Shown: positions 1 through 46,277 of the stretch, in pieces
How the letters are laid out: every line of letters begins with the position of its first letter
Position numbering within the stretch: the first letter of the stretch is position 1
Assembly (NCBI GenBank): GCA_004356455.1
Contig: SMWZ01000028.1
Coordinates: forward strand, 1-46,277
DNA: 46,277 nt
Source: Deltaproteobacteria bacterium
GTDB taxonomy: Bacteria > Myxococcota_A > UBA9160 > SZUA-336
Direction of reading: 5' to 3'
Made by a program: the position numbers and the translations under genes
Notes under the pieces: generated by a model
Database searches by the model: none
What the model was told of the DNA's origin: nothing
What the model saw: the letters and a program-made list of their open reading frames with translations, nothing else

Positions 1-71
1 AAAGCTGACGCGCTACCAGGCTGCGCCACGCCCCGATCGCGGGAGAGTCTAGCGGGCCTGACGTTCGCGCT

Positions 72-1274
72 CTAGCGCGGGGTGAGGCGGATGGGGATCT
101 CGCGGATCGAGTTGGTGAGGTTCGAGCGTAGTCGTCTGGAGGGACCGGTGAGCTCGGCCCGGCTGAAGCAGCGGAAGAACTCCTCGAAGAAGACCTGCGC
201 CTCGAGGCGAGCGAGACGAGCGCCGAGGCAGAAGTGCTCCCCCCAGCCGAAGGCCAGGTGCGGGTTCGGGTCGCGCCGGATGTCGAAGCGGAAGGGCTCC
301 TCGAAGACCTCCTCATCGAAGTTGGCCGAGGTGTAGTGCAGCGCCACGCGATCGCCCTCCCGGATCTTCTTGCCCCGCAGCTCTACGTCGCGAGTGGCCG
401 TGCGCCGAAAATAATGCACCGGTGTGGTCCAGCGCAGCATCTCTTCGATCGCGGTCGGGAGCAGGGCAAAGTCGGACTCGAGCTCGCGGTAGGCCCGAGG
501 GTTCTCAAGCAGGGCCAGCATGGCCCCCGCGAGCAAGCTGCGGCTGGTCTCGTTGCCGGCGACCGCGATCTGCACGAAGAGAGCCGCGAACTCCACCTCG
601 TTCAGCGGGTGCCCCTCAAGCTCCGCGTTCAACATGAGCGAGATCAGATCCTTGCCCCCCCTGCCCTTGCGCTCGTTCGCCAGCTTGAAGCCGTAGGCGC
701 CCAGCTCGGTCGCCGAGTTGGCCGCGGCATCCCTCGCCGCGACCTCCGGATCGGTCCTTCCGATCAGCTTGTCCCCCAGCTCGACGATCCGCAGGCGATC
801 CGCCTCGGGGATGGCCATGATCTGGTTGATGGTCTGTAGCGGCAGCTCGGCGGCCAGATCGCGCACGAAATCGCAGTCGCGCTTCTCGGCTGCAACCTGC
901 ATGATCTCGCGCGCCCGTGCGCGCAGCCACGGCTCCAGCTCGGCAATCATGGTCGGCGTGAAGGCGTCGAGCACGATGCGCCGGATTCGGATGTGCTCGG
1001 GTGGGTCCATGCTCAAGAGCTGGGTGCGCATGGCGGCGAGCTGCTGAGGCGACTGGTCCTCGATGATGATGCCCCCGCGTGCGGCGGAGAAGGTCTGCCA
1101 ATCCTTGGACGCCGCCATTACATCGGCGTGCTTGAGCAGAGCCCAGTAGCCGGCGCCCTCGGGCAGCTCCTGCCAGAAGACGGGCTCCTGGGCGCGCAGC
1201 AGCGCGAAGGTCTCGTGGGGCACCGCCTTTACGTAAAGGTCGGGATCGTAGATGTTGACGTCCTCGAGCTTCAC
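72..1274 (-). CDS. Cytochrome P450, CYP125/CYP124/CYP126-like clan
   Basis: 400 aa; I-helix AVAGNETSR, EEMLR (ExxR), heme motif FGWGEHFCLG. GTG start overlaps the ferredoxin TGA (GTGA). Exact family not assignable by eye. Confidence 0.9.
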   Translation of the reverse strand: MKLEDVNIYDPDLYVKAVPHETFALLRAQEPVFWQELPEGAGYWALLKHADVMAASKDWQTFSAARGGIIIEDQSPQQLAAMRTQLLSMDPPEHIRIRRIVLDAFTPTMIAELEPWLRARAREIMQVAAEKRDCDFVRDLAAELPLQTINQIMAIPEADRLRIVELGDKLIGRTDPEVAARDAAANSATELGAYGFKLANERKGRGGKDLISLMLNAELEGHPLNEVEFAALFVQIAVAGNETSRSLLAGAMLALLENPRAYRELESDFALLPTAIEEMLRWTTPVHYFRRTATRDVELRGKKIREGDRVALHYTSANFDEEVFEEPFRFDIRRDPNPHLAFGWGEHFCLGARLARLEAQVFFEEFFRCFSRAELTGPSRRLRSNLTNSIREIPIRLTPR

Positions 1275-1468
1275 GCTTCCTCCAGCAAGAGCGCCCGCGT
1301 GGGGCAGTACTTGACCGCCAGCTCGACCTTCGAGCGTAGATCCTGCGGCGGCTGCTCCTGGAGCAGCACGAGCTCCCCGCTCTCCTCATCGAGCTCGAAG
1401 ACCTCCGGTGCCTCGGACGCGCACACGCCGTGCGCCTGACACAGGTCCCGATCGAGCTTGACCTTCAT
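1271..1468 (-). CDS. fdx: 3Fe-4S ferredoxin (P450 redox partner)
   Basis: 65 aa MKVKLDRDLCQAHGVCASEAPEVF...YCPTRAL; CxxHxxC...CP motif like the Mtb ferredoxin Rv0763c next to cyp51. The true start is ATG 1468, inside the longer track ORF. Confidence 0.93.
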   Translation of the reverse strand: MKVKLDRDLCQAHGVCASEAPEVFELDEESGELVLLQEQPPQDLRSKVELAVKYCPTRALLLEEA

Positions 1469-1481
1469 CGGATGGTCTCCC

Positions 1482-2882
1482 TCAGGCACGCCGCCGATAC
1501 CGCACGCGGCAGGGCTGCACGAGCTGCACCACCATCTTCGAGTGGTCGTTGCGATAGCTCTCCGATGGCTGGAGCATCTCGAAGCTGTAGCGGCGCAGCA
1601 GGATGCTGAAGATCGCCTTGAGCTGCATGATGGCAAAGGCGGCCCCGATACAGCGATGCCGCCCCCCGCCGAAGGGGATCCAGGCGAAGACGCGCTGGTC
1701 CTCCTGGCGCCCGGGCCGGTAGCGTTCCGGGTCGAAGCGTTCAGGGTCGGGAAAGCATTCCGGCATTCGGTTCGAGACGGCGATCGATGCGGCCACCAGT
1801 TTCCCCGCCGGGACGGTCCAGCGCTTGTAGTGGAAGTCGTACATGACCTTACGCAGCACGATGATGAGCGGTGGATGCAGACGCAGCGTCTCCTTGATCA
1901 CGTTCTCGAGCTCGGGGATCTCGCGCAGCGCCTGGTAGCTCACGTCGACCCCATCGGCGTAGATCTGCTCGAGCTCGGCCACGACCCGATCCATGTAGAC
2001 GGGGTTGCGCAGCAGCTCGATCAATGTCCACGCGGCCGTGCCGGAGGTCGTGTGGTGGCCTGCAAACATCATAGAGATGAAGATGCCGGTGATCTCGTCC
2101 GGCGTGTAACGGGGGCGACCGCCATCGTGATACAGGCTCGTGAGCACCTGGAGCAGGTCGTTGGGCTTGCGGCCCTCGGCCTTTCGCTGCTCGATGATCC
2201 CGACGATCATCTCCACCAGCCGCCTGCGGGCCTGGTCCCGCTTGCGGAAGGACGGCAGCGGTAGATAGGGGTTTACATACGCGATCGCGTCGGTGCCCCT
2301 CTCGAGCTCGTGATACTGGGTCGCGAACTCGGGGGTCAGCTCCTCTCGGAACTCCTTTCCGAGCAGGCAGGCGCTCGAGGTATAGATCGTGAGCTCCGCG
2401 AAGAAGTCGAGCAGGTCGATCTCCCCCTCTTCGCCCCAGCCCGCGAGCATGCGCTCGGTCTCGTCCGCGATCACCTGGGCGTGACCACGCATGAATTTGT
2501 CACGCAGCGAACGGTTGCGGAGCGCCTGCTTGCGCTGCTCGGGCGGCGCGTCGAAGACAACGCCCGCGCCGAAGATCGGCTTCATGAAGGGATAGGCCGC
2601 GGCCTGATCGAGCTGCTCGTCGGACGCGCGAAAAAAAGCCTCGTTTCCCTCCTCGCCCGTCAGCAGGACAACACGGTGGCCCGCCAGGTTGAACTCGCCG
2701 ATCTCTCCGCACTCGTCGCGCACCCGTTGCATCAGCGCGATCGGCCGGCGCCGCAGCTCGAGCAGATGACCGAGCCAGGGCAACCCTCCGGAGAGCTTGG
2801 GGGGATCGGAGCCCCTCGCAGCAGGCGCGGGCGTCTGAGTCGCAGCGGGAGACGCGACGGAGGCCGGGGTCGCGCTACTCAT
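1482..2882 (-). CDS. cyp51: Sterol 14-alpha-demethylase CYP51 (CYP51B-type)
   Basis: Long segments near-identical to recalled Mtb CYP51B1 (LMQRVRDECG, LDQA.AYPFM.PIFG.GVVFDA, FFAELTIYTSSACL.GK, FISMMFAGHHT, SYRNDHSKMVVQL); heme motif FGGGRHRCIG. Start chosen at ATG 2882 (track ORF starts 2912). Confidence 0.95.
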   Translation of the reverse strand: MSSATPASVASPAATQTPAPAARGSDPPKLSGGLPWLGHLLELRRRPIALMQRVRDECGEIGEFNLAGHRVVLLTGEEGNEAFFRASDEQLDQAAAYPFMKPIFGAGVVFDAPPEQRKQALRNRSLRDKFMRGHAQVIADETERMLAGWGEEGEIDLLDFFAELTIYTSSACLLGKEFREELTPEFATQYHELERGTDAIAYVNPYLPLPSFRKRDQARRRLVEMIVGIIEQRKAEGRKPNDLLQVLTSLYHDGGRPRYTPDEITGIFISMMFAGHHTTSGTAAWTLIELLRNPVYMDRVVAELEQIYADGVDVSYQALREIPELENVIKETLRLHPPLIIVLRKVMYDFHYKRWTVPAGKLVAASIAVSNRMPECFPDPERFDPERYRPGRQEDQRVFAWIPFGGGRHRCIGAAFAIMQLKAIFSILLRRYSFEMLQPSESYRNDHSKMVVQLVQPCRVRYRRRA

Positions 2883-2991
2883 CCCGAGCCCAGCCGAGCT
2901 CCCCCAGCGCACGTGCGGTGGCTGCGCCGATCCCGGACGACGCGCCCGTGACGAGCGCGGTGCGAGCCTCGGTAGCGAGCTTCCGGCTCAC
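2875..2991 (-). pseudogene. Remnant of a short-chain dehydrogenase (Rv0765c-like), N-terminal Rossmann fragment only
   Basis: Hand translation: MSRKLATEARTALVTGASSGIGAATARALGELGWARDE*. Contains the TGxxxGIG SDR motif; GTG start overlaps the cyp123 TGA; ends on the cyp51 start. Confidence 0.85.
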
Positions 2992-4166
2992 GGGGAGAAC
3001 TCAATCGGCATGGACGCGAAGCCACGCACGTTGATCGAGTGTACGCGCACCAGCTTCTCCCAGGCGATCTCGAAATTAGGGAAGCGCCTTTGGACCTCTT
3101 CCAGAGCTACCCGGCCCTCGAGCCGGGCCAGGGCCGCCCCCATACAGAAGTGCGTTCCGTAGCCGAAGGAGAGCATGGCGTTGGTGTTGCGCATGAGATC
3201 GAAGCGATCCGGATGCTCCCACACGCGTTCGTCGCGGCTCGCCGCCCCCAGGATCACGACCAGGCGGTCTCCCTCCTGGAGCTTCTCGCCGTGCAGCTCC
3301 AGATCCTGGGTCAGAGTGCGCGCCAGGGCCTGGGTCGAGCCGTCGTAGCGCAGCGTCTCCTCGATCCAGCGTGGGATCAAGCTCGGGTCGGAGCGAACCT
3401 TCTCGCGCTCCTGGGGGTTCTTCGAGATCCAGTAGAGGGCGTTGCCGAGCAGCTTCGTGGTGGTCTCGTTGCCCGCGATGATCATCAGGAAGAGAAAGCC
3501 GAGGACCTCTCGTGGGGTCAGACGATCGCCCTCGATCTCCGCCGCAAGCAGCGCACCGGTGAGATCGTCGTGAGGATGCTTCTCCCGGTCCGCGACCAGC
3601 TCCTGGAAGTAGTTGAGTATCTTTGCGGCCGCCTCCATGCCGGCGGGAGGGACGTCCAGCATGCCGTCCTCGCGGTGCAGGACGGTATCCGCCCAGCTTC
3701 GCAGGGGATCGCGATCCGCTTCGGGCACACCCAGCATCTCGCTGATGACGTCCATCGGGAGCTTCCCCGCGAACTCCTGGATGAAGTCACACTCGCCCCG
3801 GCCGATGAATCCATCGATGTGGCCCGTCGCGATCTCGCGAATGCGCGGCTCCAGGTTGGCCACGCGGCGCGGCGTGAAGGCGCGGTAGACCAGGGCGCGC
3901 ATGCGCGTATGGCGCGGTGGGTCCATCGCCAGGAATGACATGGTGGCATCCGCATCCGGGTGGGTAGCCGACGGATCGAGGGAGACCCCGTCGCGGCTTG
4001 AGTAGAGCTCTGTATCCCGCAGCGCGGCCTGTACGTCGGCGTGCCGCGACAGTGCCCAGAACCCGAGCTCTCGGTTGCGATAGGCGGGCGCCTCGTCGCG
4101 AAGACGCTTATAGATGGGGTACGGGTCCTCCTGGGTTGCGTAGGCGTAGGGGTTGTACTCGACCAT
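2988..4166 (-). CDS. cyp123: Cytochrome P450, CYP123-like
   Basis: 392 aa from ATG 4166; matches recalled Mtb CYP123 (EFAGKLPMDVISE, AD.VLHREDG..DVPP, FLFLM.IAGNETTTKLL, VRVHS.NVRGFA); heme motif FGYGTHFCMG. Confidence 0.88.
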   Translation of the reverse strand: MVEYNPYAYATQEDPYPIYKRLRDEAPAYRNRELGFWALSRHADVQAALRDTELYSSRDGVSLDPSATHPDADATMSFLAMDPPRHTRMRALVYRAFTPRRVANLEPRIREIATGHIDGFIGRGECDFIQEFAGKLPMDVISEMLGVPEADRDPLRSWADTVLHREDGMLDVPPAGMEAAAKILNYFQELVADREKHPHDDLTGALLAAEIEGDRLTPREVLGFLFLMIIAGNETTTKLLGNALYWISKNPQEREKVRSDPSLIPRWIEETLRYDGSTQALARTLTQDLELHGEKLQEGDRLVVILGAASRDERVWEHPDRFDLMRNTNAMLSFGYGTHFCMGAALARLEGRVALEEVQRRFPNFEIAWEKLVRVHSINVRGFASMPIEFSP

Positions 4167-4195
4167 GCGCGAGGACCTCGCTCGAGCTTTGGGCC

Positions 4196-4224
4196 ACCTT
4201 ATTCCATTTACATTTCGCCTGCAA
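4196..4224 (-). promoter_or_regulatory. Putative sigma70-type promoter for the P450 operon
   Basis: Minus strand TTGCAG-17 nt-TAAGGT, 30 nt upstream of the cyp123 ATG, in an AT-rich intergenic patch. Confidence 0.5.
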
Positions 4225-4242
4225 GGCAAATTCTGATATGCT
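4214..4242 (+). promoter_or_regulatory. Putative sigma70-type promoter (extended -10) for dehydrogenase-TetR-MBL
   Basis: TTCGCC-17 nt-TATGCT with TGn directly before the -10; overlaps the divergent promoter. Confidence 0.45.
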
Positions 4243-4277
4243 GGCGCCCGCATTAGCTCGGGGGATCGACCATCACC

Positions 4278-5135
4278 ATGCGTGCGGGATTCATCGGACT
4301 CGGCAACATCGGTGCGCCCATGGCTGAATGGCTGGTGAAGAGCTCCTTTGAAACGACCGTCTACGACACCAACCCCGAGGCGGTCCGGGAGCTGGTCGCC
4401 GCGGGAGCCCGAGCCGCGACCTCGGGCCGCGAGCTGGCCGCGGCCAGTGACGTGATGGGCGTCTGCGTGCGCGATGACGCCGACGTGCTCGACGTGGTGC
4501 TGGGCGAGGATGGACTGCTGGCGGGAGCCACCCCCGGCAGCGTGATCGCGCTCCACAGCACCATCTTGCCGCGCACGGTGACAGAGGTGGGCCGGCTCGC
4601 TGCCAAACGCGGCGTGGGTGTGGTGGACGCATGCATCACCGGAGGCCGGGCGGGCGCCCAGCAGGGCACGCTCACCTATATGGTGGGGGGCGAGAGCGAG
4701 CACCTGGAACGTGTGCGCCCCGCCTTGGAGACCTCGGCCGCCAAGATCATTCACACGGGGCCGCTGGCCAGCGGCGCCGCCACCAAGCTCTGCAATAACT
4801 TGATGACCTATCTGGGGTTCCTCGCGGCCTTCGAGGCCACTCACCTCGCGCGCAACGCGGGTCTCTCGCAGCAGGCGCTCGAGGAAGTCACCGCCACGAA
4901 CGGAAACATGAGCCAACAGATGCTGCGCTTCCTGGCGCTGCATAAGGTCTCACCCGAGCAGCAGAAGAGCGAGAGCTTCCAGACGGTGATCCGCAGCTAC
5001 GCCGACCTGGCCGAGAAGGATCTGACCGTCACCCTCGCCTTTGCGCGCGAGAACGGCGTGACCCTGCCCGGCACCGCGCTCTGCCAGCAGCTGATGGCGC
5101 GGGTCTACGGAGTTCTGGACGAGAATCGCCGCTGA
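4278..5135 (+). CDS. NAD(P)-dependent beta-hydroxyacid dehydrogenase (3-hydroxyisobutyrate dehydrogenase family, Rv0770-like)
   Basis: GFIGLGNIGAPMA Rossmann motif, VDACITGG, catalytic KLCNN. Confidence 0.9.
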   Translation: MRAGFIGLGNIGAPMAEWLVKSSFETTVYDTNPEAVRELVAAGARAATSGRELAAASDVMGVCVRDDADVLDVVLGEDGLLAGATPGSVIALHSTILPRTVTEVGRLAAKRGVGVVDACITGGRAGAQQGTLTYMVGGESEHLERVRPALETSAAKIIHTGPLASGAATKLCNNLMTYLGFLAAFEATHLARNAGLSQQALEEVTATNGNMSQQMLRFLALHKVSPEQQKSESFQTVIRSYADLAEKDLTVTLAFARENGVTLPGTALCQQLMARVYGVLDENRR

Positions 5136-5149
5136 GACAAGGCCCAGCC

Positions 5150-5806
5150 GTGACCGAAGCTACACACACCCACCTGCCGCTTCCCCCCAGAGGGCGTCGC
5201 TCGCACGCCGAGCGCACAGCGGAGACGCGCGCAAGGATCATCGCGGCCGTGGTGGAGAGCATCGCGGAGGTGGGATTTCAGCGCACCACGGCCAGCGAGA
5301 TCGCACAGCGAGCGGGCGTCACCTGGGGCGCCGTTCAGCATCACTTCGGGGCCAAGGACGGCATGCTCGTGGCCGCACTGGAGAACTCTTTCAATCGCTT
5401 CGCCCAGCGACTCGGAAATATCCCGCTCGAGGGAACCTCGCTCGAGAAACGTGCCTCGCTCTTCATCGATCGCGCCTGGGAGCACTTCAGCAGCGCCGAG
5501 TATCGCTCCACCTTCGAGATCCTGTTGAACTACCTCGGACGCGATGACCTGGAGCAGCACCCGACCTGGCAGGAGCGGATGTTCCGAGCCTGGGACCGGA
5601 TCTGGCTGCGCCTGTTCGGGGACGCTCCGCTTCCGCGACGGCGTCGTTTCGTGCTCCAGCACTATACGATCTCCGCGCTCTCGGGCCTGGCCTCTACACT
5701 CATGTTGGAAGGCGGAGAGGCGCGGCTGCGGAAGGGCGAGCTCGATCTGCTCAAGGACACCCTGGCACGAGAGCTCAGCCAGGGCATGCAAGACAGCGTG
5801 CGCTGA
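5150..5806 (+). CDS. TetR/AcrR family transcriptional regulator
   Basis: N-terminal HTH GFQRTTASEIAQRAGVTWGAVQHHFGAKDGML. Confidence 0.93.
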   Translation: MTEATHTHLPLPPRGRRSHAERTAETRARIIAAVVESIAEVGFQRTTASEIAQRAGVTWGAVQHHFGAKDGMLVAALENSFNRFAQRLGNIPLEGTSLEKRASLFIDRAWEHFSSAEYRSTFEILLNYLGRDDLEQHPTWQERMFRAWDRIWLRLFGDAPLPRRRRFVLQHYTISALSGLASTLMLEGGEARLRKGELDLLKDTLARELSQGMQDSVR

Positions 5807-5840
5807 AGCCGGCATGAGACGAATTTTCTAGACTGTCCCG

Positions 5841-6926
5841 ATGGCGCGCCGACAAGAACAGGAGAGTGCTCGCAAGGAGGTGACGGAGGTCGCCCCGAAC
5901 GTGCTCCGCATGGAGCTGCCGATCCACATGCCGGGACTCGGCCACGTGAACTGCTACGCGCTGATCGATGGCGAGGGGGCGACGCTGGTGGATCCCGGTC
6001 TGCCCGGGCCGCTCACCTGGCGCGCCATCCAGGACCGGCTGAAGCGCGCGGGGCTGCGCGTGAAGAACGTGCATACGATCATCGTGACGCACTCCCATCC
6101 CGACCATTTCGGCGGTGCATTGCGCCTCCAGCGAGCGTCTGGGGCGCGCGTGGTCGCTCATCGCAGCTTCAGCTTCGGACCGATCCGGCCCGTCATCCTG
6201 GAGCCCGAGGTCTCGGTGGATGATCTGTCGGCACAGGTCGAGGCGCAGGTCGAGACGGAGGCCGAGGAAGAGGAAACCCGACCCCGCACAAGAGACCGCG
6301 GCCTAACCCCGTGGGGCGGCCAACGACCCGGCTTCACCCTGCGTCAGCGTCTCGTCTGGAGAACCTTGCGCTTTCTCCAGCGCGGCTCGTTCCTGCCCAC
6401 CATCACCCACCCCGTGAAGCATGGCGACGCGCTGCGGCTGGCCGGCCGCGACTTCTTCATGCTGCACACCCCGGGTCACACCGAGGATCATCTGTGCCTG
6501 CACGATCCGGAAAGCGGGACGCTGCTGGCGGGCGACCACGTACTGCCCACGATCACGCCCCATATCTCCGGTCTAACCTCGACGGCCGATCCGCTGGCCG
6601 ATTTCTTCGACTCGCTCGACCGCGTGGGCGAGGTGCCCAACGTCAAGCAGGTGCTACCCGCCCACGGTCACCCGTTCACCGACCTGCGCGGCCGCGCCCA
6701 GGCGATCAAACGCCACCACCACGAGCGGCTCGCTAAGGTCAAAGCGATCTCACGCGAGCTCGGCCCGGCCAGTGTCCAGGCCTTCTCCCACAAACTCTTC
6801 CGGCCGCGAAGCTGGGGTCCCATGGCCGAGAGCGAGACCTACGCGCATCTCGAGCACCTGCGCCTCCTGGGCGAGGCCGAGTGTGTCAAGGGCAAGGGTG
6901 GCCAGCTGGTGTACGTGGCAGGCTGA
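5841..6926 (+). CDS. Metallo-beta-lactamase fold hydrolase
   Basis: THSHPDH, HTPGHTEDH, LAGDH and PAHG metal-binding motifs; C-terminal winged-helix-like tail (ESETYAHLEHL). Confidence 0.9.
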   Translation: MARRQEQESARKEVTEVAPNVLRMELPIHMPGLGHVNCYALIDGEGATLVDPGLPGPLTWRAIQDRLKRAGLRVKNVHTIIVTHSHPDHFGGALRLQRASGARVVAHRSFSFGPIRPVILEPEVSVDDLSAQVEAQVETEAEEEETRPRTRDRGLTPWGGQRPGFTLRQRLVWRTLRFLQRGSFLPTITHPVKHGDALRLAGRDFFMLHTPGHTEDHLCLHDPESGTLLAGDHVLPTITPHISGLTSTADPLADFFDSLDRVGEVPNVKQVLPAHGHPFTDLRGRAQAIKRHHHERLAKVKAISRELGPASVQAFSHKLFRPRSWGPMAESETYAHLEHLRLLGEAECVKGKGGQLVYVAG

Positions 6927-6944
6927 GTCCGGCTCGAGCCGCGC

Positions 6945-8997
<2,053 letters not shown>

Positions 8998-9020
8998 CTA
9001 CCTTGGCCGGCAGGTCCGGG

Positions 9021-10196
9021 TCACGCGCTCCCCAGAACGAGCCCACTGGTCGGGACGCCGGTGCCCGCCGTGACGAGAACGTGCTCGACATCCGCGATCT
9101 GGTTCACCGCCGTGCCCCGGACCTGGCGCACCGCCTCGCAGATCCCATTCATGCCGTGGATGTAAGCCTCTCCGAGCTGGCCGCCGTTGGGGTTGATAGG
9201 GAGAGCGCCGTCGAGCTCGATGTTCCCGTCCGCGATGAAATGACGCGCCTCGCCCCGATCGCAGAAGCCCAGCTCCTCGAGCTGGGTAAGCACGAAGGGC
9301 GTGAAGTGATCGTAGATCACGGCGCACTGAACGTCGGCCGGCTCAAGACCCGAGTGCTGCCACAGCTGATGACCCACCAGACCCATCTCCGGCAGCCCGG
9401 TGATGTCGCTGCGGTAGTAGCTGGTCATCACCTCCTGGTCCAAGCTCGAGCCTTGTGCGCTGGCGCGGATCAGGGCCGGAGGCTGCGCCAGATCCCGGGC
9501 GCGCTCGCTACGCGTCACGACCAGAGCCACCGCACCATCGCTCTCCTGACAGCAGTCCAGCAGATGGAGCGGCTCGACGATCCAGCGGGAGCTCTGATGC
9601 TCCTCGAGCGTGATCGAATGCTCGTAGAACCAGGCCTTGGGGTTGGTCGCGGCGTGCTTGCGGGCCGCCACGGCGACACGGCCGAAGTCCTCACTGGTGG
9701 CGCCGTACTCGTGCATGTACCGACGAGCGAACATGGCGACCCAGGCCGCCGGCGTTACCAGGCCGAAGGGCGCGTACCAATGGGTCGGGATCTGAGCGCC
9801 GGGCGGCGGGGGCGGCGGCTGCTGGCCCGATCCGAAGCGACGCCCGGAGCGCTCGTTCAAGGCTCGGTAGCACACCACGGCGTCGGCCGAGCCGGTTGCC
9901 ACGGCCATGGCCGCCTGATGGATCGTCGCGCAGCCGGCACCGCCACCGTAGTGAACGCGGCTGAAGTGGGTCAGGCTGGGAATGCCGAGACCGCGAGCCA
10001 CATCGATCTCAAGATTCGAGTCCTGCGCGAAGGTGACCATGCCATCGATATCGGCCGGCGAGAGGCCCGCGTCGGCGATGGCGGCCCGGACGGCTTCGAC
10101 GGCCAGCTGGAGCTCGCTGCGACCCGATTTCTTCGAGAACTCGGTCGCCCCAATCCCAACGATCGCCGCCTCATCCTTGAGCGTGGACCTCGGCAT
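9021..10196 (-). CDS. ltp2: Ltp2-like steroid side-chain retro-aldolase (thiolase fold, lipid-transfer protein family)
   Basis: Matches recalled Mtb Ltp2 (AAIVGIGAT.FSK.SGRSEL, HYGGGA, LLDCCQE.DGA, YDHFTPF, GGQLGEAYIHGMNG, HVLVTAGTGVPTSGL). Start chosen at ATG 10196. Confidence 0.92.
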   Translation of the reverse strand: MPRSTLKDEAAIVGIGATEFSKKSGRSELQLAVEAVRAAIADAGLSPADIDGMVTFAQDSNLEIDVARGLGIPSLTHFSRVHYGGGAGCATIHQAAMAVATGSADAVVCYRALNERSGRRFGSGQQPPPPPPGAQIPTHWYAPFGLVTPAAWVAMFARRYMHEYGATSEDFGRVAVAARKHAATNPKAWFYEHSITLEEHQSSRWIVEPLHLLDCCQESDGAVALVVTRSERARDLAQPPALIRASAQGSSLDQEVMTSYYRSDITGLPEMGLVGHQLWQHSGLEPADVQCAVIYDHFTPFVLTQLEELGFCDRGEARHFIADGNIELDGALPINPNGGQLGEAYIHGMNGICEAVRQVRGTAVNQIADVEHVLVTAGTGVPTSGLVLGSA

Positions 10197-10204
10197 CCCC
10201 GGGC

Positions 10205-10609
10205 TCAACTCGCGCGTGGCCGCCACAGCGGCAGCGTCCACTCGTCATGCACGCGAACGAAGCACACCTCCACGGGCATGCCGATGCAGACGTTAGCCGG
10301 ATCGATCTCGATCACATTGCCAACGACGCGTGTCCCCTCCTCGAGCTCCACCAGCGCAACCGCGAAGGGAGGATCGAACCCCGGCACGGGAGGATGGTGA
10401 TGAACCACGAAGCTGTAGACCTCTCCGCGACCGCTGGCCGTGACGTGGTTCCACCCCAGCGACTGACACGACGAGCACATGGGACGGGGCGGGTGGCGCA
10501 GCGTCCCGCACGACTGACAGCGCTGGATGCGAAGCTCGTCCTTCTCGACCCCTTCCCAGAAGAACGCCGAGTCCGCGTTCATGGTGGGCTGAGGCCGCCG
10601 GGCCGTCAA
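10205..10609 (-). CDS. DUF35 Zn-ribbon/OB-fold protein (equivalent to the ChsH2 C-terminal domain)
   Basis: AFFWEGV...ELRIQRCQSC...RHPPRPMCSSC...SGRGEVYSFVVHH...ALVELEEG; TTG start overlaps the upstream TGA. Confidence 0.9.
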   Translation of the reverse strand: MTARRPQPTMNADSAFFWEGVEKDELRIQRCQSCGTLRHPPRPMCSSCQSLGWNHVTASGRGEVYSFVVHHHPPVPGFDPPFAVALVELEEGTRVVGNVIEIDPANVCIGMPVEVCFVRVHDEWTLPLWRPRAS

Positions 10610-11640
10610 TTTTCCGGCACGCCGTAACGAAGCAGGGTGAACATGTTGGTGCCCACGATCTCATCACGTTGGTTGTAGTAGGTGTTCAGGTTCTTCTGGA
10701 AGTATCCCAGTCCGAGGCGTGTGCGCTTCAGGGGAGAGCAGTCGAGCAGCTCCACGGTAGAGGACACTCGGTCGCCCGGGCGCAAAGGCCGACCATAGGC
10801 TTGAACCGAGACCGTCGCAATCGTATCAGTCGCGCCCGGCGGCGTGAACATCGCGCTGCGTCCGGCCCCGTCTCCTGTGCGAGGCGGCCATGGCTTGCGC
10901 TCGAGGCAGTCGACGTCCGGTGCATTCGCATCTACGCCACTATGACCCGCACGCCCCATCGACCAGGTGATCAGCGCCATGGGCGGTGCGATCACCCCCC
11001 CGTGCCGGCTCTTTCTCGCGTATTCAGCATCGATGTAGAGGGGGTTACCGTCTTCGACCATGTCACACCAGTACATGATCTGGACCTCGCTCACGGGATA
11101 GCCTCCCCGCATGAGCGGACTGACCTTTCCGAGCCGCTCGCGGGCAAAGTCGGGAATCTGCGGGTCCACTTCCAGTTCGGGCTTCTTCAGCTCGAGCGAC
11201 GGCCGAACCGCTCCAGAATCGCGCGAGGGCATTACGAGCGTAGCGCTTGCACGTGCCGCCACCCCCAGCTCGTTCGACGCCTCCAGCCCGACCTCGACCC
11301 GGCACTCGTCGCCTTCCCGAAACTTCCGCTTGACGCTGCCCTTTACGAGGGCGACATCGCCCGGCACAAGCTGCCCAAGCATCTGCAGACTGGTCTCTCG
11401 AAAGTCGCTCTCGGGTCCGCACCAATCCGTCACGAAGCGTCCGAAGAGCGCCTGCTCGAACATGGTGTTGACGAACATGTCGCGGTTGCCGATCGATTTC
11501 GAGTAGCCCGGATTGTGATGGTACGGCATCAGGTCGCGCGTGCCGCACACACCGAGCACGAGCGTCTTGAGCGTAATCGGGAAGCGCAGGACCGGAAGCT
11601 TCTCCCCCTCGCACACATCCTCCCAGTACTTGAAGTCCAT
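10606..11640 (-). CDS. Double hotdog (MaoC) steroid enoyl-CoA hydratase: ChsH1-like domain fused to ChsH2-N-like domain
   Basis: N-half TRDLMPYHH...DMFVN...RFVTDWCGP resembles ChsH1 with the catalytic D-x4-H intact. C-half PVSEVQIMYWCDMVEDGNPLY...GVIAPPMA..TWSM resembles the ChsH2 MaoC domain. Confidence 0.85.
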   Translation of the reverse strand: MDFKYWEDVCEGEKLPVLRFPITLKTLVLGVCGTRDLMPYHHNPGYSKSIGNRDMFVNTMFEQALFGRFVTDWCGPESDFRETSLQMLGQLVPGDVALVKGSVKRKFREGDECRVEVGLEASNELGVAARASATLVMPSRDSGAVRPSLELKKPELEVDPQIPDFARERLGKVSPLMRGGYPVSEVQIMYWCDMVEDGNPLYIDAEYARKSRHGGVIAPPMALITWSMGRAGHSGVDANAPDVDCLERKPWPPRTGDGAGRSAMFTPPGATDTIATVSVQAYGRPLRPGDRVSSTVELLDCSPLKRTRLGLGYFQKNLNTYYNQRDEIVGTNMFTLLRYGVPEN

Positions 11641-11649
11641 CAGCTCGGA

Positions 11650-12366
11650 TCAGTCCAGCAGCGAAGGATCGCGCGCGAGCTCGCGACGCGCGTAGGCTTC
11701 GAAGAGCATCTCACCGTACTCCAGCGCATAGCGTGACAGGGCTTCGGCGGTCTCCGAGTCAAGCTCCTCGCGCTGCTTGCCCATGCACGCCACCTCGTAG
11801 GCCTTGCGGCAGCGCCACTCGAAGCTCAGTGCTCGCACCAGCACCTCGCCGACGGTCGTGGCCGTAACCAGCGTCCCGTGCTGCGCCAGGATGGCCATGT
11901 CGGCCGAGCCATAGGCCGCCGCCAGCCGGGCCGCCACCGCAGGCGTGAGGACCGCCCCCTCGTACTCAGTGTAGAGCACGGCCTTCCCGCCTCCGTTGGC
12001 ACCTGACTGATCGAGCAGCGGCGGGAGCTCGCCGGCTGCGGCCCAGATGGTTCCGTAGGGAGGGTGGTTGTGCAGCGCCACGCGGATGTCCGGTCGCGCT
12101 CGATGCAGCTCGCCATGAAAGACAATGGTGGGATTCGCTCGGCCCTCGCCCTGCAACACCTGGCCAGCGTAGTCCACGCGCAGGATGTGACTGGCACGAA
12201 CCTCCTCCCAGAAGAGGCCAACGGGGGTCACGAGCAGCGTCTCGTCGTCCCGGTCTCGGATGCTTACATGCCCGGCCAGCTTGTCGTCATAGCCCTGGGA
12301 GCCCAGGATGCGGACCAGCAGCGCGAGCTGCTGGCGAGGGGAAAACTTAACAGCCGGGTCACTCAC
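11650..12366 (-). CDS. Class II aldolase/adducin family protein
   Basis: GHVSIRD, LLVTPVG, FHGELHRARPDIRVALHNHPPY, ILAQHG. Confidence 0.88.
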   Translation of the reverse strand: MSDPAVKFSPRQQLALLVRILGSQGYDDKLAGHVSIRDRDDETLLVTPVGLFWEEVRASHILRVDYAGQVLQGEGRANPTIVFHGELHRARPDIRVALHNHPPYGTIWAAAGELPPLLDQSGANGGGKAVLYTEYEGAVLTPAVAARLAAAYGSADMAILAQHGTLVTATTVGEVLVRALSFEWRCRKAYEVACMGKQREELDSETAEALSRYALEYGEMLFEAYARRELARDPSLLD

Positions 12367-12409
12367 AGTGAGCCTTTGTACCAGAAATCACGCTCGGCGG
12401 GGCTGAGGG

Positions 12410-13030
12410 CTAGTTTCCTGACCCTGCTTCGGAGGCGAGGTGGACACGCAGCAGCGGGATGAAGGCGCGGGTGGCCTGGCCCCGGTGACTGATCGCGTCC
12501 TTCTGCTCCGGCTTCAGCTCCGCCATGGTCCGCTCGCCCTTCGTATGCTGCGCGACGAAGTAGGGATCGTAGCCAAAGCCTCCGCTTCCGCGCGGCGCCT
12601 CGATCAGTCGGCCCTCACAGGTGCCCCGCGTTGTCGCTACGATCTCGCCGTTGGGCTGGGCCAGTGCCATCACGCACACGTAGCGTGCGCTCCGGTCCTT
12701 CACACCCTCGAGCTCACGCATGAGCTTGGCGTTGTTGGCAGAGTCATCACCATGGATCCCGGCGTAGCGCGCCGAGCACACCCCAGGAGCACCGTTCAGC
12801 GCGTCCACCTCGAGTCCGGAGTCCTCTCCCACCGCCCAAAGTCCCGTAGAGCGTGCAGCGGATGCCGCCTTCAGGCGCGCATTCTCATCGAATGTCTTAC
12901 CGCTCTCCTCGACCTCGCCCGCCTCCGGGTGCGCAGCCAGGGTCTCGGTGCGGATGGGCTCTTTCTCGAGCAGCGCCATCAGCTCACGCAGCTTGCCCTC
13001 ATTCCGGGTCGCCAGCAGCAGCGTCTTCAC
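12410..13030 (-). CDS. rdgB: Non-canonical purine NTP pyrophosphatase (dITP/XTPase)
   Basis: LATRNEGKLRE, EESGKTFDENARLKA, EDSGLEVDALNGAPGV.SARY, GFGYDP, ISHRG; GTG 13030 overlaps the rph TGA. Confidence 0.96.
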   Translation of the reverse strand: MKTLLLATRNEGKLRELMALLEKEPIRTETLAAHPEAGEVEESGKTFDENARLKAASAARSTGLWAVGEDSGLEVDALNGAPGVCSARYAGIHGDDSANNAKLMRELEGVKDRSARYVCVMALAQPNGEIVATTRGTCEGRLIEAPRGSGGFGYDPYFVAQHTKGERTMAELKPEQKDAISHRGQATRAFIPLLRVHLASEAGSGN

Positions 13031-13743
13031 TGCTCGAGTGCGAGCTTCTGCAGCGCGGTGAGCTCGACGATCCCCTTCTCGGCCAGATCCAGCATCTGCC
13101 CGAGCTCCTCGCGATCGAACGTCCCGGACTCCCCGGTCCCCTGAACCTCCACCAGCCGTCCACGTCCTGTCTGCACGATGTTCATGTCGACCTCGGCGCG
13201 CGCGTCTTCCTCGTAGCTCAGGTCGAGGAGCACGTCGCCACCGATCACTCCGACCGAGATTCCGGCCACGGAGTCTCGGAGCGGGCTGCGTTTGAAGTAG
13301 TTGCGCTCCACCAGTCGATTGCACGCCGCGGCAAGCGCCACGTAGGCGCCGGTAATGGCCGCGGTTCGGGTGCCGCCATCGGCCTGAAGCACATCGCAGT
13401 CCACGTACAAGCAGCGTTCCCCGAGTTGCTCCATGTCGGTCACAGCGCGGAGCGAACGGCCGATCAGCCGTTGAATCTCCTGAGTACGTCCCGAGGGCCT
13501 GCCGCGTGTGGCCTCGCGCTCGGTGCGCGTGTCGGTAGAGCCTGGAAGCAGGGAGTACTCGGCCGTGACCCATCCCCGGCCCGTTCCGCGCAAGAAGGCC
13601 GGGACCTGCTCGGCCACGTGCACCGTACACAGTACCAGCGTGCGGCCCGCCCGTATCAACGCCGACCCCGCCGGGTTCTGCACAAAACCCATCTGGATCT
13701 CCACGGGCCGAAGCGCGTCGGGGCTACGACCATCCGCTCTCAT
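13027..13743 (-). CDS. rph: Ribonuclease PH
   Basis: MRADGRSPDALRPV, GWVTAEYSLLPGST, RTQEIQRLIGRSLRA, DCDVLQADGGTRTA, DLSYEED. Confidence 0.97.
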   Translation of the reverse strand: MRADGRSPDALRPVEIQMGFVQNPAGSALIRAGRTLVLCTVHVAEQVPAFLRGTGRGWVTAEYSLLPGSTDTRTEREATRGRPSGRTQEIQRLIGRSLRAVTDMEQLGERCLYVDCDVLQADGGTRTAAITGAYVALAAACNRLVERNYFKRSPLRDSVAGISVGVIGGDVLLDLSYEEDARAEVDMNIVQTGRGRLVEVQGTGESGTFDREELGQMLDLAEKGIVELTALQKLALEQ

Positions 13744-14537
13744 CAGCGCGAGTCCTCCTGTTTCAGACGGGCGTGCCGGGCATCGCGGTAGCTGCGTACC
13801 GCACGCGCAACGGCATTGGCGATCGCGTCCTGATACTGCTGTGTGCGAAGCCGTCTCGCCTCGTTGGGGTTGGTGAGAAATCCGATCTCGATCAGCGCCG
13901 CCGGCATATTCACCCCCATGAGCACTACGAACGGCGCCTGCTTCACGCCACGGCTATCCCCGTTCAGGCGCGCAAGGTTACGCTGGATCGCGCCTGCGAT
14001 CTCGCTCGAGGAACGCATGTGGTCCGAGATGATCAGATCGCCGAGGATCCCCGCCACGATGTCAGCGCTGTCGAGAACGGCCCCCTCCTGGCCGAAGATG
14101 TCGTTCTCCATCATGGCTACACGCATGGCCGCCTCGTCACTGGCATCGACCGACAGGAAGTACGTCTCGGGTCCGCGCGCCCTGCCGCTCTTGGCAGAGT
14201 TGGCGTGAATGGAGAGATAGAGGTCCCCATGCGCGCGGTTGGCAATCGCCGAGCGCTCGGACAGCGCAACGAACCGGTCGTCTTTTCTAGTGAACACCAC
14301 ATCGATCTTGGCAGCTATGAGCGAAGCCCCGATCCGGCGCGCCACCTGCAGAACCACGTCCTTCTCCCGGATCCCTGACGCGCCACGCGCACCGTAGTCC
14401 GCGCCCCCGTGTCCCGGATCGATGACAACCAAATCGAAGCGGTCATAGGGCGCCACGTCCGACGCAAAGGTAGTCGTCACCGTCCCGAGGGTGAAGAGTG
14501 CGATCCATACGAGGTTCATGCGAATTCGCCGATCCAT
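13743..14537 (-). CDS. N-acetylmuramoyl-L-alanine amidase (Amidase_3)
   Basis: Signal peptide; IDPGHGG, EKDVVL, SIHANS and IEIGFLTN Zn/catalytic motifs. Alternative start ATG 14519. Confidence 0.93.
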   Translation of the reverse strand: MDRRIRMNLVWIALFTLGTVTTTFASDVAPYDRFDLVVIDPGHGGADYGARGASGIREKDVVLQVARRIGASLIAAKIDVVFTRKDDRFVALSERSAIANRAHGDLYLSIHANSAKSGRARGPETYFLSVDASDEAAMRVAMMENDIFGQEGAVLDSADIVAGILGDLIISDHMRSSSEIAGAIQRNLARLNGDSRGVKQAPFVVLMGVNMPAALIEIGFLTNPNEARRLRTQQYQDAIANAVARAVRSYRDARHARLKQEDSR

Positions 14538-14568
14538 CAGCTGCTGGCGCAGGCTATCGGATCACGCT

Positions 14569-15372
14569 TCAGACGTCGACCATGCGAGCCCGTTGCCCGC
14601 GCGGATGCGAGTGGCCAACTCCCGCGATCTTCTGCAGGGCTTCGAGCGTATGGACCCCATGCAAGCGTCCGCGCTGGAGGAGCTCGTCCCAGAGGTGAGC
14701 GGTCATCTCCGCGTCGCCCAGCGCGCGGTGGCGGCCATGTTTTGGGATGCCGAGCTGATCGGCCAGCACGTCCAGCCCGTAGCGGGGGGCGCGCACCCAC
14801 TTGCGGGCCAGCCGTAACGAGCACAGAAAGGACGGCAAAGGCAGCGATCCAGTGTGATTCTTCCATGCCCGCTCGAGGAAGCCGCGGTCGAAGGGCGCGT
14901 TATGGGCCACCAGCACCTCGACCCGATGCCGACGCAAAACACGTCCGAACACCCTCAGCGCCTCCGCTTCGCTCGGGGCATCGATGGTCTCTCCCGCGTC
15001 GATTCCGGTGAGGCCCGTGATGAAGGCGGGGATGGGAATCTCCACATCGATCAGGGTCGAGTAACGCTCGAGCGTACGACCGGCGCATCGCACCACCAGG
15101 CCGATCTCAAGGATCCGATCCCGATCTGCCGCGAGACCCGTGGTCTCGAGGTCGACCATGCCAAACACCACGTTGTCGAGCCGTCTACCCGCGCGCGCTT
15201 CCAGCTCGGCAAGTACCCCAGGTGCGAGGCGTTTCCGGGCCCAGCGAGGAAGCGGTAATCCGGCGGGAACACGCAGCCAGTTGCGAAGTTTGGCGCCGTC
15301 GAGATGCTCGACGGTCCCTATGTGTCGCGACGCATCCATCCCTGTCCCCCCGATTGGCAGCGTAGCAGCCAC
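14569..15372 (-). CDS. DEDDh 3'-5' exonuclease (DnaQ/PolC-like)
   Basis: VDLETTG, AHNAPFD, HRALGDA motifs; start uncertain. Confidence 0.9.
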   Translation of the reverse strand: MAATLPIGGTGMDASRHIGTVEHLDGAKLRNWLRVPAGLPLPRWARKRLAPGVLAELEARAGRRLDNVVFGMVDLETTGLAADRDRILEIGLVVRCAGRTLERYSTLIDVEIPIPAFITGLTGIDAGETIDAPSEAEALRVFGRVLRRHRVEVLVAHNAPFDRGFLERAWKNHTGSLPLPSFLCSLRLARKWVRAPRYGLDVLADQLGIPKHGRHRALGDAEMTAHLWDELLQRGRLHGVHTLEALQKIAGVGHSHPRGQRARMVDV

Positions 15373-15430
15373 CTCGTGAATCCTCTAGCCTCTTGATTGC
15401 GCTACCATCATCCCTGGGGTTCCTGAACTC

Positions 15431-16774
15431 GTGGCACAGGCAGAAAAGAAAGTCCGGATCCTCAGGGTCATGATCCGGGACGAGCCAGGGTATCTTGGCA
15501 AGCTCTCGCAAGCGATCGGCGAGTGTGGCGCGAACATCGGCGACATCGTCAAGCTGCGCACGACTGGCAACTACAACGTGAGGGAACTCGAGCTCTACCT
15601 GGACAGCGAGTCGCAGCTGCAGGCCATAATGGTTGAGCTCGATCGCCTCGAGGGCATCAATGTCGCGGTCGTTTACGATCCGGTGTTGGAGCTACACCGA
15701 GGCGGGAAGATTCGGATGCGGAGCACGGTTGCAATCGAGCGGTTGGGTGACGTGCGCAAGCTCTACACGCCGGGCGTTGCGACGGTCTGTCAGGAGATCC
15801 ACGCTCACCCCGACCGCGTCTACGACTACACCGCGCTGGGGCAGACGGTGGCAATCATCACCAACGGCACCGCGGTTCTGGGGCTCGGGAACATCGGAGT
15901 GCACGCGAGCCTTCCCGTGATGGAGGGCAAGGCTGCGCTGCTGGACCGCCTGATTGGGCTGAGCGGGATCCCGATCCTCATCCCCACGCGAGACGTCCAG
16001 ACTTTCGTGGATACCGTGATCCAGATTGCGCCCTCTTTTGGAGCCATCCAGCTCGAGGACGTGGCGGCTCCCGAGTGTTTCGAGATCGAGGATCGCCTGA
16101 CAAAGGAGCTCCCCATCCCGGTCATGCACGACGATCAGCACGGCACCGCGGTGGTGGTCGTGGCCGCGCTCCACAATGCAACCGCAGCATCGGACGAGCC
16201 GATCGATCGTCGCACCATTGGGTTGCTGGGACTGGGGGCAGCGGGAATCGGCATCGCCAAGCTCCTACGTGCCTGCGGCGTGAAGCAACTGCTGGGCTGC
16301 GACGTCAAGCAGGAGGCCCTGCGCCGATTCGAGGGCATCGGCGGCCGCGCCAGTGATCTCGATACGGTCATGCGGGAGGCCTCCATCGTGATCGGAACCA
16401 CGGGCCAGCCGGGGCTGGTCTCGCCGAATCAGGTACAGCCGGGGCAGGTGATTCTGGCGCTCTCCAACCCCTATCCCGAGATTCAGCCTCGGGACGCGCT
16501 CTCAGCCGGCGCCGCGCTCGCGGCCGACGGCCGGTCCGTCAACAACGCACTCGGTTTTCCCGGAATCTTCCGTGGCGCACTCAACGCGCGGGCGCGCCGC
16601 ATCAACGACGTAATGAAGCTGGCCGCGGCAGAGACCATCGCACAGTACGCGGAACCCGGGGAGCTGGTTCCGAGCCTGCTTCACCCGGATGCCCATCATG
16701 CCGTCGCAGAGGCCGTGGAGCAGGCCGCCCGCGCTAGCGGGGCAGGCCAGGTGGTCCCAGACTCCCAGACATGA
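15431..16774 (+). CDS. NAD-dependent malic enzyme with N-terminal ACT domain
   Basis: N-terminal ACT (DEPGYLGKL); YTPGVA, TNGTAVLGLGNIG, MEGKA, IQLED, HDDQHGTA, GLGAAG, ALSNP, NNALGFPG. Confidence 0.93.
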   Translation: MAQAEKKVRILRVMIRDEPGYLGKLSQAIGECGANIGDIVKLRTTGNYNVRELELYLDSESQLQAIMVELDRLEGINVAVVYDPVLELHRGGKIRMRSTVAIERLGDVRKLYTPGVATVCQEIHAHPDRVYDYTALGQTVAIITNGTAVLGLGNIGVHASLPVMEGKAALLDRLIGLSGIPILIPTRDVQTFVDTVIQIAPSFGAIQLEDVAAPECFEIEDRLTKELPIPVMHDDQHGTAVVVVAALHNATAASDEPIDRRTIGLLGLGAAGIGIAKLLRACGVKQLLGCDVKQEALRRFEGIGGRASDLDTVMREASIVIGTTGQPGLVSPNQVQPGQVILALSNPYPEIQPRDALSAGAALAADGRSVNNALGFPGIFRGALNARARRINDVMKLAAAETIAQYAEPGELVPSLLHPDAHHAVAEAVEQAARASGAGQVVPDSQT

Positions 16775-18072
16775 CCCGGAGACTGTTGCGCTACGGCTTG
16801 CTCTGGCTGCTCTGCCTGGCCGGACCGACCCAGCCCGCGGACACGTCGCGCCTCCATCTCACGATCGACTCGCCCGAGGCCGGTGCTGTGATCGGGGATC
16901 CCGGCGGGATGGCGTTCCTCTCGGGGAAGGCGATGGCGCTCTACGGCGATTTCCAGCCCTTCGACATCATGTTCGTGATCGACGCATCCGAGAGCACCGA
17001 CGCCCCCTCCGGCGCAGACATCGATGGAGACGGGGAGATCGGCCACCGACGGGGAGAAGGTTTTCTGGGCATCTTCGGAAGGATCCCGCTGCTCCCCAAT
17101 ACCGACCGCGGGGACAGCGTCCTGGCCGCTGAGGTGGCCGCGGTGAGGGTCCTCTTGGATCAGCTCGACCCGCGCACGACGCGCGTGGGCGTCGTGGTGT
17201 TCTCCGGCGATCGCAACAGCCTGACTCCTGATGCCTTCACCCAGGTTCCACTGACCACCGATCACGAGAAGGTGCACCGAGGTCTGGATGAGATCCTCGA
17301 TATCGGGCCCAACGGTATGACCAATATGGTGAGCGCCGTCGATCTCGCGACCGTGGAGCTACTCGGCCTTCGCAGCGCCTACAGCGAACGGCGACCAGGG
17401 GCGCGCCGCATCATGCTATTCCTGACCGATGGGCGGCCGACGCTCCCGATGCTCAACTCGACCATCCAAAACGCCCGCATGGCGATCGCCAAGGCGGTGC
17501 GCGCCGCAAAGCTGGGCATCCGGATCGACACCTACGCCATTGGTAAGGACGCGCTCAAGGAGCCCCTCGTGGTGGTGGAGATGGCGCGGGTCACGCCGGG
17601 CGGGGTGTTCACCCCCATCCGGAATCCCCGGAACCTGCGAAGCGTCTTCGAGGAGGTGAGCTTCGCCGAGATCGAGAAGCTCGAGATCGAGAACCGAACC
17701 ACGAAATCCCCCGCGGAACATCTGATCCAGAACCCCGACGGCAGCTTCTCGGCGCTGATTCCCGTGCGCGAGGGCAAGAACACCCTGGAGGTCTTCGCCC
17801 GCGCTACAGACGGGACCGAGGCTCGGCAGCAGGTCACTGTGACCTTTCTAAAAAATGGACGCGTGCCTGAGCTCACACCCCGCCAGCTGGCCCAGCGCAA
17901 CCGCCTACTCGAGAACCGCTTGCTCCAGCTCCAGAAGCGCAGGTTGGAGATCCAAACGGAACGGGACGAGGCCATGCGCCGCCGGCTCGAGATCGAGATG
18001 GACCGAGAGAAAGCCAAGCGTCGCTCCGATGAGCTACGGAAGGAGCTCGATCTGGAGCTACTCGAGCAGTAG
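16771..18072 (+). CDS. Secreted VWA-domain protein with Ig-like segments and C-terminal coiled coil
   Basis: Signal peptide; MIDAS IDASES...TNM...FLTDG; DIDGDG loop; GSFSALIPVREGKNTLEVFARATDG; charged helical tail. Confidence 0.85.
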   Translation: MTRRLLRYGLLWLLCLAGPTQPADTSRLHLTIDSPEAGAVIGDPGGMAFLSGKAMALYGDFQPFDIMFVIDASESTDAPSGADIDGDGEIGHRRGEGFLGIFGRIPLLPNTDRGDSVLAAEVAAVRVLLDQLDPRTTRVGVVVFSGDRNSLTPDAFTQVPLTTDHEKVHRGLDEILDIGPNGMTNMVSAVDLATVELLGLRSAYSERRPGARRIMLFLTDGRPTLPMLNSTIQNARMAIAKAVRAAKLGIRIDTYAIGKDALKEPLVVVEMARVTPGGVFTPIRNPRNLRSVFEEVSFAEIEKLEIENRTTKSPAEHLIQNPDGSFSALIPVREGKNTLEVFARATDGTEARQQVTVTFLKNGRVPELTPRQLAQRNRLLENRLLQLQKRRLEIQTERDEAMRRRLEIEMDREKAKRRSDELRKELDLELLEQ

Positions 18073-18080
18073 CCAGAACG

Positions 18081-18653
18081 TTAAGCCGGGGACGAGCTCT
18101 GCGAGGGCTGGTCGCCCTTGCCTTCGTTCGCAATTGCGGAGCGACGCGTCTCCCCCCCCCGCACTCGCAGCCGCCGCTGCTTGACCTTTTCGTGCTGCTT
18201 GAGGTAGCGCTCGAAAGAGCGGGGGCGCTTCTCGCGATGCCACTCGTTGTACTGCTCCGGTGTGTCGAAGTGGTACTTCCACGCCGACTCCCCGCTGTTC
18301 TTCTCGCACTCCTCCCAGGAGAAGTCCGAGCAGAGCTGCGGACGATCCTCGTAGACCCCACAGGTCATCTGCTCGGTCAGGTTCTCGCAGACAGTTTTGA
18401 ACTCGATGAACCAGTCGCCCTCCCAGTCTACGTAGACGGAGACATCGCGATGGGACAGGTACCAGTAGAGGTGATCGTGGTCGGCGTAGGACGTGGGGTT
18501 GTCGATCTCGATCGCGATGTAGCGGCAGCAGTCCCCACACCCGTGGCAGGGATGCGAGCCGGGAAGCTGGATCAGCGGAAGCTCGAGCTTACCGCCCCCC
18601 GTTGGGATCGCAGCGTTTGACTGCTCGTGGTCTTCTCCATTCGGCTTCGACAT
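18081..18653 (-). CDS. YkgJ-family cysteine cluster protein (Fe-S/Zn)
   Basis: CHGCGDCC...CENL....CGVYEDRPQLC. Confidence 0.88.
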   Translation of the reverse strand: MSKPNGEDHEQSNAAIPTGGGKLELPLIQLPGSHPCHGCGDCCRYIAIEIDNPTSYADHDHLYWYLSHRDVSVYVDWEGDWFIEFKTVCENLTEQMTCGVYEDRPQLCSDFSWEECEKNSGESAWKYHFDTPEQYNEWHREKRPRSFERYLKQHEKVKQRRLRVRGGETRRSAIANEGKGDQPSQSSSPA

Positions 18654-18693
18654 AGCCCCCCCTTCGGGAACTCCGGATCAGTGCGCCGGAACA

Positions 18694-19551
18694 CTAGCCG
18701 GTTTTTTCCAGGTCCACTCGTGGACGTCCCCAGAACTGGTCGGGGAGATCGAGATCCACGAATGCCTCGACACGCCGCAGGCGAGAAGCGACCCGATTGG
18801 CCCAGTAGTCGGAGCTATCGTGCACGGATTGAATCCGCTCCGGGACGGTCAGGTAGGCCACGTCGGTAGGCGACTTGAGTACACCTCGGGCAATCAAGCG
18901 CCGGCCGAGCTCGGTCGCGTGGCGCTGCTCCAGCGCGATGCCCGCGCGCAGGCGCGGATCGGGTCGCTCGGACCCCCCCTCGGCCAGGCGCCGCCCGAGC
19001 CAGGGCAGCAGGATCTCGGTCCAGCTGGGGTCGTCCAGAGGCCCACGCGCCAGCTCCGCGACATCCATCTCGCTCGGGTTGCGCGCCGCCGCGCGGCTCA
19101 GGGCGCGTGCCGCGAGCTCCTCAGCCCGGCGTATGCGCTTCCGCAGCTGACGCCGGCGGAGCGCGACGCGCAGACGCTCCCAGAGCTCGGGAAAGCCCTC
19201 GAGGCCGCCGGCCCGGGGCTCCACGAGCGCCGGATCCGGCTCCACGCCGCCGAAATATGCCCGCAGCCGCTCCCAGCCATGCGCATTCACCGCGATCCGA
19301 CCGTAGTGCAGGGTCACCCAGCGCTCGGGCCGGGCGCGACGCAGCAGCCCCAGCTTACCCCAGACCTCGTCAAGCGCCCGTTCCAGCGGCGCCTCCAGCC
19401 GCGACCACATCGCTGGCGTGGCGATCCCGCCTAGCTGTGGGCCCAGCCCGCTCAGCGTCTGACAGGGATAGACGGGGTCCGGTGCGGAGACGGTCGGATA
19501 GGCCGAGTCCGACGTCGCTTCGGGCTCAAGCGCAGCCTCCGCGCGTGTCAT
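18694..19551 (-). CDS. Hypothetical protein resembling the central domain of PEP-synthase/rifampin-phosphotransferase-like proteins
   Basis: ATPAMWS, HYGRIAVN and ELGRRLIARGVLKSPTDVAYLT motifs; no ATP-grasp or His-swivel domain. Confidence 0.55.
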   Translation of the reverse strand: MTRAEAALEPEATSDSAYPTVSAPDPVYPCQTLSGLGPQLGGIATPAMWSRLEAPLERALDEVWGKLGLLRRARPERWVTLHYGRIAVNAHGWERLRAYFGGVEPDPALVEPRAGGLEGFPELWERLRVALRRRQLRKRIRRAEELAARALSRAAARNPSEMDVAELARGPLDDPSWTEILLPWLGRRLAEGGSERPDPRLRAGIALEQRHATELGRRLIARGVLKSPTDVAYLTVPERIQSVHDSSDYWANRVASRLRRVEAFVDLDLPDQFWGRPRVDLEKTG

Positions 19552-19582
19552 CCCCCGATTGTAGGGTTCTCCGCGGCGTTCG

Positions 19583-20257
19583 CTAGCGTCCGGCGACGGC
19601 GGTGCCGCTCGGAGTCGTCTCTACGCGAAAGTGGTCTTGCTCATCGAAGAGCTGTATGGGCTCCCACCCGTCGACCTCAGATAGTCGAACCATTCCGCGG
19701 CTAATCACGCCGGTCGGGTCGAGCAGGAACGGGTCCATCCGTCCTGCCTCGTCGAACCAGAGCGTGACCATGTGGTGCTGCCCACTCTTCGCCTCCACCA
19801 AGATTGAGCGGTAGATCTCGCTGGTCTTGAAGCCCAGGCGGCGCAGCAGCACAAAGGTCAAGAGGTCGAGGCCGTCGCAGTCATCAGCGCCGCTCTTGAC
19901 CACCTCGCCCAGCGTTGCCCAGTGGTCGTAGTTCTCATCGGCCCGGTAGTACTTGCGACTTCGCTCCTGCACCCACTCCACCGTATCGAAGACCAGGCGC
20001 TGTCTCAGCTCGCGCGAGAACTGCTCGTACTCGCGACCCAGCTCGGAGTCGTTGGGACCGACCTCACCCTGGCGGGCGGGATCCTGCTCGTGGCGCGCCT
20101 GCCAATCCTCGATCTTGTGTGTCCAGGGGTCATCGGGAGGCGCAGGAACGAAAAGGTCGAGGGCGACCGTAGGCAACCCTTGCGTGCCCACGCAGGACAG
20201 CAAGAAAAGGCTGACGCACACGATCACGAGGCTGCGCAAGTCAATGCTCCCAACCAT
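19583..20257 (-). CDS. Transglutaminase-like cysteine peptidase (BTLCP/C93-like) lipoprotein
   Basis: Lipobox LLSC after a hydrophobic stretch from ATG 20257; DHWAT.GE...DDCDG...HHMV...LLDP gives a Cys-His-Asp triad. Confidence 0.75.
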   Translation of the reverse strand: MVGSIDLRSLVIVCVSLFLLSCVGTQGLPTVALDLFVPAPPDDPWTHKIEDWQARHEQDPARQGEVGPNDSELGREYEQFSRELRQRLVFDTVEWVQERSRKYYRADENYDHWATLGEVVKSGADDCDGLDLLTFVLLRRLGFKTSEIYRSILVEAKSGQHHMVTLWFDEAGRMDPFLLDPTGVISRGMVRLSEVDGWEPIQLFDEQDHFRVETTPSGTAVAGR

Positions 20258-20505
20258 CCCTGAATGCCGGGATGAGGCAGCCCCTCCAGGGATTTCGCAT
20301 CGGCGGGGATCAATCGCATCTTGAGAGGCAATGCGGACGAAGCGCTCGCCACAAGCGTTCGCATCCAAACGACAATGGCGACCAGACACAGCCATGCCCG
20401 CCGGCAGGCCGATGCTTGCGCCGCCAGGCCGATCCGTCCGAAAGACCGACAAACCGCCCGGAAAAGGCCCCTTCCTTCACCTTGCTGAAGGGCGCCTCTC
20501 CGGCC

Positions 20506-20535
20506 TTGACTCGCAAGACCGGTCGCCGTTAGATA
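20506..20535 (+). promoter_or_regulatory. Possible sigma70 promoter for the VOC gene
   Basis: TTGACT-18 nt-TAGATA upstream of GAGGAGG; weak -10. Confidence 0.3.
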
Positions 20536-20555
20536 CCTGCTTGAGGAGGCCCATC

Positions 20556-20933
20556 CTGATCTCCCAGCAGCTGCACCACGCATCCTTCACGGTCTGCGAC
20601 CTCGAGGCGGCACGGCGTTTCTACGGCGGCGTCCTGGGCCTGGAGGAGATCGAGCGGCCCGCGATGGGCATCGACGGGGCCTGGTACCGGGTCGGCGACT
20701 CCCAGGTCCATCTCATCGTCACCCCGGCGGGGGTCGATGTAGGCACGCGTCCGCCCCAGCTCAATCCGCTCGCCTGTCATACCGCCTTCGCCATCGACGA
20801 CTACGTGAAGGTGCGCGATGCTCTGCGGGCGAAGGGCGTCGAGGTGTTGGAGACGAACCCCAAGGTCGGGCAGATGTGGGTTCGCGATCCGGACGGGAAC
20901 ATCCTCGAGTTCATCGTCCCCCGAAGGACCTGA
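20556..20933 (+). CDS. VOC/glyoxalase family protein
   Basis: LHHASF.V.DLEAARRFYGGVLGL, QVHL, HTAF, DPDGNILE. Start uncertain: CTG 20556 follows GAGGAGG; TTG 20541 is the alternative. Confidence 0.88.
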   Translation: MISQQLHHASFTVCDLEAARRFYGGVLGLEEIERPAMGIDGAWYRVGDSQVHLIVTPAGVDVGTRPPQLNPLACHTAFAIDDYVKVRDALRAKGVEVLETNPKVGQMWVRDPDGNILEFIVPRRT

Positions 20934-21006
20934 GCGCGCCACGCCATCCGATTGTGCGTGTGCATCGGGGTCGATAGGATCTCCGCTGCGCTCCAGGAGG
21001 CAACGG

Positions 21007-24000
21007 ATGAGCGAAGCGAAGCCGCGCAAGCCCTATCCCGACGTGGACCCGCAGCCGGCCTTTCCGGAGATCGAGCGTGAGGTGCTCGACTTCTGGAGGC
21101 GAGAGAAGATCTTCCGCAGCTCGGTTGAGAAGCGGCCAGCCGGAGAGAACGGCGCGAACGAGTACGTCTTCTACGACGGTCCGCCATTCGCAAACGGACT
21201 CCCTCACTATGGGCACCTGCTCACCGGTTACATCAAAGACATCGTCCCGCGCTATCAGACGATGCGCGGCCACCGAGTGGAGCGGCGCTTCGGCTGGGAT
21301 TGCCATGGCCTGCCGGCCGAGCTGGAGGCGGAGAAGGAGCTCGGGATTTCGGGGCGCTCCAAGATCATCGAGTACGGCATTGAGGCTTTCAACGCTCAGT
21401 GCCGGCGTTCCGTCCTGCGTTACACGGAAGCATGGCAAGAGTACGTGACCCGCCAGGCGCGTTGGGTCGACTTCCAGAACGACTACAAGACCATGGACCT
21501 CTCCTACATGGAGAGCGTGCTGTGGGCATTCAAGCAGCTATGGGACAAGGGGCTCGTCTACGAGGGGTACAAAGTCATGCCCTACTCCTGGGCTGCGGAG
21601 ACTCCACTCTCCAACTTCGAGACGCGCCTCGACAACTCCTATCGCGAGCGGCAGGACCCTGCCATCACGCTGCGATTCGAGCTCGAGCGCGCCTCCGGGG
21701 AGGAACTGCCGACCGACGCGCTCGTCTGGACCACGACCCCATGGACGCTCGTGTCGAACCTGGCCCTGGCCGTAGGGCCCGAAATCGAGTACGCGCTTTT
21801 CGAGCTGGACGGGCGGCGCTTGATTCTGGGCGAGGCGACGGCCACCAAGTACGAGTCCCTGCTGACGGCTGCTCGACGGGTGGGCAGCCTGCGAGGCGAA
21901 GCGCTCGTGGGGCGCCGCTACCGGCCGCTCTTTCCTTTCTTCGAGGACGCGCGCAACAGCTTCCGTGTGTTGGCCGCCGGCTTCGTGGACACCGAGGAGG
22001 GAACCGGCATCGTCCACCTGGCGCCCGGCTTCGGGGAGGACGACATGGAGGTCTGCCAGGCGGCCGGACTGCCCGTGGTCTGCCCCGTGGATGAGTCGGG
22101 TCGCTTCACGGCGGAGGTTGCGGCTTACGAGGGCCAGCACGTCTTCGACACCAACGCAGCGATCATCCGCGAGCTCAAGCAGCGCGGCCTGCTCTTCAAG
22201 CACGAGACGTACGTGCACAACTACCCGCACTGCTGGCGCACGGATACGCCGCTGATTTACAAAGCGATGAGCTGCTGGTTCCTGCGCGTGAGCGGGATCC
22301 GAGATCGGATGGTGGAGCTGAACCAGCAGATCCGCTGGATCCCCGAACATATTCGGGACGGCCTATTCGGAAATTGGCTCGAGGGCGCGCGCGACTGGTG
22401 CATCAGCCGCAACCGGTTCTGGGGCTCTCCCCTCCCCGTCTGGAAGAGCGACGACCCCAAGTACTCGCGAATCGACGTCTACGGCAGCCTGGACGAGCTG
22501 GAGCGCGACTTCGGCGTGCGGCTCCGGGATCTGCACAGACCTGGAATCGACGAGCTCGTGCGCCCCAACCCGGACGATCCCAGCGGCCAGAGTCGAATGC
22601 GGCGTGTGCCGGACGTGCTCGATTGCTGGTTCGAGTCTGGGTCGATGCCCTTCGCTCAGGTGCACTACCCGTTCGAGAACCGCGAGTGGTTCGAGAAGCA
22701 CTTTCCAGCCGACTTCATTACCGAGTACCTCGCCCAGACGCGCGGCTGGTTCTACACGCTGACAGTGCTGGGGACGGCGCTCTTCGATCGGCCGCCGTTC
22801 CGGACCTGTATCTGCCACGGCGTCGTCCTCGACGAGAACGGCCAGAAGCTAAGCAAGCGTCTCAGCAACTACCCGAGCCCCGACGAGATCTTCTCCAGCT
22901 ACGGCGCCGACGCGCTGCGCTGGTTTCTCGTCTCGTCGCCGATCCTCAGGGGCAACGATCTACAGATCGATCGCGAGGGGCACGCGATCCGCGATGTGGT
23001 GCGGCTGGTAATAAAACCGATCTGGAACGCCTACTACTTCTTCTGTCTGTACGCGAACTCGGAGGGAATCGAGGCGAAGCCGCGCACGGACGCCCAGCCG
23101 GTTCTGGACCGCTACATCCTGGCCAAGACGCGCACCCTCGTAAGCGACGTGACCGAGCTCATGGATGCGTACGATCTCCCCGCAGCCTGCGCGCGTATCA
23201 CCGCCTTCATCGATGCGTTGAATAACTGGTACATCCGACGCAGCCGCGACCGCTTCTGGAAACACGAAGAGGATCAAGACCAGCGGGATGCCTACGACAC
23301 GCTGTACAGCGTGCTGGTCACGCTCCTGCGCGTGGTAAGCCCGCTGCTGCCTCTGCTCAGCGAAAAGATCTACCGCGGCCTCACGGGGGAAAAGAGCGTA
23401 CACCTCACGAACTGGCCGAGCGCAGAGCCCCTGCCCGCGGACCCCGAGCTGGTGGCCAGAATGGATCGTGTGCGGGATGTCTGCTCGAGCGGGCTGGGCC
23501 TGCGCCGCTCGGAGAAGATCCGCGTTCGCCAGCCCCTGCGGAGCCTGACCGTGGCGGGTGCAGGCGTCGAAGACCTGCGCCCCTTTCTGGGCTTGATCCA
23601 GGACGAAGTGAACGTGAAGGAGGTCGAGCTCACGTCAGAGATTGAGCGCTACGCCACGTTCCGGCTGCAGGTGAACGCACGCGTTTTGGGTAAGCGTCTC
23701 GGATCGAAGATGCAGCAGGTGATCCGAGCTGCCAAACAAGGTCTGTGGCAAAAGGGCCCCGGCGGTATCGAGGTCGCGGGAGAGGTCCTTGGAGCAGGGG
23801 ATTTCGAGCTTTTGCTACAAGCGAAGGAGGGGGTGTCGTGTCAGGCCCTGTCCAGCAACGACGCTGTCGTGATTCTCGACCTCGAGCTGAACGAGGAGCT
23901 CGAGCAGGAGGGACGGGCCAGAGATTTGGTGCGCGTCGTCCAGCAGGCGCGTAAGGAGGCCGACCTCCACGTCTCGGATCGGATCCATCTCGTGCTCAAG

Positions 24001-24171
24001 CTCCCACCCGAGTGGGCGGAGGCCGCCGAGCGTTTCCGGGACTACGTCGCAGAGCAGACCCTGGCCCGCAGACTGGAGCTCGGCAGCGCCGCGCCTCCCG
24101 ACGGGTTCTCCCTGCACGAGGCCAAGCTCGGAGGGACGTCGATCCAGATCGGCCTCTCCAAGCTGAACTAG
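21007..24171 (+). CDS. ileS: Isoleucine-tRNA ligase, type 2
   Basis: FYDGPPFANGLPHYGH, GWDCHGLP, WTTTPWT, GTGIVHLAPGFGEDD, DWCISRNRFWG, KLSKR; no C-terminal Zn finger. Start ATG 21007. Confidence 0.97.
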   Translation: MSEAKPRKPYPDVDPQPAFPEIEREVLDFWRREKIFRSSVEKRPAGENGANEYVFYDGPPFANGLPHYGHLLTGYIKDIVPRYQTMRGHRVERRFGWDCHGLPAELEAEKELGISGRSKIIEYGIEAFNAQCRRSVLRYTEAWQEYVTRQARWVDFQNDYKTMDLSYMESVLWAFKQLWDKGLVYEGYKVMPYSWAAETPLSNFETRLDNSYRERQDPAITLRFELERASGEELPTDALVWTTTPWTLVSNLALAVGPEIEYALFELDGRRLILGEATATKYESLLTAARRVGSLRGEALVGRRYRPLFPFFEDARNSFRVLAAGFVDTEEGTGIVHLAPGFGEDDMEVCQAAGLPVVCPVDESGRFTAEVAAYEGQHVFDTNAAIIRELKQRGLLFKHETYVHNYPHCWRTDTPLIYKAMSCWFLRVSGIRDRMVELNQQIRWIPEHIRDGLFGNWLEGARDWCISRNRFWGSPLPVWKSDDPKYSRIDVYGSLDELERDFGVRLRDLHRPGIDELVRPNPDDPSGQSRMRRVPDVLDCWFESGSMPFAQVHYPFENREWFEKHFPADFITEYLAQTRGWFYTLTVLGTALFDRPPFRTCICHGVVLDENGQKLSKRLSNYPSPDEIFSSYGADALRWFLVSSPILRGNDLQIDREGHAIRDVVRLVIKPIWNAYYFFCLYANSEGIEAKPRTDAQPVLDRYILAKTRTLVSDVTELMDAYDLPAACARITAFIDALNNWYIRRSRDRFWKHEEDQDQRDAYDTLYSVLVTLLRVVSPLLPLLSEKIYRGLTGEKSVHLTNWPSAEPLPADPELVARMDRVRDVCSSGLGLRRSEKIRVRQPLRSLTVAGAGVEDLRPFLGLIQDEVNVKEVELTSEIERYATFRLQVNARVLGKRLGSKMQQVIRAAKQGLWQKGPGGIEVAGEVLGAGDFELLLQAKEGVSCQALSSNDAVVILDLELNEELEQEGRARDLVRVVQQARKEADLHVSDRIHLVLKLPPEWAEAAERFRDYVAEQTLARRLELGSAAPPDGFSLHEAKLGGTSIQIGLSKLN

Positions 24172-24203
24172 CCCGCTTCAGAAGAAATCGCGACGCTTGC
24201 TCG

Positions 24204-24549
24204 ATGACTGAGAGCCGTTCTGACGACCGACGGACCTCCATCGGCTTGCGGGCTTGCTCGTGCTGGCGCTCGTCGGCTGCCAGGGCCCCGTGGGGAAACA
24301 GCTGGCGCCCCGGCTGCCCGGCGCGCGCACGGCCGTGGAAGTCACCAGCGTCAAGGCTCGCGGAGCCTATCTGGATGCGATCCTTCTCGCAGAGACCTTC
24401 CAGCTGCGCTTCTTCTTCCCCGCCAACAAGGTGAGTGAGCGCGTCCTGCGCACCGTAGGCATGGCCGAGGACCCAAGGTGAACGAGCTGGTAAGTGACGC
24501 GGGCCGCTGCCCCGTCACCGGCTTCGTCCTGCCCCTGCGTGAACCCTGA
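24204..24549 (+). pseudogene. Degraded lipoprotein gene in three reading frames
   Basis: ATG 24204 in one frame; LAGLLVLALVGC lipobox...LRFFFPA in a second; ...HGRGPKVNELVSDAGRCPVTGFVLPLREP* in a third. Each piece looks coding, but they are not contiguous. Confidence 0.5.
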
Positions 24550-24556
24550 GCTAGCC

Positions 24557-25177
24557 CTAGTCCGAGCGCAGCTCGGACTCGATCACATCGCTCACCCGGC
24601 CCACGAGCACATTCAAGGCGCGGCCGATAGCGCGCGAGACCGAGACTGGATCGTCACCGGGGATGGGCTCCACCGTGGTGAAGGTGCGCTCCAGGCGAGC
24701 GATCCCCTTGCGATCGAAGAGCAGAACGCGCAGCTCGAGACGCGCCTGGTGCCGAGGTGTGAGCACCTCCTCGAAGGCCAAAAGCTCCACCTCGAGCAGG
24801 GGCGCCCGACCGGCCGTCGCGCGCCGCAGTCCGCGCACCTCGAAGAGCTGGCGCGAGAGCCGCTGCTCGACGTAGTGGGCCGGCAGCTCGGTCCAGCGTC
24901 GGGTGTCGTAGAAGCCGAACTCCACGTCCGAGGTGCGCCAGACGATGCGTTCCTTCAGATGTGCCGCGGAAGTCACCCGGTGCAGCCGCAGTGCGGGCGC
25001 GGTTGATCCTGCCCCAGGCGCCCCGTCCAGGGCGGATTCCACGCGCGCCGGCGGCTCGGGCCGGAAGTAACGGGGGGCCTCGGGACGACCGCCCAGCAGA
25101 CACGCACAGAGCAGACCCATTGCGCCCAGGACCACAGCCAGGCGTATCTGAATGCCTGCTTCACCGAACGCGCTCAT
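24557..25177 (-). CDS. ABC-type transport auxiliary lipoprotein (PqiC-like)
   Basis: Signal/lipobox (LLCAC); LRLHRVTSAAHL..RIVWR, RWTELPA; last gene of the mlaEFD operon. Confidence 0.82.
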   Translation of the reverse strand: MSAFGEAGIQIRLAVVLGAMGLLCACLLGGRPEAPRYFRPEPPARVESALDGAPGAGSTAPALRLHRVTSAAHLKERIVWRTSDVEFGFYDTRRWTELPAHYVEQRLSRQLFEVRGLRRATAGRAPLLEVELLAFEEVLTPRHQARLELRVLLFDRKGIARLERTFTTVEPIPGDDPVSVSRAIGRALNVLVGRVSDVIESELRSD

Positions 25178-26097
25178 GGCCTCCCCCGTGGACCCAGATC
25201 GCTGCTGCGCCCCCGGAGCACGGCGCTCGGGTCGCGCTCGAGCGTATCGGCCAGCGCGCGAACCGACTGCAGTGCCTCACGCAGCGGAACCAGCTCGCCT
25301 CGCAGCTCGCCGCTGAGTCCGGTGGCCTCATCGGCAGCCTCGGCCACGGAGTCCGCAGCCTGCCGGATGGACGCCATGGTCCTGCCCACGTCGGCCATCT
25401 GAATCGCGGAGTCGAGGCTCGAGGCCGCCCGCTCGAGGCTCGTGGCGGCCGCCTCGAGCCGCGCCACCAGCAGCGCCATACCCTCACCGCCCTCTTTGGG
25501 CTCGATGAACAAGCGCACGGCCCTGAACGTCTCCGACGCCTCCGCCAGCGCGATCGACGCGTCCAGCTCGATCTCCGGGAAGCGGTTGAGGACCTCCATT
25601 ACGGCGTCGCCTGCGCTCTTGAGTGTTGACGGCGTGGAAGGGAAATAATTCCAGGGCGGCTTAAAGGACAGCTCCTGTGACTCCAGTTCTTCGGGGTCGA
25701 AGACATTGACCTGCAGAAACATGAGACCGGTAATGCCGAGCGGGACGAGCTGGATGCGCATGTCCAGGGGCACGATCCCGCCTCCGGACTCGGGGGGGGC
25801 CCCCTCCCGCACGCCCAGCCGAGCCAGCGCCTTGAGATCCACGTCGCTGACCACCTCCACGTGGCGCCGGTCCGGTGCGATGCCGATGTAGGCCACGCGG
25901 CCGATCCGGACGCCGCGGAACTTGACGGGGGAGCCGACGTCCAGCCCCTGGACGGACTCATCAAAGTAGGACACGACCTGGGTCTTGTTGCGGCTGAGCC
26001 CGACCGTCCCGAGCCAGACGAGGGTCACAAAGCCGAGAATCGAGGTCAGAACCACGAAGAGCCCGAGCTTCCAGCGCTGGCTAGGGTTCAGGGCCAC
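25174..26097 (-). CDS. mlaD: MCE/MlaD family protein
   Basis: N-terminal TM helix (KLGLFVV); YFDESVQGLDVGSPVKFRGVRIG MCE signature; helical C-terminus. Start chosen at GTG 26097. Confidence 0.92.
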   Translation of the reverse strand: MALNPSQRWKLGLFVVLTSILGFVTLVWLGTVGLSRNKTQVVSYFDESVQGLDVGSPVKFRGVRIGRVAYIGIAPDRRHVEVVSDVDLKALARLGVREGAPPESGGGIVPLDMRIQLVPLGITGLMFLQVNVFDPEELESQELSFKPPWNYFPSTPSTLKSAGDAVMEVLNRFPEIELDASIALAEASETFRAVRLFIEPKEGGEGMALLVARLEAAATSLERAASSLDSAIQMADVGRTMASIRQAADSVAEAADEATGLSGELRGELVPLREALQSVRALADTLERDPSAVLRGRSSDLGPRGRP

Positions 26098-26101
26098 TTC
26101 G

Positions 26102-26830
26102 TTATGCTCCCGGGGAGGTACGGTTGAAAAAGTGCAAGACCCGCTGATCGCTGGCGTGCTCGCGCAGCTCACGCGGATCTCCCTGGGCGATGATACCCTT
26201 CGCTTCTCGATCCAGCATGATGCAGCTCCTGGTGATCTTGAAAATGCTCTCGAGCTCGTGCGTCACGATCACCATCGTCATGCCAAGGCTGGAATTCAGC
26301 GTCAAGATGAGCTCATCCAGCTCCACTGCGGTCACCGGGTCGAGCCCCGCGGACGGCTCGTCCAGGAAGAGCAACGGGGATTCGAGGGCCAACGCCCGAG
26401 CGATGCCCGCACGCTTCTTCATGCCGCCCGAGAGCTCCGCCGGCAGGTAGGCCTCGAAGCCTTCCAACCCGACCAGACGCAGCTTGCTGCGCGCGATCGC
26501 GTCTGTTGCCGCGTCGTCCAGATCGGTCCATTTCTCGAGCGGTAGGCGCACGTTGTCCAGCACGCTCAGCGAACTGAAGAGCGCCCCCGATTGGAACAAC
26601 ACGCCGTAGGACGGAGGCTCACCATTGAGGCCCGGGCGGGTCGCGCCTTCAATCCGAACGCTGCCGCGCAGGGGTTGAAGCAGCCCGACCAGACACTTGA
26701 GCAGGGTCGTCTTCCCACTTCCCGAGCCGCCCAGGATCACGAAGACCTCGCCGCGCTGCACGCTAAAGTTCAGGTTCTCGAGGATGACCGTCTCACCGAA
26801 ACCCAGTGCCAGATTCTCGACGTCGATCAT
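26102..26830 (-). CDS. mlaF: MlaF-type ABC transporter ATP-binding protein
   Basis: GGSGSGKT, LFQSGALF, ELSGGMKKRAGIARA, FLDEPSAGLDP. Confidence 0.94.
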   Translation of the reverse strand: MIDVENLALGFGETVILENLNFSVQRGEVFVILGGSGSGKTTLLKCLVGLLQPLRGSVRIEGATRPGLNGEPPSYGVLFQSGALFSSLSVLDNVRLPLEKWTDLDDAATDAIARSKLRLVGLEGFEAYLPAELSGGMKKRAGIARALALESPLLFLDEPSAGLDPVTAVELDELILTLNSSLGMTMVIVTHELESIFKITRSCIMLDREAKGIIAQGDPRELREHASDQRVLHFFNRTSPGA

Positions 26831-26831
26831 G

Positions 26832-27971
26832 TCAGAAGTCGAACACGTGGCCGAGGATTGTAAAGCCGGCGTCCACCAGGATCAGCACGAACAGGGTGGT
26901 AACGACCGCCGACGTGGTCGCGCGGCCGACGCCCGCTGCACCGCCCTGTGTGGCCAGACCGCGCTGGCAGGCGATCAGCGCGATCGCGGCCCCGAAGAAC
27001 ACGCTCTTGACCAAACCGCCCGCAACATGGTGGCCGCTTCCCAGATCCACCAGCGCGAAGTGGGCCTCGTTCAAGTAAGCAGCCACCGTCAGGTCCATCG
27101 CGAAGACGGCCACCACCAGACCTCCCAGCGCGCCCACCACATCGGCGACCAGCGTGAGCATGGGCACCATGACCACGAGCGCGATCAGGCGCGGCAGCAC
27201 CAGAAAGCGATAGGCATCGAGTCGCAACGTCTCGAGGGCGTCGATCTCCTCCGAAACCTTCATCGTGCCCAGCTCCGCGGCATAGGCTGCGCCCGAGCGA
27301 CCCGCGACAACGATTGCGGTCATCAGCGGAGCGAGCTCGCGCACGACCGAAAGCACGACCAGGTCCGCAATGAGAATGTCCGCGCCCACCTGCTCGAGCT
27401 GGACCGCGGCCTGAAAGCCGACCACGAGCCCTACCAGGAAGTTGATGAGGATGATGATCGGGAGACCATCCACCCCGGCCCGCACCATCAAGTCGCCGAG
27501 GTCTCGCCAGTGAACCGACCTCGGCGCGCGCAGCGCGCTGATCGCGTAAGCCAGTACGTCACCTATGAACGCCATCATCGCGCGCAGATCCTCCAGCCAC
27601 TCCAGCGTCAGGCGGCCTACGCGGTCGAAGAAGCCGGCGTCCTCCGGGTGCGGAGGGGCGAGGCGAGCGGGATGAGCCCGATACAGATCCAGCATCGCAC
27701 GCACCCTCCCCTGCGCGCCCACGATCTCGGCCTGCGTGCCTCGCTCCGAGAGCTCGGACTGCAGCTTCAGCAGGAGCGCCGTGCTCCCTCCGTCGAGACC
27801 TTCGACAGCCGATAGGTCGAAGCGCACCGAGCGTGCGGGGCGCTCGAGGAGTTCGCGTACGTCCCGCCAGAGCCGTGACGTGTCTCGGAAGTTCAGCTCA
27901 CCCGAGAAGCGCAGCTCAGCGCGATCGGCCTCGGGATCCACGCGGTTGACTTCGAACGTTCGGTCCGTCAC
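26832..27971 (-). CDS. mlaE: MlaE permease with N-terminal STAS domain
   Basis: STAS (FDLSAVEGLDGG); VRELAPLMTAIVVAGRSGAAYAAELGTMKVSEEIDAL; VGRATTSAVV. Confidence 0.94.
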   Translation of the reverse strand: MTDRTFEVNRVDPEADRAELRFSGELNFRDTSRLWRDVRELLERPARSVRFDLSAVEGLDGGSTALLLKLQSELSERGTQAEIVGAQGRVRAMLDLYRAHPARLAPPHPEDAGFFDRVGRLTLEWLEDLRAMMAFIGDVLAYAISALRAPRSVHWRDLGDLMVRAGVDGLPIIILINFLVGLVVGFQAAVQLEQVGADILIADLVVLSVVRELAPLMTAIVVAGRSGAAYAAELGTMKVSEEIDALETLRLDAYRFLVLPRLIALVVMVPMLTLVADVVGALGGLVVAVFAMDLTVAAYLNEAHFALVDLGSGHHVAGGLVKSVFFGAAIALIACQRGLATQGGAAGVGRATTSAVVTTLFVLILVDAGFTILGHVFDF

Positions 27972-28136
27972 GGCGGTGTGATGCGCTCCCTGGCTGGGAA
28001 TACGTCAGGATAGCGAAGCAACCGGAGAGGTGAAGTTTCGCAACGAACCCGATAGGATGCAGCCAGAGCACAGGGCCAAGCGAAGAACAGAGACAATAGA
28101 GACATTACACAGACAAGACTGAACAGGAAGGGATTC

Positions 28137-28952
28137 ATGTCGCAGCGCATCTCCGTCTCTTTCGAGGAGGGCGTGGCCGATGTGCGTCTCAGCCGGCCCG
28201 AGAAGCTGAACGCACTCGATCAGGCCATGTTCGAGGGTCTGCTCCAGACGGGCACCGAGCTGGCATCCAACCGCGCGTTGCGCGCGGTCGTTCTTTCCGG
28301 GGAAGGGCGCGCGTTCTGTGCGGGTCTCGACTTCTCGGGCTTCGCCGGCATGGCGAGCAAGGAGCGCGGGCCGGAGGAGATCGGCAGCAGGCTGTTGCGC
28401 CGAGGCCCCAACAGTCCTGCTAACTGGGCCCAACGGGCGGCTTACGTCTGGACGGAGCTGCCCGTTCCCGTGATCGCAGCCGTGCACGGTGTGGCGTTTG
28501 GCGGCGGCTTCCAGATCGCGATGGGGACCGACATCCGCTACGTCGCGCCCGACGCGCAGCTCTCGGTGATGGAGATCAAGTGGGGTTTGATCCCGGACAT
28601 GACTGGCTCCCAGACCTTACGGCGGCTCGTGCGGTTGGACGTGGCCAAGGAGCTCACATTCACGGGCCGAATCGTGTCGGGCCGCGAGGCCCTGGAGCTC
28701 GGCCTGGCGACTTACGTGAGCGAGACGCCCAGGGAGGACGCGCTGGCACTCGCCCGCGAGATCGCGAGCCGGTCGCCCGACGCAATTCGTGCGGGGAAGC
28801 GGCTGCTCAACGCATCGGGCCTGCTGAGTCTGGAGGAAGGCCTGCTGCTGGAGGAGAAGCTGCAGACTGGCCTGATCGGCACGCCCAACCAGATGGAGGC
28901 GGTCCGGGCCACCATCGAGAAGCGCGAGCCGAACTTCAAAGACCCGGAATAG
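28137..28952 (+). CDS. Crotonase/enoyl-CoA hydratase family protein
   Basis: RPEKLNAL, GRAFCAGLD, AFGGGFQ, MEIKWGLIPDM. Confidence 0.92.
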   Translation: MSQRISVSFEEGVADVRLSRPEKLNALDQAMFEGLLQTGTELASNRALRAVVLSGEGRAFCAGLDFSGFAGMASKERGPEEIGSRLLRRGPNSPANWAQRAAYVWTELPVPVIAAVHGVAFGGGFQIAMGTDIRYVAPDAQLSVMEIKWGLIPDMTGSQTLRRLVRLDVAKELTFTGRIVSGREALELGLATYVSETPREDALALAREIASRSPDAIRAGKRLLNASGLLSLEEGLLLEEKLQTGLIGTPNQMEAVRATIEKREPNFKDPE

Positions 28953-28955
28953 GGT

Positions 28956-30398
28956 TCAGCGCAGAAGCTGGCTGAGAAGGTCGCGCACGACCTTGGGGTT
29001 GGCCTTGCCCTGGGTGCGGCGCATGACCTGGCCAACGAAGAAGTTAAAGAGCTTCTGGTCGCCTCCGCGGTACTTCTCGAGCTGGCTCGGGTTCGCTTCC
29101 AGCACCTCCCGCAGCAGCGCCTCGATCTCGCCCGAGTCGGAGACCGCCTCGAGCCCCCGCTCGCGCATGATGTCGGCCGGCTGAAGGCCCGACCCAGCCA
29201 TCTCCTGAAAAATCTCGCGCGCGCTCGCCGCGGTGACCTTCCCTTGCTCCAGAAGCTCCAGCAGCGCCGCCAGGTGGGAAGGCGTGAGCGGCAGCTGGCG
29301 TAGCTCCTGCCCGCTCTCCGAGATGAACCCGAGCAGGCTGCGCATGACCCAGTTGGAAACGGTCTTCGGGTGTGGATAGAGGCGCACCGTCTCCTCGAAG
29401 AACTCGGCGACATCGCGATCCTCGATCAGAACCTGTGCATCGTAGTCGGGCAGTCCCAGCTCCTGCTCATAGCGTTGGCGCTTCTCGAGGGGCAGCTCCG
29501 GCAGCGTTGCCTGAACCTCTTTGATCCACTCCGGGTCGATCCGCAGCGGTGCCAGATCGGGGTCCGGGAAGTAGCGGTAATCGTGCGCGGACTCTTTGAT
29601 GCGCATCGGCCGCGTCTCTCCGGCCTTGTCATCCCACAGGCGTGTCTCCTGCACGAGCGCGCCCCCGTCCTCGAGCACGTCGATCTGACGCTTGATCTCA
29701 TAGCTGATGGCGTGCTCAACGAACTTGAACGAATTGAGATTCTTGAGCTCCACCTTCGTGCCCAACGCATCCGCACCCTTGCGTCGTACGGAGATATTGG
29801 CATCGCAGCGAAAGTGGCCTTTCTCCATGTCTGCATCCGACACGTCGAGATAACGCAGGATCGAACGCAGGCTGCGCAGATAGGCCCCGGCCTCCTCCGC
29901 CGAACGGATCTCGGGCTCGGAAACGATCTCCACCAGCGGCACCCCGGCGCGATTGAGATCCACGTGGCTGACCCCGCCGCCGGTGATCGCATCGTCGTGG
30001 ATGAGCTTGCCCGCATCCTCCTCCATGTGGATACGGGTCAGCCTGATCGTACGCAGCTCGCCGTTCGCCTGGATGGGCACCTTCCCTCCGCTGGCGTAAG
30101 GCTCATCGTATTGGGAAATCTGGTAGCCCTTGGGAAGGTCCGGGTAGAAATAATGCTTACGCGCGAAGGTCGAGAGCGGCTGGATCTCGCAGCCCAACGC
30201 CAGCGCCGCCCGCAGCGCGAGCTCCACCGCTCGCCGGTTGATCACGGGCAGTACACCCGGCATCCCCAGGTCCACCTCGGTGGTCTGGGTGTTGGGGTCC
30301 GCACCGAAGCTATTCGCCGCGCTGCTGAACAGCTTAGAATCGGTGCGAAGCTGTGCGTGGACTTCGAGCCCGATCACGGGCTCCCAGCCTTCAGGCAT
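28956..30398 (-). CDS. gatB: Asp-tRNA(Asn)/Glu-tRNA(Gln) amidotransferase subunit B
   Basis: IGLEVHAQL, RKHYFYPDLPKGYQISQ, HMEEDAGK, NRAGVPLVEIV, YRYFPDPDL; AGGAG RBS before ATG 30398. Confidence 0.97.
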   Translation of the reverse strand: MPEGWEPVIGLEVHAQLRTDSKLFSSAANSFGADPNTQTTEVDLGMPGVLPVINRRAVELALRAALALGCEIQPLSTFARKHYFYPDLPKGYQISQYDEPYASGGKVPIQANGELRTIRLTRIHMEEDAGKLIHDDAITGGGVSHVDLNRAGVPLVEIVSEPEIRSAEEAGAYLRSLRSILRYLDVSDADMEKGHFRCDANISVRRKGADALGTKVELKNLNSFKFVEHAISYEIKRQIDVLEDGGALVQETRLWDDKAGETRPMRIKESAHDYRYFPDPDLAPLRIDPEWIKEVQATLPELPLEKRQRYEQELGLPDYDAQVLIEDRDVAEFFEETVRLYPHPKTVSNWVMRSLLGFISESGQELRQLPLTPSHLAALLELLEQGKVTAASAREIFQEMAGSGLQPADIMRERGLEAVSDSGEIEALLREVLEANPSQLEKYRGGDQKLFNFFVGQVMRRTQGKANPKVVRDLLSQLLR

Positions 30399-30430
30399 TA
30401 CTTCTCCTAGCCGCGCCAAAAGCTACCACT

Positions 30431-31522
30431 TCAGGACGAAGCAGGCCCTGAAAGAAGCTCGGTGTAGGCGCGTACGGCCGCATCCAGGCGGAAGCGCGCG
30501 GGTAGCACGGGGCGCGGGGACGAGCCGGGGCTGGGCAGGCGCGCCATAGCGTCGGCCAGCGCCGCCAGATTGCCATCGGGTACCAGCGTCGTGCCCTCCA
30601 CCCCCTCTAGGATCTCGCGCGTACCCCCGGGACAGTCGAAGGCCGCCACACGCGTGCCGCACGCCAGCGCCTCCAGCACCGCCACCGGGAGGCCTTCGCG
30701 GCGTGAGCTTTGGACGAAAACAGCGGCGTGCCTCATCCAGGGATAGGGGTTGAGCTCGTAGCCCACGAAGTGCACGCGTGCAGCCAGACCCGCTTGCCCG
30801 GCCCTCTGCTCCAGTGCCTCCCGCTCGGGACCGTCGCCCAGAAGCCAGAGCTGGGCGTCGGGCTGCCGCCCGGCGAGGAGCGTAAATGCGTCGATCAAGC
30901 GGTCATAGCCTTTTTCGCGCGCCAATCTCCCCACCCCCAGTACGTGGGGGCCAGCTCCCGGGTAGGGAGAGGCGCTGCCCGCAATAACGCGCTCGATCGC
31001 GTCCTCGTCGACCGGGTTGGGCACACAGCGCAGCCGCTGGCGGGGAAGCCCGAATCGCCGCACCAGGTCCTCGAGCATGGCCTCGGAACAACACACGACC
31101 GCATCCGCGCGCGCATAGAGCAGGCGATAGGCGAGCGCATGCAGTCCCGGCCGCGAGCCTTCCGCGAGCTGCTCTGAGAGCGTCGTGGTCTCCTGCAGCA
31201 GCACCCGCGTGCTGCGCGGCAGGAAGGGCCGTATTAGCATCACGGCCAGATTGAGGTAGCTGAGATGAGAGAGCAGGACGTCGGGCTTCAGCCGACGCAC
31301 CAGACGCAGCAGCTTTGGGAGGCCGTAGCGAACGCGCGTTGCTCCCAAATCGTGAACCGGAACATCCGCGGGTACATGCTCGAGAAAAGGCCCGGAATCC
31401 TGCACCAGGGCCAGCTCGGGCTCGAATCGCTCCCGCGGTAGATGCCTCAGCAGGAGCGTCAGCACGCGCTCGGCGCCCCCAACATTCAGAGACGGGATCG
31501 CGAATAAAACCTTGCGCTTCAC
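30431..31522 (-). CDS. Glycosyltransferase family 4
   Basis: GGAERV, GVGRLAREKG, SRREGLPVAVLEA (E-x7-E). Confidence 0.92.
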   Translation of the reverse strand: MKRKVLFAIPSLNVGGAERVLTLLLRHLPRERFEPELALVQDSGPFLEHVPADVPVHDLGATRVRYGLPKLLRLVRRLKPDVLLSHLSYLNLAVMLIRPFLPRSTRVLLQETTTLSEQLAEGSRPGLHALAYRLLYARADAVVCCSEAMLEDLVRRFGLPRQRLRCVPNPVDEDAIERVIAGSASPYPGAGPHVLGVGRLAREKGYDRLIDAFTLLAGRQPDAQLWLLGDGPEREALEQRAGQAGLAARVHFVGYELNPYPWMRHAAVFVQSSRREGLPVAVLEALACGTRVAAFDCPGGTREILEGVEGTTLVPDGNLAALADAMARLPSPGSSPRPVLPARFRLDAAVRAYTELLSGPASS

Positions 31523-31528
31523 CCGGCG

Positions 31529-34159
31529 CTAGAGAACCAGGTTGAGCAAGCGCCCCGGCACGTAGATCACGCGGCGAGGCTCTCGATCCCCGACATGACG
31601 CCGCACGTTGGCGTCATTGAGCGCCACCTCGCGCACCAGAGCTTCATCCGCCTCGGCGGGAACGTGGATACGCGCGCGCAGCTTGCCCTGCACCTGAACC
31701 GCGATCTCGATCTCCTCGTCGACCAGAAGCGCAGGGTCCGCCTCGGGCCAGGACGCGTAGGCGAGCGACTCTGCATGCCCGAGCCGCTCCCACAGCTCCT
31801 CAGCTAGATGGGGAGCGAAGGGAGCCAGCAGGCGCGCAAATGCCGCGGCGACGCCCTGCGGCACTGGGCCGTCCTTCTCGATGTCGCGCACGAAAACCAT
31901 CAGCGCCGAGATGGCCGTATTCAGATCGAGCTTCCCGAGGTCGCTCGTGACCTTGTCGATCGTGCGGGCGAGCAGCCTCTGCTGGGCGACTGTGCCCTCC
32001 CCCGGCGGGAGCTCGCGTGCGCGGTCCTCCGCATCGACCTCCTCGACGATCAGGCGATAGGCACGCTGGAGGAAGCGAAAGACCCCGGGAATCCCATCGG
32101 TGGACCAGGGAGCGGCCTTGCGCAGAGGACCGATGAACATCTCGTAGAGACGCATGGCGTCGGCCCCATACTCCGCCACCACGTCGTCCGGGTTGACGAC
32201 GTTGCCGCGGCTCTTGGACATCTTCTCCGTGACCTCCTCGAGCACGGTCTCCTCATCGGGGGCCAGGGGCTGGCCGTCCTTCCAGCGCACCTCATCCGGC
32301 GGGACCCAGCACTCCCGAAGCCCCTCGCCGGTTGCGCGGTGTACCGGTGTCTCGCCGTCGTAACGCACCTGGTCGGAGGCATAGAAACGCCCGTTCGTAG
32401 TGGAGCCATCACCCCCATCGGCAACAAAGTAGCGATAGCTCCTGGCCTGGATCATGCCGGGATTGAGAAGCTTCTGAAAGGGCTCCTTGGTGGAGACCAG
32501 ACCGAGGTCGTAGAGCACCTTGTGCCAGAAGCGTGCGTAGAGCAGATGCAGCACGGCGTGCTCAGCTCCACCCACATACAGGTCCACCGGCATCCAGTAG
32601 CGCTCCGCCTCCGGGGACCAGGCGGCCTCGGTGTTCCTCGGATCGCAGAATCGCAGGTAGTACCAGCAGCTCCCGGCCCACTGGGGCATGGTGTTGGGAT
32701 CGCGCCGCGCGCTCTGCCCCGTGTCGGGATCGCGCGTCTCGATCCAGCTCGCGACCCGTGCCAGCGGGGGCTGGAAGTCGGAGCCCGGCTTGTAATCCGC
32801 GAGCTCCGGCAGCTCGACGGGTAGATCCGACTCGGGCACCAGCTTGGTCGTGCCGTCCTCGAGATGCAGGACCGGAAACGGCTCACCCCAGTAGCGTTGG
32901 CGACTGAAGAGCCAATCGCGCAGCTTGTAGCTGACCGCCCCGCCGCCGCTACCGTCGGCCTCGAGCTGCTCGATCATGCGGCGCTTGGCAGCCGGCATGC
33001 TCAGCCCGTTGAGGTATTCCGAGTTCACGTTGACGCCTTCCCCGGTGAAGGCTTCGCGTGAGATATCGCCGCCCGCGACGACCTCGACAATGGGTAGCCC
33101 GAAGGTCTTGGCGAACTCGTAGTCGCGCTGATCATGCCCCGGCACCGCCATGATCGCACCCGTGCCGTAGGAGATCAGCACGTAGTCCGCGATCCAGATC
33201 GGAATCTCCGCATCGTTAACCGGGTTGGTCGCGTAGGCACCCGTGAATACCCCCGTCTTGGCGGAGGCCTCGACGATGCGAACCCGCTCACTTTTGCGCG
33301 ACGTCTGCTCCAGGTAGGCCTTAACTGCGTCGCGTCGGGCAGGGGTGGTGACCTTGTCCACGAGCGGATGTTCAGGGGCCAGCACCATGTAGGTTGCGCC
33401 AAAGAGCGTGTCCGGGCGCGTGGTAAAGACCTCGATCGACTCGTCGGCATGATCGATCACGGGAAAGAGCACCCGAGCCCCCTCCGAGCGTCCGATCCAG
33501 TCGCGCTGCATTTTCTTGATGTGCTCGGGCCAGTCGAGCTCGTCCAAGTCTTCGAGCAGGCGCTCCGCGTAGGCCGTGATCCGCAGCATCCACTGCTTGA
33601 GCGGGAGGCGCACGACCGGATGGCCACCAATGTCGCTCTTCCCGTCCCGGACCTCCTCGTTCGCAAGCACGGTCCCCAGCTCGGGGCACCAGTTCACCGG
33701 GACCTCGGCTTCGTAGGCCAGACCCTGCTCGTGTAGCTTGCAGAAGATCCACTGCGTCCAGCGCACATAGCCCGGGTCGGTCGTGTCGAGCTCGCGGTCC
33801 CAGTCGTAGCTGAGCCCGAGCGCACGAAGCTGCCGCTTAAACTGGGCCACGTTCCGCTGAGTGGTGTCCCGGGGATGCTGGCCGGTCCGCATCGCATGCT
33901 GCTCGGCGGGCAGTCCGAACGCGTCCCAGCCCATGGGGTGCAGCACGTTGACGCCGCACATCCGCTTGTAGCGAGCGATCGCATCGGTGGCGACGTAGCC
34001 CTTGGGATGCCCCACATGCAGCCCGTCGCTCGATGGATAGGGGAACATATCGAGCACGTAGAACTTGGGCTTGCTGGTATCGACCTCGGCCCGGAAGGTC
34101 TTCCGCGTGCTCCAGTACTCTTGCCACTTGGCCTCGATCGCGTGCGGAGCGTACGGCAT
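31529..34159 (-). CDS. leuS: Leucine-tRNA ligase
   Basis: MFPYPS...[51 protein letters not shown]. Start chosen at ATG 34159. Confidence 0.97.
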
Positions 34160-34239
34160 GGGCGCATGGTAATGCGAAAGCCCCAGGGAGTCAGGTGCGA
34201 GCGGGCCGCTCACAGCTCGGCTGAAGCGGCAGCTTGGAT

Positions 34240-34262
34240 GCACCCGCTGCCAAAGCGGGTGC
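34240..34262. other. GC-rich hairpin between the small ORF and leuS
   Basis: GCACCCGCT-GCCAA-AGCGGGTGC, 9-bp perfect stem; no U-tract on either side. Confidence 0.5.
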
Positions 34263-34292
34263 CGCCGGCTGGGTGCGGATCAGGGGCCCGCC

Positions 34293-34430
34293 TCAGCGGA
34301 ACAGCGTTGCGAGGAGCAGCAGCAGGGCCCAGCCGGCAAGCACGCGCAGGATGAGATCCTTCTCCAGCCGTCGTACCGCGTCGGCCGGCAGTCGGAACTC
34401 AAAGGGTCCGTCGAGGCGGATCCGCGCCAT
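34293..34430 (-). CDS. Small 45-aa protein with C-terminal hydrophobic tail (below the ORF-track cutoff)
   Basis: MARIRLDGPFEFRLPADAVRRLEKDLILRVLAGWALLLLLATLFR*; GC3-rich codons; no clear RBS. Confidence 0.5.
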   Translation of the reverse strand: MARIRLDGPFEFRLPADAVRRLEKDLILRVLAGWALLLLLATLFR

Positions 34431-34518
34431 ATCGTGGAGTGGCAGGGAGGCCCACAAAGGTGTCGTGGGACCACGGATGACGCTTGCGGGCCTATCAGAT
34501 CCAACTAGACTGCAAACG

Positions 34519-35640
34519 ATGAGCAGGCGCGAGCGCGAACAGGATCTTGGCTTCTCCTGGATCTACCCCGAGCTGAATCCGGAGCAGAAACAGCGCAAGG
34601 CCGACCTGATGCAGCAGCAGGTGCAGCCCCTGGTCCCCTCCAAAACCCACACCGTGGTAGAGCTGGTCCAGGCCATGGCCGGCATGAGCATCCAGGCGCG
34701 CAACGTCGGCCACTGCTACGACGTGCTGCGCCAAATGCTGGAGGACCCCGACCGCCCCACGATCCTGCTGGGGCTGGCGGGGCCGCTCGTGGCGGGAGGG
34801 CTGCGCGAGGTCCTGCGTGAGATGGTGGAGCACGGGCTGGTGGACGTCGTCGTTTCCACCGGCGCGATCCTGTATCAGGACATCTATCAGGCCCGGGGAT
34901 ACCAGCACTACCGGGGCAGCCCCGATGCGAACGATCCGGAGCTGCGTGACCTCTTCATCGACCGCATTTACGACACCTACGTTGACGAGGTCGGTTTCGG
35001 CAAGACCGACACCTGGCTGGGCCTGCTGGCCGATGAGCTCGAGCCCGGGCCCTACTCGAGCCGTCAGTTCATGGACCACATCGCGGATCAGCTCGACGAC
35101 CCCTCCTCGATCGTGGCGACCTGTCGCAGGCGGGGCGTGCCCATGTTCGTGCCCGCGCTCAACGACAGCTCAATCGGGATCGGCCTCACCGAGCACCACC
35201 ACAGAATGCTGCGCCGCAAGCGGCGCGGCATTCAGATCGACTCGATCCAGGACAACTATGAGCTGACGCAGATCGTCGTAAAGTCGCCGGCCACCGCCGC
35301 CATCTACATCGCCGGTGGGGTGCCCAAGAACTACATCAACGACTCGATCGTGATGTCCTATATCTTCGAGCAGAAAGACCGCGGGCATCGCTACGCCATC
35401 CAGATGACCACCGCGGTGACAGCCGATGGCGGCCTGTCGAGCTCCACGCTGGACGAGGCTCGGAGCTGGGGCAAGATCGGCAAGACCGCAGCGAGCGGCA
35501 TGGCCTGGGTCGAACCCACGGTGGCGCTACCGTTGCTCGCAACCGCAGCCATCCAAAGCGGTCTAGCGCGCGGACGCCCGCGTCTGCACTTCTCCTGGAA
35601 CGGGGAGATCCTCGAGAGCCTGTCGCACGTGCGCGCTTGA
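34519..35640 (+). CDS. Deoxyhypusine synthase-like protein (probable polyamine synthase)
   Basis: LGLAGPLVAGGLR, VSTGA, RIYD, DSSIG, GGVPKN, DGGLSSSTLDEARSWGK with the catalytic Lys. Start ATG 34519. Confidence 0.9.
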   Translation: MSRREREQDLGFSWIYPELNPEQKQRKADLMQQQVQPLVPSKTHTVVELVQAMAGMSIQARNVGHCYDVLRQMLEDPDRPTILLGLAGPLVAGGLREVLREMVEHGLVDVVVSTGAILYQDIYQARGYQHYRGSPDANDPELRDLFIDRIYDTYVDEVGFGKTDTWLGLLADELEPGPYSSRQFMDHIADQLDDPSSIVATCRRRGVPMFVPALNDSSIGIGLTEHHHRMLRRKRRGIQIDSIQDNYELTQIVVKSPATAAIYIAGGVPKNYINDSIVMSYIFEQKDRGHRYAIQMTTAVTADGGLSSSTLDEARSWGKIGKTAASGMAWVEPTVALPLLATAAIQSGLARGRPRLHFSWNGEILESLSHVRA

Positions 35641-35647
35641 GGCCACC

Positions 35648-36481
35648 CTGGAGCTGCTGGTTCAGCCCGACTGGCTCCAGGCACGGATCGGCGAGCCCGA
35701 CCTACGCATCATCGACGCCACCTGGTACCTGCCCTCCGAGGGGCGAGACGCCAGAGCGGAGTACGAGGCCGGACACCTGCCGGGCGCGGTTCATCTCGAT
35801 CTCTCCACCGACCTGGCGGACGCTGACGCGAGTGTACGCAATACCGTGGCCTCCCCCGCGGCGCTGGCGCAAAGCTTCGCCGCGGCGGGCGTGGGAACGG
35901 ACCAGCGTGTGATCATCTACGATCGGCGCGGCGGCTACTCGGCCGGCAGGGTCTGGTGGACGCTGCAGTACGCGGGCCACCCGCGCGCCGGCCTGCTGGA
36001 CGGCGGGTTTACCCGCTGGCAGGCCGAGGGCCGGACGGTCACGCAGGAGATTCCCGAGCTTCCGCCGGCCCGCTTCGACGCGCGAGCACAGTCCCGCTGG
36101 CTGACACACAAGTGCGACGTGCTACGGATTCTGCGGGAGGGAGGCGCACGCATCATCGATGCGCGCTCAAGCGAGCGCTTTCACGGACGCGCACCAGAGC
36201 CCGCACGTCGCAAAGGACACATCCCGGGAGCGGTCAACGTCCCGTACGGCCAGAATCTATCGCCGCAGACGGAATCGTTCCTCGAGCTGGCGAGTCTGCG
36301 CCGAATTTACGAGGAGGCGGGCGTGCGCTTTGACGAGCCGGTCGTCACCACCTGCGGCTCGGGTGTGACCGCGTCCCTGGCCGCCTTCGCCCTCACCCTG
36401 CTGGGGCATCGTGATGTAGCCGTCTACGATGGCTCCTGGGCCGAGTGGGGAAACACCGACGACCTACCCGTCGAGTCCTAG
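35648..36481 (+). CDS. sseA: Two-domain rhodanese / 3-mercaptopyruvate sulfurtransferase
   Basis: LLVQPDWL...LRIIDATWYLP...GHLPGAV lies upstream of the track start; IDARS..RF.G, GHIPGAVN, active loop CGSGVTA, YDGSWAEW. Start uncertain (CTG 35648). Confidence 0.88.
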   Translation: MELLVQPDWLQARIGEPDLRIIDATWYLPSEGRDARAEYEAGHLPGAVHLDLSTDLADADASVRNTVASPAALAQSFAAAGVGTDQRVIIYDRRGGYSAGRVWWTLQYAGHPRAGLLDGGFTRWQAEGRTVTQEIPELPPARFDARAQSRWLTHKCDVLRILREGGARIIDARSSERFHGRAPEPARRKGHIPGAVNVPYGQNLSPQTESFLELASLRRIYEEAGVRFDEPVVTTCGSGVTASLAAFALTLLGHRDVAVYDGSWAEWGNTDDLPVES

Positions 36482-36863
36482 CGGGATGATGTGAACGATC
36501 GTGACTAGCCCCGGGGCCAGTAACGCGTGTTCACAACTGGCTCACGACGTCGGAACACACCGATCGCCGCAAGGTCGATCGGCTCCTTCAGAGCACCCCT
36601 CTTAGATGCCGCTGATCGGCCCTTTCGATCGGCCTCACAGCTCCCTGGGCTACCGACCCCCAGCACCCGAGGCGATCGAATGGCGGCCTCCAGCTTCCGA
36701 TTCGCTCCATCTGGAGGCCGCGTTTGGTCAAACATAGGAACTGGTAGTGAAACCGGGGGCGGGTCAGGGGCGCTCGGTCTGGTTGCCTCTGGCCCGGCGC
36801 CTTTTCCCTTTACATCGACGCGTGCCGCCGACTAGGCTCTCGGTTACAGAGGTGATCTGGCCT

Positions 36864-37112
36864 ATGAGCGGCGAGGGATGGCTGTTCCTCGGACTTGGCG
36901 TAGGAGTCATTGGAGTATCAGTCTTCCAGTACTTCAGACGCCGCTGCGAGGAGTGCGGGCAGTCGTGGTCACTACGCCCGACCGAGGAGAAGCTTCGATT
37001 CGAGGGGTACGTCGAATGGAAGTGCCGATACTGCGGACACACCGAGTGGAAGCGTGACTCGGGTGACCAGGGTGGTGCCTCGGGTAATATCTGGGGCCCA
37101 GGTGATGACTGA
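36864..37112 (+). CDS. Small membrane-anchored Zn-ribbon protein
   Basis: GAGGTGAT RBS then ATG 36864; N-terminal TM (WLFLGLGVGVIGVSVFQYF), CEEC...CRYC. Confidence 0.7.
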   Translation: MSGEGWLFLGLGVGVIGVSVFQYFRRRCEECGQSWSLRPTEEKLRFEGYVEWKCRYCGHTEWKRDSGDQGGASGNIWGPGDD

Positions 37113-37198
37113 GGTAACGGAGGTGAGGCCCAGCGCCTTTCCCCTATATACCGGGCCGATGCCGAACACTACCAGCGTCGTCATTCCTAGTACCGCCT

Positions 37199-37312
37199 TC
37201 ATCGGGTGTACCCCTTCGTCTCCATGCAGGAGGTGAAGATTCTGTAGAGGTTGACGTCTCTACCCCTATGCCACGGGTCGATACGGTACCAATAGCTTCT
37301 GTAAACCGTCAA
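37199..37312 (-). pseudogene. Probable 3' remnant of a small protein gene
   Basis: TTG...YRIFTSCMETKGYTR*; the CMxxKGY ending resembles small exported proteins; abuts ORFs on both sides. Confidence 0.35.
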
Positions 37313-37459
37313 TTACATCACTTCAATCTCTTCCGCTGTGACAATACAAAGTACGATAACCGCAATGAGCAAGATAACTACAATCGACAGCCAGCGCCCG
37401 ATGGAATCAACCTAATCTCTGATGCTTCTCAGAAGTTGTTTCATTTCTTCGTCGCTCAT
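37313..37459 (-). pseudogene. Small single-TM protein with in-frame TAG at 37414-37412
   Basis: MSDEEMKQLLRSIRD*VDSIGRWLSIVVILLIAVIVLCIVTAEEIEVM*; ATG overlaps the upstream TGA. Confidence 0.55.
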
Positions 37460-37761
37460 TGCACGCGCGAGCCCTTTAGGCATTCATAAGCATGGAGCGG
37501 AACGCACGTGCTAATAAAAAATTCGTACACGTAGAGTTGCTCTTTTTCGAATGCGGTAGGTCTCTGTTTATTTTTCAGCTTTTCTATTTGATCGCGGATC
37601 GGCCAAATCCCCATATCGATAGATTCAGCATTAGCTGGCTCCGCAACCCACAGACAGTAGTCGTCGGCCGCTCTCCGGCATGACTCGTAACGGCTCTCAG
37701 TCTGAGTGCATGCAAGCGCGACGACGGCCATGGCTATGGTTATGCTGCTGTAAAGCCGCAT
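37456..37761 (-). CDS. Hypothetical lipoprotein, low GC
   Basis: MRLYSSITIAMAVVALAC lipobox; several Cys; about 40% GC by hand count of two 60-nt lines. Confidence 0.65.
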   Translation of the reverse strand: MRLYSSITIAMAVVALACTQTESRYESCRRAADDYCLWVAEPANAESIDMGIWPIRDQIEKLKNKQRPTAFEKEQLYVYEFFISTCVPLHAYECLKGSRVQ

Positions 37762-37881
37762 TTACATCTACTGTGTTGGGACAATGAGCGGCGGTTCTCA
37801 GACCGCCTCTCACGCCGCAAACGGGAGCCCGACCCGCAGCCAGCCGAGTCTCTCGAGCGTGTCGAATCCTGTCCCGGGTAA

Positions 37882-38030
37882 GGCACGCCGGAGGCGTGTC
37901 GCGCGCGCAGGCCGGCTTTGCCGGCCGATAACGCACTAGTAAGGGCAGCCCGCATCGCTTCGCGCACTGCTACGCAGCCCGCCCTACGTTCGGCTTCGCC
38001 TCACTGCCAGCCCTGCGCAGGGCTTGCGAA
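37882..38030. repeat. REP/MITE-like triloop-hairpin element, copy 1
   Basis: GGCACGCC-GGA-GGCGTGTC, GCGCGCA, GGCCGGC-TTT-GCCGGCC, GATAACGCACTAGT; a 34-nt stretch from about 37974 matches about 45990-46023 at 28/34. Confidence 0.7.
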
Positions 38031-38043
38031 CCAGCAAACCGAC

Positions 38044-38334
38044 TTAGCTTTCGGTATAGGTGGTGTGGCGTGGTGGGCCCCGTAGGATCTGGGCGGAGCC
38101 CCAATCGGTGACTTTCTTGAACTGGTCCGAGGCAATGAAGCCCCGGAAAGCCTCCTCACTACTCCAGCGCGAGACGATCAGGTACTCCGGGGAGTCTGCA
38201 CCAACTTGCCGATACAGACGCGAGTCAGCGTGACCCTCCAGCTGGCTCATCACCTGCAGCACTCGCGCGAAGGCCTTTTCGAAGATCTGCTCCTTGCCTT
38301 CGCGTACGTCGTAGTTCATCCCGATCGTGACCAT
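38044..38334 (-). CDS. Antibiotic biosynthesis monooxygenase (ABM)-family protein
   Basis: 96-aa ferredoxin-like pattern: YDVREGKEQIFE.AF...EGH..SRLY...YLIVSRWSSEEAF. Confidence 0.85.
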   Translation of the reverse strand: MVTIGMNYDVREGKEQIFEKAFARVLQVMSQLEGHADSRLYRQVGADSPEYLIVSRWSSEEAFRGFIASDQFKKVTDWGSAQILRGPPRHTTYTES

Positions 38335-38441
38335 CTAGCGCCCTCCGCACGGCTGAGGATAGCCTCTGTCCCACGCTCGACACCCCCCCGCCTGCGGAAT
38401 ACAGTTTCGCATCAGTCGACCACCGCACGAGGCGGGGCCCG

Positions 38442-39131
38442 TTGATTCCAATCCGAGACCTGAATCCGACTCAGCGCTTCCCCATTGTCAATTACACTCT
38501 CATCGCGCTCTGCAGCGCAGCCTTCTTCCTGGAGCTGCGCGCGGGAGCCGGCCTGGAAGATCTGTTTCAGCTGCACGGCCTGATCCCTTCACAGTTCTAC
38601 GCGCTCCTGGATCAAGGGGCCATCGGCGAGCCGGGTCTCTATGGCCCCTTTCTCAGCTCGATCTTTCTGCACGCGGGCGTGATGCACTTCCTGGGGAACA
38701 TGCTCTTCCTCTGGATCTTCGGTGACAACATCGAGGATCGGCTCGGCCACCTGAACTATGCGCTCTTCTATCTCGCGGGTGGCATCGCCGCAGGACTCGC
38801 GCATGTGGTGATGAATCCCACCTCGACGGTGCCGACCATCGGCGCCAGCGGAGCCATCTCCGCCGTCATGGGCGCTTACATGCTGCTCTACCCCAGGGCC
38901 AGGATCGTCTCCCTGGTGATCATCTTCTTCTTCATCCGGACCGTCACCTTGCCCGCCGTGATCTACCTGCTGCTCTGGTTCGGGCTTCAGGTCCTGTACG
39001 GAACCATCGCGGCCGCCGATCCGGACCAGGGCGGCGTCGCCTGGTGGGCGCACGCGGGCGGCTTCGCCTTCGGCGTAGGGACCGTGGTGTGGCTCGGGCT
39101 CTGGGCTCGCCTCGCCAAGCAGCGCGGTTGA
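38442..39131 (+). CDS. Rhomboid family intramembrane serine protease
   Basis: FLHAGVMHFLGNMLFLWIFGDNIED, GASGAI (catalytic Ser), WWAHAGGF (catalytic His). Confidence 0.96.
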   Translation: MIPIRDLNPTQRFPIVNYTLIALCSAAFFLELRAGAGLEDLFQLHGLIPSQFYALLDQGAIGEPGLYGPFLSSIFLHAGVMHFLGNMLFLWIFGDNIEDRLGHLNYALFYLAGGIAAGLAHVVMNPTSTVPTIGASGAISAVMGAYMLLYPRARIVSLVIIFFFIRTVTLPAVIYLLLWFGLQVLYGTIAAADPDQGGVAWWAHAGGFAFGVGTVVWLGLWARLAKQRG

Positions 39132-39138
39132 CTCCTAC

Positions 39139-39627
39139 ATGAATAGAGCCGCGCTGCTGCTGCTACTGCTGGGGTGCTCGCAGATGGCGGGCGACCTGCT
39201 CGGGTTGCCGCGCCTGCGCGGCCTGGCCGCGGCCACGGCCGCCTCCCCCGCTCCGCGGGTGTTCGCCTCGGCGCAAGGTCTGGAGACCGACTCAACCCGT
39301 TTCTTCCTCGAGTGGACGAACAGGCACGGGACGACCCACACGCTGCGCCTGAGCCCTGAGATCTACAGCCGTCTCGAAGGCCCGTACAACCGGCGCAACG
39401 TGTACGCTGCCGCCCTGGCCTACGGACCGGTGCTCGCGAGCGAGCCCGCAACGAAGCCGCTGTTCGAGGCGGTGTTCCGCTACGGGCTATGCGGGAACGC
39501 GCCGCTGCTGCGCGAGCTCGGGGTGGACCCCGCATCCGTGCGCGGACCTCGGCGCGTGCGGCTCGAGCCGCGCGCGGGAAGCGACACGGGCGACCTGCCG
39601 CTGCTGCTGGAGGTGAACTGTCCGTGA
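39139..39627 (+). CDS. Conserved hypothetical exported protein, partner of the HTTM protein
   Basis: Hydrophobic N-terminus; ASPAP.VF and GPYNRRNVYAAALAYGP; TGA overlaps the next GTG. Confidence 0.75.
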   Translation: MNRAALLLLLLGCSQMAGDLLGLPRLRGLAAATAASPAPRVFASAQGLETDSTRFFLEWTNRHGTTHTLRLSPEIYSRLEGPYNRRNVYAAALAYGPVLASEPATKPLFEAVFRYGLCGNAPLLRELGVDPASVRGPRRVRLEPRAGSDTGDLPLLLEVNCP

Positions 39628-40865
39628 GCAACGGTTGGACCGGCGGGCAGTACAGCGTCTACCGCGCAATCTTCGGCCTCTACCTCCTGCTGCACTTCGC
39701 GGCGCTGCTTCCATGGGGTACCGAGCTCTTCTCCAATCAGGGGCTGCTGCCCGAAGCTTCGCTGAGTCCGCTCACGCGCGCGTTTCCCAACCTGCTCGCT
39801 TGCTTCGACAGCCCGCCGGTCGTGACCGCATTGCTGACGCTAGCCATGGTGTCGAGTCTCTGCTTCTTGCTCGGCGCGTACGACCGCTGGGCGGCACTCA
39901 TCATCTGGTACGTGTGGGCCTGCCTCTATGGCCGCAACCCGCTGATCTCGGATCCATCGCTCCCATTCGTGGGCTGGCTGCTGCTGGCGCACGCACTGCT
40001 TCCGGTCCGCCCCTACGGGTCCTGGTCCCGACGGGGAGATCCCGATCCCGGTGTAGGCTGGAGGATGCCAGACGCGGTGTTCGCGGCCGCCTGGATCCTG
40101 ATGGCCCTGGCCTATAGCTACAGCGGCTACACCAAGCTCAGCAGCCCCTCCTGGCTGGACGGCAGCGCACTGGCGCGCATAGTCGAGAACCCGCTGGCGC
40201 GTCCCAGCGGGCTGCGCGAGCTCGTGCTGGCACTGCCCGACCCCCTGCTGCGGCTGGGCAGCTGGACCGCTCTCGGGCTCGAGCTCACGTTCGCCCCGCT
40301 CGCGCTCCTGCGTCGCATGCGACCCTGGCTGTGGAGCGCGCTGCTCGGGATGCACCTGGGACTCGCCACGCTCGTCGACTTCGCGGATCTGAGCCTGGGC
40401 ATGGGGGTCCTGTACCTGTTCACCTTCAACCCCGCCTGGGTGCGGCCCACGCGAGCGGAATCAACCGACCTCATGTTCTACGACGGCGCGTGCGCTCTGT
40501 GCCACGGTGTGGTGCGCTTCGTGCTGGCGGAGGACCGCAGCGGGCACAGCTTCCGCTTCGCCCCGCTCGACAGCGACGCGTTTCGTGCGCGCGTGCCCGC
40601 GTCTGCGCGCGCGTCCCTGGCCGACAGCGTCATCGTGGGAACTGCGGAGGGGGAGCTGCTGGAGCGCTCGGCTGCGGTCCTGTACATGCTGGGTCGCCTG
40701 GGAGGAGTTTGGCGGGTGCTGGCAGTGCTCGGCCGTCTGGTCCCCCCTCGCCTGCGGGACGCGCTCTACAACGCTGTCGCGGCCACGCGTTACCGCGTGT
40801 TTGGCACGAAGACGGAGGCCTGCCCCCTACTCCCACCCGCGCTCCGGCAGCGCTTCGATACTTGA
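39624..40865 (+). CDS. HTTM-like membrane protein fused to a DCC1-like thiol-disulfide oxidoreductase
   Basis: Multi-TM region with RNPLI, YSYSGYTKLSSPSWLDG, LELTFAPL, LLGMHLG; C-terminal FYDGACALCHG...FRFAPL...RDALYNAVAATRYRVFG...C. Start GTG 39624. Confidence 0.85.
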   Translation: MSNGWTGGQYSVYRAIFGLYLLLHFAALLPWGTELFSNQGLLPEASLSPLTRAFPNLLACFDSPPVVTALLTLAMVSSLCFLLGAYDRWAALIIWYVWACLYGRNPLISDPSLPFVGWLLLAHALLPVRPYGSWSRRGDPDPGVGWRMPDAVFAAAWILMALAYSYSGYTKLSSPSWLDGSALARIVENPLARPSGLRELVLALPDPLLRLGSWTALGLELTFAPLALLRRMRPWLWSALLGMHLGLATLVDFADLSLGMGVLYLFTFNPAWVRPTRAESTDLMFYDGACALCHGVVRFVLAEDRSGHSFRFAPLDSDAFRARVPASARASLADSVIVGTAEGELLERSAAVLYMLGRLGGVWRVLAVLGRLVPPRLRDALYNAVAATRYRVFGTKTEACPLLPPALRQRFDT

Positions 40866-41593
40866 CGCCGCCTGCGATTCCATTCGCCTTGCTGGACACC
40901 GTTTTTCTCGACGCGGGGAACACGCTGTTCTCGATGGACTTTGAGCTCATGAGCGAGCAGCTTGCCCTGCTGGGGCCTCACTGCGCACCCGACAGGCTGG
41001 CCCGAGCCGAGGCCGCGGCCCGACCGGCGGTCTCGGCCCGCATCGCGGCCGGCGGCTCCACCGAGTCGCGCGACACCTTTCGTTTCTACCTGCGAAAGCT
41101 GCTGGCGGGTGCGCTCGAGACCGACGAGGCGGAGCTCGACCGGCTGGCGCAAGGCTGGGCCGGCGCTCTGAGCCAGTCGTCGCTGCGTGTGCGTCTCTGG
41201 GTGCGAATCCTGCCCGGCGTGCCGGAGACGCTGGCCGCGCTGCGCAAGGCGGGTCTCCGGCTCGTCGTCGTGAGCAACTCGGATGGCACGATAGAGTCAA
41301 CGCTCACTCGCGCCAAGCTGCGGCCCCTGCTCGACGCAGTCGTGGACTCGGCCCAGGTGGGCTTCGAAAAGCCTCATCCCGCTATCTTCCGGCATGCACT
41401 CGAGCTCGTGCGCGCGCGTGCGGAGCACACGCTCCACGTCGGCGATCTCTACGCGGCCGATGTGGAGGGCGCACGTTCGGTCGGGATCCACGCGCTCTTG
41501 CTGGATCCCTTCGGCGATTGGCCGGACGTGGATTGCCCGACCCAACCCGACCTCCCGAGCGTCGGACGCCAGCTGCTGGCGGCGCGCAGCTAG
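40862..41593 (+). CDS. HAD-superfamily hydrolase
   Basis: FLDAGNTL, VVSNSD, FEKPHP.IF, HVGDLYAADVEGA; TTG 40862 overlaps the upstream TGA. Confidence 0.92.
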   Translation: MTPPAIPFALLDTVFLDAGNTLFSMDFELMSEQLALLGPHCAPDRLARAEAAARPAVSARIAAGGSTESRDTFRFYLRKLLAGALETDEAELDRLAQGWAGALSQSSLRVRLWVRILPGVPETLAALRKAGLRLVVVSNSDGTIESTLTRAKLRPLLDAVVDSAQVGFEKPHPAIFRHALELVRARAEHTLHVGDLYAADVEGARSVGIHALLLDPFGDWPDVDCPTQPDLPSVGRQLLAARS

Positions 41594-41628
41594 CCACCGG
41601 GTGAGATATCCGGGCTAGACGCGCTGAC

Positions 41629-42096
41629 TCAGGCCAGCGCCAGGCGCACGGCCTCCTCAGCCGAGCTCGCCTTGAGCACTGCCGGATCTACGTCCCAGGT
41701 TCCCAGGCCGACTACGCGCTTGCCTCGCTTGAGTGCGAAGGCGATCTCGGAGAGCGTTCCGTATGCGCCGCCCACCGCGATGAAGGCCTCCGCGGTGTTG
41801 GCCAGCACGGCGTTTCTGGCGTCACCCAGACCGGTGGCTACGGCCACGCTCACATAGGGGTTGGCCTCGGCGGGGAAGCTGCCCGGCAGCACACCGATCA
41901 CCAGCCCTCCGGCCTCGTGCGCCCCCCGCGATGCGGCCACCATCACCCCCTCGAGCCCGCCGGTGATCAGCACGCATCCGGCCTGAGCCAGCAGGCGTCC
42001 AACCTCGCACGCAATCGCATCCGTGGCGGCATCCGAACTGCCTGCACCGATGACCGCGAGGACGCGGGACCGCGTAGGGGAGGGATTCACGGCCAA
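41629..42096 (-). CDS. TIGR00725 family protein (LOG/DprA-like Rossmann fold)
   Basis: AVIGAG, LITGGLEGVM, GVLPG, TGLGDARN, AVGGAYGTLSEIAFAL. Confidence 0.9.
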   Translation of the reverse strand: MAVNPSPTRSRVLAVIGAGSSDAATDAIACEVGRLLAQAGCVLITGGLEGVMVAASRGAHEAGGLVIGVLPGSFPAEANPYVSVAVATGLGDARNAVLANTAEAFIAVGGAYGTLSEIAFALKRGKRVVGLGTWDVDPAVLKASSAEEAVRLALA

Positions 42097-42174
42097 GAGA
42101 AGTTACCTTGTCCGCGAACGGGGGGCGAGGCTCGGCCGCGCAGGCGGTGGAGCCTGAAGCGGGGGAGAGGAGCG

Positions 42175-42573
42175 ATGGTCCGGCGTCTAGCCATGGCGTA
42201 CTTCGCGGGCGCCGTCGGGGCCCTGATCGCTTCGTTCGCGCTGTGGCTGCTCGCAGGAGCCAAGGTGTCTGAGGAGGCCGTGGCGTTGGTTCCGGGCCTG
42301 AGCTGGAGCTGGCTCGAGCGACGCCTGCTCTGGGGCAGCTTCTTCGCCATGGGATACCCCCTGGTGCGTCGACGCGGCTTCACACCCGTACGCAGCGGCC
42401 TGGTTCTATCCCTGCTTCCGAGCAGCATTCAGCTCGTTCTGCTCTTGCCGTTAGACAATCAGGGATTCCTCGGACTCTCCCTGGGGGGACTGACACCGCT
42501 CCTGGTGCTGGGCACGAACGCGCTCTGGGGTTGGGCTCTGGCCCGAATCATGATCTCGGCGGGTCACTCCTGA
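42175..42573 (+). CDS. Hypothetical 4-TM membrane protein
   Basis: GAGGAG RBS before ATG 42175; four hydrophobic segments. Confidence 0.75.
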   Translation: MVRRLAMAYFAGAVGALIASFALWLLAGAKVSEEAVALVPGLSWSWLERRLLWGSFFAMGYPLVRRRGFTPVRSGLVLSLLPSSIQLVLLLPLDNQGFLGLSLGGLTPLLVLGTNALWGWALARIMISAGHS

Positions 42574-44090
42574 GCGTCGCGGACGCTAACCTCGCCGTCG
42601 TGGCCAGCGGACACCCCGCCGTGAGTGCAGCGGGGGCCGCGATCCTGCGCGCCGGCGGCAACGCATTCGACGCCAGCGTAGCAGCCGGCTTCGCCAGCAC
42701 GGTCGCGGAGCCGGCCCTCACCAGCCTCGGCGGGGGTGGCTTTCTGCTGGCTTACGAGGCTGCGAGTGGCAAGGCCACGGCCTTCGACTTCTTCGTCGAC
42801 ACGCCGGGCCGGGGACGCACGAGCGTCGCGCTCGAGCCGCACTTCATTCCGATCACCGTCCACTTCACCGAATCGGATCAGGTCTTCAACGCCGGGCGGG
42901 GCTCCGTCGCCGTGCCGGGCACCCTCAAGGGCCTGCTGCACGTACACGAGCGGCTGGGTCGTTTGCCGCTAGAGGATGTGCTCGAGCCCGCCGTTTCACT
43001 GGCTCGCGAGGGGATTCGGCTGAACCAGCATCAGGCGCATTTCCTCGAGATCCTGCACCCGATCATGTGCCTCACGCCGGACAGTCGGGGGCTTTACACT
43101 CGAGACGGCCGGCCCTTCGCAGTCGGAGATCGCTGGCGTAATCCAGAGCTCGCGCGCTTCCTCGAGACGCTGGCAGGCGACCGGGGCGCAAGCTTCTACG
43201 AGGGGGCGCTCGCGCAGCGGATCGATCGCGAGATGCGGGAGGACGGATTGCTCAGCGCCGAGGATCTCGCCGGCTATCGGGTGATCGAACGAACGCCGCT
43301 CGGGGTCGAGTATCGCGGGCACCGCGTGCTGACCAATCCCCCGCCCTCGTTCGGCGGCTCCCTGGTGACATTCTCGCTCAAGCTGCTCGAGACCCAGCCC
43401 CTGGCCGAGCTCGGATGGGGCTCGGAGGATCACCTGGCGCTGCTGGTCACACTTCAGATGGAGGTCGACCGCCTGCGGGAGACGGGCTGCCTCTCGCCCG
43501 CCGACCCCGTTCCGGAGGCTCCGGCCCAAAGCGTCCAGCGTCTGCGCCAGGCCGTTCGAGGTACAACCCATATCTGTGTAGCAGACGCGGAGGGGAACGT
43601 AGCCAGCATGACCAACTCGAATGGCGAGGGATCGGGCTTCGTGGCGCCGGAGAGCGGCATCATGCTCAACAACATGATGGGGGAGGACGACCTTCACCCC
43701 GAAGGTGTCCACGCGAGCCCAGCCGGGGAGCGGGTGGCGTCGATGATGTCGCCCTCGCTCGTCCTGCGCGATGCCCGACCCCGGCTGGCACTCGGAAGCG
43801 GCGGCAGCAAACGCATTCGCTGCGCGATTCTGCAGACGATCACCCAGGTCATCGATTTCGAGCGGGAGCTCGAAACCGCAGTGGCCGCCCCCCGGATTCA
43901 CTGGGACGGCAACACGCTACAGATCGAGCCTGGCTTCCCGCGCGAGACCGTTGACGGCCTGGCGCGGCGCTGGCCGATCAATCTATGGCAAGCGTGTGAC
44001 GTCTACTTCGGGGGCGTGCACGCGCTCGTGCCGGGCCAGTGCGGAGCCGCTGACTTCCGACGCGGCGGCGCGGTAGAGATCGTAGGCTAG
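42570..44090 (+). CDS. ggt: Gamma-glutamyltransferase family protein
   Basis: VASGHP, GGNAFDA, SLGGGG, VAVPG, catalytic GTTHI, LNNMMG, SMMSP, LGSGGS.RI, PRIH. Start uncertain (CTG 42570, TTG 42531 or GTG 42600). Confidence 0.93.
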   Translation: MSVADANLAVVASGHPAVSAAGAAILRAGGNAFDASVAAGFASTVAEPALTSLGGGGFLLAYEAASGKATAFDFFVDTPGRGRTSVALEPHFIPITVHFTESDQVFNAGRGSVAVPGTLKGLLHVHERLGRLPLEDVLEPAVSLAREGIRLNQHQAHFLEILHPIMCLTPDSRGLYTRDGRPFAVGDRWRNPELARFLETLAGDRGASFYEGALAQRIDREMREDGLLSAEDLAGYRVIERTPLGVEYRGHRVLTNPPPSFGGSLVTFSLKLLETQPLAELGWGSEDHLALLVTLQMEVDRLRETGCLSPADPVPEAPAQSVQRLRQAVRGTTHICVADAEGNVASMTNSNGEGSGFVAPESGIMLNNMMGEDDLHPEGVHASPAGERVASMMSPSLVLRDARPRLALGSGGSKRIRCAILQTITQVIDFERELETAVAAPRIHWDGNTLQIEPGFPRETVDGLARRWPINLWQACDVYFGGVHALVPGQCGAADFRRGGAVEIVG

Positions 44091-44094
44091 AGTC

Positions 44095-45915
44095 TCAGTT
44101 TTCTCGCCGGCGCGCGAGCTCCCGACCATAAGCGCGCATCATGTCCCGATAGTCCAGCATGCCGATGATGCACGGCGGGTTCCCGCCCACCCCCTCCTCC
44201 ATGACTGGAATCTGAGGACAACCCGAAGCGCGGAAGAGCTCGTGTGCTCGATAGAGGTCGTCGTCACGCTGCAGGCTGAAGGGAGGCGCGCAGATATCGC
44301 CGGCCACTACGAACCTGTCGAGCTGGTGCTCGTCCATCACCGGGCGTAGCTGTTCTGCGGTCAGCAATCCCACCAGGCGGCCGTTGGGATCCACGACCGG
44401 GACGGTGGCCTCCCGGCTCGTGAGGATCAGGCCGCGCAGCGCCTCAAAGCCCGTGGCGGGCGTCACCGTGGGCACATCGGACGTGGGCTGGAATACGTCG
44501 GCGACCTTCATCTCCTCGAGCACGTTGATCGTAAGGTCCGCGATGTGGGCGGGAGAATGGAAGCGATCCTGGACCTGGTTCTCGTAGATCGAGAAGCGTC
44601 GCATGAGCAGGATCGAGACCACCGAGACCAGCATCAGCGGCGGCAGCAGGGTGTAGCCCCCGGTCATCTCGGTCACCATCAGCATGGCCCCGATCGGCGC
44701 GCTGGCGACGCCCGCAAAGAAGCTGGCCATGCCCACCAGCACGTAAGCGCTGGGATGCGGGAAGAGCGCCGGCGCGATCAGCTCGCCGCCGTAGCCGATC
44801 ACCCCGCCCAGCATGCCCCCGATGAAGAGTGTGGGGCCAAAGACGCCTCCGCTGCCGCCAGAGCCGATCGTGAGCGAGGTGGCCACGATCTTGGCAAGCA
44901 CCACCCAGGCCATGGTCTGAATCAGGAGCTGCCCGTCCAGAGCCTGCTGAATGTAGCCCCAGCCCGCCCCGTAAGCCTGGGGGAATTGGAGACCGATCAG
45001 ACCCACGCCCAGCCCCCCCAGCATCGGGCGCAGCGGCCGCGGCAACGGCAGCTTGCGGAAGATCCGGTCGCGGGTGGCGTAGAAGAGACGGATGTAGCCC
45101 CAGCCAACCGGAACCGCGACCCCCGCGAGCAGCAGGTAGCCCGGCACCTCGAGCGGCGTCAGCAAGGGGAGCTGTGGGACCGCAAAGATCCGCTGGCCCC
45201 CCACCAGCAGGATAAAGAGCACGTAGGCCGTCACCGAGGAGATCACGCAGGGGATGAGCGCGTCGGACTCGAAGTCCTCCCGATACAGCACCTCGATGGC
45301 CGTGAGCGCACTGCCAAGCGGCGCGCGGAAGATGGCGCCCAGGCCTCCGGCAGCGCCGGCCAGCAGCAGGATCCGTCGGTCGCGCGCGCTCAGCCCCAGG
45401 CGCGTCGCCAGGAAGGAGCCGATGCCAGCCCCGATCTGCATGATGGGCCCCTCTTTGCCCGCGCTGCCGCCCCCCGCCAGCGTGAAAATGGTGGCGATGC
45501 CCTTCACCAGGGGCACGCGGGCGCGAATCACCCCGCGGCGCTGGTGGAAGGCTCGCAGCACCTCGTCTGTGCCGTGACCCTCGGCCTCGGGCGCGAAGCG
45601 GTAGACCACGAGCCCCGAGAGCAGCCCGCCCACGACCGGCAGCAGGAAGAAGAGCCAGCGCCGCGGCTCGCCCTCCCCCACGCCTTCCAGGTGGACGATG
45701 GCGTCTCCGGGGGGGCTCGGCTGTGGCAGCTGGGCCAACAGGCCGAAGGTCAGCTGGCCCGCCAGCTCCAGTGCGAACAAGAAGAGCACCGCCACCAGGC
45801 CGGAGGCCAGGCCCGTGATGATGCCATACACGATCCAGCGGGTGGGGCTGTCCTGCAGACGTGCCAGGAAGCCGATATTGCCAGTCTGCGGAGCGACCAC
45901 CACGACCCCACCCAA
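44095..45915 (-). CDS. ClC-family chloride channel/transporter with two CBS domains
   Basis: GHGTDE, GKEGP, GVFGP, SIYE signatures; C-terminal CBS pair. Confidence 0.94.
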   Translation of the reverse strand: MGGVVVVAPQTGNIGFLARLQDSPTRWIVYGIITGLASGLVAVLFLFALELAGQLTFGLLAQLPQPSPPGDAIVHLEGVGEGEPRRWLFFLLPVVGGLLSGLVVYRFAPEAEGHGTDEVLRAFHQRRGVIRARVPLVKGIATIFTLAGGGSAGKEGPIMQIGAGIGSFLATRLGLSARDRRILLLAGAAGGLGAIFRAPLGSALTAIEVLYREDFESDALIPCVISSVTAYVLFILLVGGQRIFAVPQLPLLTPLEVPGYLLLAGVAVPVGWGYIRLFYATRDRIFRKLPLPRPLRPMLGGLGVGLIGLQFPQAYGAGWGYIQQALDGQLLIQTMAWVVLAKIVATSLTIGSGGSGGVFGPTLFIGGMLGGVIGYGGELIAPALFPHPSAYVLVGMASFFAGVASAPIGAMLMVTEMTGGYTLLPPLMLVSVVSILLMRRFSIYENQVQDRFHSPAHIADLTINVLEEMKVADVFQPTSDVPTVTPATGFEALRGLILTSREATVPVVDPNGRLVGLLTAEQLRPVMDEHQLDRFVVAGDICAPPFSLQRDDDLYRAHELFRASGCPQIPVMEEGVGGNPPCIIGMLDYRDMMRAYGRELARRREN

Positions 45916-45936
45916 AAGGGTCGCGCAGTGTACGTA

Positions 45937-46148
45937 ACTAGCGGGTTATCGGCGAGCACTACTAGCGGGGTATCGGCGAGCGAAGCTCGCCTGCCCGCAC
46001 TACGCTCGGCTACGCCTCGCTGCGCGCCAGGGGCTTGCCTTACAGGCACCCGCGCTAAGCCTGAGCCCTTCGCTAGGGCGACCCGAGGCACCGACGAAGT
46101 CCGGTGCCGTGCGCGCAGGCGAGCCCTGCTCGCCGCTAACGCGCTAGT
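45937..46148. repeat. REP/MITE-like element with about 40-bp terminal inverted repeats, copy 2
   Basis: 45961-46000 is the reverse complement of 46109-46148 apart from a few substitutions; a partial tandem copy of the left end sits at 45937-45957; both ends carry CTAG. Confidence 0.8.
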
Positions 46149-46154
46149 AGGGCG

Positions 46155-46277
46155 CTAGTTGCGGGTGAGGAGGGCGTCGAGGCGGTCGAGGTCGTTGATG
46201 ACCTGCCAGGTGCCCGCGCCCGACTCCACGCGCGCCTGCCACCGGCCCAGACGATCCATGTACTTGCGTGGGTCCAC
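46155..46277 (-). CDS. 3' end of a hypothetical protein running off the window
   Basis: Open frame ...VDPRKYMDRLGRWQARVESGAGTWQVINDLDRLDALLTRN* with GC3-rich codons. Confidence 0.6.
   Translation of the reverse strand: MDPRKYMDRLGRWQARVESGAGTWQVINDLDRLDALLTRN

Follow-up and report, generated by a model that had tools for sequence, protein, structure and literature searches.

The closest described counterparts of the locus analysed here are two regions of the Mycobacterium tuberculosis (Mtb) genome. The first, Rv0761c-Rv0771, carries the genes cyp123-Rv0765c-cyp51-fdx-Rv0762c, together with the TetR regulator Rv0767c and Rv0770, and this block is also found in Myxococcota relatives. The second is the igr/fadA5 locus (Rv3540c-Rv3546), which comprises ltp2, chsH2, chsH1, fadE29, fadE28, cyp125 and fadA5. 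A trio of CYP51, a ferredoxin and Bsr, the 8,14-sterol reductase, has also been described (Lee, Giner and Welander 2026, PMC13277303). The authors suggested that in organisms degrading sterols this trio may act on externally supplied lanosterol; the idea that CYP51 in such organisms uses lanosterol from outside is already published. According to the summary in that paper of work from 1991, a Mycobacterium sp. turns lanosterol into a C19 8(14)-steroid. CYP123 of M. abscessus is a steroid hydroxylase (PMC12799577).

The window, by which we mean the whole stretch of DNA analysed, is a complete 46 kb contig (C83) of a Myxococcota metagenome-assembled genome (MAG) of 3.4 Mb (236 contigs, completeness 89.8%). 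A mycobacterial or actinobacterial host was rejected on this assignment. Positions 72-12366 hold a minus-strand P450 operon, a divergent unit encoding a 3-hydroxyisobutyrate-dehydrogenase-like (HIBADH-like) protein, a TetR regulator and an MBL-fold hydrolase, and a gene string running from an aldolase to a Rieske protein (Table 1). All genes that the first-pass annotation had named in this interval were recovered in place by profile or homology matches. Beyond 12.4 kb the contig is filled with housekeeping genes (rph, rdgB, IleRS, LeuRS, GatB and others), and no ring-degradation genes were found in the window.

Table 1. Features of the CYP51 locus and the match or alignment behind each assignment.
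Feature	Position	Strand	Evidence
CYP125/CYP124-clan P450, 400 aa, final operon gene	72-1274	-	Pfam p450
Single-cluster ferredoxin, 65 aa, CxxHxxC...CP type	1271-1468	-	Fer4_15 E 3e-12
CYP51, CYP51B type	1482-2912	-	phmmer E 4.7e-182 to M. tuberculosis CYP51B1
CYP123-like P450, 392 aa, first operon gene	2988-4166	-	Pfam p450
Predicted inverted-repeat operator, ATTTACAT-N10-ATGTAAAT consensus	4206-4231	.	aligned upstream regions of P450c orthologues
HIBADH-like NAD(P) oxidoreductase, Rv0770-like	4278-5135	+	NAD_binding_2 E 3e-41
TetR-family regulator	5150-5806	+	TetR_N E 1e-11
MBL-fold metallo-hydrolase	5841-6926	+	Lactamase_B E 4e-24
Domain-reversed Rieske protein	6945-7670	-	Rieske E 1e-10 at residues 144-212
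FadA5-type steroid 3-ketoacyl-CoA thiolase	7792-8955	-	NCBIfam equivalog NF005889, 670 bits (cut-off 515)
Ltp2-type retro-aldolase (thiolase-like 'lipid-transfer protein')	9021-10241	-	E 3e-183 to 6OK1 chain A
Free-standing DUF35 protein	10205-10609	-	OB_ChsH2_C E 9e-22, zf-ChsH2 E 9e-11
Double hot-dog (MaoC-MaoC) enoyl-CoA hydratase, 344 aa, single chain	10606-11640	-	FAS1_DH_region E 2e-14
Class II aldolase/adducin-family protein, first in string	11650-12366	-	Aldolase_II E 1.5e-36

The P450 operon (module 1) is read in the order cyp123-like P450, cyp51, ferredoxin and CYP125/124-clan P450. CYP51 is present as a single copy in the genome, and its translation shows the signature motifs YPFMKPIFGAGVVFD, FAGHHT and FGGGRHRCIG; the next CYP51 group among the tabulated matches (6mcw/6mi0/7jj1) scored E 7.5e-149, and the actual start may be ATG 2882. 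After a gap of 13 nt follows the ferredoxin, whose ATG is preceded by a GGGAGA ribosome-binding site. Ferredoxins 47-61% identical come after cyp51 in relatives, and we predict that this protein is the cognate redox partner of CYP51. Its TGA stop is overlapped, as GTGA, by the GTG start of the last P450 gene, which is predicted to be translationally coupled to it. In phmmer comparisons this P450 matched a reconstructed CYP125 ancestor at E 2e-127, CYP125 at ~1e-84 and CYP124 at 2e-81, which places it in the CYP125/124 clan with scores that fit either family. Among relatives, its best orthologue (67% identity) lies away from CYP51. Since contig C109 overlaps the end of the window at 96% identity and continues into an ABC transporter, the operon ends with this gene. 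For the first P450 of the operon, the start was corrected to ATG 4166. Orthologues 58-69% identical adjoin cyp51 in Myxococcota relatives, and its 53-55% identity to the Mycobacterium P450 that lies ~2 kb upstream of cyp51, in the cyp123 position, confirms the CYP123-like label given to it earlier.

The predicted operator lies in the promoter region from which the P450 operon and HIBADH-TetR diverge, and is common to the regions upstream of P450c orthologues in five further loci (L093, L092, L010, L006 and L008). The only good match to its consensus in the 3.4-Mb genome is the site listed here, with 2 mismatches. The TetR protein probably represses the cyp operon; in Myxococcota loci, orthologues 54-71% identical to it are found in linkage with cyp51. 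Orthologues of the HIBADH-like protein, which scores under the TIGR01692 cut-off, likewise adjoin the cyp block in relatives (50-68% identity). The MBL-fold hydrolase falls outside this conserved block, with homologues at none of 80 CYP51 loci.

In most CYP51-bearing relatives Bsr is detected at E ~1e-85, usually adjoining cyp51-fdx. Bsr is absent from the present genome, and the CYP125/124-clan P450 occupies its slot. This replacement, as read from gene content, gives better support to a non-biosynthetic role of CYP51. In line with the expectation that the genome would lack osc and sqe, no SQHop_cyclase or squalene-epoxidase domain was found in the ~90% of it that is assembled. Because of that gap an island with cyclase, epoxidase and Bsr could be unbinned, and CYP51 would then be biosynthetic, with its partners in the ~10% of the genome outside the bin. 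The completeness and fragmentation of the MAG leave room for such an island, and in one genus of the family (g11) CYP51 is accompanied by a strong cyclase match. We nonetheless judge this very improbable: three independent markers are all absent, the nearest-branching CYP51 relatives (G003, G016, G041 and G048; 89-96% complete) are without a strong cyclase, a CYP125-clan gene stands where Bsr would be, and C109 has no biosynthetic gene beyond the operon.

A wider comparison points in the same direction. Among 61 relatives, CYP51 shows no association with cyclase (OSC and SHC matches pooled), and 23 of the 35 CYP51-bearing genomes are cyclase-free. In the CYP51 tree, sequences of genomes with and without a cyclase are interspersed within a single clade. 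KshA_C genes are found in 31/35 genomes with CYP51 vs 10/26 without (Fisher p 6.5e-5, kinship ignored). The cyclase-free relatives and the co-occurrence with KshA-type genes thus give the non-biosynthetic role its better support. In Nocardia and Rhodococcus, cyp51 neighbourhoods include a FadD19-family CoA ligase (13 loci) and a KstD-like PRK07121 flavoprotein (11 loci).

The genome itself is rich in steroid-catabolic genes. Contig C181 carries a sterol side-chain cluster with a CYP125-like P450, FadE pairs, FadD19-/FadD17-like ligases, an Hsd4A-like SDR, FadA5 and Ltp2. Four KstR-type boxes lie at this cluster and none in the window, and we take C181 to be the putative main, KstR-box-controlled side-chain copy. 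A FadD3 equivalog (768 bits vs cut-off 657) and a KstD-family flavoprotein share contig C134, and there are three KshA_C genes, a class that may include non-KshA Rieske oxygenases. Taken together, the gene content supports the view of a steroid-degrading organism whose CYP51 would act on sterols from outside. Alternatively, the cyp51 block could remodel scavenged sterols for membranes or signalling, or act on a non-sterol terpenoid, and its catabolic neighbours would be irrelevant. The same CYP51 orthologue does serve cyclase-bearing, presumably sterol-producing relatives, the block forms a TetR unit of its own and is conserved without accompanying catabolic genes, methanotroph Bsr yields 8(14)-sterols as end products, and mycobacterial CYP51 and Bsr are non-essential (both PMC13277303). 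Yet Bsr is replaced here by a P450 whose clan is known, from its characterised members, for initiating side-chain degradation, and the abundance of steroid-catabolic genes and the KshA-type co-occurrence also speak against remodelling, which we regard as improbable.

The second set of genes (module 2) begins with the class II aldolase, followed by the fused hydratase, DUF35, Ltp2 and FadA5. FadA5 matches the Mtb FadA5 structure 4UBV at E 3e-169, and Ltp2 scores 676 bits with NF005892; both have further copies on C181, 65% and 63% identical, respectively. Within the family, Ltp2 orthologues 79% identical (G008, G009, G013 and G018) occur with split ChsH1/ChsH2 and without FadA5 or CYP51. The DUF35 protein consists of a zinc ribbon and an OB fold, equivalent to the C-terminal domain of ChsH2, and its orthologues (67-69% identical) stand beside Ltp2 orthologues. 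Its gene is overlapped by 4 nt by that of the hydratase. The ChsH-type hydratase of the first-pass annotation is thus present as a gene, but its likeness to ChsH1 and ChsH2 is weak and distant (E 1.5e-13 and 4.5e-8), and its full-length orthologues (65-73% identical) were found only in other families, paired with ACAD genes and not with Ltp2. The class II aldolase protein scores under all NCBIfam cut-offs, and has no homologue in CYP51 loci or beside Ltp2 orthologues. Similarly, the gene described as Rieske oxygenase-like does encode a Rieske domain but not a standard oxygenase: the domain order is reversed, with a START/VanA_C-like N-terminus (Polyketide_cyc2 E 3e-4, VanA_C E 0.14) and a C-terminus resembling Rieske [2Fe-2S] ferredoxins (AndAb-type E 4e-8). 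The FadA5/Ltp2 module is a mosaic, paralogous hydratase/retro-aldolase/thiolase set. Because of this, and because only housekeeping genes fill the remainder of the contig, the term 'supercluster' overstated what is a 12-kb island.

Whether the two modules belong together bears directly on the earlier proposal that their linkage marks bacterial CYP51 as catabolic. The cyp operon lies ~4 kb from module 2. With ~8 Ltp-type loci in the genome, a random gene would fall <10 kb from one of the other seven in ~4% of cases, and from one of the two FadA5-Ltp2 modules in ~1%. Of 60 relatives, none carries an Ltp2 orthologue within ~80 kb of CYP51 on a shared contig. Among 80 GTDB-species CYP51 loci, a single one (L057, a Streptosporangiaceae MAG) has Ltp2/DUF35 within 10 kb, loosely, with unrelated genes between. 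Neither is there an operator common to both modules, and we see no sign that they would be regulated together. As the linkage is unique to this assembly, the expected co-occurrence in related genomes fails as a general pattern. The failure to find osc/sqe in the ~90% complete genome speaks for the proposal, but the neighbourhood is confined to one genome and shows no sign of shared regulation, so that as support for a sterol-catabolic role of bacterial CYP51 it is weak and falls short of proof.

A dedicated pathway, in which CYP51 opens 14-methyl sterols for a specialised adjacent side-chain machinery, accordingly seems unlikely to us. The proximity of ~4 kb has a chance expectation of ~1-4%, module 2 is a second copy apart from C181 as a specialised route would predict, the cyp51 operon contains a CYP125-clan P450, sterol synthesis genes were not found, and one other loose co-location exists. 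Against it stand the missing linkage in 60 relatives and 79/80 CYP51 loci, the lack of a shared operator, the differing partners of Ltp2/DUF35 (split ChsH) and of the fused hydratase (ACAD pairs) elsewhere, and the lack of acyl-CoA dehydrogenase and CoA ligase genes in module 2. Furthermore, the modules are convergent around an oppositely oriented HIBADH-TetR-MBL unit, and module 2 sits directly downstream of rph-rdgB, with 43 bp between rdgB and the aldolase gene.

We hypothesise instead, with moderate confidence, that two separately regulated steroid modules became neighbours in a steroid-degrading, non-sterol-making Myxococcota lineage, and that CYP51 works on exogenous sterols. Module 1 is the widely conserved bacterial cyp51 block, probably regulated via the ATTTACAT-N10-ATGTAAAT operator, and its lone ferredoxin would supply three P450s that work on externally acquired sterols. 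CYP51 would strip the 14alpha-methyl group from sterols of the lanosterol or obtusifoliol type, a terminal methyl of the side chain would be oxidised to the acid by the CYP125-clan enzyme, and the CYP123-like enzyme would hydroxylate the sterol nucleus. The products would pass to CoA-dependent side-chain shortening. Module 2 may receive them, proximity being the sole tie.

Compared with Rv0761c-Rv0771, the window shares a CYP51B-type enzyme directly followed by a small dedicated ferredoxin, a CYP123-like P450 upstream, and a HIBADH-like gene and TetR alongside. It differs in lacking an SDR between cyp123 and cyp51, in its ferredoxin-coupled CYP125/124-clan P450, added MBL hydrolase and Myxococcota host, and, as in comparison with the CYP51-ferredoxin-Bsr trio (PMC13277303), in having no Bsr in its genome. 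With igr/fadA5 and the Thermomonospora curvata ChsH1-ChsH2-Ltp2 complex (PDB 6OK1) it has in common a FadA5 equivalog, an Ltp2 orthologue, DUF35 and MaoC-type domains. Unlike igr/fadA5, it has no FadE28/29 or KstR box; the hydratase is one fused, distantly ChsH-like chain with ACAD-paired orthologues, DUF35 is a free protein, and a class II aldolase-like gene and the domain-reversed Rieske protein are added. The igr-like, KstR-box cluster of this genome is C181. Lanosterol degradation by Mycobacterium sp., as far as the cited account goes, is a whole-cell biotransformation by an actinobacterium with Bsr, and any part of cyp51 in it would be putative. Within the same account, it nevertheless matches the scenario proposed here, a CYP51-carrying side-chain degrader acting on an exogenous 14-methyl sterol.

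The first 12 kb of the window are best explained as two independent steroid-metabolism modules lying side by side in one lineage. Our gene map, built from coding-frame statistics and family searches, places there a P450 operon with a divergent HIBADH-like oxidoreductase and TetR gene (hereafter the cyp51 block), together with a string of genes encoding an aldolase-like protein, a hydratase, DUF35, Ltp2 and FadA5. The first-pass annotation had described this region as a steroid-catabolic supercluster in which CYP51 would act catabolically on 14-methyl sterols. The genes it named are indeed present, and the identities of CYP51, FadA5 and Ltp2 are strong by score. The term supercluster is too strong, because the locus is a 12-kb island without ring-degradation genes: none of the kshA/kstD/hsa/ipd type occurs in the window, and the contig past 12.4 kb carries housekeeping genes (rph, rdgB, amidase, exonuclease, malic enzyme, IleRS, GatB, LeuRS and others). 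The window is an entire contig (C83, 46,277 bp), and its GC content stays at 64–70% all along.

Genes of the cyp51 block and the FadA5-Ltp2 region
Feature	Position	Strand	Basis
CYP125/124-clan P450	72-1274	-	
Ferredoxin, 65 aa	1271-1468	-	
CYP51	1482-2912	-	phmmer and motifs
CYP123-like P450	2988-4166	-	identity and synteny
HIBADH-like oxidoreductase	4278-5135	+	
TetR	5150-5806	+	
MBL-fold hydrolase	5841-6926	+	
START-like/Rieske protein	6945-7670	-	
FadA5	7792-8955	-	NCBIfam equivalog
Ltp2	9021-10241	-	match to 6OK1
DUF35	10205-10609	-	domain matches
Fused double-MaoC hydratase	10606-11640	-	
Class II aldolase-like protein	11650-12366	-	

Two further features of the contig deserve mention. 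The START-like/Rieske protein combines the halves of a Rieske oxygenase in reversed order and much shortened form, with a START/VanA_C-like part of ~140 aa, in which a DWEHLPWL motif occurs, at the N-terminus and a Rieske-ferredoxin-like domain after it; none of the fetched loci showed a homologue. One Mla-type lipid ABC transporter (STAS-MlaE, MlaF, MlaD and an auxiliary lipoprotein; 24557-28952) adjoins an enoyl-CoA hydratase gene, and 12 kb separate it from the Ltp2 module.

CYP51 proteins are recognised by signatures in the B'-helix/B'C-loop (YxxF..P.FG..V.FD), helix I ((A)GHHT) and the haem Cys loop (FG.G.H.C.G), and the translation of the window's gene displays all three (AAYPFMKPIFGAGVVFDA, MMFAGHHTTSG and FGGGRHRCIGAAFA). 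The phmmer match to M. tuberculosis CYP51B1 has an E-value of 4.7e-182, compared with 7.5e-149 for the next CYP51 group (6mcw/6mi0/7jj1). The nearest CYP51 loci come from MAGs labelled Myxococcota or Deltaproteobacteria (65–76% identity), while tblastn identity to actinobacterial (Mycobacterium/Nocardia) loci is 59–65%. By identity and motifs the gene belongs to the CYP51 family, with a predicted 14α-demethylase activity on sterols of the lanosterol/obtusifoliol type. The ferredoxin gene adjoins it, as expected of a cognate ferredoxin in the CYP51-ferredoxin-8,14-Bsr clade, where Bsr is the NTF2-like 8,14-sterol reductase (PMC13277303). Only 13 nt, containing a ribosome-binding site, separate the cyp51 stop from the ferredoxin start, and in the sequence GTGA the stop codon of the ferredoxin gene shares bases with the GTG start of the last P450. 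The leading P450 shares 53–55% identity with a P450 located ~2 kb upstream of cyp51 in Mycobacterium/Mycolicibacter loci (L043, L056, L071), which we take to be CYP123 from the known Mtb gene order rather than from annotation; CYP123 assignment was based on >40% identity and synteny with this upstream mycobacterial gene. Steroid hydroxylation has been demonstrated for CYP123 of M. abscessus (PMC12799577). For the last P450 of the operon, matches to CYP125 (E 8e-84), CYP124 (2e-81) and CYP142 (1.5e-57) are surpassed by a reconstructed CYP125 ancestor, which stands out at 2e-127. Its sequence is assignable at the CYP125/124-clan level only, and its closest orthologue (67% identity) is found in the relative G016, away from CYP51.

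In the second module, which begins 43 bp after rdgB, FadA5 scores 670.4 bits against the NF005889 equivalog cut-off of 515 and matches 4UBV with an E-value of 3e-169. Ltp2 matches the T. curvata structure 6OK1 (E 3e-183). As in the ChsH1-ChsH2-Ltp2 system, Ltp2 and a DUF35 docking module are both encoded, here by overlapping genes. Whereas that system uses a heteromeric MaoC hydratase as partner, the window encodes a single fused chain that matches ChsH1/ChsH2 weakly (E 1.5e-13 and 4.5e-8). Orthologues of Ltp2 with 79% identity stand in the order ChsH2-DUF35-ChsH1-Ltp2, without FadA5 or CYP51, in four relatives (G008, G009, G013, G018). A search of 225 genomes of the class recovered fused hydratase orthologues (65–73% identity) in 23 genomes from only two other families, and none in the window's own family. 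In their loci (L099-L110), the gene follows an acyl-CoA dehydrogenase (ACAD) gene pair and is seldom near Ltp2; hydantoinase A/B or a family III CoA-transferase sometimes accompanies it. This pattern suggests that the fused hydratase was acquired horizontally and has a function not tied to Ltp2. Since the Ltp2 orthologues go with split ChsH genes and those of the hydratase with ACAD pairs elsewhere, we regard the module as a mosaic.

To what extent is the proximity of the two modules conserved? We examined 80 CYP51 loci with as much as 10 kb of flanking sequence at either end. Bsr and an SDR are the conserved neighbours of cyp51 (42 loci each), followed by aldehyde dehydrogenase (26), TetR (21), HIBADH-like (14) and LLM oxidoreductase (13) genes; a FadD19-family ligase was present in 13 loci (Nocardia/Rhodococcus) and a KstD-like PRK07121 flavoprotein in 11. 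Ltp2/DUF35 lay within 10 kb of CYP51 in a single locus, L057 of a Streptosporangiaceae MAG, and loosely so, with genes for a pentapeptide protein, a signal peptidase and a KstD-like protein between them and the cyp block. Among 60 relatives, 38 carry CYP51 and 43 an Ltp2 orthologue, and in none are the two close together on one contig, the closest pairs being 82 and 160 kb apart. The first-pass annotation had read the linkage of cyp51 with ltp2/fadA5 as a sign of catabolic function, and had itself named a linkage unique to this assembly as the outcome that would count against it. The linkage is unique in this way, and thus the argument fails as a general pattern.

Several actinobacterial loci showed a recurrent arrangement of their own. 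In Nocardia (L020, L023, L030, L035, L048, L053, L054, L058, L076) and Rhodococcus (L041, L045), cyp51 has nearby a FadD19-family acyl-CoA synthetase (PRK07798, 684 bits), a CYP125-clan-like P450 of 37–41% identity, an aldehyde dehydrogenase and a conserved unknown protein of ~420 aa. Side-chain activation close to cyp51 is hinted at more consistently by these loci than by the window.

Regulatory sequences also separate the two modules. Alignment of the sequences that precede the cyp123-like gene in Myxococcota relatives revealed a conserved inverted repeat, ATTTACAT-N10-ATGTAAAT, immediately ahead of a -10-like TAnGnT. The window's copy, at 4206-4231, overlaps the cyp123-cyp51 promoter and is the sole good match genome-wide. 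Because this predicted operator is unique in the genome, the cyp operon and the divergent HIBADH-TetR pair appear to be an autonomous unit. A KstR regulon would be marked by the TnnAACnnGTTnnA operator at promoters; the window has no strict match, and all matches with three mismatches are intragenic. A genome scan located four KstR-type boxes (TAGAACGTGTTCTA and variants) on another contig of the same MAG, C181, at 7969, 15587, 15631 and 18315, preceding a CYP125-like P450 and FadE genes of an igr-like cluster. These boxes point to a putative KstR regulon of mycobacterial style in this myxobacterium. The FadA5-Ltp2 string has neither a KstR box nor an operator of the 4206-4231 type, and with the KstR boxes on C181 and none in the window, we interpret the window's FadA5/Ltp2 set as a second copy outside the KstR regulon. 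Shared regulation of the two modules was considered and rejected, given the absence of a KstR motif from the window and the occurrence of the cyp-block operator only at 4206. Two palindromes that we compared, at 4238-4253 and 7693-7717, are small and unrelated to one another.

The host MAG (3.4 Mb, 236 contigs, 89.8% complete, 2.2% contamination) has the features of a steroid degrader. The C181 cluster encodes a CYP125-like P450, FadE pairs, FadD19- and FadD17-like ligases and an Hsd4A-like SDR, along with FadA5 (65%), Ltp2 (63%), ChsH-type hydratases and DUF35. Elsewhere the genome holds three KshA_C-type Rieske oxygenases (C25, C87, C92), a FadD3 equivalog on C134 (768 bits, cut-off 657) accompanied on that contig by a KstD-family flavoprotein, and ~8 Ltp/DUF35 pairs. 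In line with the earlier expectation of a host without osc/sqe, neither a squalene/oxidosqualene cyclase domain nor a squalene epoxidase domain was found in the 89.8% complete genome, which speaks against sterol production; an unbinned biosynthetic island is an unlikely alternative.

This combination recurs among relatives in the class. In a set of 61 genomes, with CYP51 counted at ≥56% identity and kinship ignored in all counts, KshA_C, a profile that may catch other Rieske oxygenases, was found in 31 of 35 CYP51-bearing genomes and 10 of 26 others (Fisher p 6.5e-5). Across the same genomes, likewise regardless of kinship, co-occurrence of CYP51 with Ltp2 was weak (p 0.02), and there was no association with cyclases when OSC and SHC were pooled (p 0.25–0.76). 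No cyclase match was obtained in 23 of the 35 CYP51-bearing genomes, of which 21 have KshA_C and 22 Ltp2. For the CYP51 tree, reading frames were picked by the haem motif, and four divergent paralogues (43–48% identical) without the exact motif were left out. Sequences from cyclase-bearing and cyclase-lacking genomes interleave in this tree, with at least four state changes; the actinobacterial clade is nested among them, and the window's CYP51 falls among cyclase-lacking relatives. This interleaving indicates that one CYP51 orthologue serves likely producers and non-producers alike.

The strongest local hint towards catabolism comes from within the operon. As Lee, Giner and Welander showed (PMC13277303), CYP51 and its ferredoxin are accompanied by Bsr in Methylococcaceae, Mycobacteriales and uncultured Myxococcota. 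We recovered it as the commonest downstream neighbour of cyp51, and most CYP51-bearing relatives have it (E ~1e-85). Unlike the members of that clade, the window's genome yielded no Bsr match, either by tblastn at 1e-8 or in a genome search at 1e-5, and a CYP125/124-clan P450 occupies its position. Replacement of Bsr by a P450 of side-chain-oxidising type on the same ferredoxin is a stronger hint of catabolic direction than the neighbouring FadA5/Ltp2 genes. Positions 1-896 of contig C109 are a reverse copy, 96% identical, of window 1-896, covering the 3' part of the P450 and the intergenic region; C109 probably comes from a variant strain that was co-assembled and whose presence broke the contig at the window's start. 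Past the overlap C109 encodes an ABC transporter and then a large HExxH protease-like protein, which rules out on C109 a Bsr gene beyond the contig end. Thus, at least in the co-assembled variant, the operon ends with this P450.

In two relatives, a Bsr gene away from cyp51 lies ~0.6 kb from a KshA_C-type Rieske oxygenase (G008:C24:83856-85557 and G018:C32:23314-25006), and in four others (G059, G045, G040, G044) a KshA_C-type gene is 1–7 kb from cyp51. These may be SdmA-like sterol C4-demethylases instead of KshA.

Taken together, exogenous sterols are the most likely substrates of the cyp51 block, in a host that degrades steroids. Less probably, the block would instead remodel scavenged sterols. 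A dedicated pathway joining both modules, the stronger claim of the first-pass annotation, is suggested by their proximity and is less likely. In its full form, which we consider improbable, marine or soil Myxococcota in which sterol synthesis was lost or had never existed would have turned CYP51 to catabolic use as a demethylase. Three P450s (CYP123-like, CYP51 and CYP125-clan), encoded in one TetR-controlled operon and served by a single ferredoxin, would remove the 14-methyl group from lanosterol-, cycloartenol- or 4-methyl-sterol-type compounds and activate their side chain, and a dedicated FadA5/Ltp2/fused-hydratase module would then shorten that side chain. If true, this would be the first defined degradation route for 14-methyl sterols and would give CYP51B a physiological role in non-producers, mycobacteria included.

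What CYP51 does in bacteria without sterol synthesis, M. tuberculosis among them, is a long-standing question, which the window's locus does not answer, its gene neighbourhood being a single case. Three usable points emerge. Relatives in the class with CYP51 mostly lack a cyclase yet bear steroid-degradation markers; one lineage has a P450 of side-chain-oxidising type in the Bsr slot, coupled to the same ferredoxin; and the TetR operator is well defined, so that the ligand of TetR could show what the true substrate is. Given these points, four small genes are enough for a test of the catabolic hypothesis, and the 4206-4231 operator provides a handle for finding the inducer of a bacterial cyp51 block. 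Were the hypothesis to hold, steroid catabolism would be widened to 14-methyl sterols, which are plentiful in plants, fungi and algae.

The gene order is similar to that of the mycobacterial Rv0763c-Rv0770 region, although the host is not an actinobacterium. Both the cyp51-fdx-cyp123-TetR block and igr-type side-chain genes are already known. Modification of exogenous lanosterol by the CYP51 of sterol degraders was proposed in PMC13277303, where an old report is cited of Mycobacterium turning lanosterol into C19 8(14)-steroids. New here are the variant operon that lost Bsr and gained a CYP125-clan P450, the cyp-block operator, the genome-level co-occurrence figures for the class, and a mosaic FadA5/Ltp2 module whose hydratase is a single chain and whose DUF35 is a free protein.

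Follow-up and report, generated by a model that had tools for sequence, protein, structure and literature searches.

Mycobacterium tuberculosis does not make sterols, and its CYP51 has long been regarded as an orphan enzyme; opinion on where the enzyme came from has been divided, and the role of its operon has been a puzzle since the 1990s. The region comprises Bsr (Rv0762c), a ferredoxin gene (fdx), cyp51, an SDR gene (Rv0765c), cyp123, a TetR gene (Rv0767c), aldA, Rv0769, Rv0770, and Rv0771. A similar gene order had been predicted in the window, by which we mean the whole stretch of 46,277 nucleotides analysed here (SMWZ01000028.1 of GCA_004356455.1, from a Deltaproteobacteria bacterium). 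This locus raises the question of how such a cluster came to lie in a bacterium of another phylum and what it may do there.

Gene order of the cluster

As listed in Table 1, the genes for the ferredoxin, CYP51, the SDR remnant, and CYP123 lie on one strand, and a beta-hydroxyacid dehydrogenase gene diverges from them. Every gene named in the original prediction was found where it had been placed, and the order cyp123 - SDR - cyp51 - fdx of the M. tuberculosis block was recovered with the SDR as a stump; these four genes are orthologues of the actinobacterial ones. The prediction had not included the P450 at 72-1274, the TetR gene at 5150-5806, the contig end, or the composite nature of the long ORF at 2988-4943. 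This ORF was rejected as a single gene, as it consists of the CYP123-type P450 and an antisense reading of the dehydrogenase gene.

Table 1 Features of the cluster and of its flanking context in the window.
Feature	Position	Strand	Basis or remark
CYP125/CYP124-type P450, 400 aa	72-1274	(-)	PF00067; last gene before contig end
Ferredoxin, 65 aa, Rv0763c counterpart	1271-1468	(-)	Fer4_15 + Fer4_13
CYP51 sterol 14-alpha-demethylase, 466 aa (P0005), Rv0764c counterpart	1482-2882	(-)	similarity to M. tuberculosis CYP51
38-codon stump of Rv0765c-type SDR gene	2875-2991	(-)	tblastn
CYP123-family P450, 392 aa, Rv0766c counterpart	2988-4166	(-)	identity and clade
26-bp imperfect palindrome, putative TetR operator	4206-4231		conserved motif
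HIBADH-family beta-hydroxyacid dehydrogenase, 285 aa, Rv0770 position	4278-5135	(+)	NAD_binding_2 + NAD_binding_11
TetR-family regulator, 218 aa	5150-5806	(+)	TetR_N
FadA5-type thiolase	7792-8955	(-)	NF005889; flanking context
Ltp2-type lipid-transfer protein	9021-10241	(-)	flanking context
MaoC/FAS1-type hydratase	10606-11640	(-)	Pfam; flanking context

The CYP51 of the window was 63% identical over 438 aa to CYP51B1 of M. tuberculosis (Rv0764c; 609 bits), and scored 500 bits against the CYP51 of Methylococcus and 200-300 bits against eukaryotic CYP51s. An identity above 40% to accepted members across the full length was taken as the mark of the family, and the 63% identity to CYP51B1 places the protein in CYP51. 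Three motifs are characteristic of the family, namely Y-x2-F/L-x2-P-x-F-G-x2-V-x-F/Y-D in the B'-helix, A-G-H/Q-H-T-S/T in helix I, and F-G-x-G-x-H-x-C-x-G in the haem loop; all of them were found in the window protein, as YPFMKPIFGAGVVFD, FAGHHTTSG, and FGGGRHRCIG, respectively, and were invariant across the CYP51 alignment. Many proteins of Myxococcota MAGs were 70-79% identical to the window CYP51, and many of its near relatives were P450-ferredoxin fusions.

The ferredoxin gene starts 14 nt beyond the CYP51 stop codon. Its product was 43% identical to the M. abscessus ferredoxin and 48% to that of a relative in the same family (genome L002), and carries the motif C-x2-H-x2-C...CP, read as CQAHGVC...CP. 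In the PDB, its second-best match was the ferredoxin part of the CYP51 fusion of Methylococcus. The protein is a 3Fe-4S-type ferredoxin and the probable redox partner of CYP51, and the two together would remove the 14-alpha-methyl group of lanosterol-type sterols.

For the P450 encoded at 2988-4166, full-length comparison with the P450 that occupies the CYP123 position on an M. abscessus contig gave 52% identity; this reference is called CYP123 by its position between TetR and SDR-cyp51 and not by locus tag. Identity to any other P450 of that contig or of the host genome was far lower, and the L002 orthologue was 65% identical. Under the P450 nomenclature rule, a CYP123 must be 40% or more identical to a named member; placement in the clade was required as well. 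The protein belongs to CYP123 by its 52% identity to the position-named reference and by its grouping with all actinobacterial sequences from the same position, split from the paralogues with a support of 99-100. On the other side of CYP51, the P450 gene at 72-1274 overlaps the ferredoxin stop codon by 4 nt. In the PDB, its product matched CYP125MRCA best (428 bits), followed by CYP125 and CYP124 (270-285 bits); a CYP125-like gene is seldom present at this position in related loci.

Only 105 nt separate CYP123 and CYP51. By tblastn, positions 2890-2967 on the minus strand matched residues 12-37 of the L002 SDR with 88% identity (E 1e-12), which confirms that the predicted SDR remnant is real, and the same stretch matched the M. 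abscessus SDR with 56% identity (E 5e-6). The 38-codon ORF, translated as VSRKLATEARTALVTGASSGIGAATARALGELGWARDE up to its stop codon, retains the Rossmann motif TGASSGIG, and about 690 nt of the SDR gene are deleted. The stump begins with a GTG that overlaps the stop codon of CYP123 and ends with a stop codon that overlaps the ATG of CYP51; contigs of four sequencing runs covered this stretch unbroken.

The divergent dehydrogenase, which had also been predicted, was 65% identical to its L002 counterpart and 38% to the M. abscessus gene product. It scored under every NCBIfam equivalog cut-off, including that of TIGR01692 for 3-hydroxyisobutyrate dehydrogenase (168.7 bits vs 291.6), and was therefore assigned only to the wider beta-hydroxyacid dehydrogenase family. 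It was the best match in its own genome for the M. abscessus module gene, and its own best match in an Acidimicrobiaceae MAG was the module gene; in Mycobacterium sp. SMC-14, it scored 141.7 bits against the module gene and 150.1 bits against a gene elsewhere in the genome. The predicted Rv0770-like order thus stands as to the position of the dehydrogenase, while its orthology is positional only, the reciprocal best hit being ambiguous.

The TetR of the window was 54-71% identical to those encoded at the same position in related loci of the Myxococcota class. BLASTP at E ≤ 10 did not align it with the TetR of M. abscessus, and its gene lies at a different position; it is thus not an orthologue of Rv0767c. 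With no detectable relationship between the TetR genes of the two phyla, regulation was apparently not inherited together with the module. The palindrome in Table 1, reading ATTTGCCTTGCAGGCGAAATGTAAAT on the minus strand, lies inside the divergent promoter region (4167-4277). The same motif, ATTTACATTGCAnGCGAATGGTAAAT, recurs between the corresponding genes of 6-7 related loci, and the palindrome was found once in the whole genome when up to 6 mismatches were allowed. These features suggest that it may be the TetR operator.

Host and probable sharing of the module between phyla

The original prediction had proposed a Gram-negative host such as Myxococcota, to be classified by housekeeping genes. 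The named matches of GatB and LeuS were all Myxococcota, Myxococcales, or Deltaproteobacteria MAGs, and not actinobacterial; identical CYP51 entries tied three named Myxococcota, Myxococcales, or delta-proteobacterial MAGs to the GTDB family of the window, and an Mla-type transporter is encoded on the same contig. These findings support the proposed host, in the form of an uncultured marine-sediment Myxococcota bacterium, a diderm. The source MAG consists of 236 contigs and is 90% complete with an estimated contamination of 2.2%, and an actinobacterial fragment might on that account have been joined to a myxobacterial contig near 12300-12500 by assembly or binning. However, Logan contigs from four runs of four independent metagenome studies (997-16000, 10012-16000, 6989-16000, and 5576-16000) crossed this region without a break, with 2-7 mismatches and flat depth, indicating that the assembly is not chimeric. 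The module was also found on multi-megabase contigs of relatives, such as one of 2.79 Mb (L008), and in a single-contig genome (G051); such an artefact is scarcely credible.

CYP51 of the cluster type was present in 35 of the 61 genomes of the host's class, CYP123 in 31, and both in 30, with the two genes less than 6 kb apart in 20. In L002 (the same genome as G003), a P450, CMD, and HIBADH diverge from CYP123, SDR, CYP51, and fdx. Fuller versions resembling Rv0762c-Rv0771 occurred in relatives of the host and in many Actinomycetota, Acidimicrobiia included; these add an aldehyde dehydrogenase, a second SDR, HIBADH, CMD, and the 8,14-sterol reductase Bsr, which is a KSI/SnoaL-like protein. In relatives of the host, Bsr directly follows the ferredoxin gene; in the window, this place is taken by the P450 at 72-1274, and the contig ends 71 nt beyond it. 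A tblastn search of the whole genome with the M. abscessus Bsr returned nothing at E ≤ 1e-4 (MAG 90% complete). Bsr, one of the genes that define the published cluster (PMC13277303), could sit on sequence past the end of the contig or in the 10% that the MAG lacks.

Trees of CYP51 and CYP123, built without sequences from Methylococcaceae or from the Alpha- and Gammaproteobacteria of the clade, agreed with each other. In both, the Actinomycetota formed one clade (support 99; 100/99), in which the order tracked taxonomy with Acidimicrobiia basal and Mycobacteriales derived. The window CYP51 and CYP123 were nearest to those of class relatives, with 66-76% identity, and just 52-64% identical to those of Mycobacteriales. 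One actinobacterial clade beside or within the myxobacterial sequences indicates ancient sharing. The alternative offered by the original prediction, a transfer between phyla or an ancient shared module, accordingly holds in that the module is widespread in both phyla and each has a deep clade. As far as these sequences tell, the cluster is native to the host lineage and old in both phyla.

A recent transfer from a Mycobacterium-like actinobacterium into a myxobacterium would fit the gene order of M. tuberculosis and the closer match of the CYP51 to the M. tuberculosis enzyme than to that of Methylococcus, but it is highly improbable in view of the identities given above, the separate actinobacterial clade (support 99-100), the presence of the module in 35 of the 61 class genomes, and an even G+C content of 64-68% from the start of the contig to 34 kb, a stretch that holds both the cluster and housekeeping genes. 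As to an ancient direction, in both paralogue-rooted trees the Myxococcota-class sequences formed a grade around the actinobacterial clade (support 85-93), a single Myxococcota clade appeared in only 4% of bootstrap trees, and a sister paralogue clade of CYP123 is also held by Myxococcota. These results speak against an ancient move from Actinomycetota to Myxococcota, rather than the reverse or common descent. It is nevertheless in Actinomycetota that the module is fullest and most regular, and reciprocal monophyly was not rejected by the AU test (p = 0.138 for Myxococcota CYP123), which allows either direction. With this value the trees give no claimable direction of transfer, and we regard the move out of Actinomycetota as unlikely.

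Predicted function in sterol processing

In the window, the module lies physically within a steroid degradation cluster. One neighbouring gene matched NF005889 (steroid 3-ketoacyl-CoA thiolase) with 670 bits against a cut-off of 515, NF005892 was matched with 676 bits against a cut-off of 469, and three KshA_C genes occur elsewhere in the genome. No match to SQHop_cyclase_C (oxidosqualene cyclase) or to squalene epoxidase was found anywhere in the 90%-complete MAG. Taken together, this gene neighbourhood and these absences suggest that the cluster probably handles scavenged sterols. A part in making sterols de novo, known from Methylococcus and sterol-producing myxobacteria, would be in line with the grouping of uncultured Myxococcota having Cyp51 and Bsr with sterol producers by Lee et al. 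(PMC13277303), and cyclase and epoxidase genes could be missed in a MAG of this completeness. It is nonetheless a rather improbable role for the cluster, considering not only the missing matches but also the steroid side-chain degradation genes as immediate neighbours, the three KshA-type genes, and the loss of Bsr and the SDR.

We consider it likely that the window carries a native Myxococcota copy of the Rv0762c-Rv0771 sterol-tailoring module, anciently shared, trimmed, and serving scavenged sterols. The two phyla would have come to share the module as a unit in the distant past, and it would have diversified within each afterwards, the trees leaning to Actinomycetota nested among Myxococcota sequences. 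In the host genome, the SDR would have been deleted down to its stump, which still links CYP123 with CYP51 through the codon overlaps at its two ends, and the CYP125-like P450 would have been gained. The cell would make no sterols and would import 14-alpha-methyl sterols such as lanosterol; after CYP51 with its ferredoxin has taken off the 14-methyl group, the CYP123 and CYP125-like P450s may hydroxylate the ring system or the side chain, the adjacent thiolase, Ltp2, and hydratase would shorten the side chain, and the KshA-type oxygenases encoded elsewhere would open the rings. TetR probably represses the divergent promoters via the conserved palindrome until a sterol ligand arrives. In earlier studies, M. 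abscessus CYP123 was found to hydroxylate steroids (PMC12799577), Bsr homologues of M. tuberculosis and of uncultured myxobacterial origin acted on the CYP51 product, and lanosterol was converted to an 8(14)-unsaturated C19 steroid in a Mycobacterium (PMC13277303).

Relation to known CYP51 clusters

The window shares with the M. tuberculosis region the gene order and a divergent HIBADH-type gene, and the genes for the aldehyde dehydrogenase, the second SDR, CMD, and Bsr have counterparts in the host's relatives. The window differs from it in belonging to a diderm of another phylum, in the deletion of the SDR, in lacking Bsr, aldA, Rv0769, and CMD, in the extra CYP125-like P450 after the ferredoxin, in a TetR that neighbours the dehydrogenase and has no detectable relationship to that of mycobacteria, and in the steroid side-chain genes adjoining the module. 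Lee, Giner, and Welander (2026, PMC13277303) described Cyp51-ferredoxin-8,14-Bsr clusters in Methylococcaceae, Mycobacteriales, and uncultured Myxococcota, and already proposed this three-lineage distribution and the joint inheritance of the Cyp51 cluster. In the CYP51 tree, the window protein falls in their distinct clade, in which the cognate ferredoxin is adjacent or fused, and has its ferredoxin adjacent, whereas co-localised Bsr was found in neither the window nor the genome. The main text of their paper makes no mention of CYP123 or the dehydrogenase genes. CYP51fx of Methylococcus capsulatus (PMC7947880) is likewise a soluble bacterial CYP51 using a small 3Fe-4S-type ferredoxin, but the two are fused there and encoded by separate genes in the window, whose organism has no detected sterol synthesis genes.

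The Cyp51-ferredoxin(-Bsr) core and the link between Myxococcota and Mycobacteriales are thus already known (PMC13277303), and because this link between the phyla is published the present advance is incremental; what appears to be new is the inclusion of CYP123 and of the adjoining genes. The matching trees show that CYP123 shares the history of CYP51, so that a unit, not one gene, has a common past. Synteny around bacterial CYP51 genes has been described as variable (Lamb et al. 2020, PMC7947880), a statement qualified by a module conserved across two phyla. Acidimicrobiia, and likewise an uncultured class of Myxococcota that is frequent in marine sediments, possess nearly the whole M. tuberculosis operon. 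The steroid-catabolic neighbourhood, combined with the lack of sterol synthesis genes, offers a testable hypothesis for the function of that operon. It may even be, although we hold this tentatively and with some doubt, that the M. tuberculosis CYP51 operon is one branch of an ancient entry pathway for the catabolism of 14-alpha-methyl sterols, a unit that Actinomycetota took over from Myxococcota living in sediment. If this is true, the position of the module inside a steroid degradation cluster would argue more directly than any genomic evidence to date that lanosterol-type sterols are channelled by CYP51 and CYP123 into the breakdown of side chain and rings.

Gene order of the module and the SDR remnant

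The window is one entire contig (C83) of a metagenome-assembled genome (MAG) of 3.40 Mb in 236 contigs, which is 89.8% complete with an estimated contamination of 2.2%. The original prediction described a ferredoxin-CYP51-SDR remnant-CYP123 arrangement resembling that of M. tuberculosis (Mtb). This observation was confirmed and its interpretation was supported: the order CYP123, SDR stump, CYP51, and ferredoxin stood, whereas the divergent HIBADH-family gene is the equivalent of Rv0770 by position only. The CYP51 scored 500 bits against that of Methylococcus, versus the 609 bits against Mtb listed below. A longer ORF at 2988-4943 was rejected as an artefact, its upstream part being merely an antisense reading of the dehydrogenase gene.

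Positions of the features in the window
Feature	Position	Strand	Remarks
CYP125/124-like P450, 400 aa	72-1274	-	last minus-strand gene; contig end 71 nt beyond
Ferredoxin, 65 aa	1271-1468	-	CQAHGVC...CP present
CYP51, 466 aa	1482-2882	-	609 bits, 63% identity over 438 residues to Mtb Rv0764c
SDR stump, 38 codons	2875-2991	-	between CYP123 and CYP51
CYP123-family P450, 392 aa	2988-4166	-	first gene of the minus-strand series in transcription order
Imperfect palindrome, 26 bp	4206-4231		sole occurrence in the genome
HIBADH-family dehydrogenase	4278-5135	+	divergent from the P450 cluster
TetR regulator	5150-5806	+	divergent, after the HIBADH gene
Rieske protein, 241 aa	6945-7670	-	Rieske domain C-terminal (residues 144-212), N-terminal half unassigned; located where the steroid gene block ends
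MlaE permease	26832-27971	-	N-terminal STAS domain; MlaE-MlaF-MlaD-lipoprotein operon
Deoxyhypusine synthase homologue	34234-35640	+	full-length, in a bacterium (PF01916, 275 bits); divergent from leuS

The module was compared with a contig of M. abscessus and with a Myxococcota MAG of the same family as the host (GCA_046754285.1). The M. abscessus contig carries CMD, HIBADH, two SDR, and aldehyde dehydrogenase genes on one strand, and TetR, P450, SDR, CYP51, ferredoxin, SnoaL-like, P450, and SDR genes on the other. In the Myxococcota MAG, P450, CMD, and HIBADH genes diverge from P450, SDR, CYP51, and ferredoxin genes. When the CYP123 of M. abscessus was compared with the genome of the window, the P450 of the module matched at 52% identity and all other P450s at 35% or less.

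Amino acid identities between the module proteins of the window, M. abscessus, and the same-family Myxococcota MAG
Protein	Window-M. abscessus	Window-MAG	MAG-M. abscessus
CYP123-type P450	52%	65%	55%
CYP51	60%	75%	60-61%
Ferredoxin	43%	48%	44%
HIBADH	38%	65%	36%
SDR	deleted in window	deleted in window	40%
CMD	absent from window	absent from window	37%

The orthology of the HIBADH gene is ambiguous. In the reciprocal comparison with Mycobacterium sp. SMC-14, a gene elsewhere slightly outscored that of the module, and with an Acidimicrobiaceae MAG the module's own gene scored best. The window protein fell below each NCBIfam equivalog cut-off. No similarity was detectable between the TetR of the window and the mycobacterial TetR. 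The palindrome at 4206-4231, which recurs at the corresponding intergenic position of six or seven related loci, is likely to be the operator of the neighbouring TetR gene. In the M. abscessus contig (FSBR01000038.1, 7505-11781), an internal tandem duplication runs from the middle of cyp123 through the SDR gene into cyp51 and gives a 671-aa "CYP51" with approximately 220 residues repeated; either the assembly or a genuine duplication in that isolate may account for this.

The view that no SDR remnant fits into the approximately 105 nt between the two P450 genes was overturned by permissive tblastn, in which 2890-2967 of the minus strand matched residues 12-37 of the SDR of a same-family relative (88% identity, E 1e-12). 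The SDR of M. abscessus matched the same stretch by tblastn (56% identity, E 5e-6). The stump ORF translates as VSRKLATEARTALVTGASSGIGAATARALGELGWARDE*. Its GTG overlaps the CYP123 stop codon as GTGA, an arrangement identical to that of the intact gene in the relative, and its own stop codon overlaps the ATG of CYP51. These matches and codon overlaps indicate that approximately 690 nt of the SDR gene were deleted, leaving a short coupling ORF, and the proposed remnant is thus real. Contigs of four independent runs covered the stretch unbroken.

Host and integrity of the assembly

The named matches of GatB (64-71% identity) and LeuS (68-74%) were all Myxococcota, Myxococcales, or Deltaproteobacteria MAGs, with no actinobacterial sequence among them, and the contig also encodes the MlaE-MlaF-MlaD-auxiliary lipoprotein set; the host is thus a non-actinobacterial diderm, as had been proposed, and belongs to Myxococcota. 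Identical CYP51 rows place "Myxococcota bacterium" (G003), "Myxococcales bacterium DT_69" (G008), and "uncultured delta proteobacterium" (G029) in the GTDB family of the window and "FCS_M_Myxococcota_02" (G043) in its class. Six MAGs (L003, L005, L006, L014, L020, and L028) carry a Myxococcota-type CYP51 despite the NCBI labels Thermodesulfobacteriota, Spirochaetaceae, Opitutales, Desulfobacterales, Spirochaetales, or Halioglobus. The GatB of five of them was 50-55% identical to that of the window (same-class genomes, 50-57%; Mycobacterium, 46%), and no GatB match was found in the L003 genome. These labels are probably wrong, the GatB range being suggestive and short of a classification.

A possible mis-join at 12300-12500 had been raised. 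The stretch 10500-14500 was found in at least 18 runs of seven studies on subsurface and marine sediments, and Logan contigs from four of these studies were aligned to 1-16000. One 15.3-kb contig spans 997-16000 with 5 mismatches, and others span 5576-16000, 6989-16000, and 10012-16000, with flat depth throughout; there is no mis-join. G+C is 64-68% over the first 34 kb of the contig, without a break by the cluster. The CYP125-like P450 gene was split, in its 3' half within 1-1000, among numerous short contigs carrying variant bases, and the depth was approximately twice that of the remainder in all four runs. Either strain microdiversity or a paralogous copy is suggested by this pattern, and is probably why the contig ends near position 1.

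Distribution and origin of the module

A CYP51 of the window's type (at least 55% identity) occurred in 35 of the 61 genomes of the class, a CYP123 orthologue (at least 53%) in 31, and both in 30. In 20 genomes the two genes lay no more than 6 kb apart, CYP123 being mostly upstream on the same strand. The gap between them was approximately 0.8 kb (SDR inside), 2.3-3.0 kb (SDR and aldehyde dehydrogenase inside), or, in some genomes including that of the window, approximately 0.1 kb (empty). One same-family genome (G027) has two separate modules on contigs C74 and C77, with gaps of 0.75 and 3.0 kb. Five same-class genomes (G033, G044, G045, G046, and G054; L103-L107) encode an additional, distantly related CYP51 type that shares 41-48% identity with that of the window and likewise has an adjacent ferredoxin gene; two of the five (G045 and G054) also hold the main type, and the class therefore has two CYP51 lineages. 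A Myxococcota-only CYP123 paralogue (42-47% identical; L009, L085, and L108-L110) often lies right after the 8,14-sterol reductase (Bsr) gene or the true CYP123 gene, so that some relatives have two CYP123-type genes in the module.

A scan with one genome per species gave at least 582 relatives. The best 80 comprised 19 delta-/Myxococcota-type MAGs and 61 Actinomycetota (Nocardia, Rhodococcus, Mycobacterium, Pseudonocardiaceae, Streptosporangiales, and Acidimicrobiia), and were without Methylococcaceae and other Pseudomonadota. Mycobacteriales and Acidimicrobiia repeat the full block, namely CMD, HIBADH, SDR, and Aldedh divergent from TetR, CYP123, SDR, CYP51, ferredoxin, and Bsr; Myxococcota versions include TetR and HIBADH divergent from CYP123, SDR, Aldedh, CYP51, ferredoxin, and Bsr. 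Of the loci flanked by 5 kb or more in each direction, 30 of 50 actinobacterial and 5 of 14 Myxococcota-type ones contained CYP123.

The original prediction left a choice between transfer across phyla and an ancient shared module. In the CYP51 tree (88 rows), the window grouped with its class relatives, and Actinomycetota formed a single clade (SH-aLRT 99) in which the order tracked taxonomy (Acidimicrobiia, then Streptosporangiales, Pseudonocardiaceae, and Mycobacteriales). The CYP123 tree gave the same picture in quick and careful runs (actinobacterial clade, 100/99), with the Myxococcota-only paralogue clade as the next outgroup. Both trees indicate ancient sharing and rule out that this host acquired the module recently. 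As for direction, both trees placed Actinomycetota within a grade of Myxococcota sequences with a support of only 85-93, and a single Myxococcota clade was not rejected by the AU test (p = 0.138). The CYP51 tree was rooted on distant same-class paralogues, which brings long branches together, and this root was not relied on for direction. The safe reading is that the whole unit was anciently shared between the phyla, with either direction of transfer possible.

Relation to known clusters and steroid context

Lee, Giner and Welander (2026) showed that Methylococcaceae, Mycobacteriales, and uncultured Myxococcota share a gene cluster of Cyp51, its ferredoxin, and Bsr, which make up a distinct clade, and they suggested joint inheritance of these genes (PMC13277303); the main text mentions neither CYP123 nor the dehydrogenases. 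Lamb et al. (2020), who drew attention to the Mtb operon Rv0767c-Rv0763c, made the case that the synteny of bacterial CYP51 loci is variable (PMC7947880). The window holds an altered member of the Cyp51-ferredoxin-Bsr cluster type: its SDR gene is deleted, a further P450 is present, the neighbouring genes are catabolic, and its genome is without Bsr. The finding, apparently new, that in Myxococcota CYP51 travels together with CYP123 and most of Rv0762c-Rv0771 is an incremental advance of modest novelty, since the core cluster was published in 2026.

Neither a squalene-hopene/oxidosqualene cyclase domain nor a squalene epoxidase was found in the 89.8% complete MAG. The genome has three genes for KshA-type 3-ketosteroid 9-alpha-hydroxylase. 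Adjoining the module are genes for a MaoC-type hydratase and for two proteins that exceed their cut-offs, namely a steroid 3-ketoacyl-CoA thiolase equivalog with 670 bits against 515 and an Ltp2-type protein with 676 bits against 469. CYP123 of M. abscessus hydroxylates steroids (PMC12799577). Mtb CYP51 and then its partner Bsr act on lanosterol-derived sterols, and lanosterol is converted to an 8(14)-unsaturated C19 steroid in a Mycobacterium (PMC13277303). Given the missing cyclase and epoxidase, the KshA genes, the steroid-degradation neighbours, and the published activities of CYP123, CYP51, and Bsr, it is plausible that the cluster would serve as a front end rendering scavenged 14-methyl sterols degradable.

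Follow-up and report, generated by a model that had tools for sequence, protein, structure and literature searches.

A single-chain double-hotdog hydratase encoded together with a free DUF35 protein and an Ltp2-type aldolase: a modest variation on the ChsH1-ChsH2-Ltp2 system in uncultured Myxococcota

The ChsH1-ChsH2-Ltp2 system is a candidate drug target in Mycobacterium tuberculosis and of use in steering industrial sterol bioconversion, and its textbook feature is a covalent tether, the DUF35 domain, that joins the hydratase to the aldolase. Here we analyse a locus without this tether on a 46,277-nucleotide stretch of contig SMWZ01000028.1 (assembly GCA_004356455.1, Deltaproteobacteria bacterium; GTDB Myxococcota_A), hereafter the window. 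We ask whether the hydratase, the free DUF35 protein and the aldolase encoded there form a working system of the same kind, and how the arrangement came about. The minus strand of the window carries a tightly coupled four-gene set, encoding a fused hydratase (Fus), a DUF35 protein, Ltp2 and FadA, with one further gene at either end:

11650..12366, minus strand: class II aldolase/adducin-family gene, 238 aa
10606..11640, minus strand: Fus, double-hotdog (MaoC-type) enoyl-CoA hydratase in a single chain, 344 aa (ORF, Pfam, PDB sequence matches, AF2 model)
Fus N domain, about residues 1-140: ChsH1-like, dyad D36 (11533-11535) and H41 (11518-11520)
Fus linker, about residues 141-170
Fus C domain, about residues 171-344: ChsH2N-like, Tyr202 at the catalytic His position
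10205..10609, minus strand: free DUF35 subunit, Cys4 zinc ribbon and OB fold, 134 aa from TTG (125 aa from an alternative ATG at 10582)
9021..10196, minus strand: steroid side-chain aldolase of the Ltp2 type, 391 aa when read from ATG (a GTG at 10241 would give the longest ORF)
7792..8955, minus strand: FadA-type steroid 3-ketoacyl-CoA thiolase, 387 aa (NF005889, Thiolase_N, Thiolase_C)
6945..7670, minus strand: protein with a C-terminal Rieske [2Fe-2S] domain, 241 aa, the last gene of the cluster on this strand

The stop codon of Fus (TGA, 10606-10608) overlaps the TTG start of the DUF35 gene, which lies in a different frame; the gap between the DUF35 stop and the ATG of Ltp2 is 8 nt, and that between ltp2 and the downstream FadA gene is 65 nt. 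Upstream, the class II aldolase gene ends 9 nt before the ATG of Fus and is probably co-transcribed with it; this gene was present in assemblies 99.9% identical to the window and missing at the same place in relatives 83% identical. A promoter scan of the locus returned no promoter-like sites, and terminator-like sites at chance level only. With 670 bits, FadA exceeded the cut-off (515) of NF005889, an equivalog model for steroid thiolases. The window operon contains no acyl-CoA dehydrogenase (ACAD) gene. A CYP51 gene lies 6 kb from the operon with two further P450s nearby, and three KshA_C matches above the cut-off indicate that KshA-type oxygenases are present in the genome.

The DUF35 protein was recognised by the Pfam models zf-ChsH2 (41.8 bits, cut-off 23.2) and OB_ChsH2_C (77.2 bits, cut-off 27.1), carries the four zinc-ribbon cysteines at positions 31, 34, 45 and 48, and matched T. 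curvata ChsH2(DUF35) (6ok1_B) with an E-value of 9.6e-40 and 139 bits. Ltp2, encoded immediately downstream of this homologue, reached 676 bits on NF005892, whose cut-off is 469; compared with T. curvata Ltp2 (6ok1_A) it scored 612.6 bits and is 72% identical. Its residues Y295-D-H297-F and Y345 correspond to Tyr294, His296 and Tyr344 of TcLtp2, for which catalytic roles of Tyr294, in the YDHF motif, and of Tyr344 have been described (PMC12329534). Among the Ltp paralogues of the genome this is the only one with the full YDHF; the paralogue on C181 reads YDAF. The DUF35 protein and Ltp2 are close orthologues of the T. curvata Ltp2-ChsH2(DUF35) aldolase whose crystal structure is known, and keep its Tyr/Tyr pair, YDHF and the Cys4 site; the ORFs, Pfam matches and 6ok1 matches bear out the initial annotation, which had described a separate, coupled DUF35 gene with four zinc cysteines followed by ltp2. 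A Sal-type (C5) aldolase was ruled out by the YDHF/Tyr344 motif and by the scores. Other ChsH1/ChsH2-type sets occur in the genome (C181, C175 and C193) and could serve Ltp2 in trans.

The same annotation had read the 344-aa protein as a ChsH1-like domain with a TRD-x4-H motif followed by a ChsH2-N-like domain, and this description stands. Residues 15-102 of Fus matched M. tuberculosis ChsH1 (4wnb_B, E 4.5e-8) and residues 180-338 the N-domain of ChsH2 (4wnb_A, E 1.8e-13); ChsH2N and ChsH1 are its closest solved relatives by sequence, and a PDB sequence search at E<=0.01 returned nothing beyond ChsH1, ChsH2 and HadB. The catalytic motif is G-T-R-D36-L-M-P-Y-H41, whose D36 and H41 do not vary among 35 homologues; equally invariant is N199-P-L-Y202 in the second domain, where Tyr202 replaces the catalytic His. 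In the AF2 model (pLDDT 92.4, pTM 0.89) the central helix has 16 residues in the N domain (59-74) and 7 in the C domain (220-226). The corresponding helix has 9 residues in ChsH2 and 16 in PhaJ, and its shortening opens the pocket for the steroid nucleus (PMC11321319). From the predicted structure we can say with confidence that Fus is a double-hotdog protein in which one domain is catalytic and the other, with its short helix, inert. A Foldseek search of the PDB recovered the generic double-hotdog fold only (TM 0.62-0.66, rmsd 8-9 A), its ranking not being meaningful between the two-chain ChsH1/ChsH2 and single-chain targets. Mesaconyl-CoA and itaconyl-CoA hydratases were discarded as candidates, being structural matches with no sequence match at E<=0.01. 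In the solved double-hotdogs 4V12 and 5I7N, the half that aligned with the N-terminal catalytic domain of Fus was the C-terminal one, so the domain order is opposite.

The locus had been interpreted as a re-partitioned ChsH1/ChsH2, and in this respect the trees disagree. In domain trees, which were quick trees with partial M. tuberculosis sequences, both Fus domains fell into a separate clade of fused hydratases with the order H1-H2N (SH-aLRT 97 and 95), apart from M. tuberculosis ChsH1/ChsH2N, which grouped with the canonical ChsH1/ChsH2 that the window's genome encodes on contig C181, with the pair on C175 and with the split genes of the window's bacterial family. The Fus clade thus appears, as far as sequence comparison goes, to be an old and separate group of order-swapped fused hydratases. 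Characterised ChsH1/ChsH2 proteins are not in this clade, and hydration of a C17(20) enoyl-CoA by Fus is therefore putative. A search of 31 further genomes of the family found no Fus. The locus and its relatives, metagenomic ones included, show the catalytic hotdog, the inert hotdog and DUF35 as split genes, H2N-H1, H1-H2N, H2N-DUF35-H1, H1-H2N-DUF35 and free DUF35; nature has thus tried most of the ways in which these three modules can be combined.

Four genomes of three sister genera encode ChsH2N, DUF35, ChsH1 and Ltp2 as separate ORFs, in that order and with 4-nt overlaps; their proteins are 77-79% (Ltp2) and 67-70% (DUF35) identical to those of the window. Sequence relationships therefore point to a DUF35 fission older than the window operon. 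The initial annotation had proposed that the covalent link between hydratase and DUF35 was lost in this architecture; there is indeed no tether here, and its loss appears to predate the operon, as judged from the split ORFs of the sister genera. No flanking synteny was found between the sister-genus clusters and the window, so the apparent displacement of the split genes is better described as operon re-assembly, and their in-situ replacement by Fus was dropped as an explanation. Orthologues of the family's ChsH2N and ChsH1 partner genes were not found in the window's genome, and the pair on C175 grouped elsewhere in the trees. The history would then have begun with the splitting of ChsH2 into ChsH2N and DUF35 within the bacterial family, after which the operon would have lost its split ChsH2N and ChsH1 genes in the lineage of the window; a fused hydratase that already existed in the different, order-swapped clade may next have been recruited upstream of DUF35-Ltp2, and FadA may have been gained downstream.

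We consider it reasonably probable that the locus, with this history and the following mechanism, is a working steroid side-chain hydratase/retro-aldolase/thiolase operon of the ChsH-Ltp2 kind. The free DUF35 protein would bind Ltp2 as an obligate structural subunit, in an alpha2-beta2 complex like that of 6OK1. Fus would hydrate the 17(20)-enoyl-CoA of a C3 side chain (pregnene-20-carboxyl-CoA type), and Ltp2-DUF35 would cleave the 17-hydroxy product to a 17-ketosteroid and propionyl-CoA. Without a covalent tether, cleavage would pull the unfavourable hydration forward by diffusion or through non-covalent contact. There is precedent for such an arrangement: in C. testosteroni TA441, ChsH2-MaoC and ChsH2-DUF35 expressed separately keep hydratase and aldolase activity (PMC12502768), and in M. 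neoaurum the independent DUF35 protein ChsH4 works with the sterol aldolase Atf1 and is needed for the Atf1 sub-pathway (PMC10398937), so that an untethered system is viable.

An alternative, less likely in our judgement, is that Fus, like ChsH3/CasD, belongs to a different cycle of side-chain beta-oxidation (C5 or C8) and came to lie beside DUF35-Ltp2 by operon shuffling, while a canonical ChsH1/ChsH2 performs the 17(20)-hydration in trans. Most Fus orthologues elsewhere are found directly behind a heteromeric ACAD pair, with neither DUF35 nor Ltp2 adjoining, a context that fits the hydratase of another cycle; no orthologue of this Fus-linked ACAD pair with more than 45% identity was found in the window's genome, which is 90% complete. 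At L016 and L054, Fus adjoins a complete canonical ChsH2-ACAD-ChsH1-Ltp2-FadA cluster and is hence not the C3 hydratase there. The position of Fus outside the canonical ChsH clade and the presence of ChsH1/H2-type pairs on C181, C175 and C193 agree with this alternative as well. It is opposed by the translational coupling of Fus, DUF35 and Ltp2, which is kept at 83% DNA identity, and by the failure to find the family's ChsH2N/ChsH1 partner orthologues in the genome. Two relatives also speak against it: P0126, inside the Fus-order clade, naturally encodes H1, H2N and DUF35 in this order as one chain, with a thiolase-like ORF behind it, and at L026 one Fus orthologue stands in the order Ltp-DUF35-Fus. 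These two cases point to a functional link between the Fus clade and DUF35.

A bolder proposal goes beyond the working operon that we prefer, and we regard it as speculative and rather doubtful. The Fus clade would be an unrecognised, ancient family of catalytic-first, single-chain steroid enoyl-CoA hydratases, able to replace ChsH1/ChsH2 and docking non-covalently on free DUF35-Ltp2; together with CYP51 it would mark a sterol side-chain route for distinct substrates (e.g. 14-methyl or unusual sterols) in uncultured Myxococcota. If this were true, the substrate range of this route would differ from that of the actinobacterial and proteobacterial models.

It is improbable that the ChsH and Ltp2 names are altogether misleading and that the substrate is a non-steroid or atypical one, such as a branched or alicyclic acyl-CoA (for instance the side chain of a hopanoid or isoprenoid, or an intermediate with a 14-methyl sterol skeleton). 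The Fus clade is uncharacterised, CYP51 and the two other P450s lie nearby, and the genome is rich in pairs of Ltp-like and free DUF35 genes and in ACAD pairs, which suggests a broad aldolase/thiolase repertoire. Set against this are the 72% identity between Ltp2 and the C3-specific TcLtp2, whose catalytic motifs are the same, the score of FadA above the steroid thiolase equivalog cut-off, and the KshA-type oxygenases in the genome.

The boundary between Fus and DUF35 was examined in independent assemblies and in diverged relatives. Across eight independent assemblies (ENA, Logan, NCBI, JGI) the 11-kb region was 99.84-99.92% identical with unchanged ORF calls, and the TGA at 10606-10608 is consequently not an error, contrary to a caveat of the initial annotation; an identical Fus protein was found on at least 22 contigs. 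In relatives whose DNA is 83% identical, Fus, DUF35 and Ltp2 are still separate ORFs in the same order, with TGATG and ATGA overlaps, and about 250 clusters of full-length Fus homologues end at about 344 aa. As the two ORFs lie in different frames, a single base change in the stop codon could not join them. That the true protein is a longer fusion, disguised by a sequencing or assembly error or by a recent pseudogenising frameshift, has a distant metagenomic parallel in the genuine single chain of P0126, and the agreement of the assemblies, the start/stop overlaps in diverged relatives, the differing frames and the common length of the homologues reduce its probability practically to nothing. 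Fus, DUF35, Ltp2 and FadA are separate, translationally coupled genes.

The window operon departs from a well-studied enzyme system in a way that is real, though modest. Evidently, a YDHF-type Ltp2 can live with a free DUF35 protein and a hydratase of a different clade. The architecture had been thought undescribed, and this holds for the exact combination, in that the literature searched contained no paper describing a fused hydratase with free DUF35 and Ltp2; the key functional ideas have been published, for ChsH4-Atf1, TA441 and ChsH3/CasD/CasQ. No mechanism is overturned, since experiments have already demonstrated function without the tether. The arrangements provide natural cases in which the importance of the tether for channelling can be tested, compact single-chain hydratases are offered for pathway engineering, and ChsH/Ltp2-type steroid side-chain genes are extended to uncultured Myxococcota.

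Among known systems, ChsH1-ChsH2-Ltp2 (M. tuberculosis igr operon; T. curvata, 4WNB, 6OK1; C. testosteroni TA441 ORF40/42/43) shares with the window a catalytic (D-x4-H) and an inert, short-helix MaoC hotdog, a thiolase-fold aldolase with a DUF35 zinc-ribbon/OB protein as its partner, which in the window is a predicted one, and adjacent, coupled genes. In the window, by contrast, the hotdogs form one polypeptide, catalytic then inert, of a separate clade; DUF35, the C-terminus of ChsH2 in those systems, is a free protein; and there is no ACAD (ChsE1/E2), with FadA attached downstream. Atf1-ChsH4 of Mycolicibacterium neoaurum (PMC10398937) likewise has, in one operon, a sterol side-chain aldolase and a protein of about 138 aa that consists of DUF35 alone, the hydratase being a separate protein, but Atf1 is Sal-like and acts on a C5 (22-hydroxy) intermediate, whereas the window aldolase is of the YDHF Ltp2 type, and the Atf1 operon has no hydratase gene. 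ChsH3 (Rv3538), CasD and CasQ are described in PMC11321319, which cites Schroeter 2022, as fused two-MaoC steroid hydratases without DUF35; by that description they resemble Fus, whose steroid role is putative, in being single polypeptides with two MaoC/hotdog domains and no DUF35. They differ from the window in acting on C5 side chains, followed by dehydrogenase and thiolase steps, with no aldolase operon. In the Shy-Sal system of Proteobacteria (9MYR; PMC11321319, PMC12329534) a hydratase is coupled to a thiolase-fold aldolase via DUF35, as would be the case, without a covalent link, in the window. Unlike the window proteins, Shy is homodimeric, with an N-terminal DUF35, one MaoC domain and a Cys3His zinc site, and Sal has YDCY with Gln352 and cleaves C5 side chains; Ltp2 and DUF35 of the window scored 133 and 65 bits against 9MYR, and 613 and 139 bits against 6OK1.

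The hydratase gene belongs to a tightly packed minus-strand gene row that spans positions 12366 to 6945 of the window and comprises the genes listed here.

Genes of the minus-strand row
12366..11650 (-), class II aldolase/adducin-family gene, between rdgB and fus
11640..10606 (-), Fus, the 344-aa single-chain double-hotdog hydratase (ORF call)
10609..10205 (-), DUF35 protein, 134 aa, TTG start
10196..9021 (-), Ltp2, thiolase-fold, from ATG
8955..7792 (-), FadA-type thiolase (NF005889 model)
7670..6945 (-), Rieske-domain protein, 241 aa, closing the row

The Fus ATG lies 9 nt past the stop of the class II aldolase-family gene, the DUF35 TTG start overlaps the Fus stop TGA (10606-10608) in a different frame, and the Ltp2 ATG is 8 nt from the DUF35 stop. 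The Rieske domain of the 241-aa protein is C-terminal (residues 144-212), preceded by an N-terminal stretch with no domain assignment. The locus is probably a functional, untethered hydratase/aldolase/thiolase operon removing the C3 steroid side chain. Fus would supply the hydration step, the free DUF35 would be a structural subunit of Ltp2, and the unfavourable equilibrium would be pulled by the aldolase without a covalent link.

Just past the Rieske gene are a TetR-family regulator and an MBL-fold hydrolase (this observation covers 6945-7670 (-) and 5150-5806 (+)). A 476-aa P450 at 1482-2912 (-) was identified as CYP51 sterol 14-alpha-demethylase (609 bits against M. tuberculosis CYP51B1, 1e9x), and its gene is flanked by two more P450 genes at 72-1274 (-) and about 2988-4200 (-). 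To our knowledge, CYP51 beside side-chain catabolic genes is unusual in a Myxococcota MAG.

Fus aligns over residues 15-102 with M. tuberculosis ChsH1 (4wnb_B, E 4.5e-8) and over residues 180-338 with the ChsH2 N-domain (4wnb_A, E 1.8e-13; chain labels are reversed in entry 4w78), HadB subunits being the only further solved relatives at E<=0.01 in the sequence search. The N domain carries T-R-D36-x4-H41 and the C domain has Tyr202 at the His position, all invariant among 35 homologues (54-94% identity). An AlphaFold2 model made from the alignment of 35 homologues was confident (pLDDT 92.4, pTM 0.89) and is a double hotdog, with a central helix of 16 residues in the N domain versus only 7 in the C domain. 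ChsH1 has a long helix, and ChsH2 a 9-residue helix with an open pocket (PMC11321319); in the predicted structure the two Fus domains show this same division of labour. Foldseek matched the model to generic double-hotdog dehydratases only. Where alignable to solved double-hotdogs (4V12, 5I7N), the catalytic domain pairs with their C-terminal half, so the domain order of Fus is swapped relative to these.

The DUF35 protein passes both Pfam DUF35 models, and contains Cys31, Cys34, Cys45 and Cys48; its match to T. curvata ChsH2(DUF35) (E 9.6e-40) is much stronger than that to the Shy DUF35 of 9MYR. Ltp2 scores 676 bits on NF005892 (cut-off 469), shares 72% identity with T. curvata Ltp2 and retains YDHF and the second tyrosine; in the T. 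curvata enzyme Tyr294 is the base, His296 forms the oxyanion hole and Tyr344 is the acid, while Sal has YDCY and Gln (PMC12329534). FadA scores above NF005889, the 'steroid 3-ketoacyl-CoA thiolase' model.

Three sister genera, represented by four genomes, have orthologues of the window's Ltp2 (77-79% identity) and DUF35 (67-70%); there ChsH2N (182-186 aa), DUF35 (139-148 aa), ChsH1 and Ltp2 are four separate overlapping ORFs with GTGA/TTGA-type junctions (L056-L059, L071-L073). This split is a natural ChsH2 fission at the MaoC/DUF35 linker, and the free DUF35 of the window therefore derives from an older fission in the family. Fus was absent from the 31 other genomes of the family searched, and in the wider class only 2 of 29 genomes have it. 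In domain trees both Fus domains fall within a supported clade of H1-then-H2N proteins (ChsH1-like catalytic domain followed by inert ChsH2 N-domain-like domain; SH-aLRT 97 and 95), separate from the clade that unites M. tuberculosis ChsH1/ChsH2N with the family's split genes and with the copies on contigs C181 and C175 of the window's own genome. Fus therefore represents a distinct, old lineage rather than a re-cut version of the local genes. The sister-genus clusters and the window share no flanks, which argues that the present operon is a re-assembly in which DUF35-Ltp2 was kept, ChsH2N and ChsH1 were lost, and Fus and FadA were gained. Of the 're-partitioned' complex proposed in the initial annotation, the freedom of DUF35 from the hydratase stands; the implied re-cutting of ChsH1/ChsH2 into Fus does not.

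The main rival reading makes Fus the hydratase of some other beta-oxidation cycle and no more than a neighbour here, which we consider unlikely; a non-steroid substrate for the proposed operon is less probable still. Fus orthologues in other Myxococcota MAGs and one Dehalococcoidia MAG (62-73% identity) mostly directly follow a heteromeric acyl-CoA dehydrogenase pair, without DUF35 or Ltp2; in one genome (L016/L054) Fus adjoins a complete canonical cluster, and at locus L026 the genes run Ltp-DUF35-Fus. Of 1749 relatives recovered by a full HMMER search over 1.8 billion cluster representatives, the best 150 were typed with local domain profiles: 83 H2N-H1 fusions, 17 H1-H2N fusions (the Fus order), 10 H2N-DUF35-H1 triple fusions (421-491 aa; P0153, P0159, P0167, P0168, P0172, P0189, P0210, P0215, P0223, P0255), one H1-H2N-DUF35 triple fusion (P0126), one H1-H2N-H1 and 38 single-domain proteins or fragments. 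P0126, known from a single 1.6-kb contig (L067) on which a thiolase-like ORF follows, belongs to the Fus-order clade and provides a Rosetta-stone link between the Fus hydratases and DUF35.

At C181:28556-33409 (L009) the 3.4-Mb MAG (90% complete) has a second, canonical set, ChsH2(MaoC+DUF35)-ACAD-ChsH1-Ltp2-FadA-SDR, whose genes are arranged as in C. testosteroni TA441 ORF40-43, and C175 and C193 hold more split hotdog pairs. Three Ltp2-type proteins exceed the NF005892 cut-off. Five further Ltp-like thiolase-fold genes each adjoin a free DUF35 gene (C18, C25, C58, C193, C219), three KshA_C-domain oxygenases are on C25, C87 and C92, and heteromeric ACAD pairs are many; the MAG looks heavily invested in steroid-like catabolism. 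Among all Ltp paralogues the full YDHF motif occurs only in the window's Ltp2; the C181 Ltp2 has YDAF (His296 to Ala).

An artefact at the TGA is practically negligible, as eight assemblies (ENA, Logan, NCBI, JGI; 99.84-99.92% identity over 11 kb, same gene calls) and relatives whose DNA is 83% identical (Fus 81%) keep separate ORFs, the latter in the order Fus/DUF35/Ltp2/FadA with TGATG and ATGA overlaps. The identical Fus protein, letter for letter, is on at least 22 contigs, and about 250 clusters of full-length homologues stop at about 344 aa. The class II aldolase/adducin gene is present in all 99.9%-identical assemblies, but the 83%-identical relatives (L035-L037) lack it at the corresponding position. 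ORFs, domain matches and repeated assemblies bear out the fused ChsH1/ChsH2N-like protein, free Cys4 DUF35 and Ltp2 first observed.

In the literature searched, we found no description of an order-swapped fused hydratase with free DUF35 and Ltp2, of either metagenomic triple-fusion type (ChsH2N-DUF35-ChsH1; ChsH1like-ChsH2Nlike-DUF35), or of ChsH/Ltp2-type genes in Myxococcota. The claim of novelty is only partly borne out, as the elements of the combination have precedents. Canonically, the hydratase is ChsH1 + ChsH2-MaoC and the aldolase Ltp2 + ChsH2-DUF35 (PMC12502768, PMC12329534), and in TA441 both activities survive separate expression of ChsH2-MaoC and ChsH2-DUF35 (PMC12502768). ChsH3, CasD and CasQ are described as fused two-MaoC hydratases without DUF35 (PMC11321319). 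In M. neoaurum the independent 138-aa DUF35 protein ChsH4 is encoded together with the sterol aldolase Atf1 in one operon, and the two were singled out as key genes for their sterol sub-pathway (PMC10398937).
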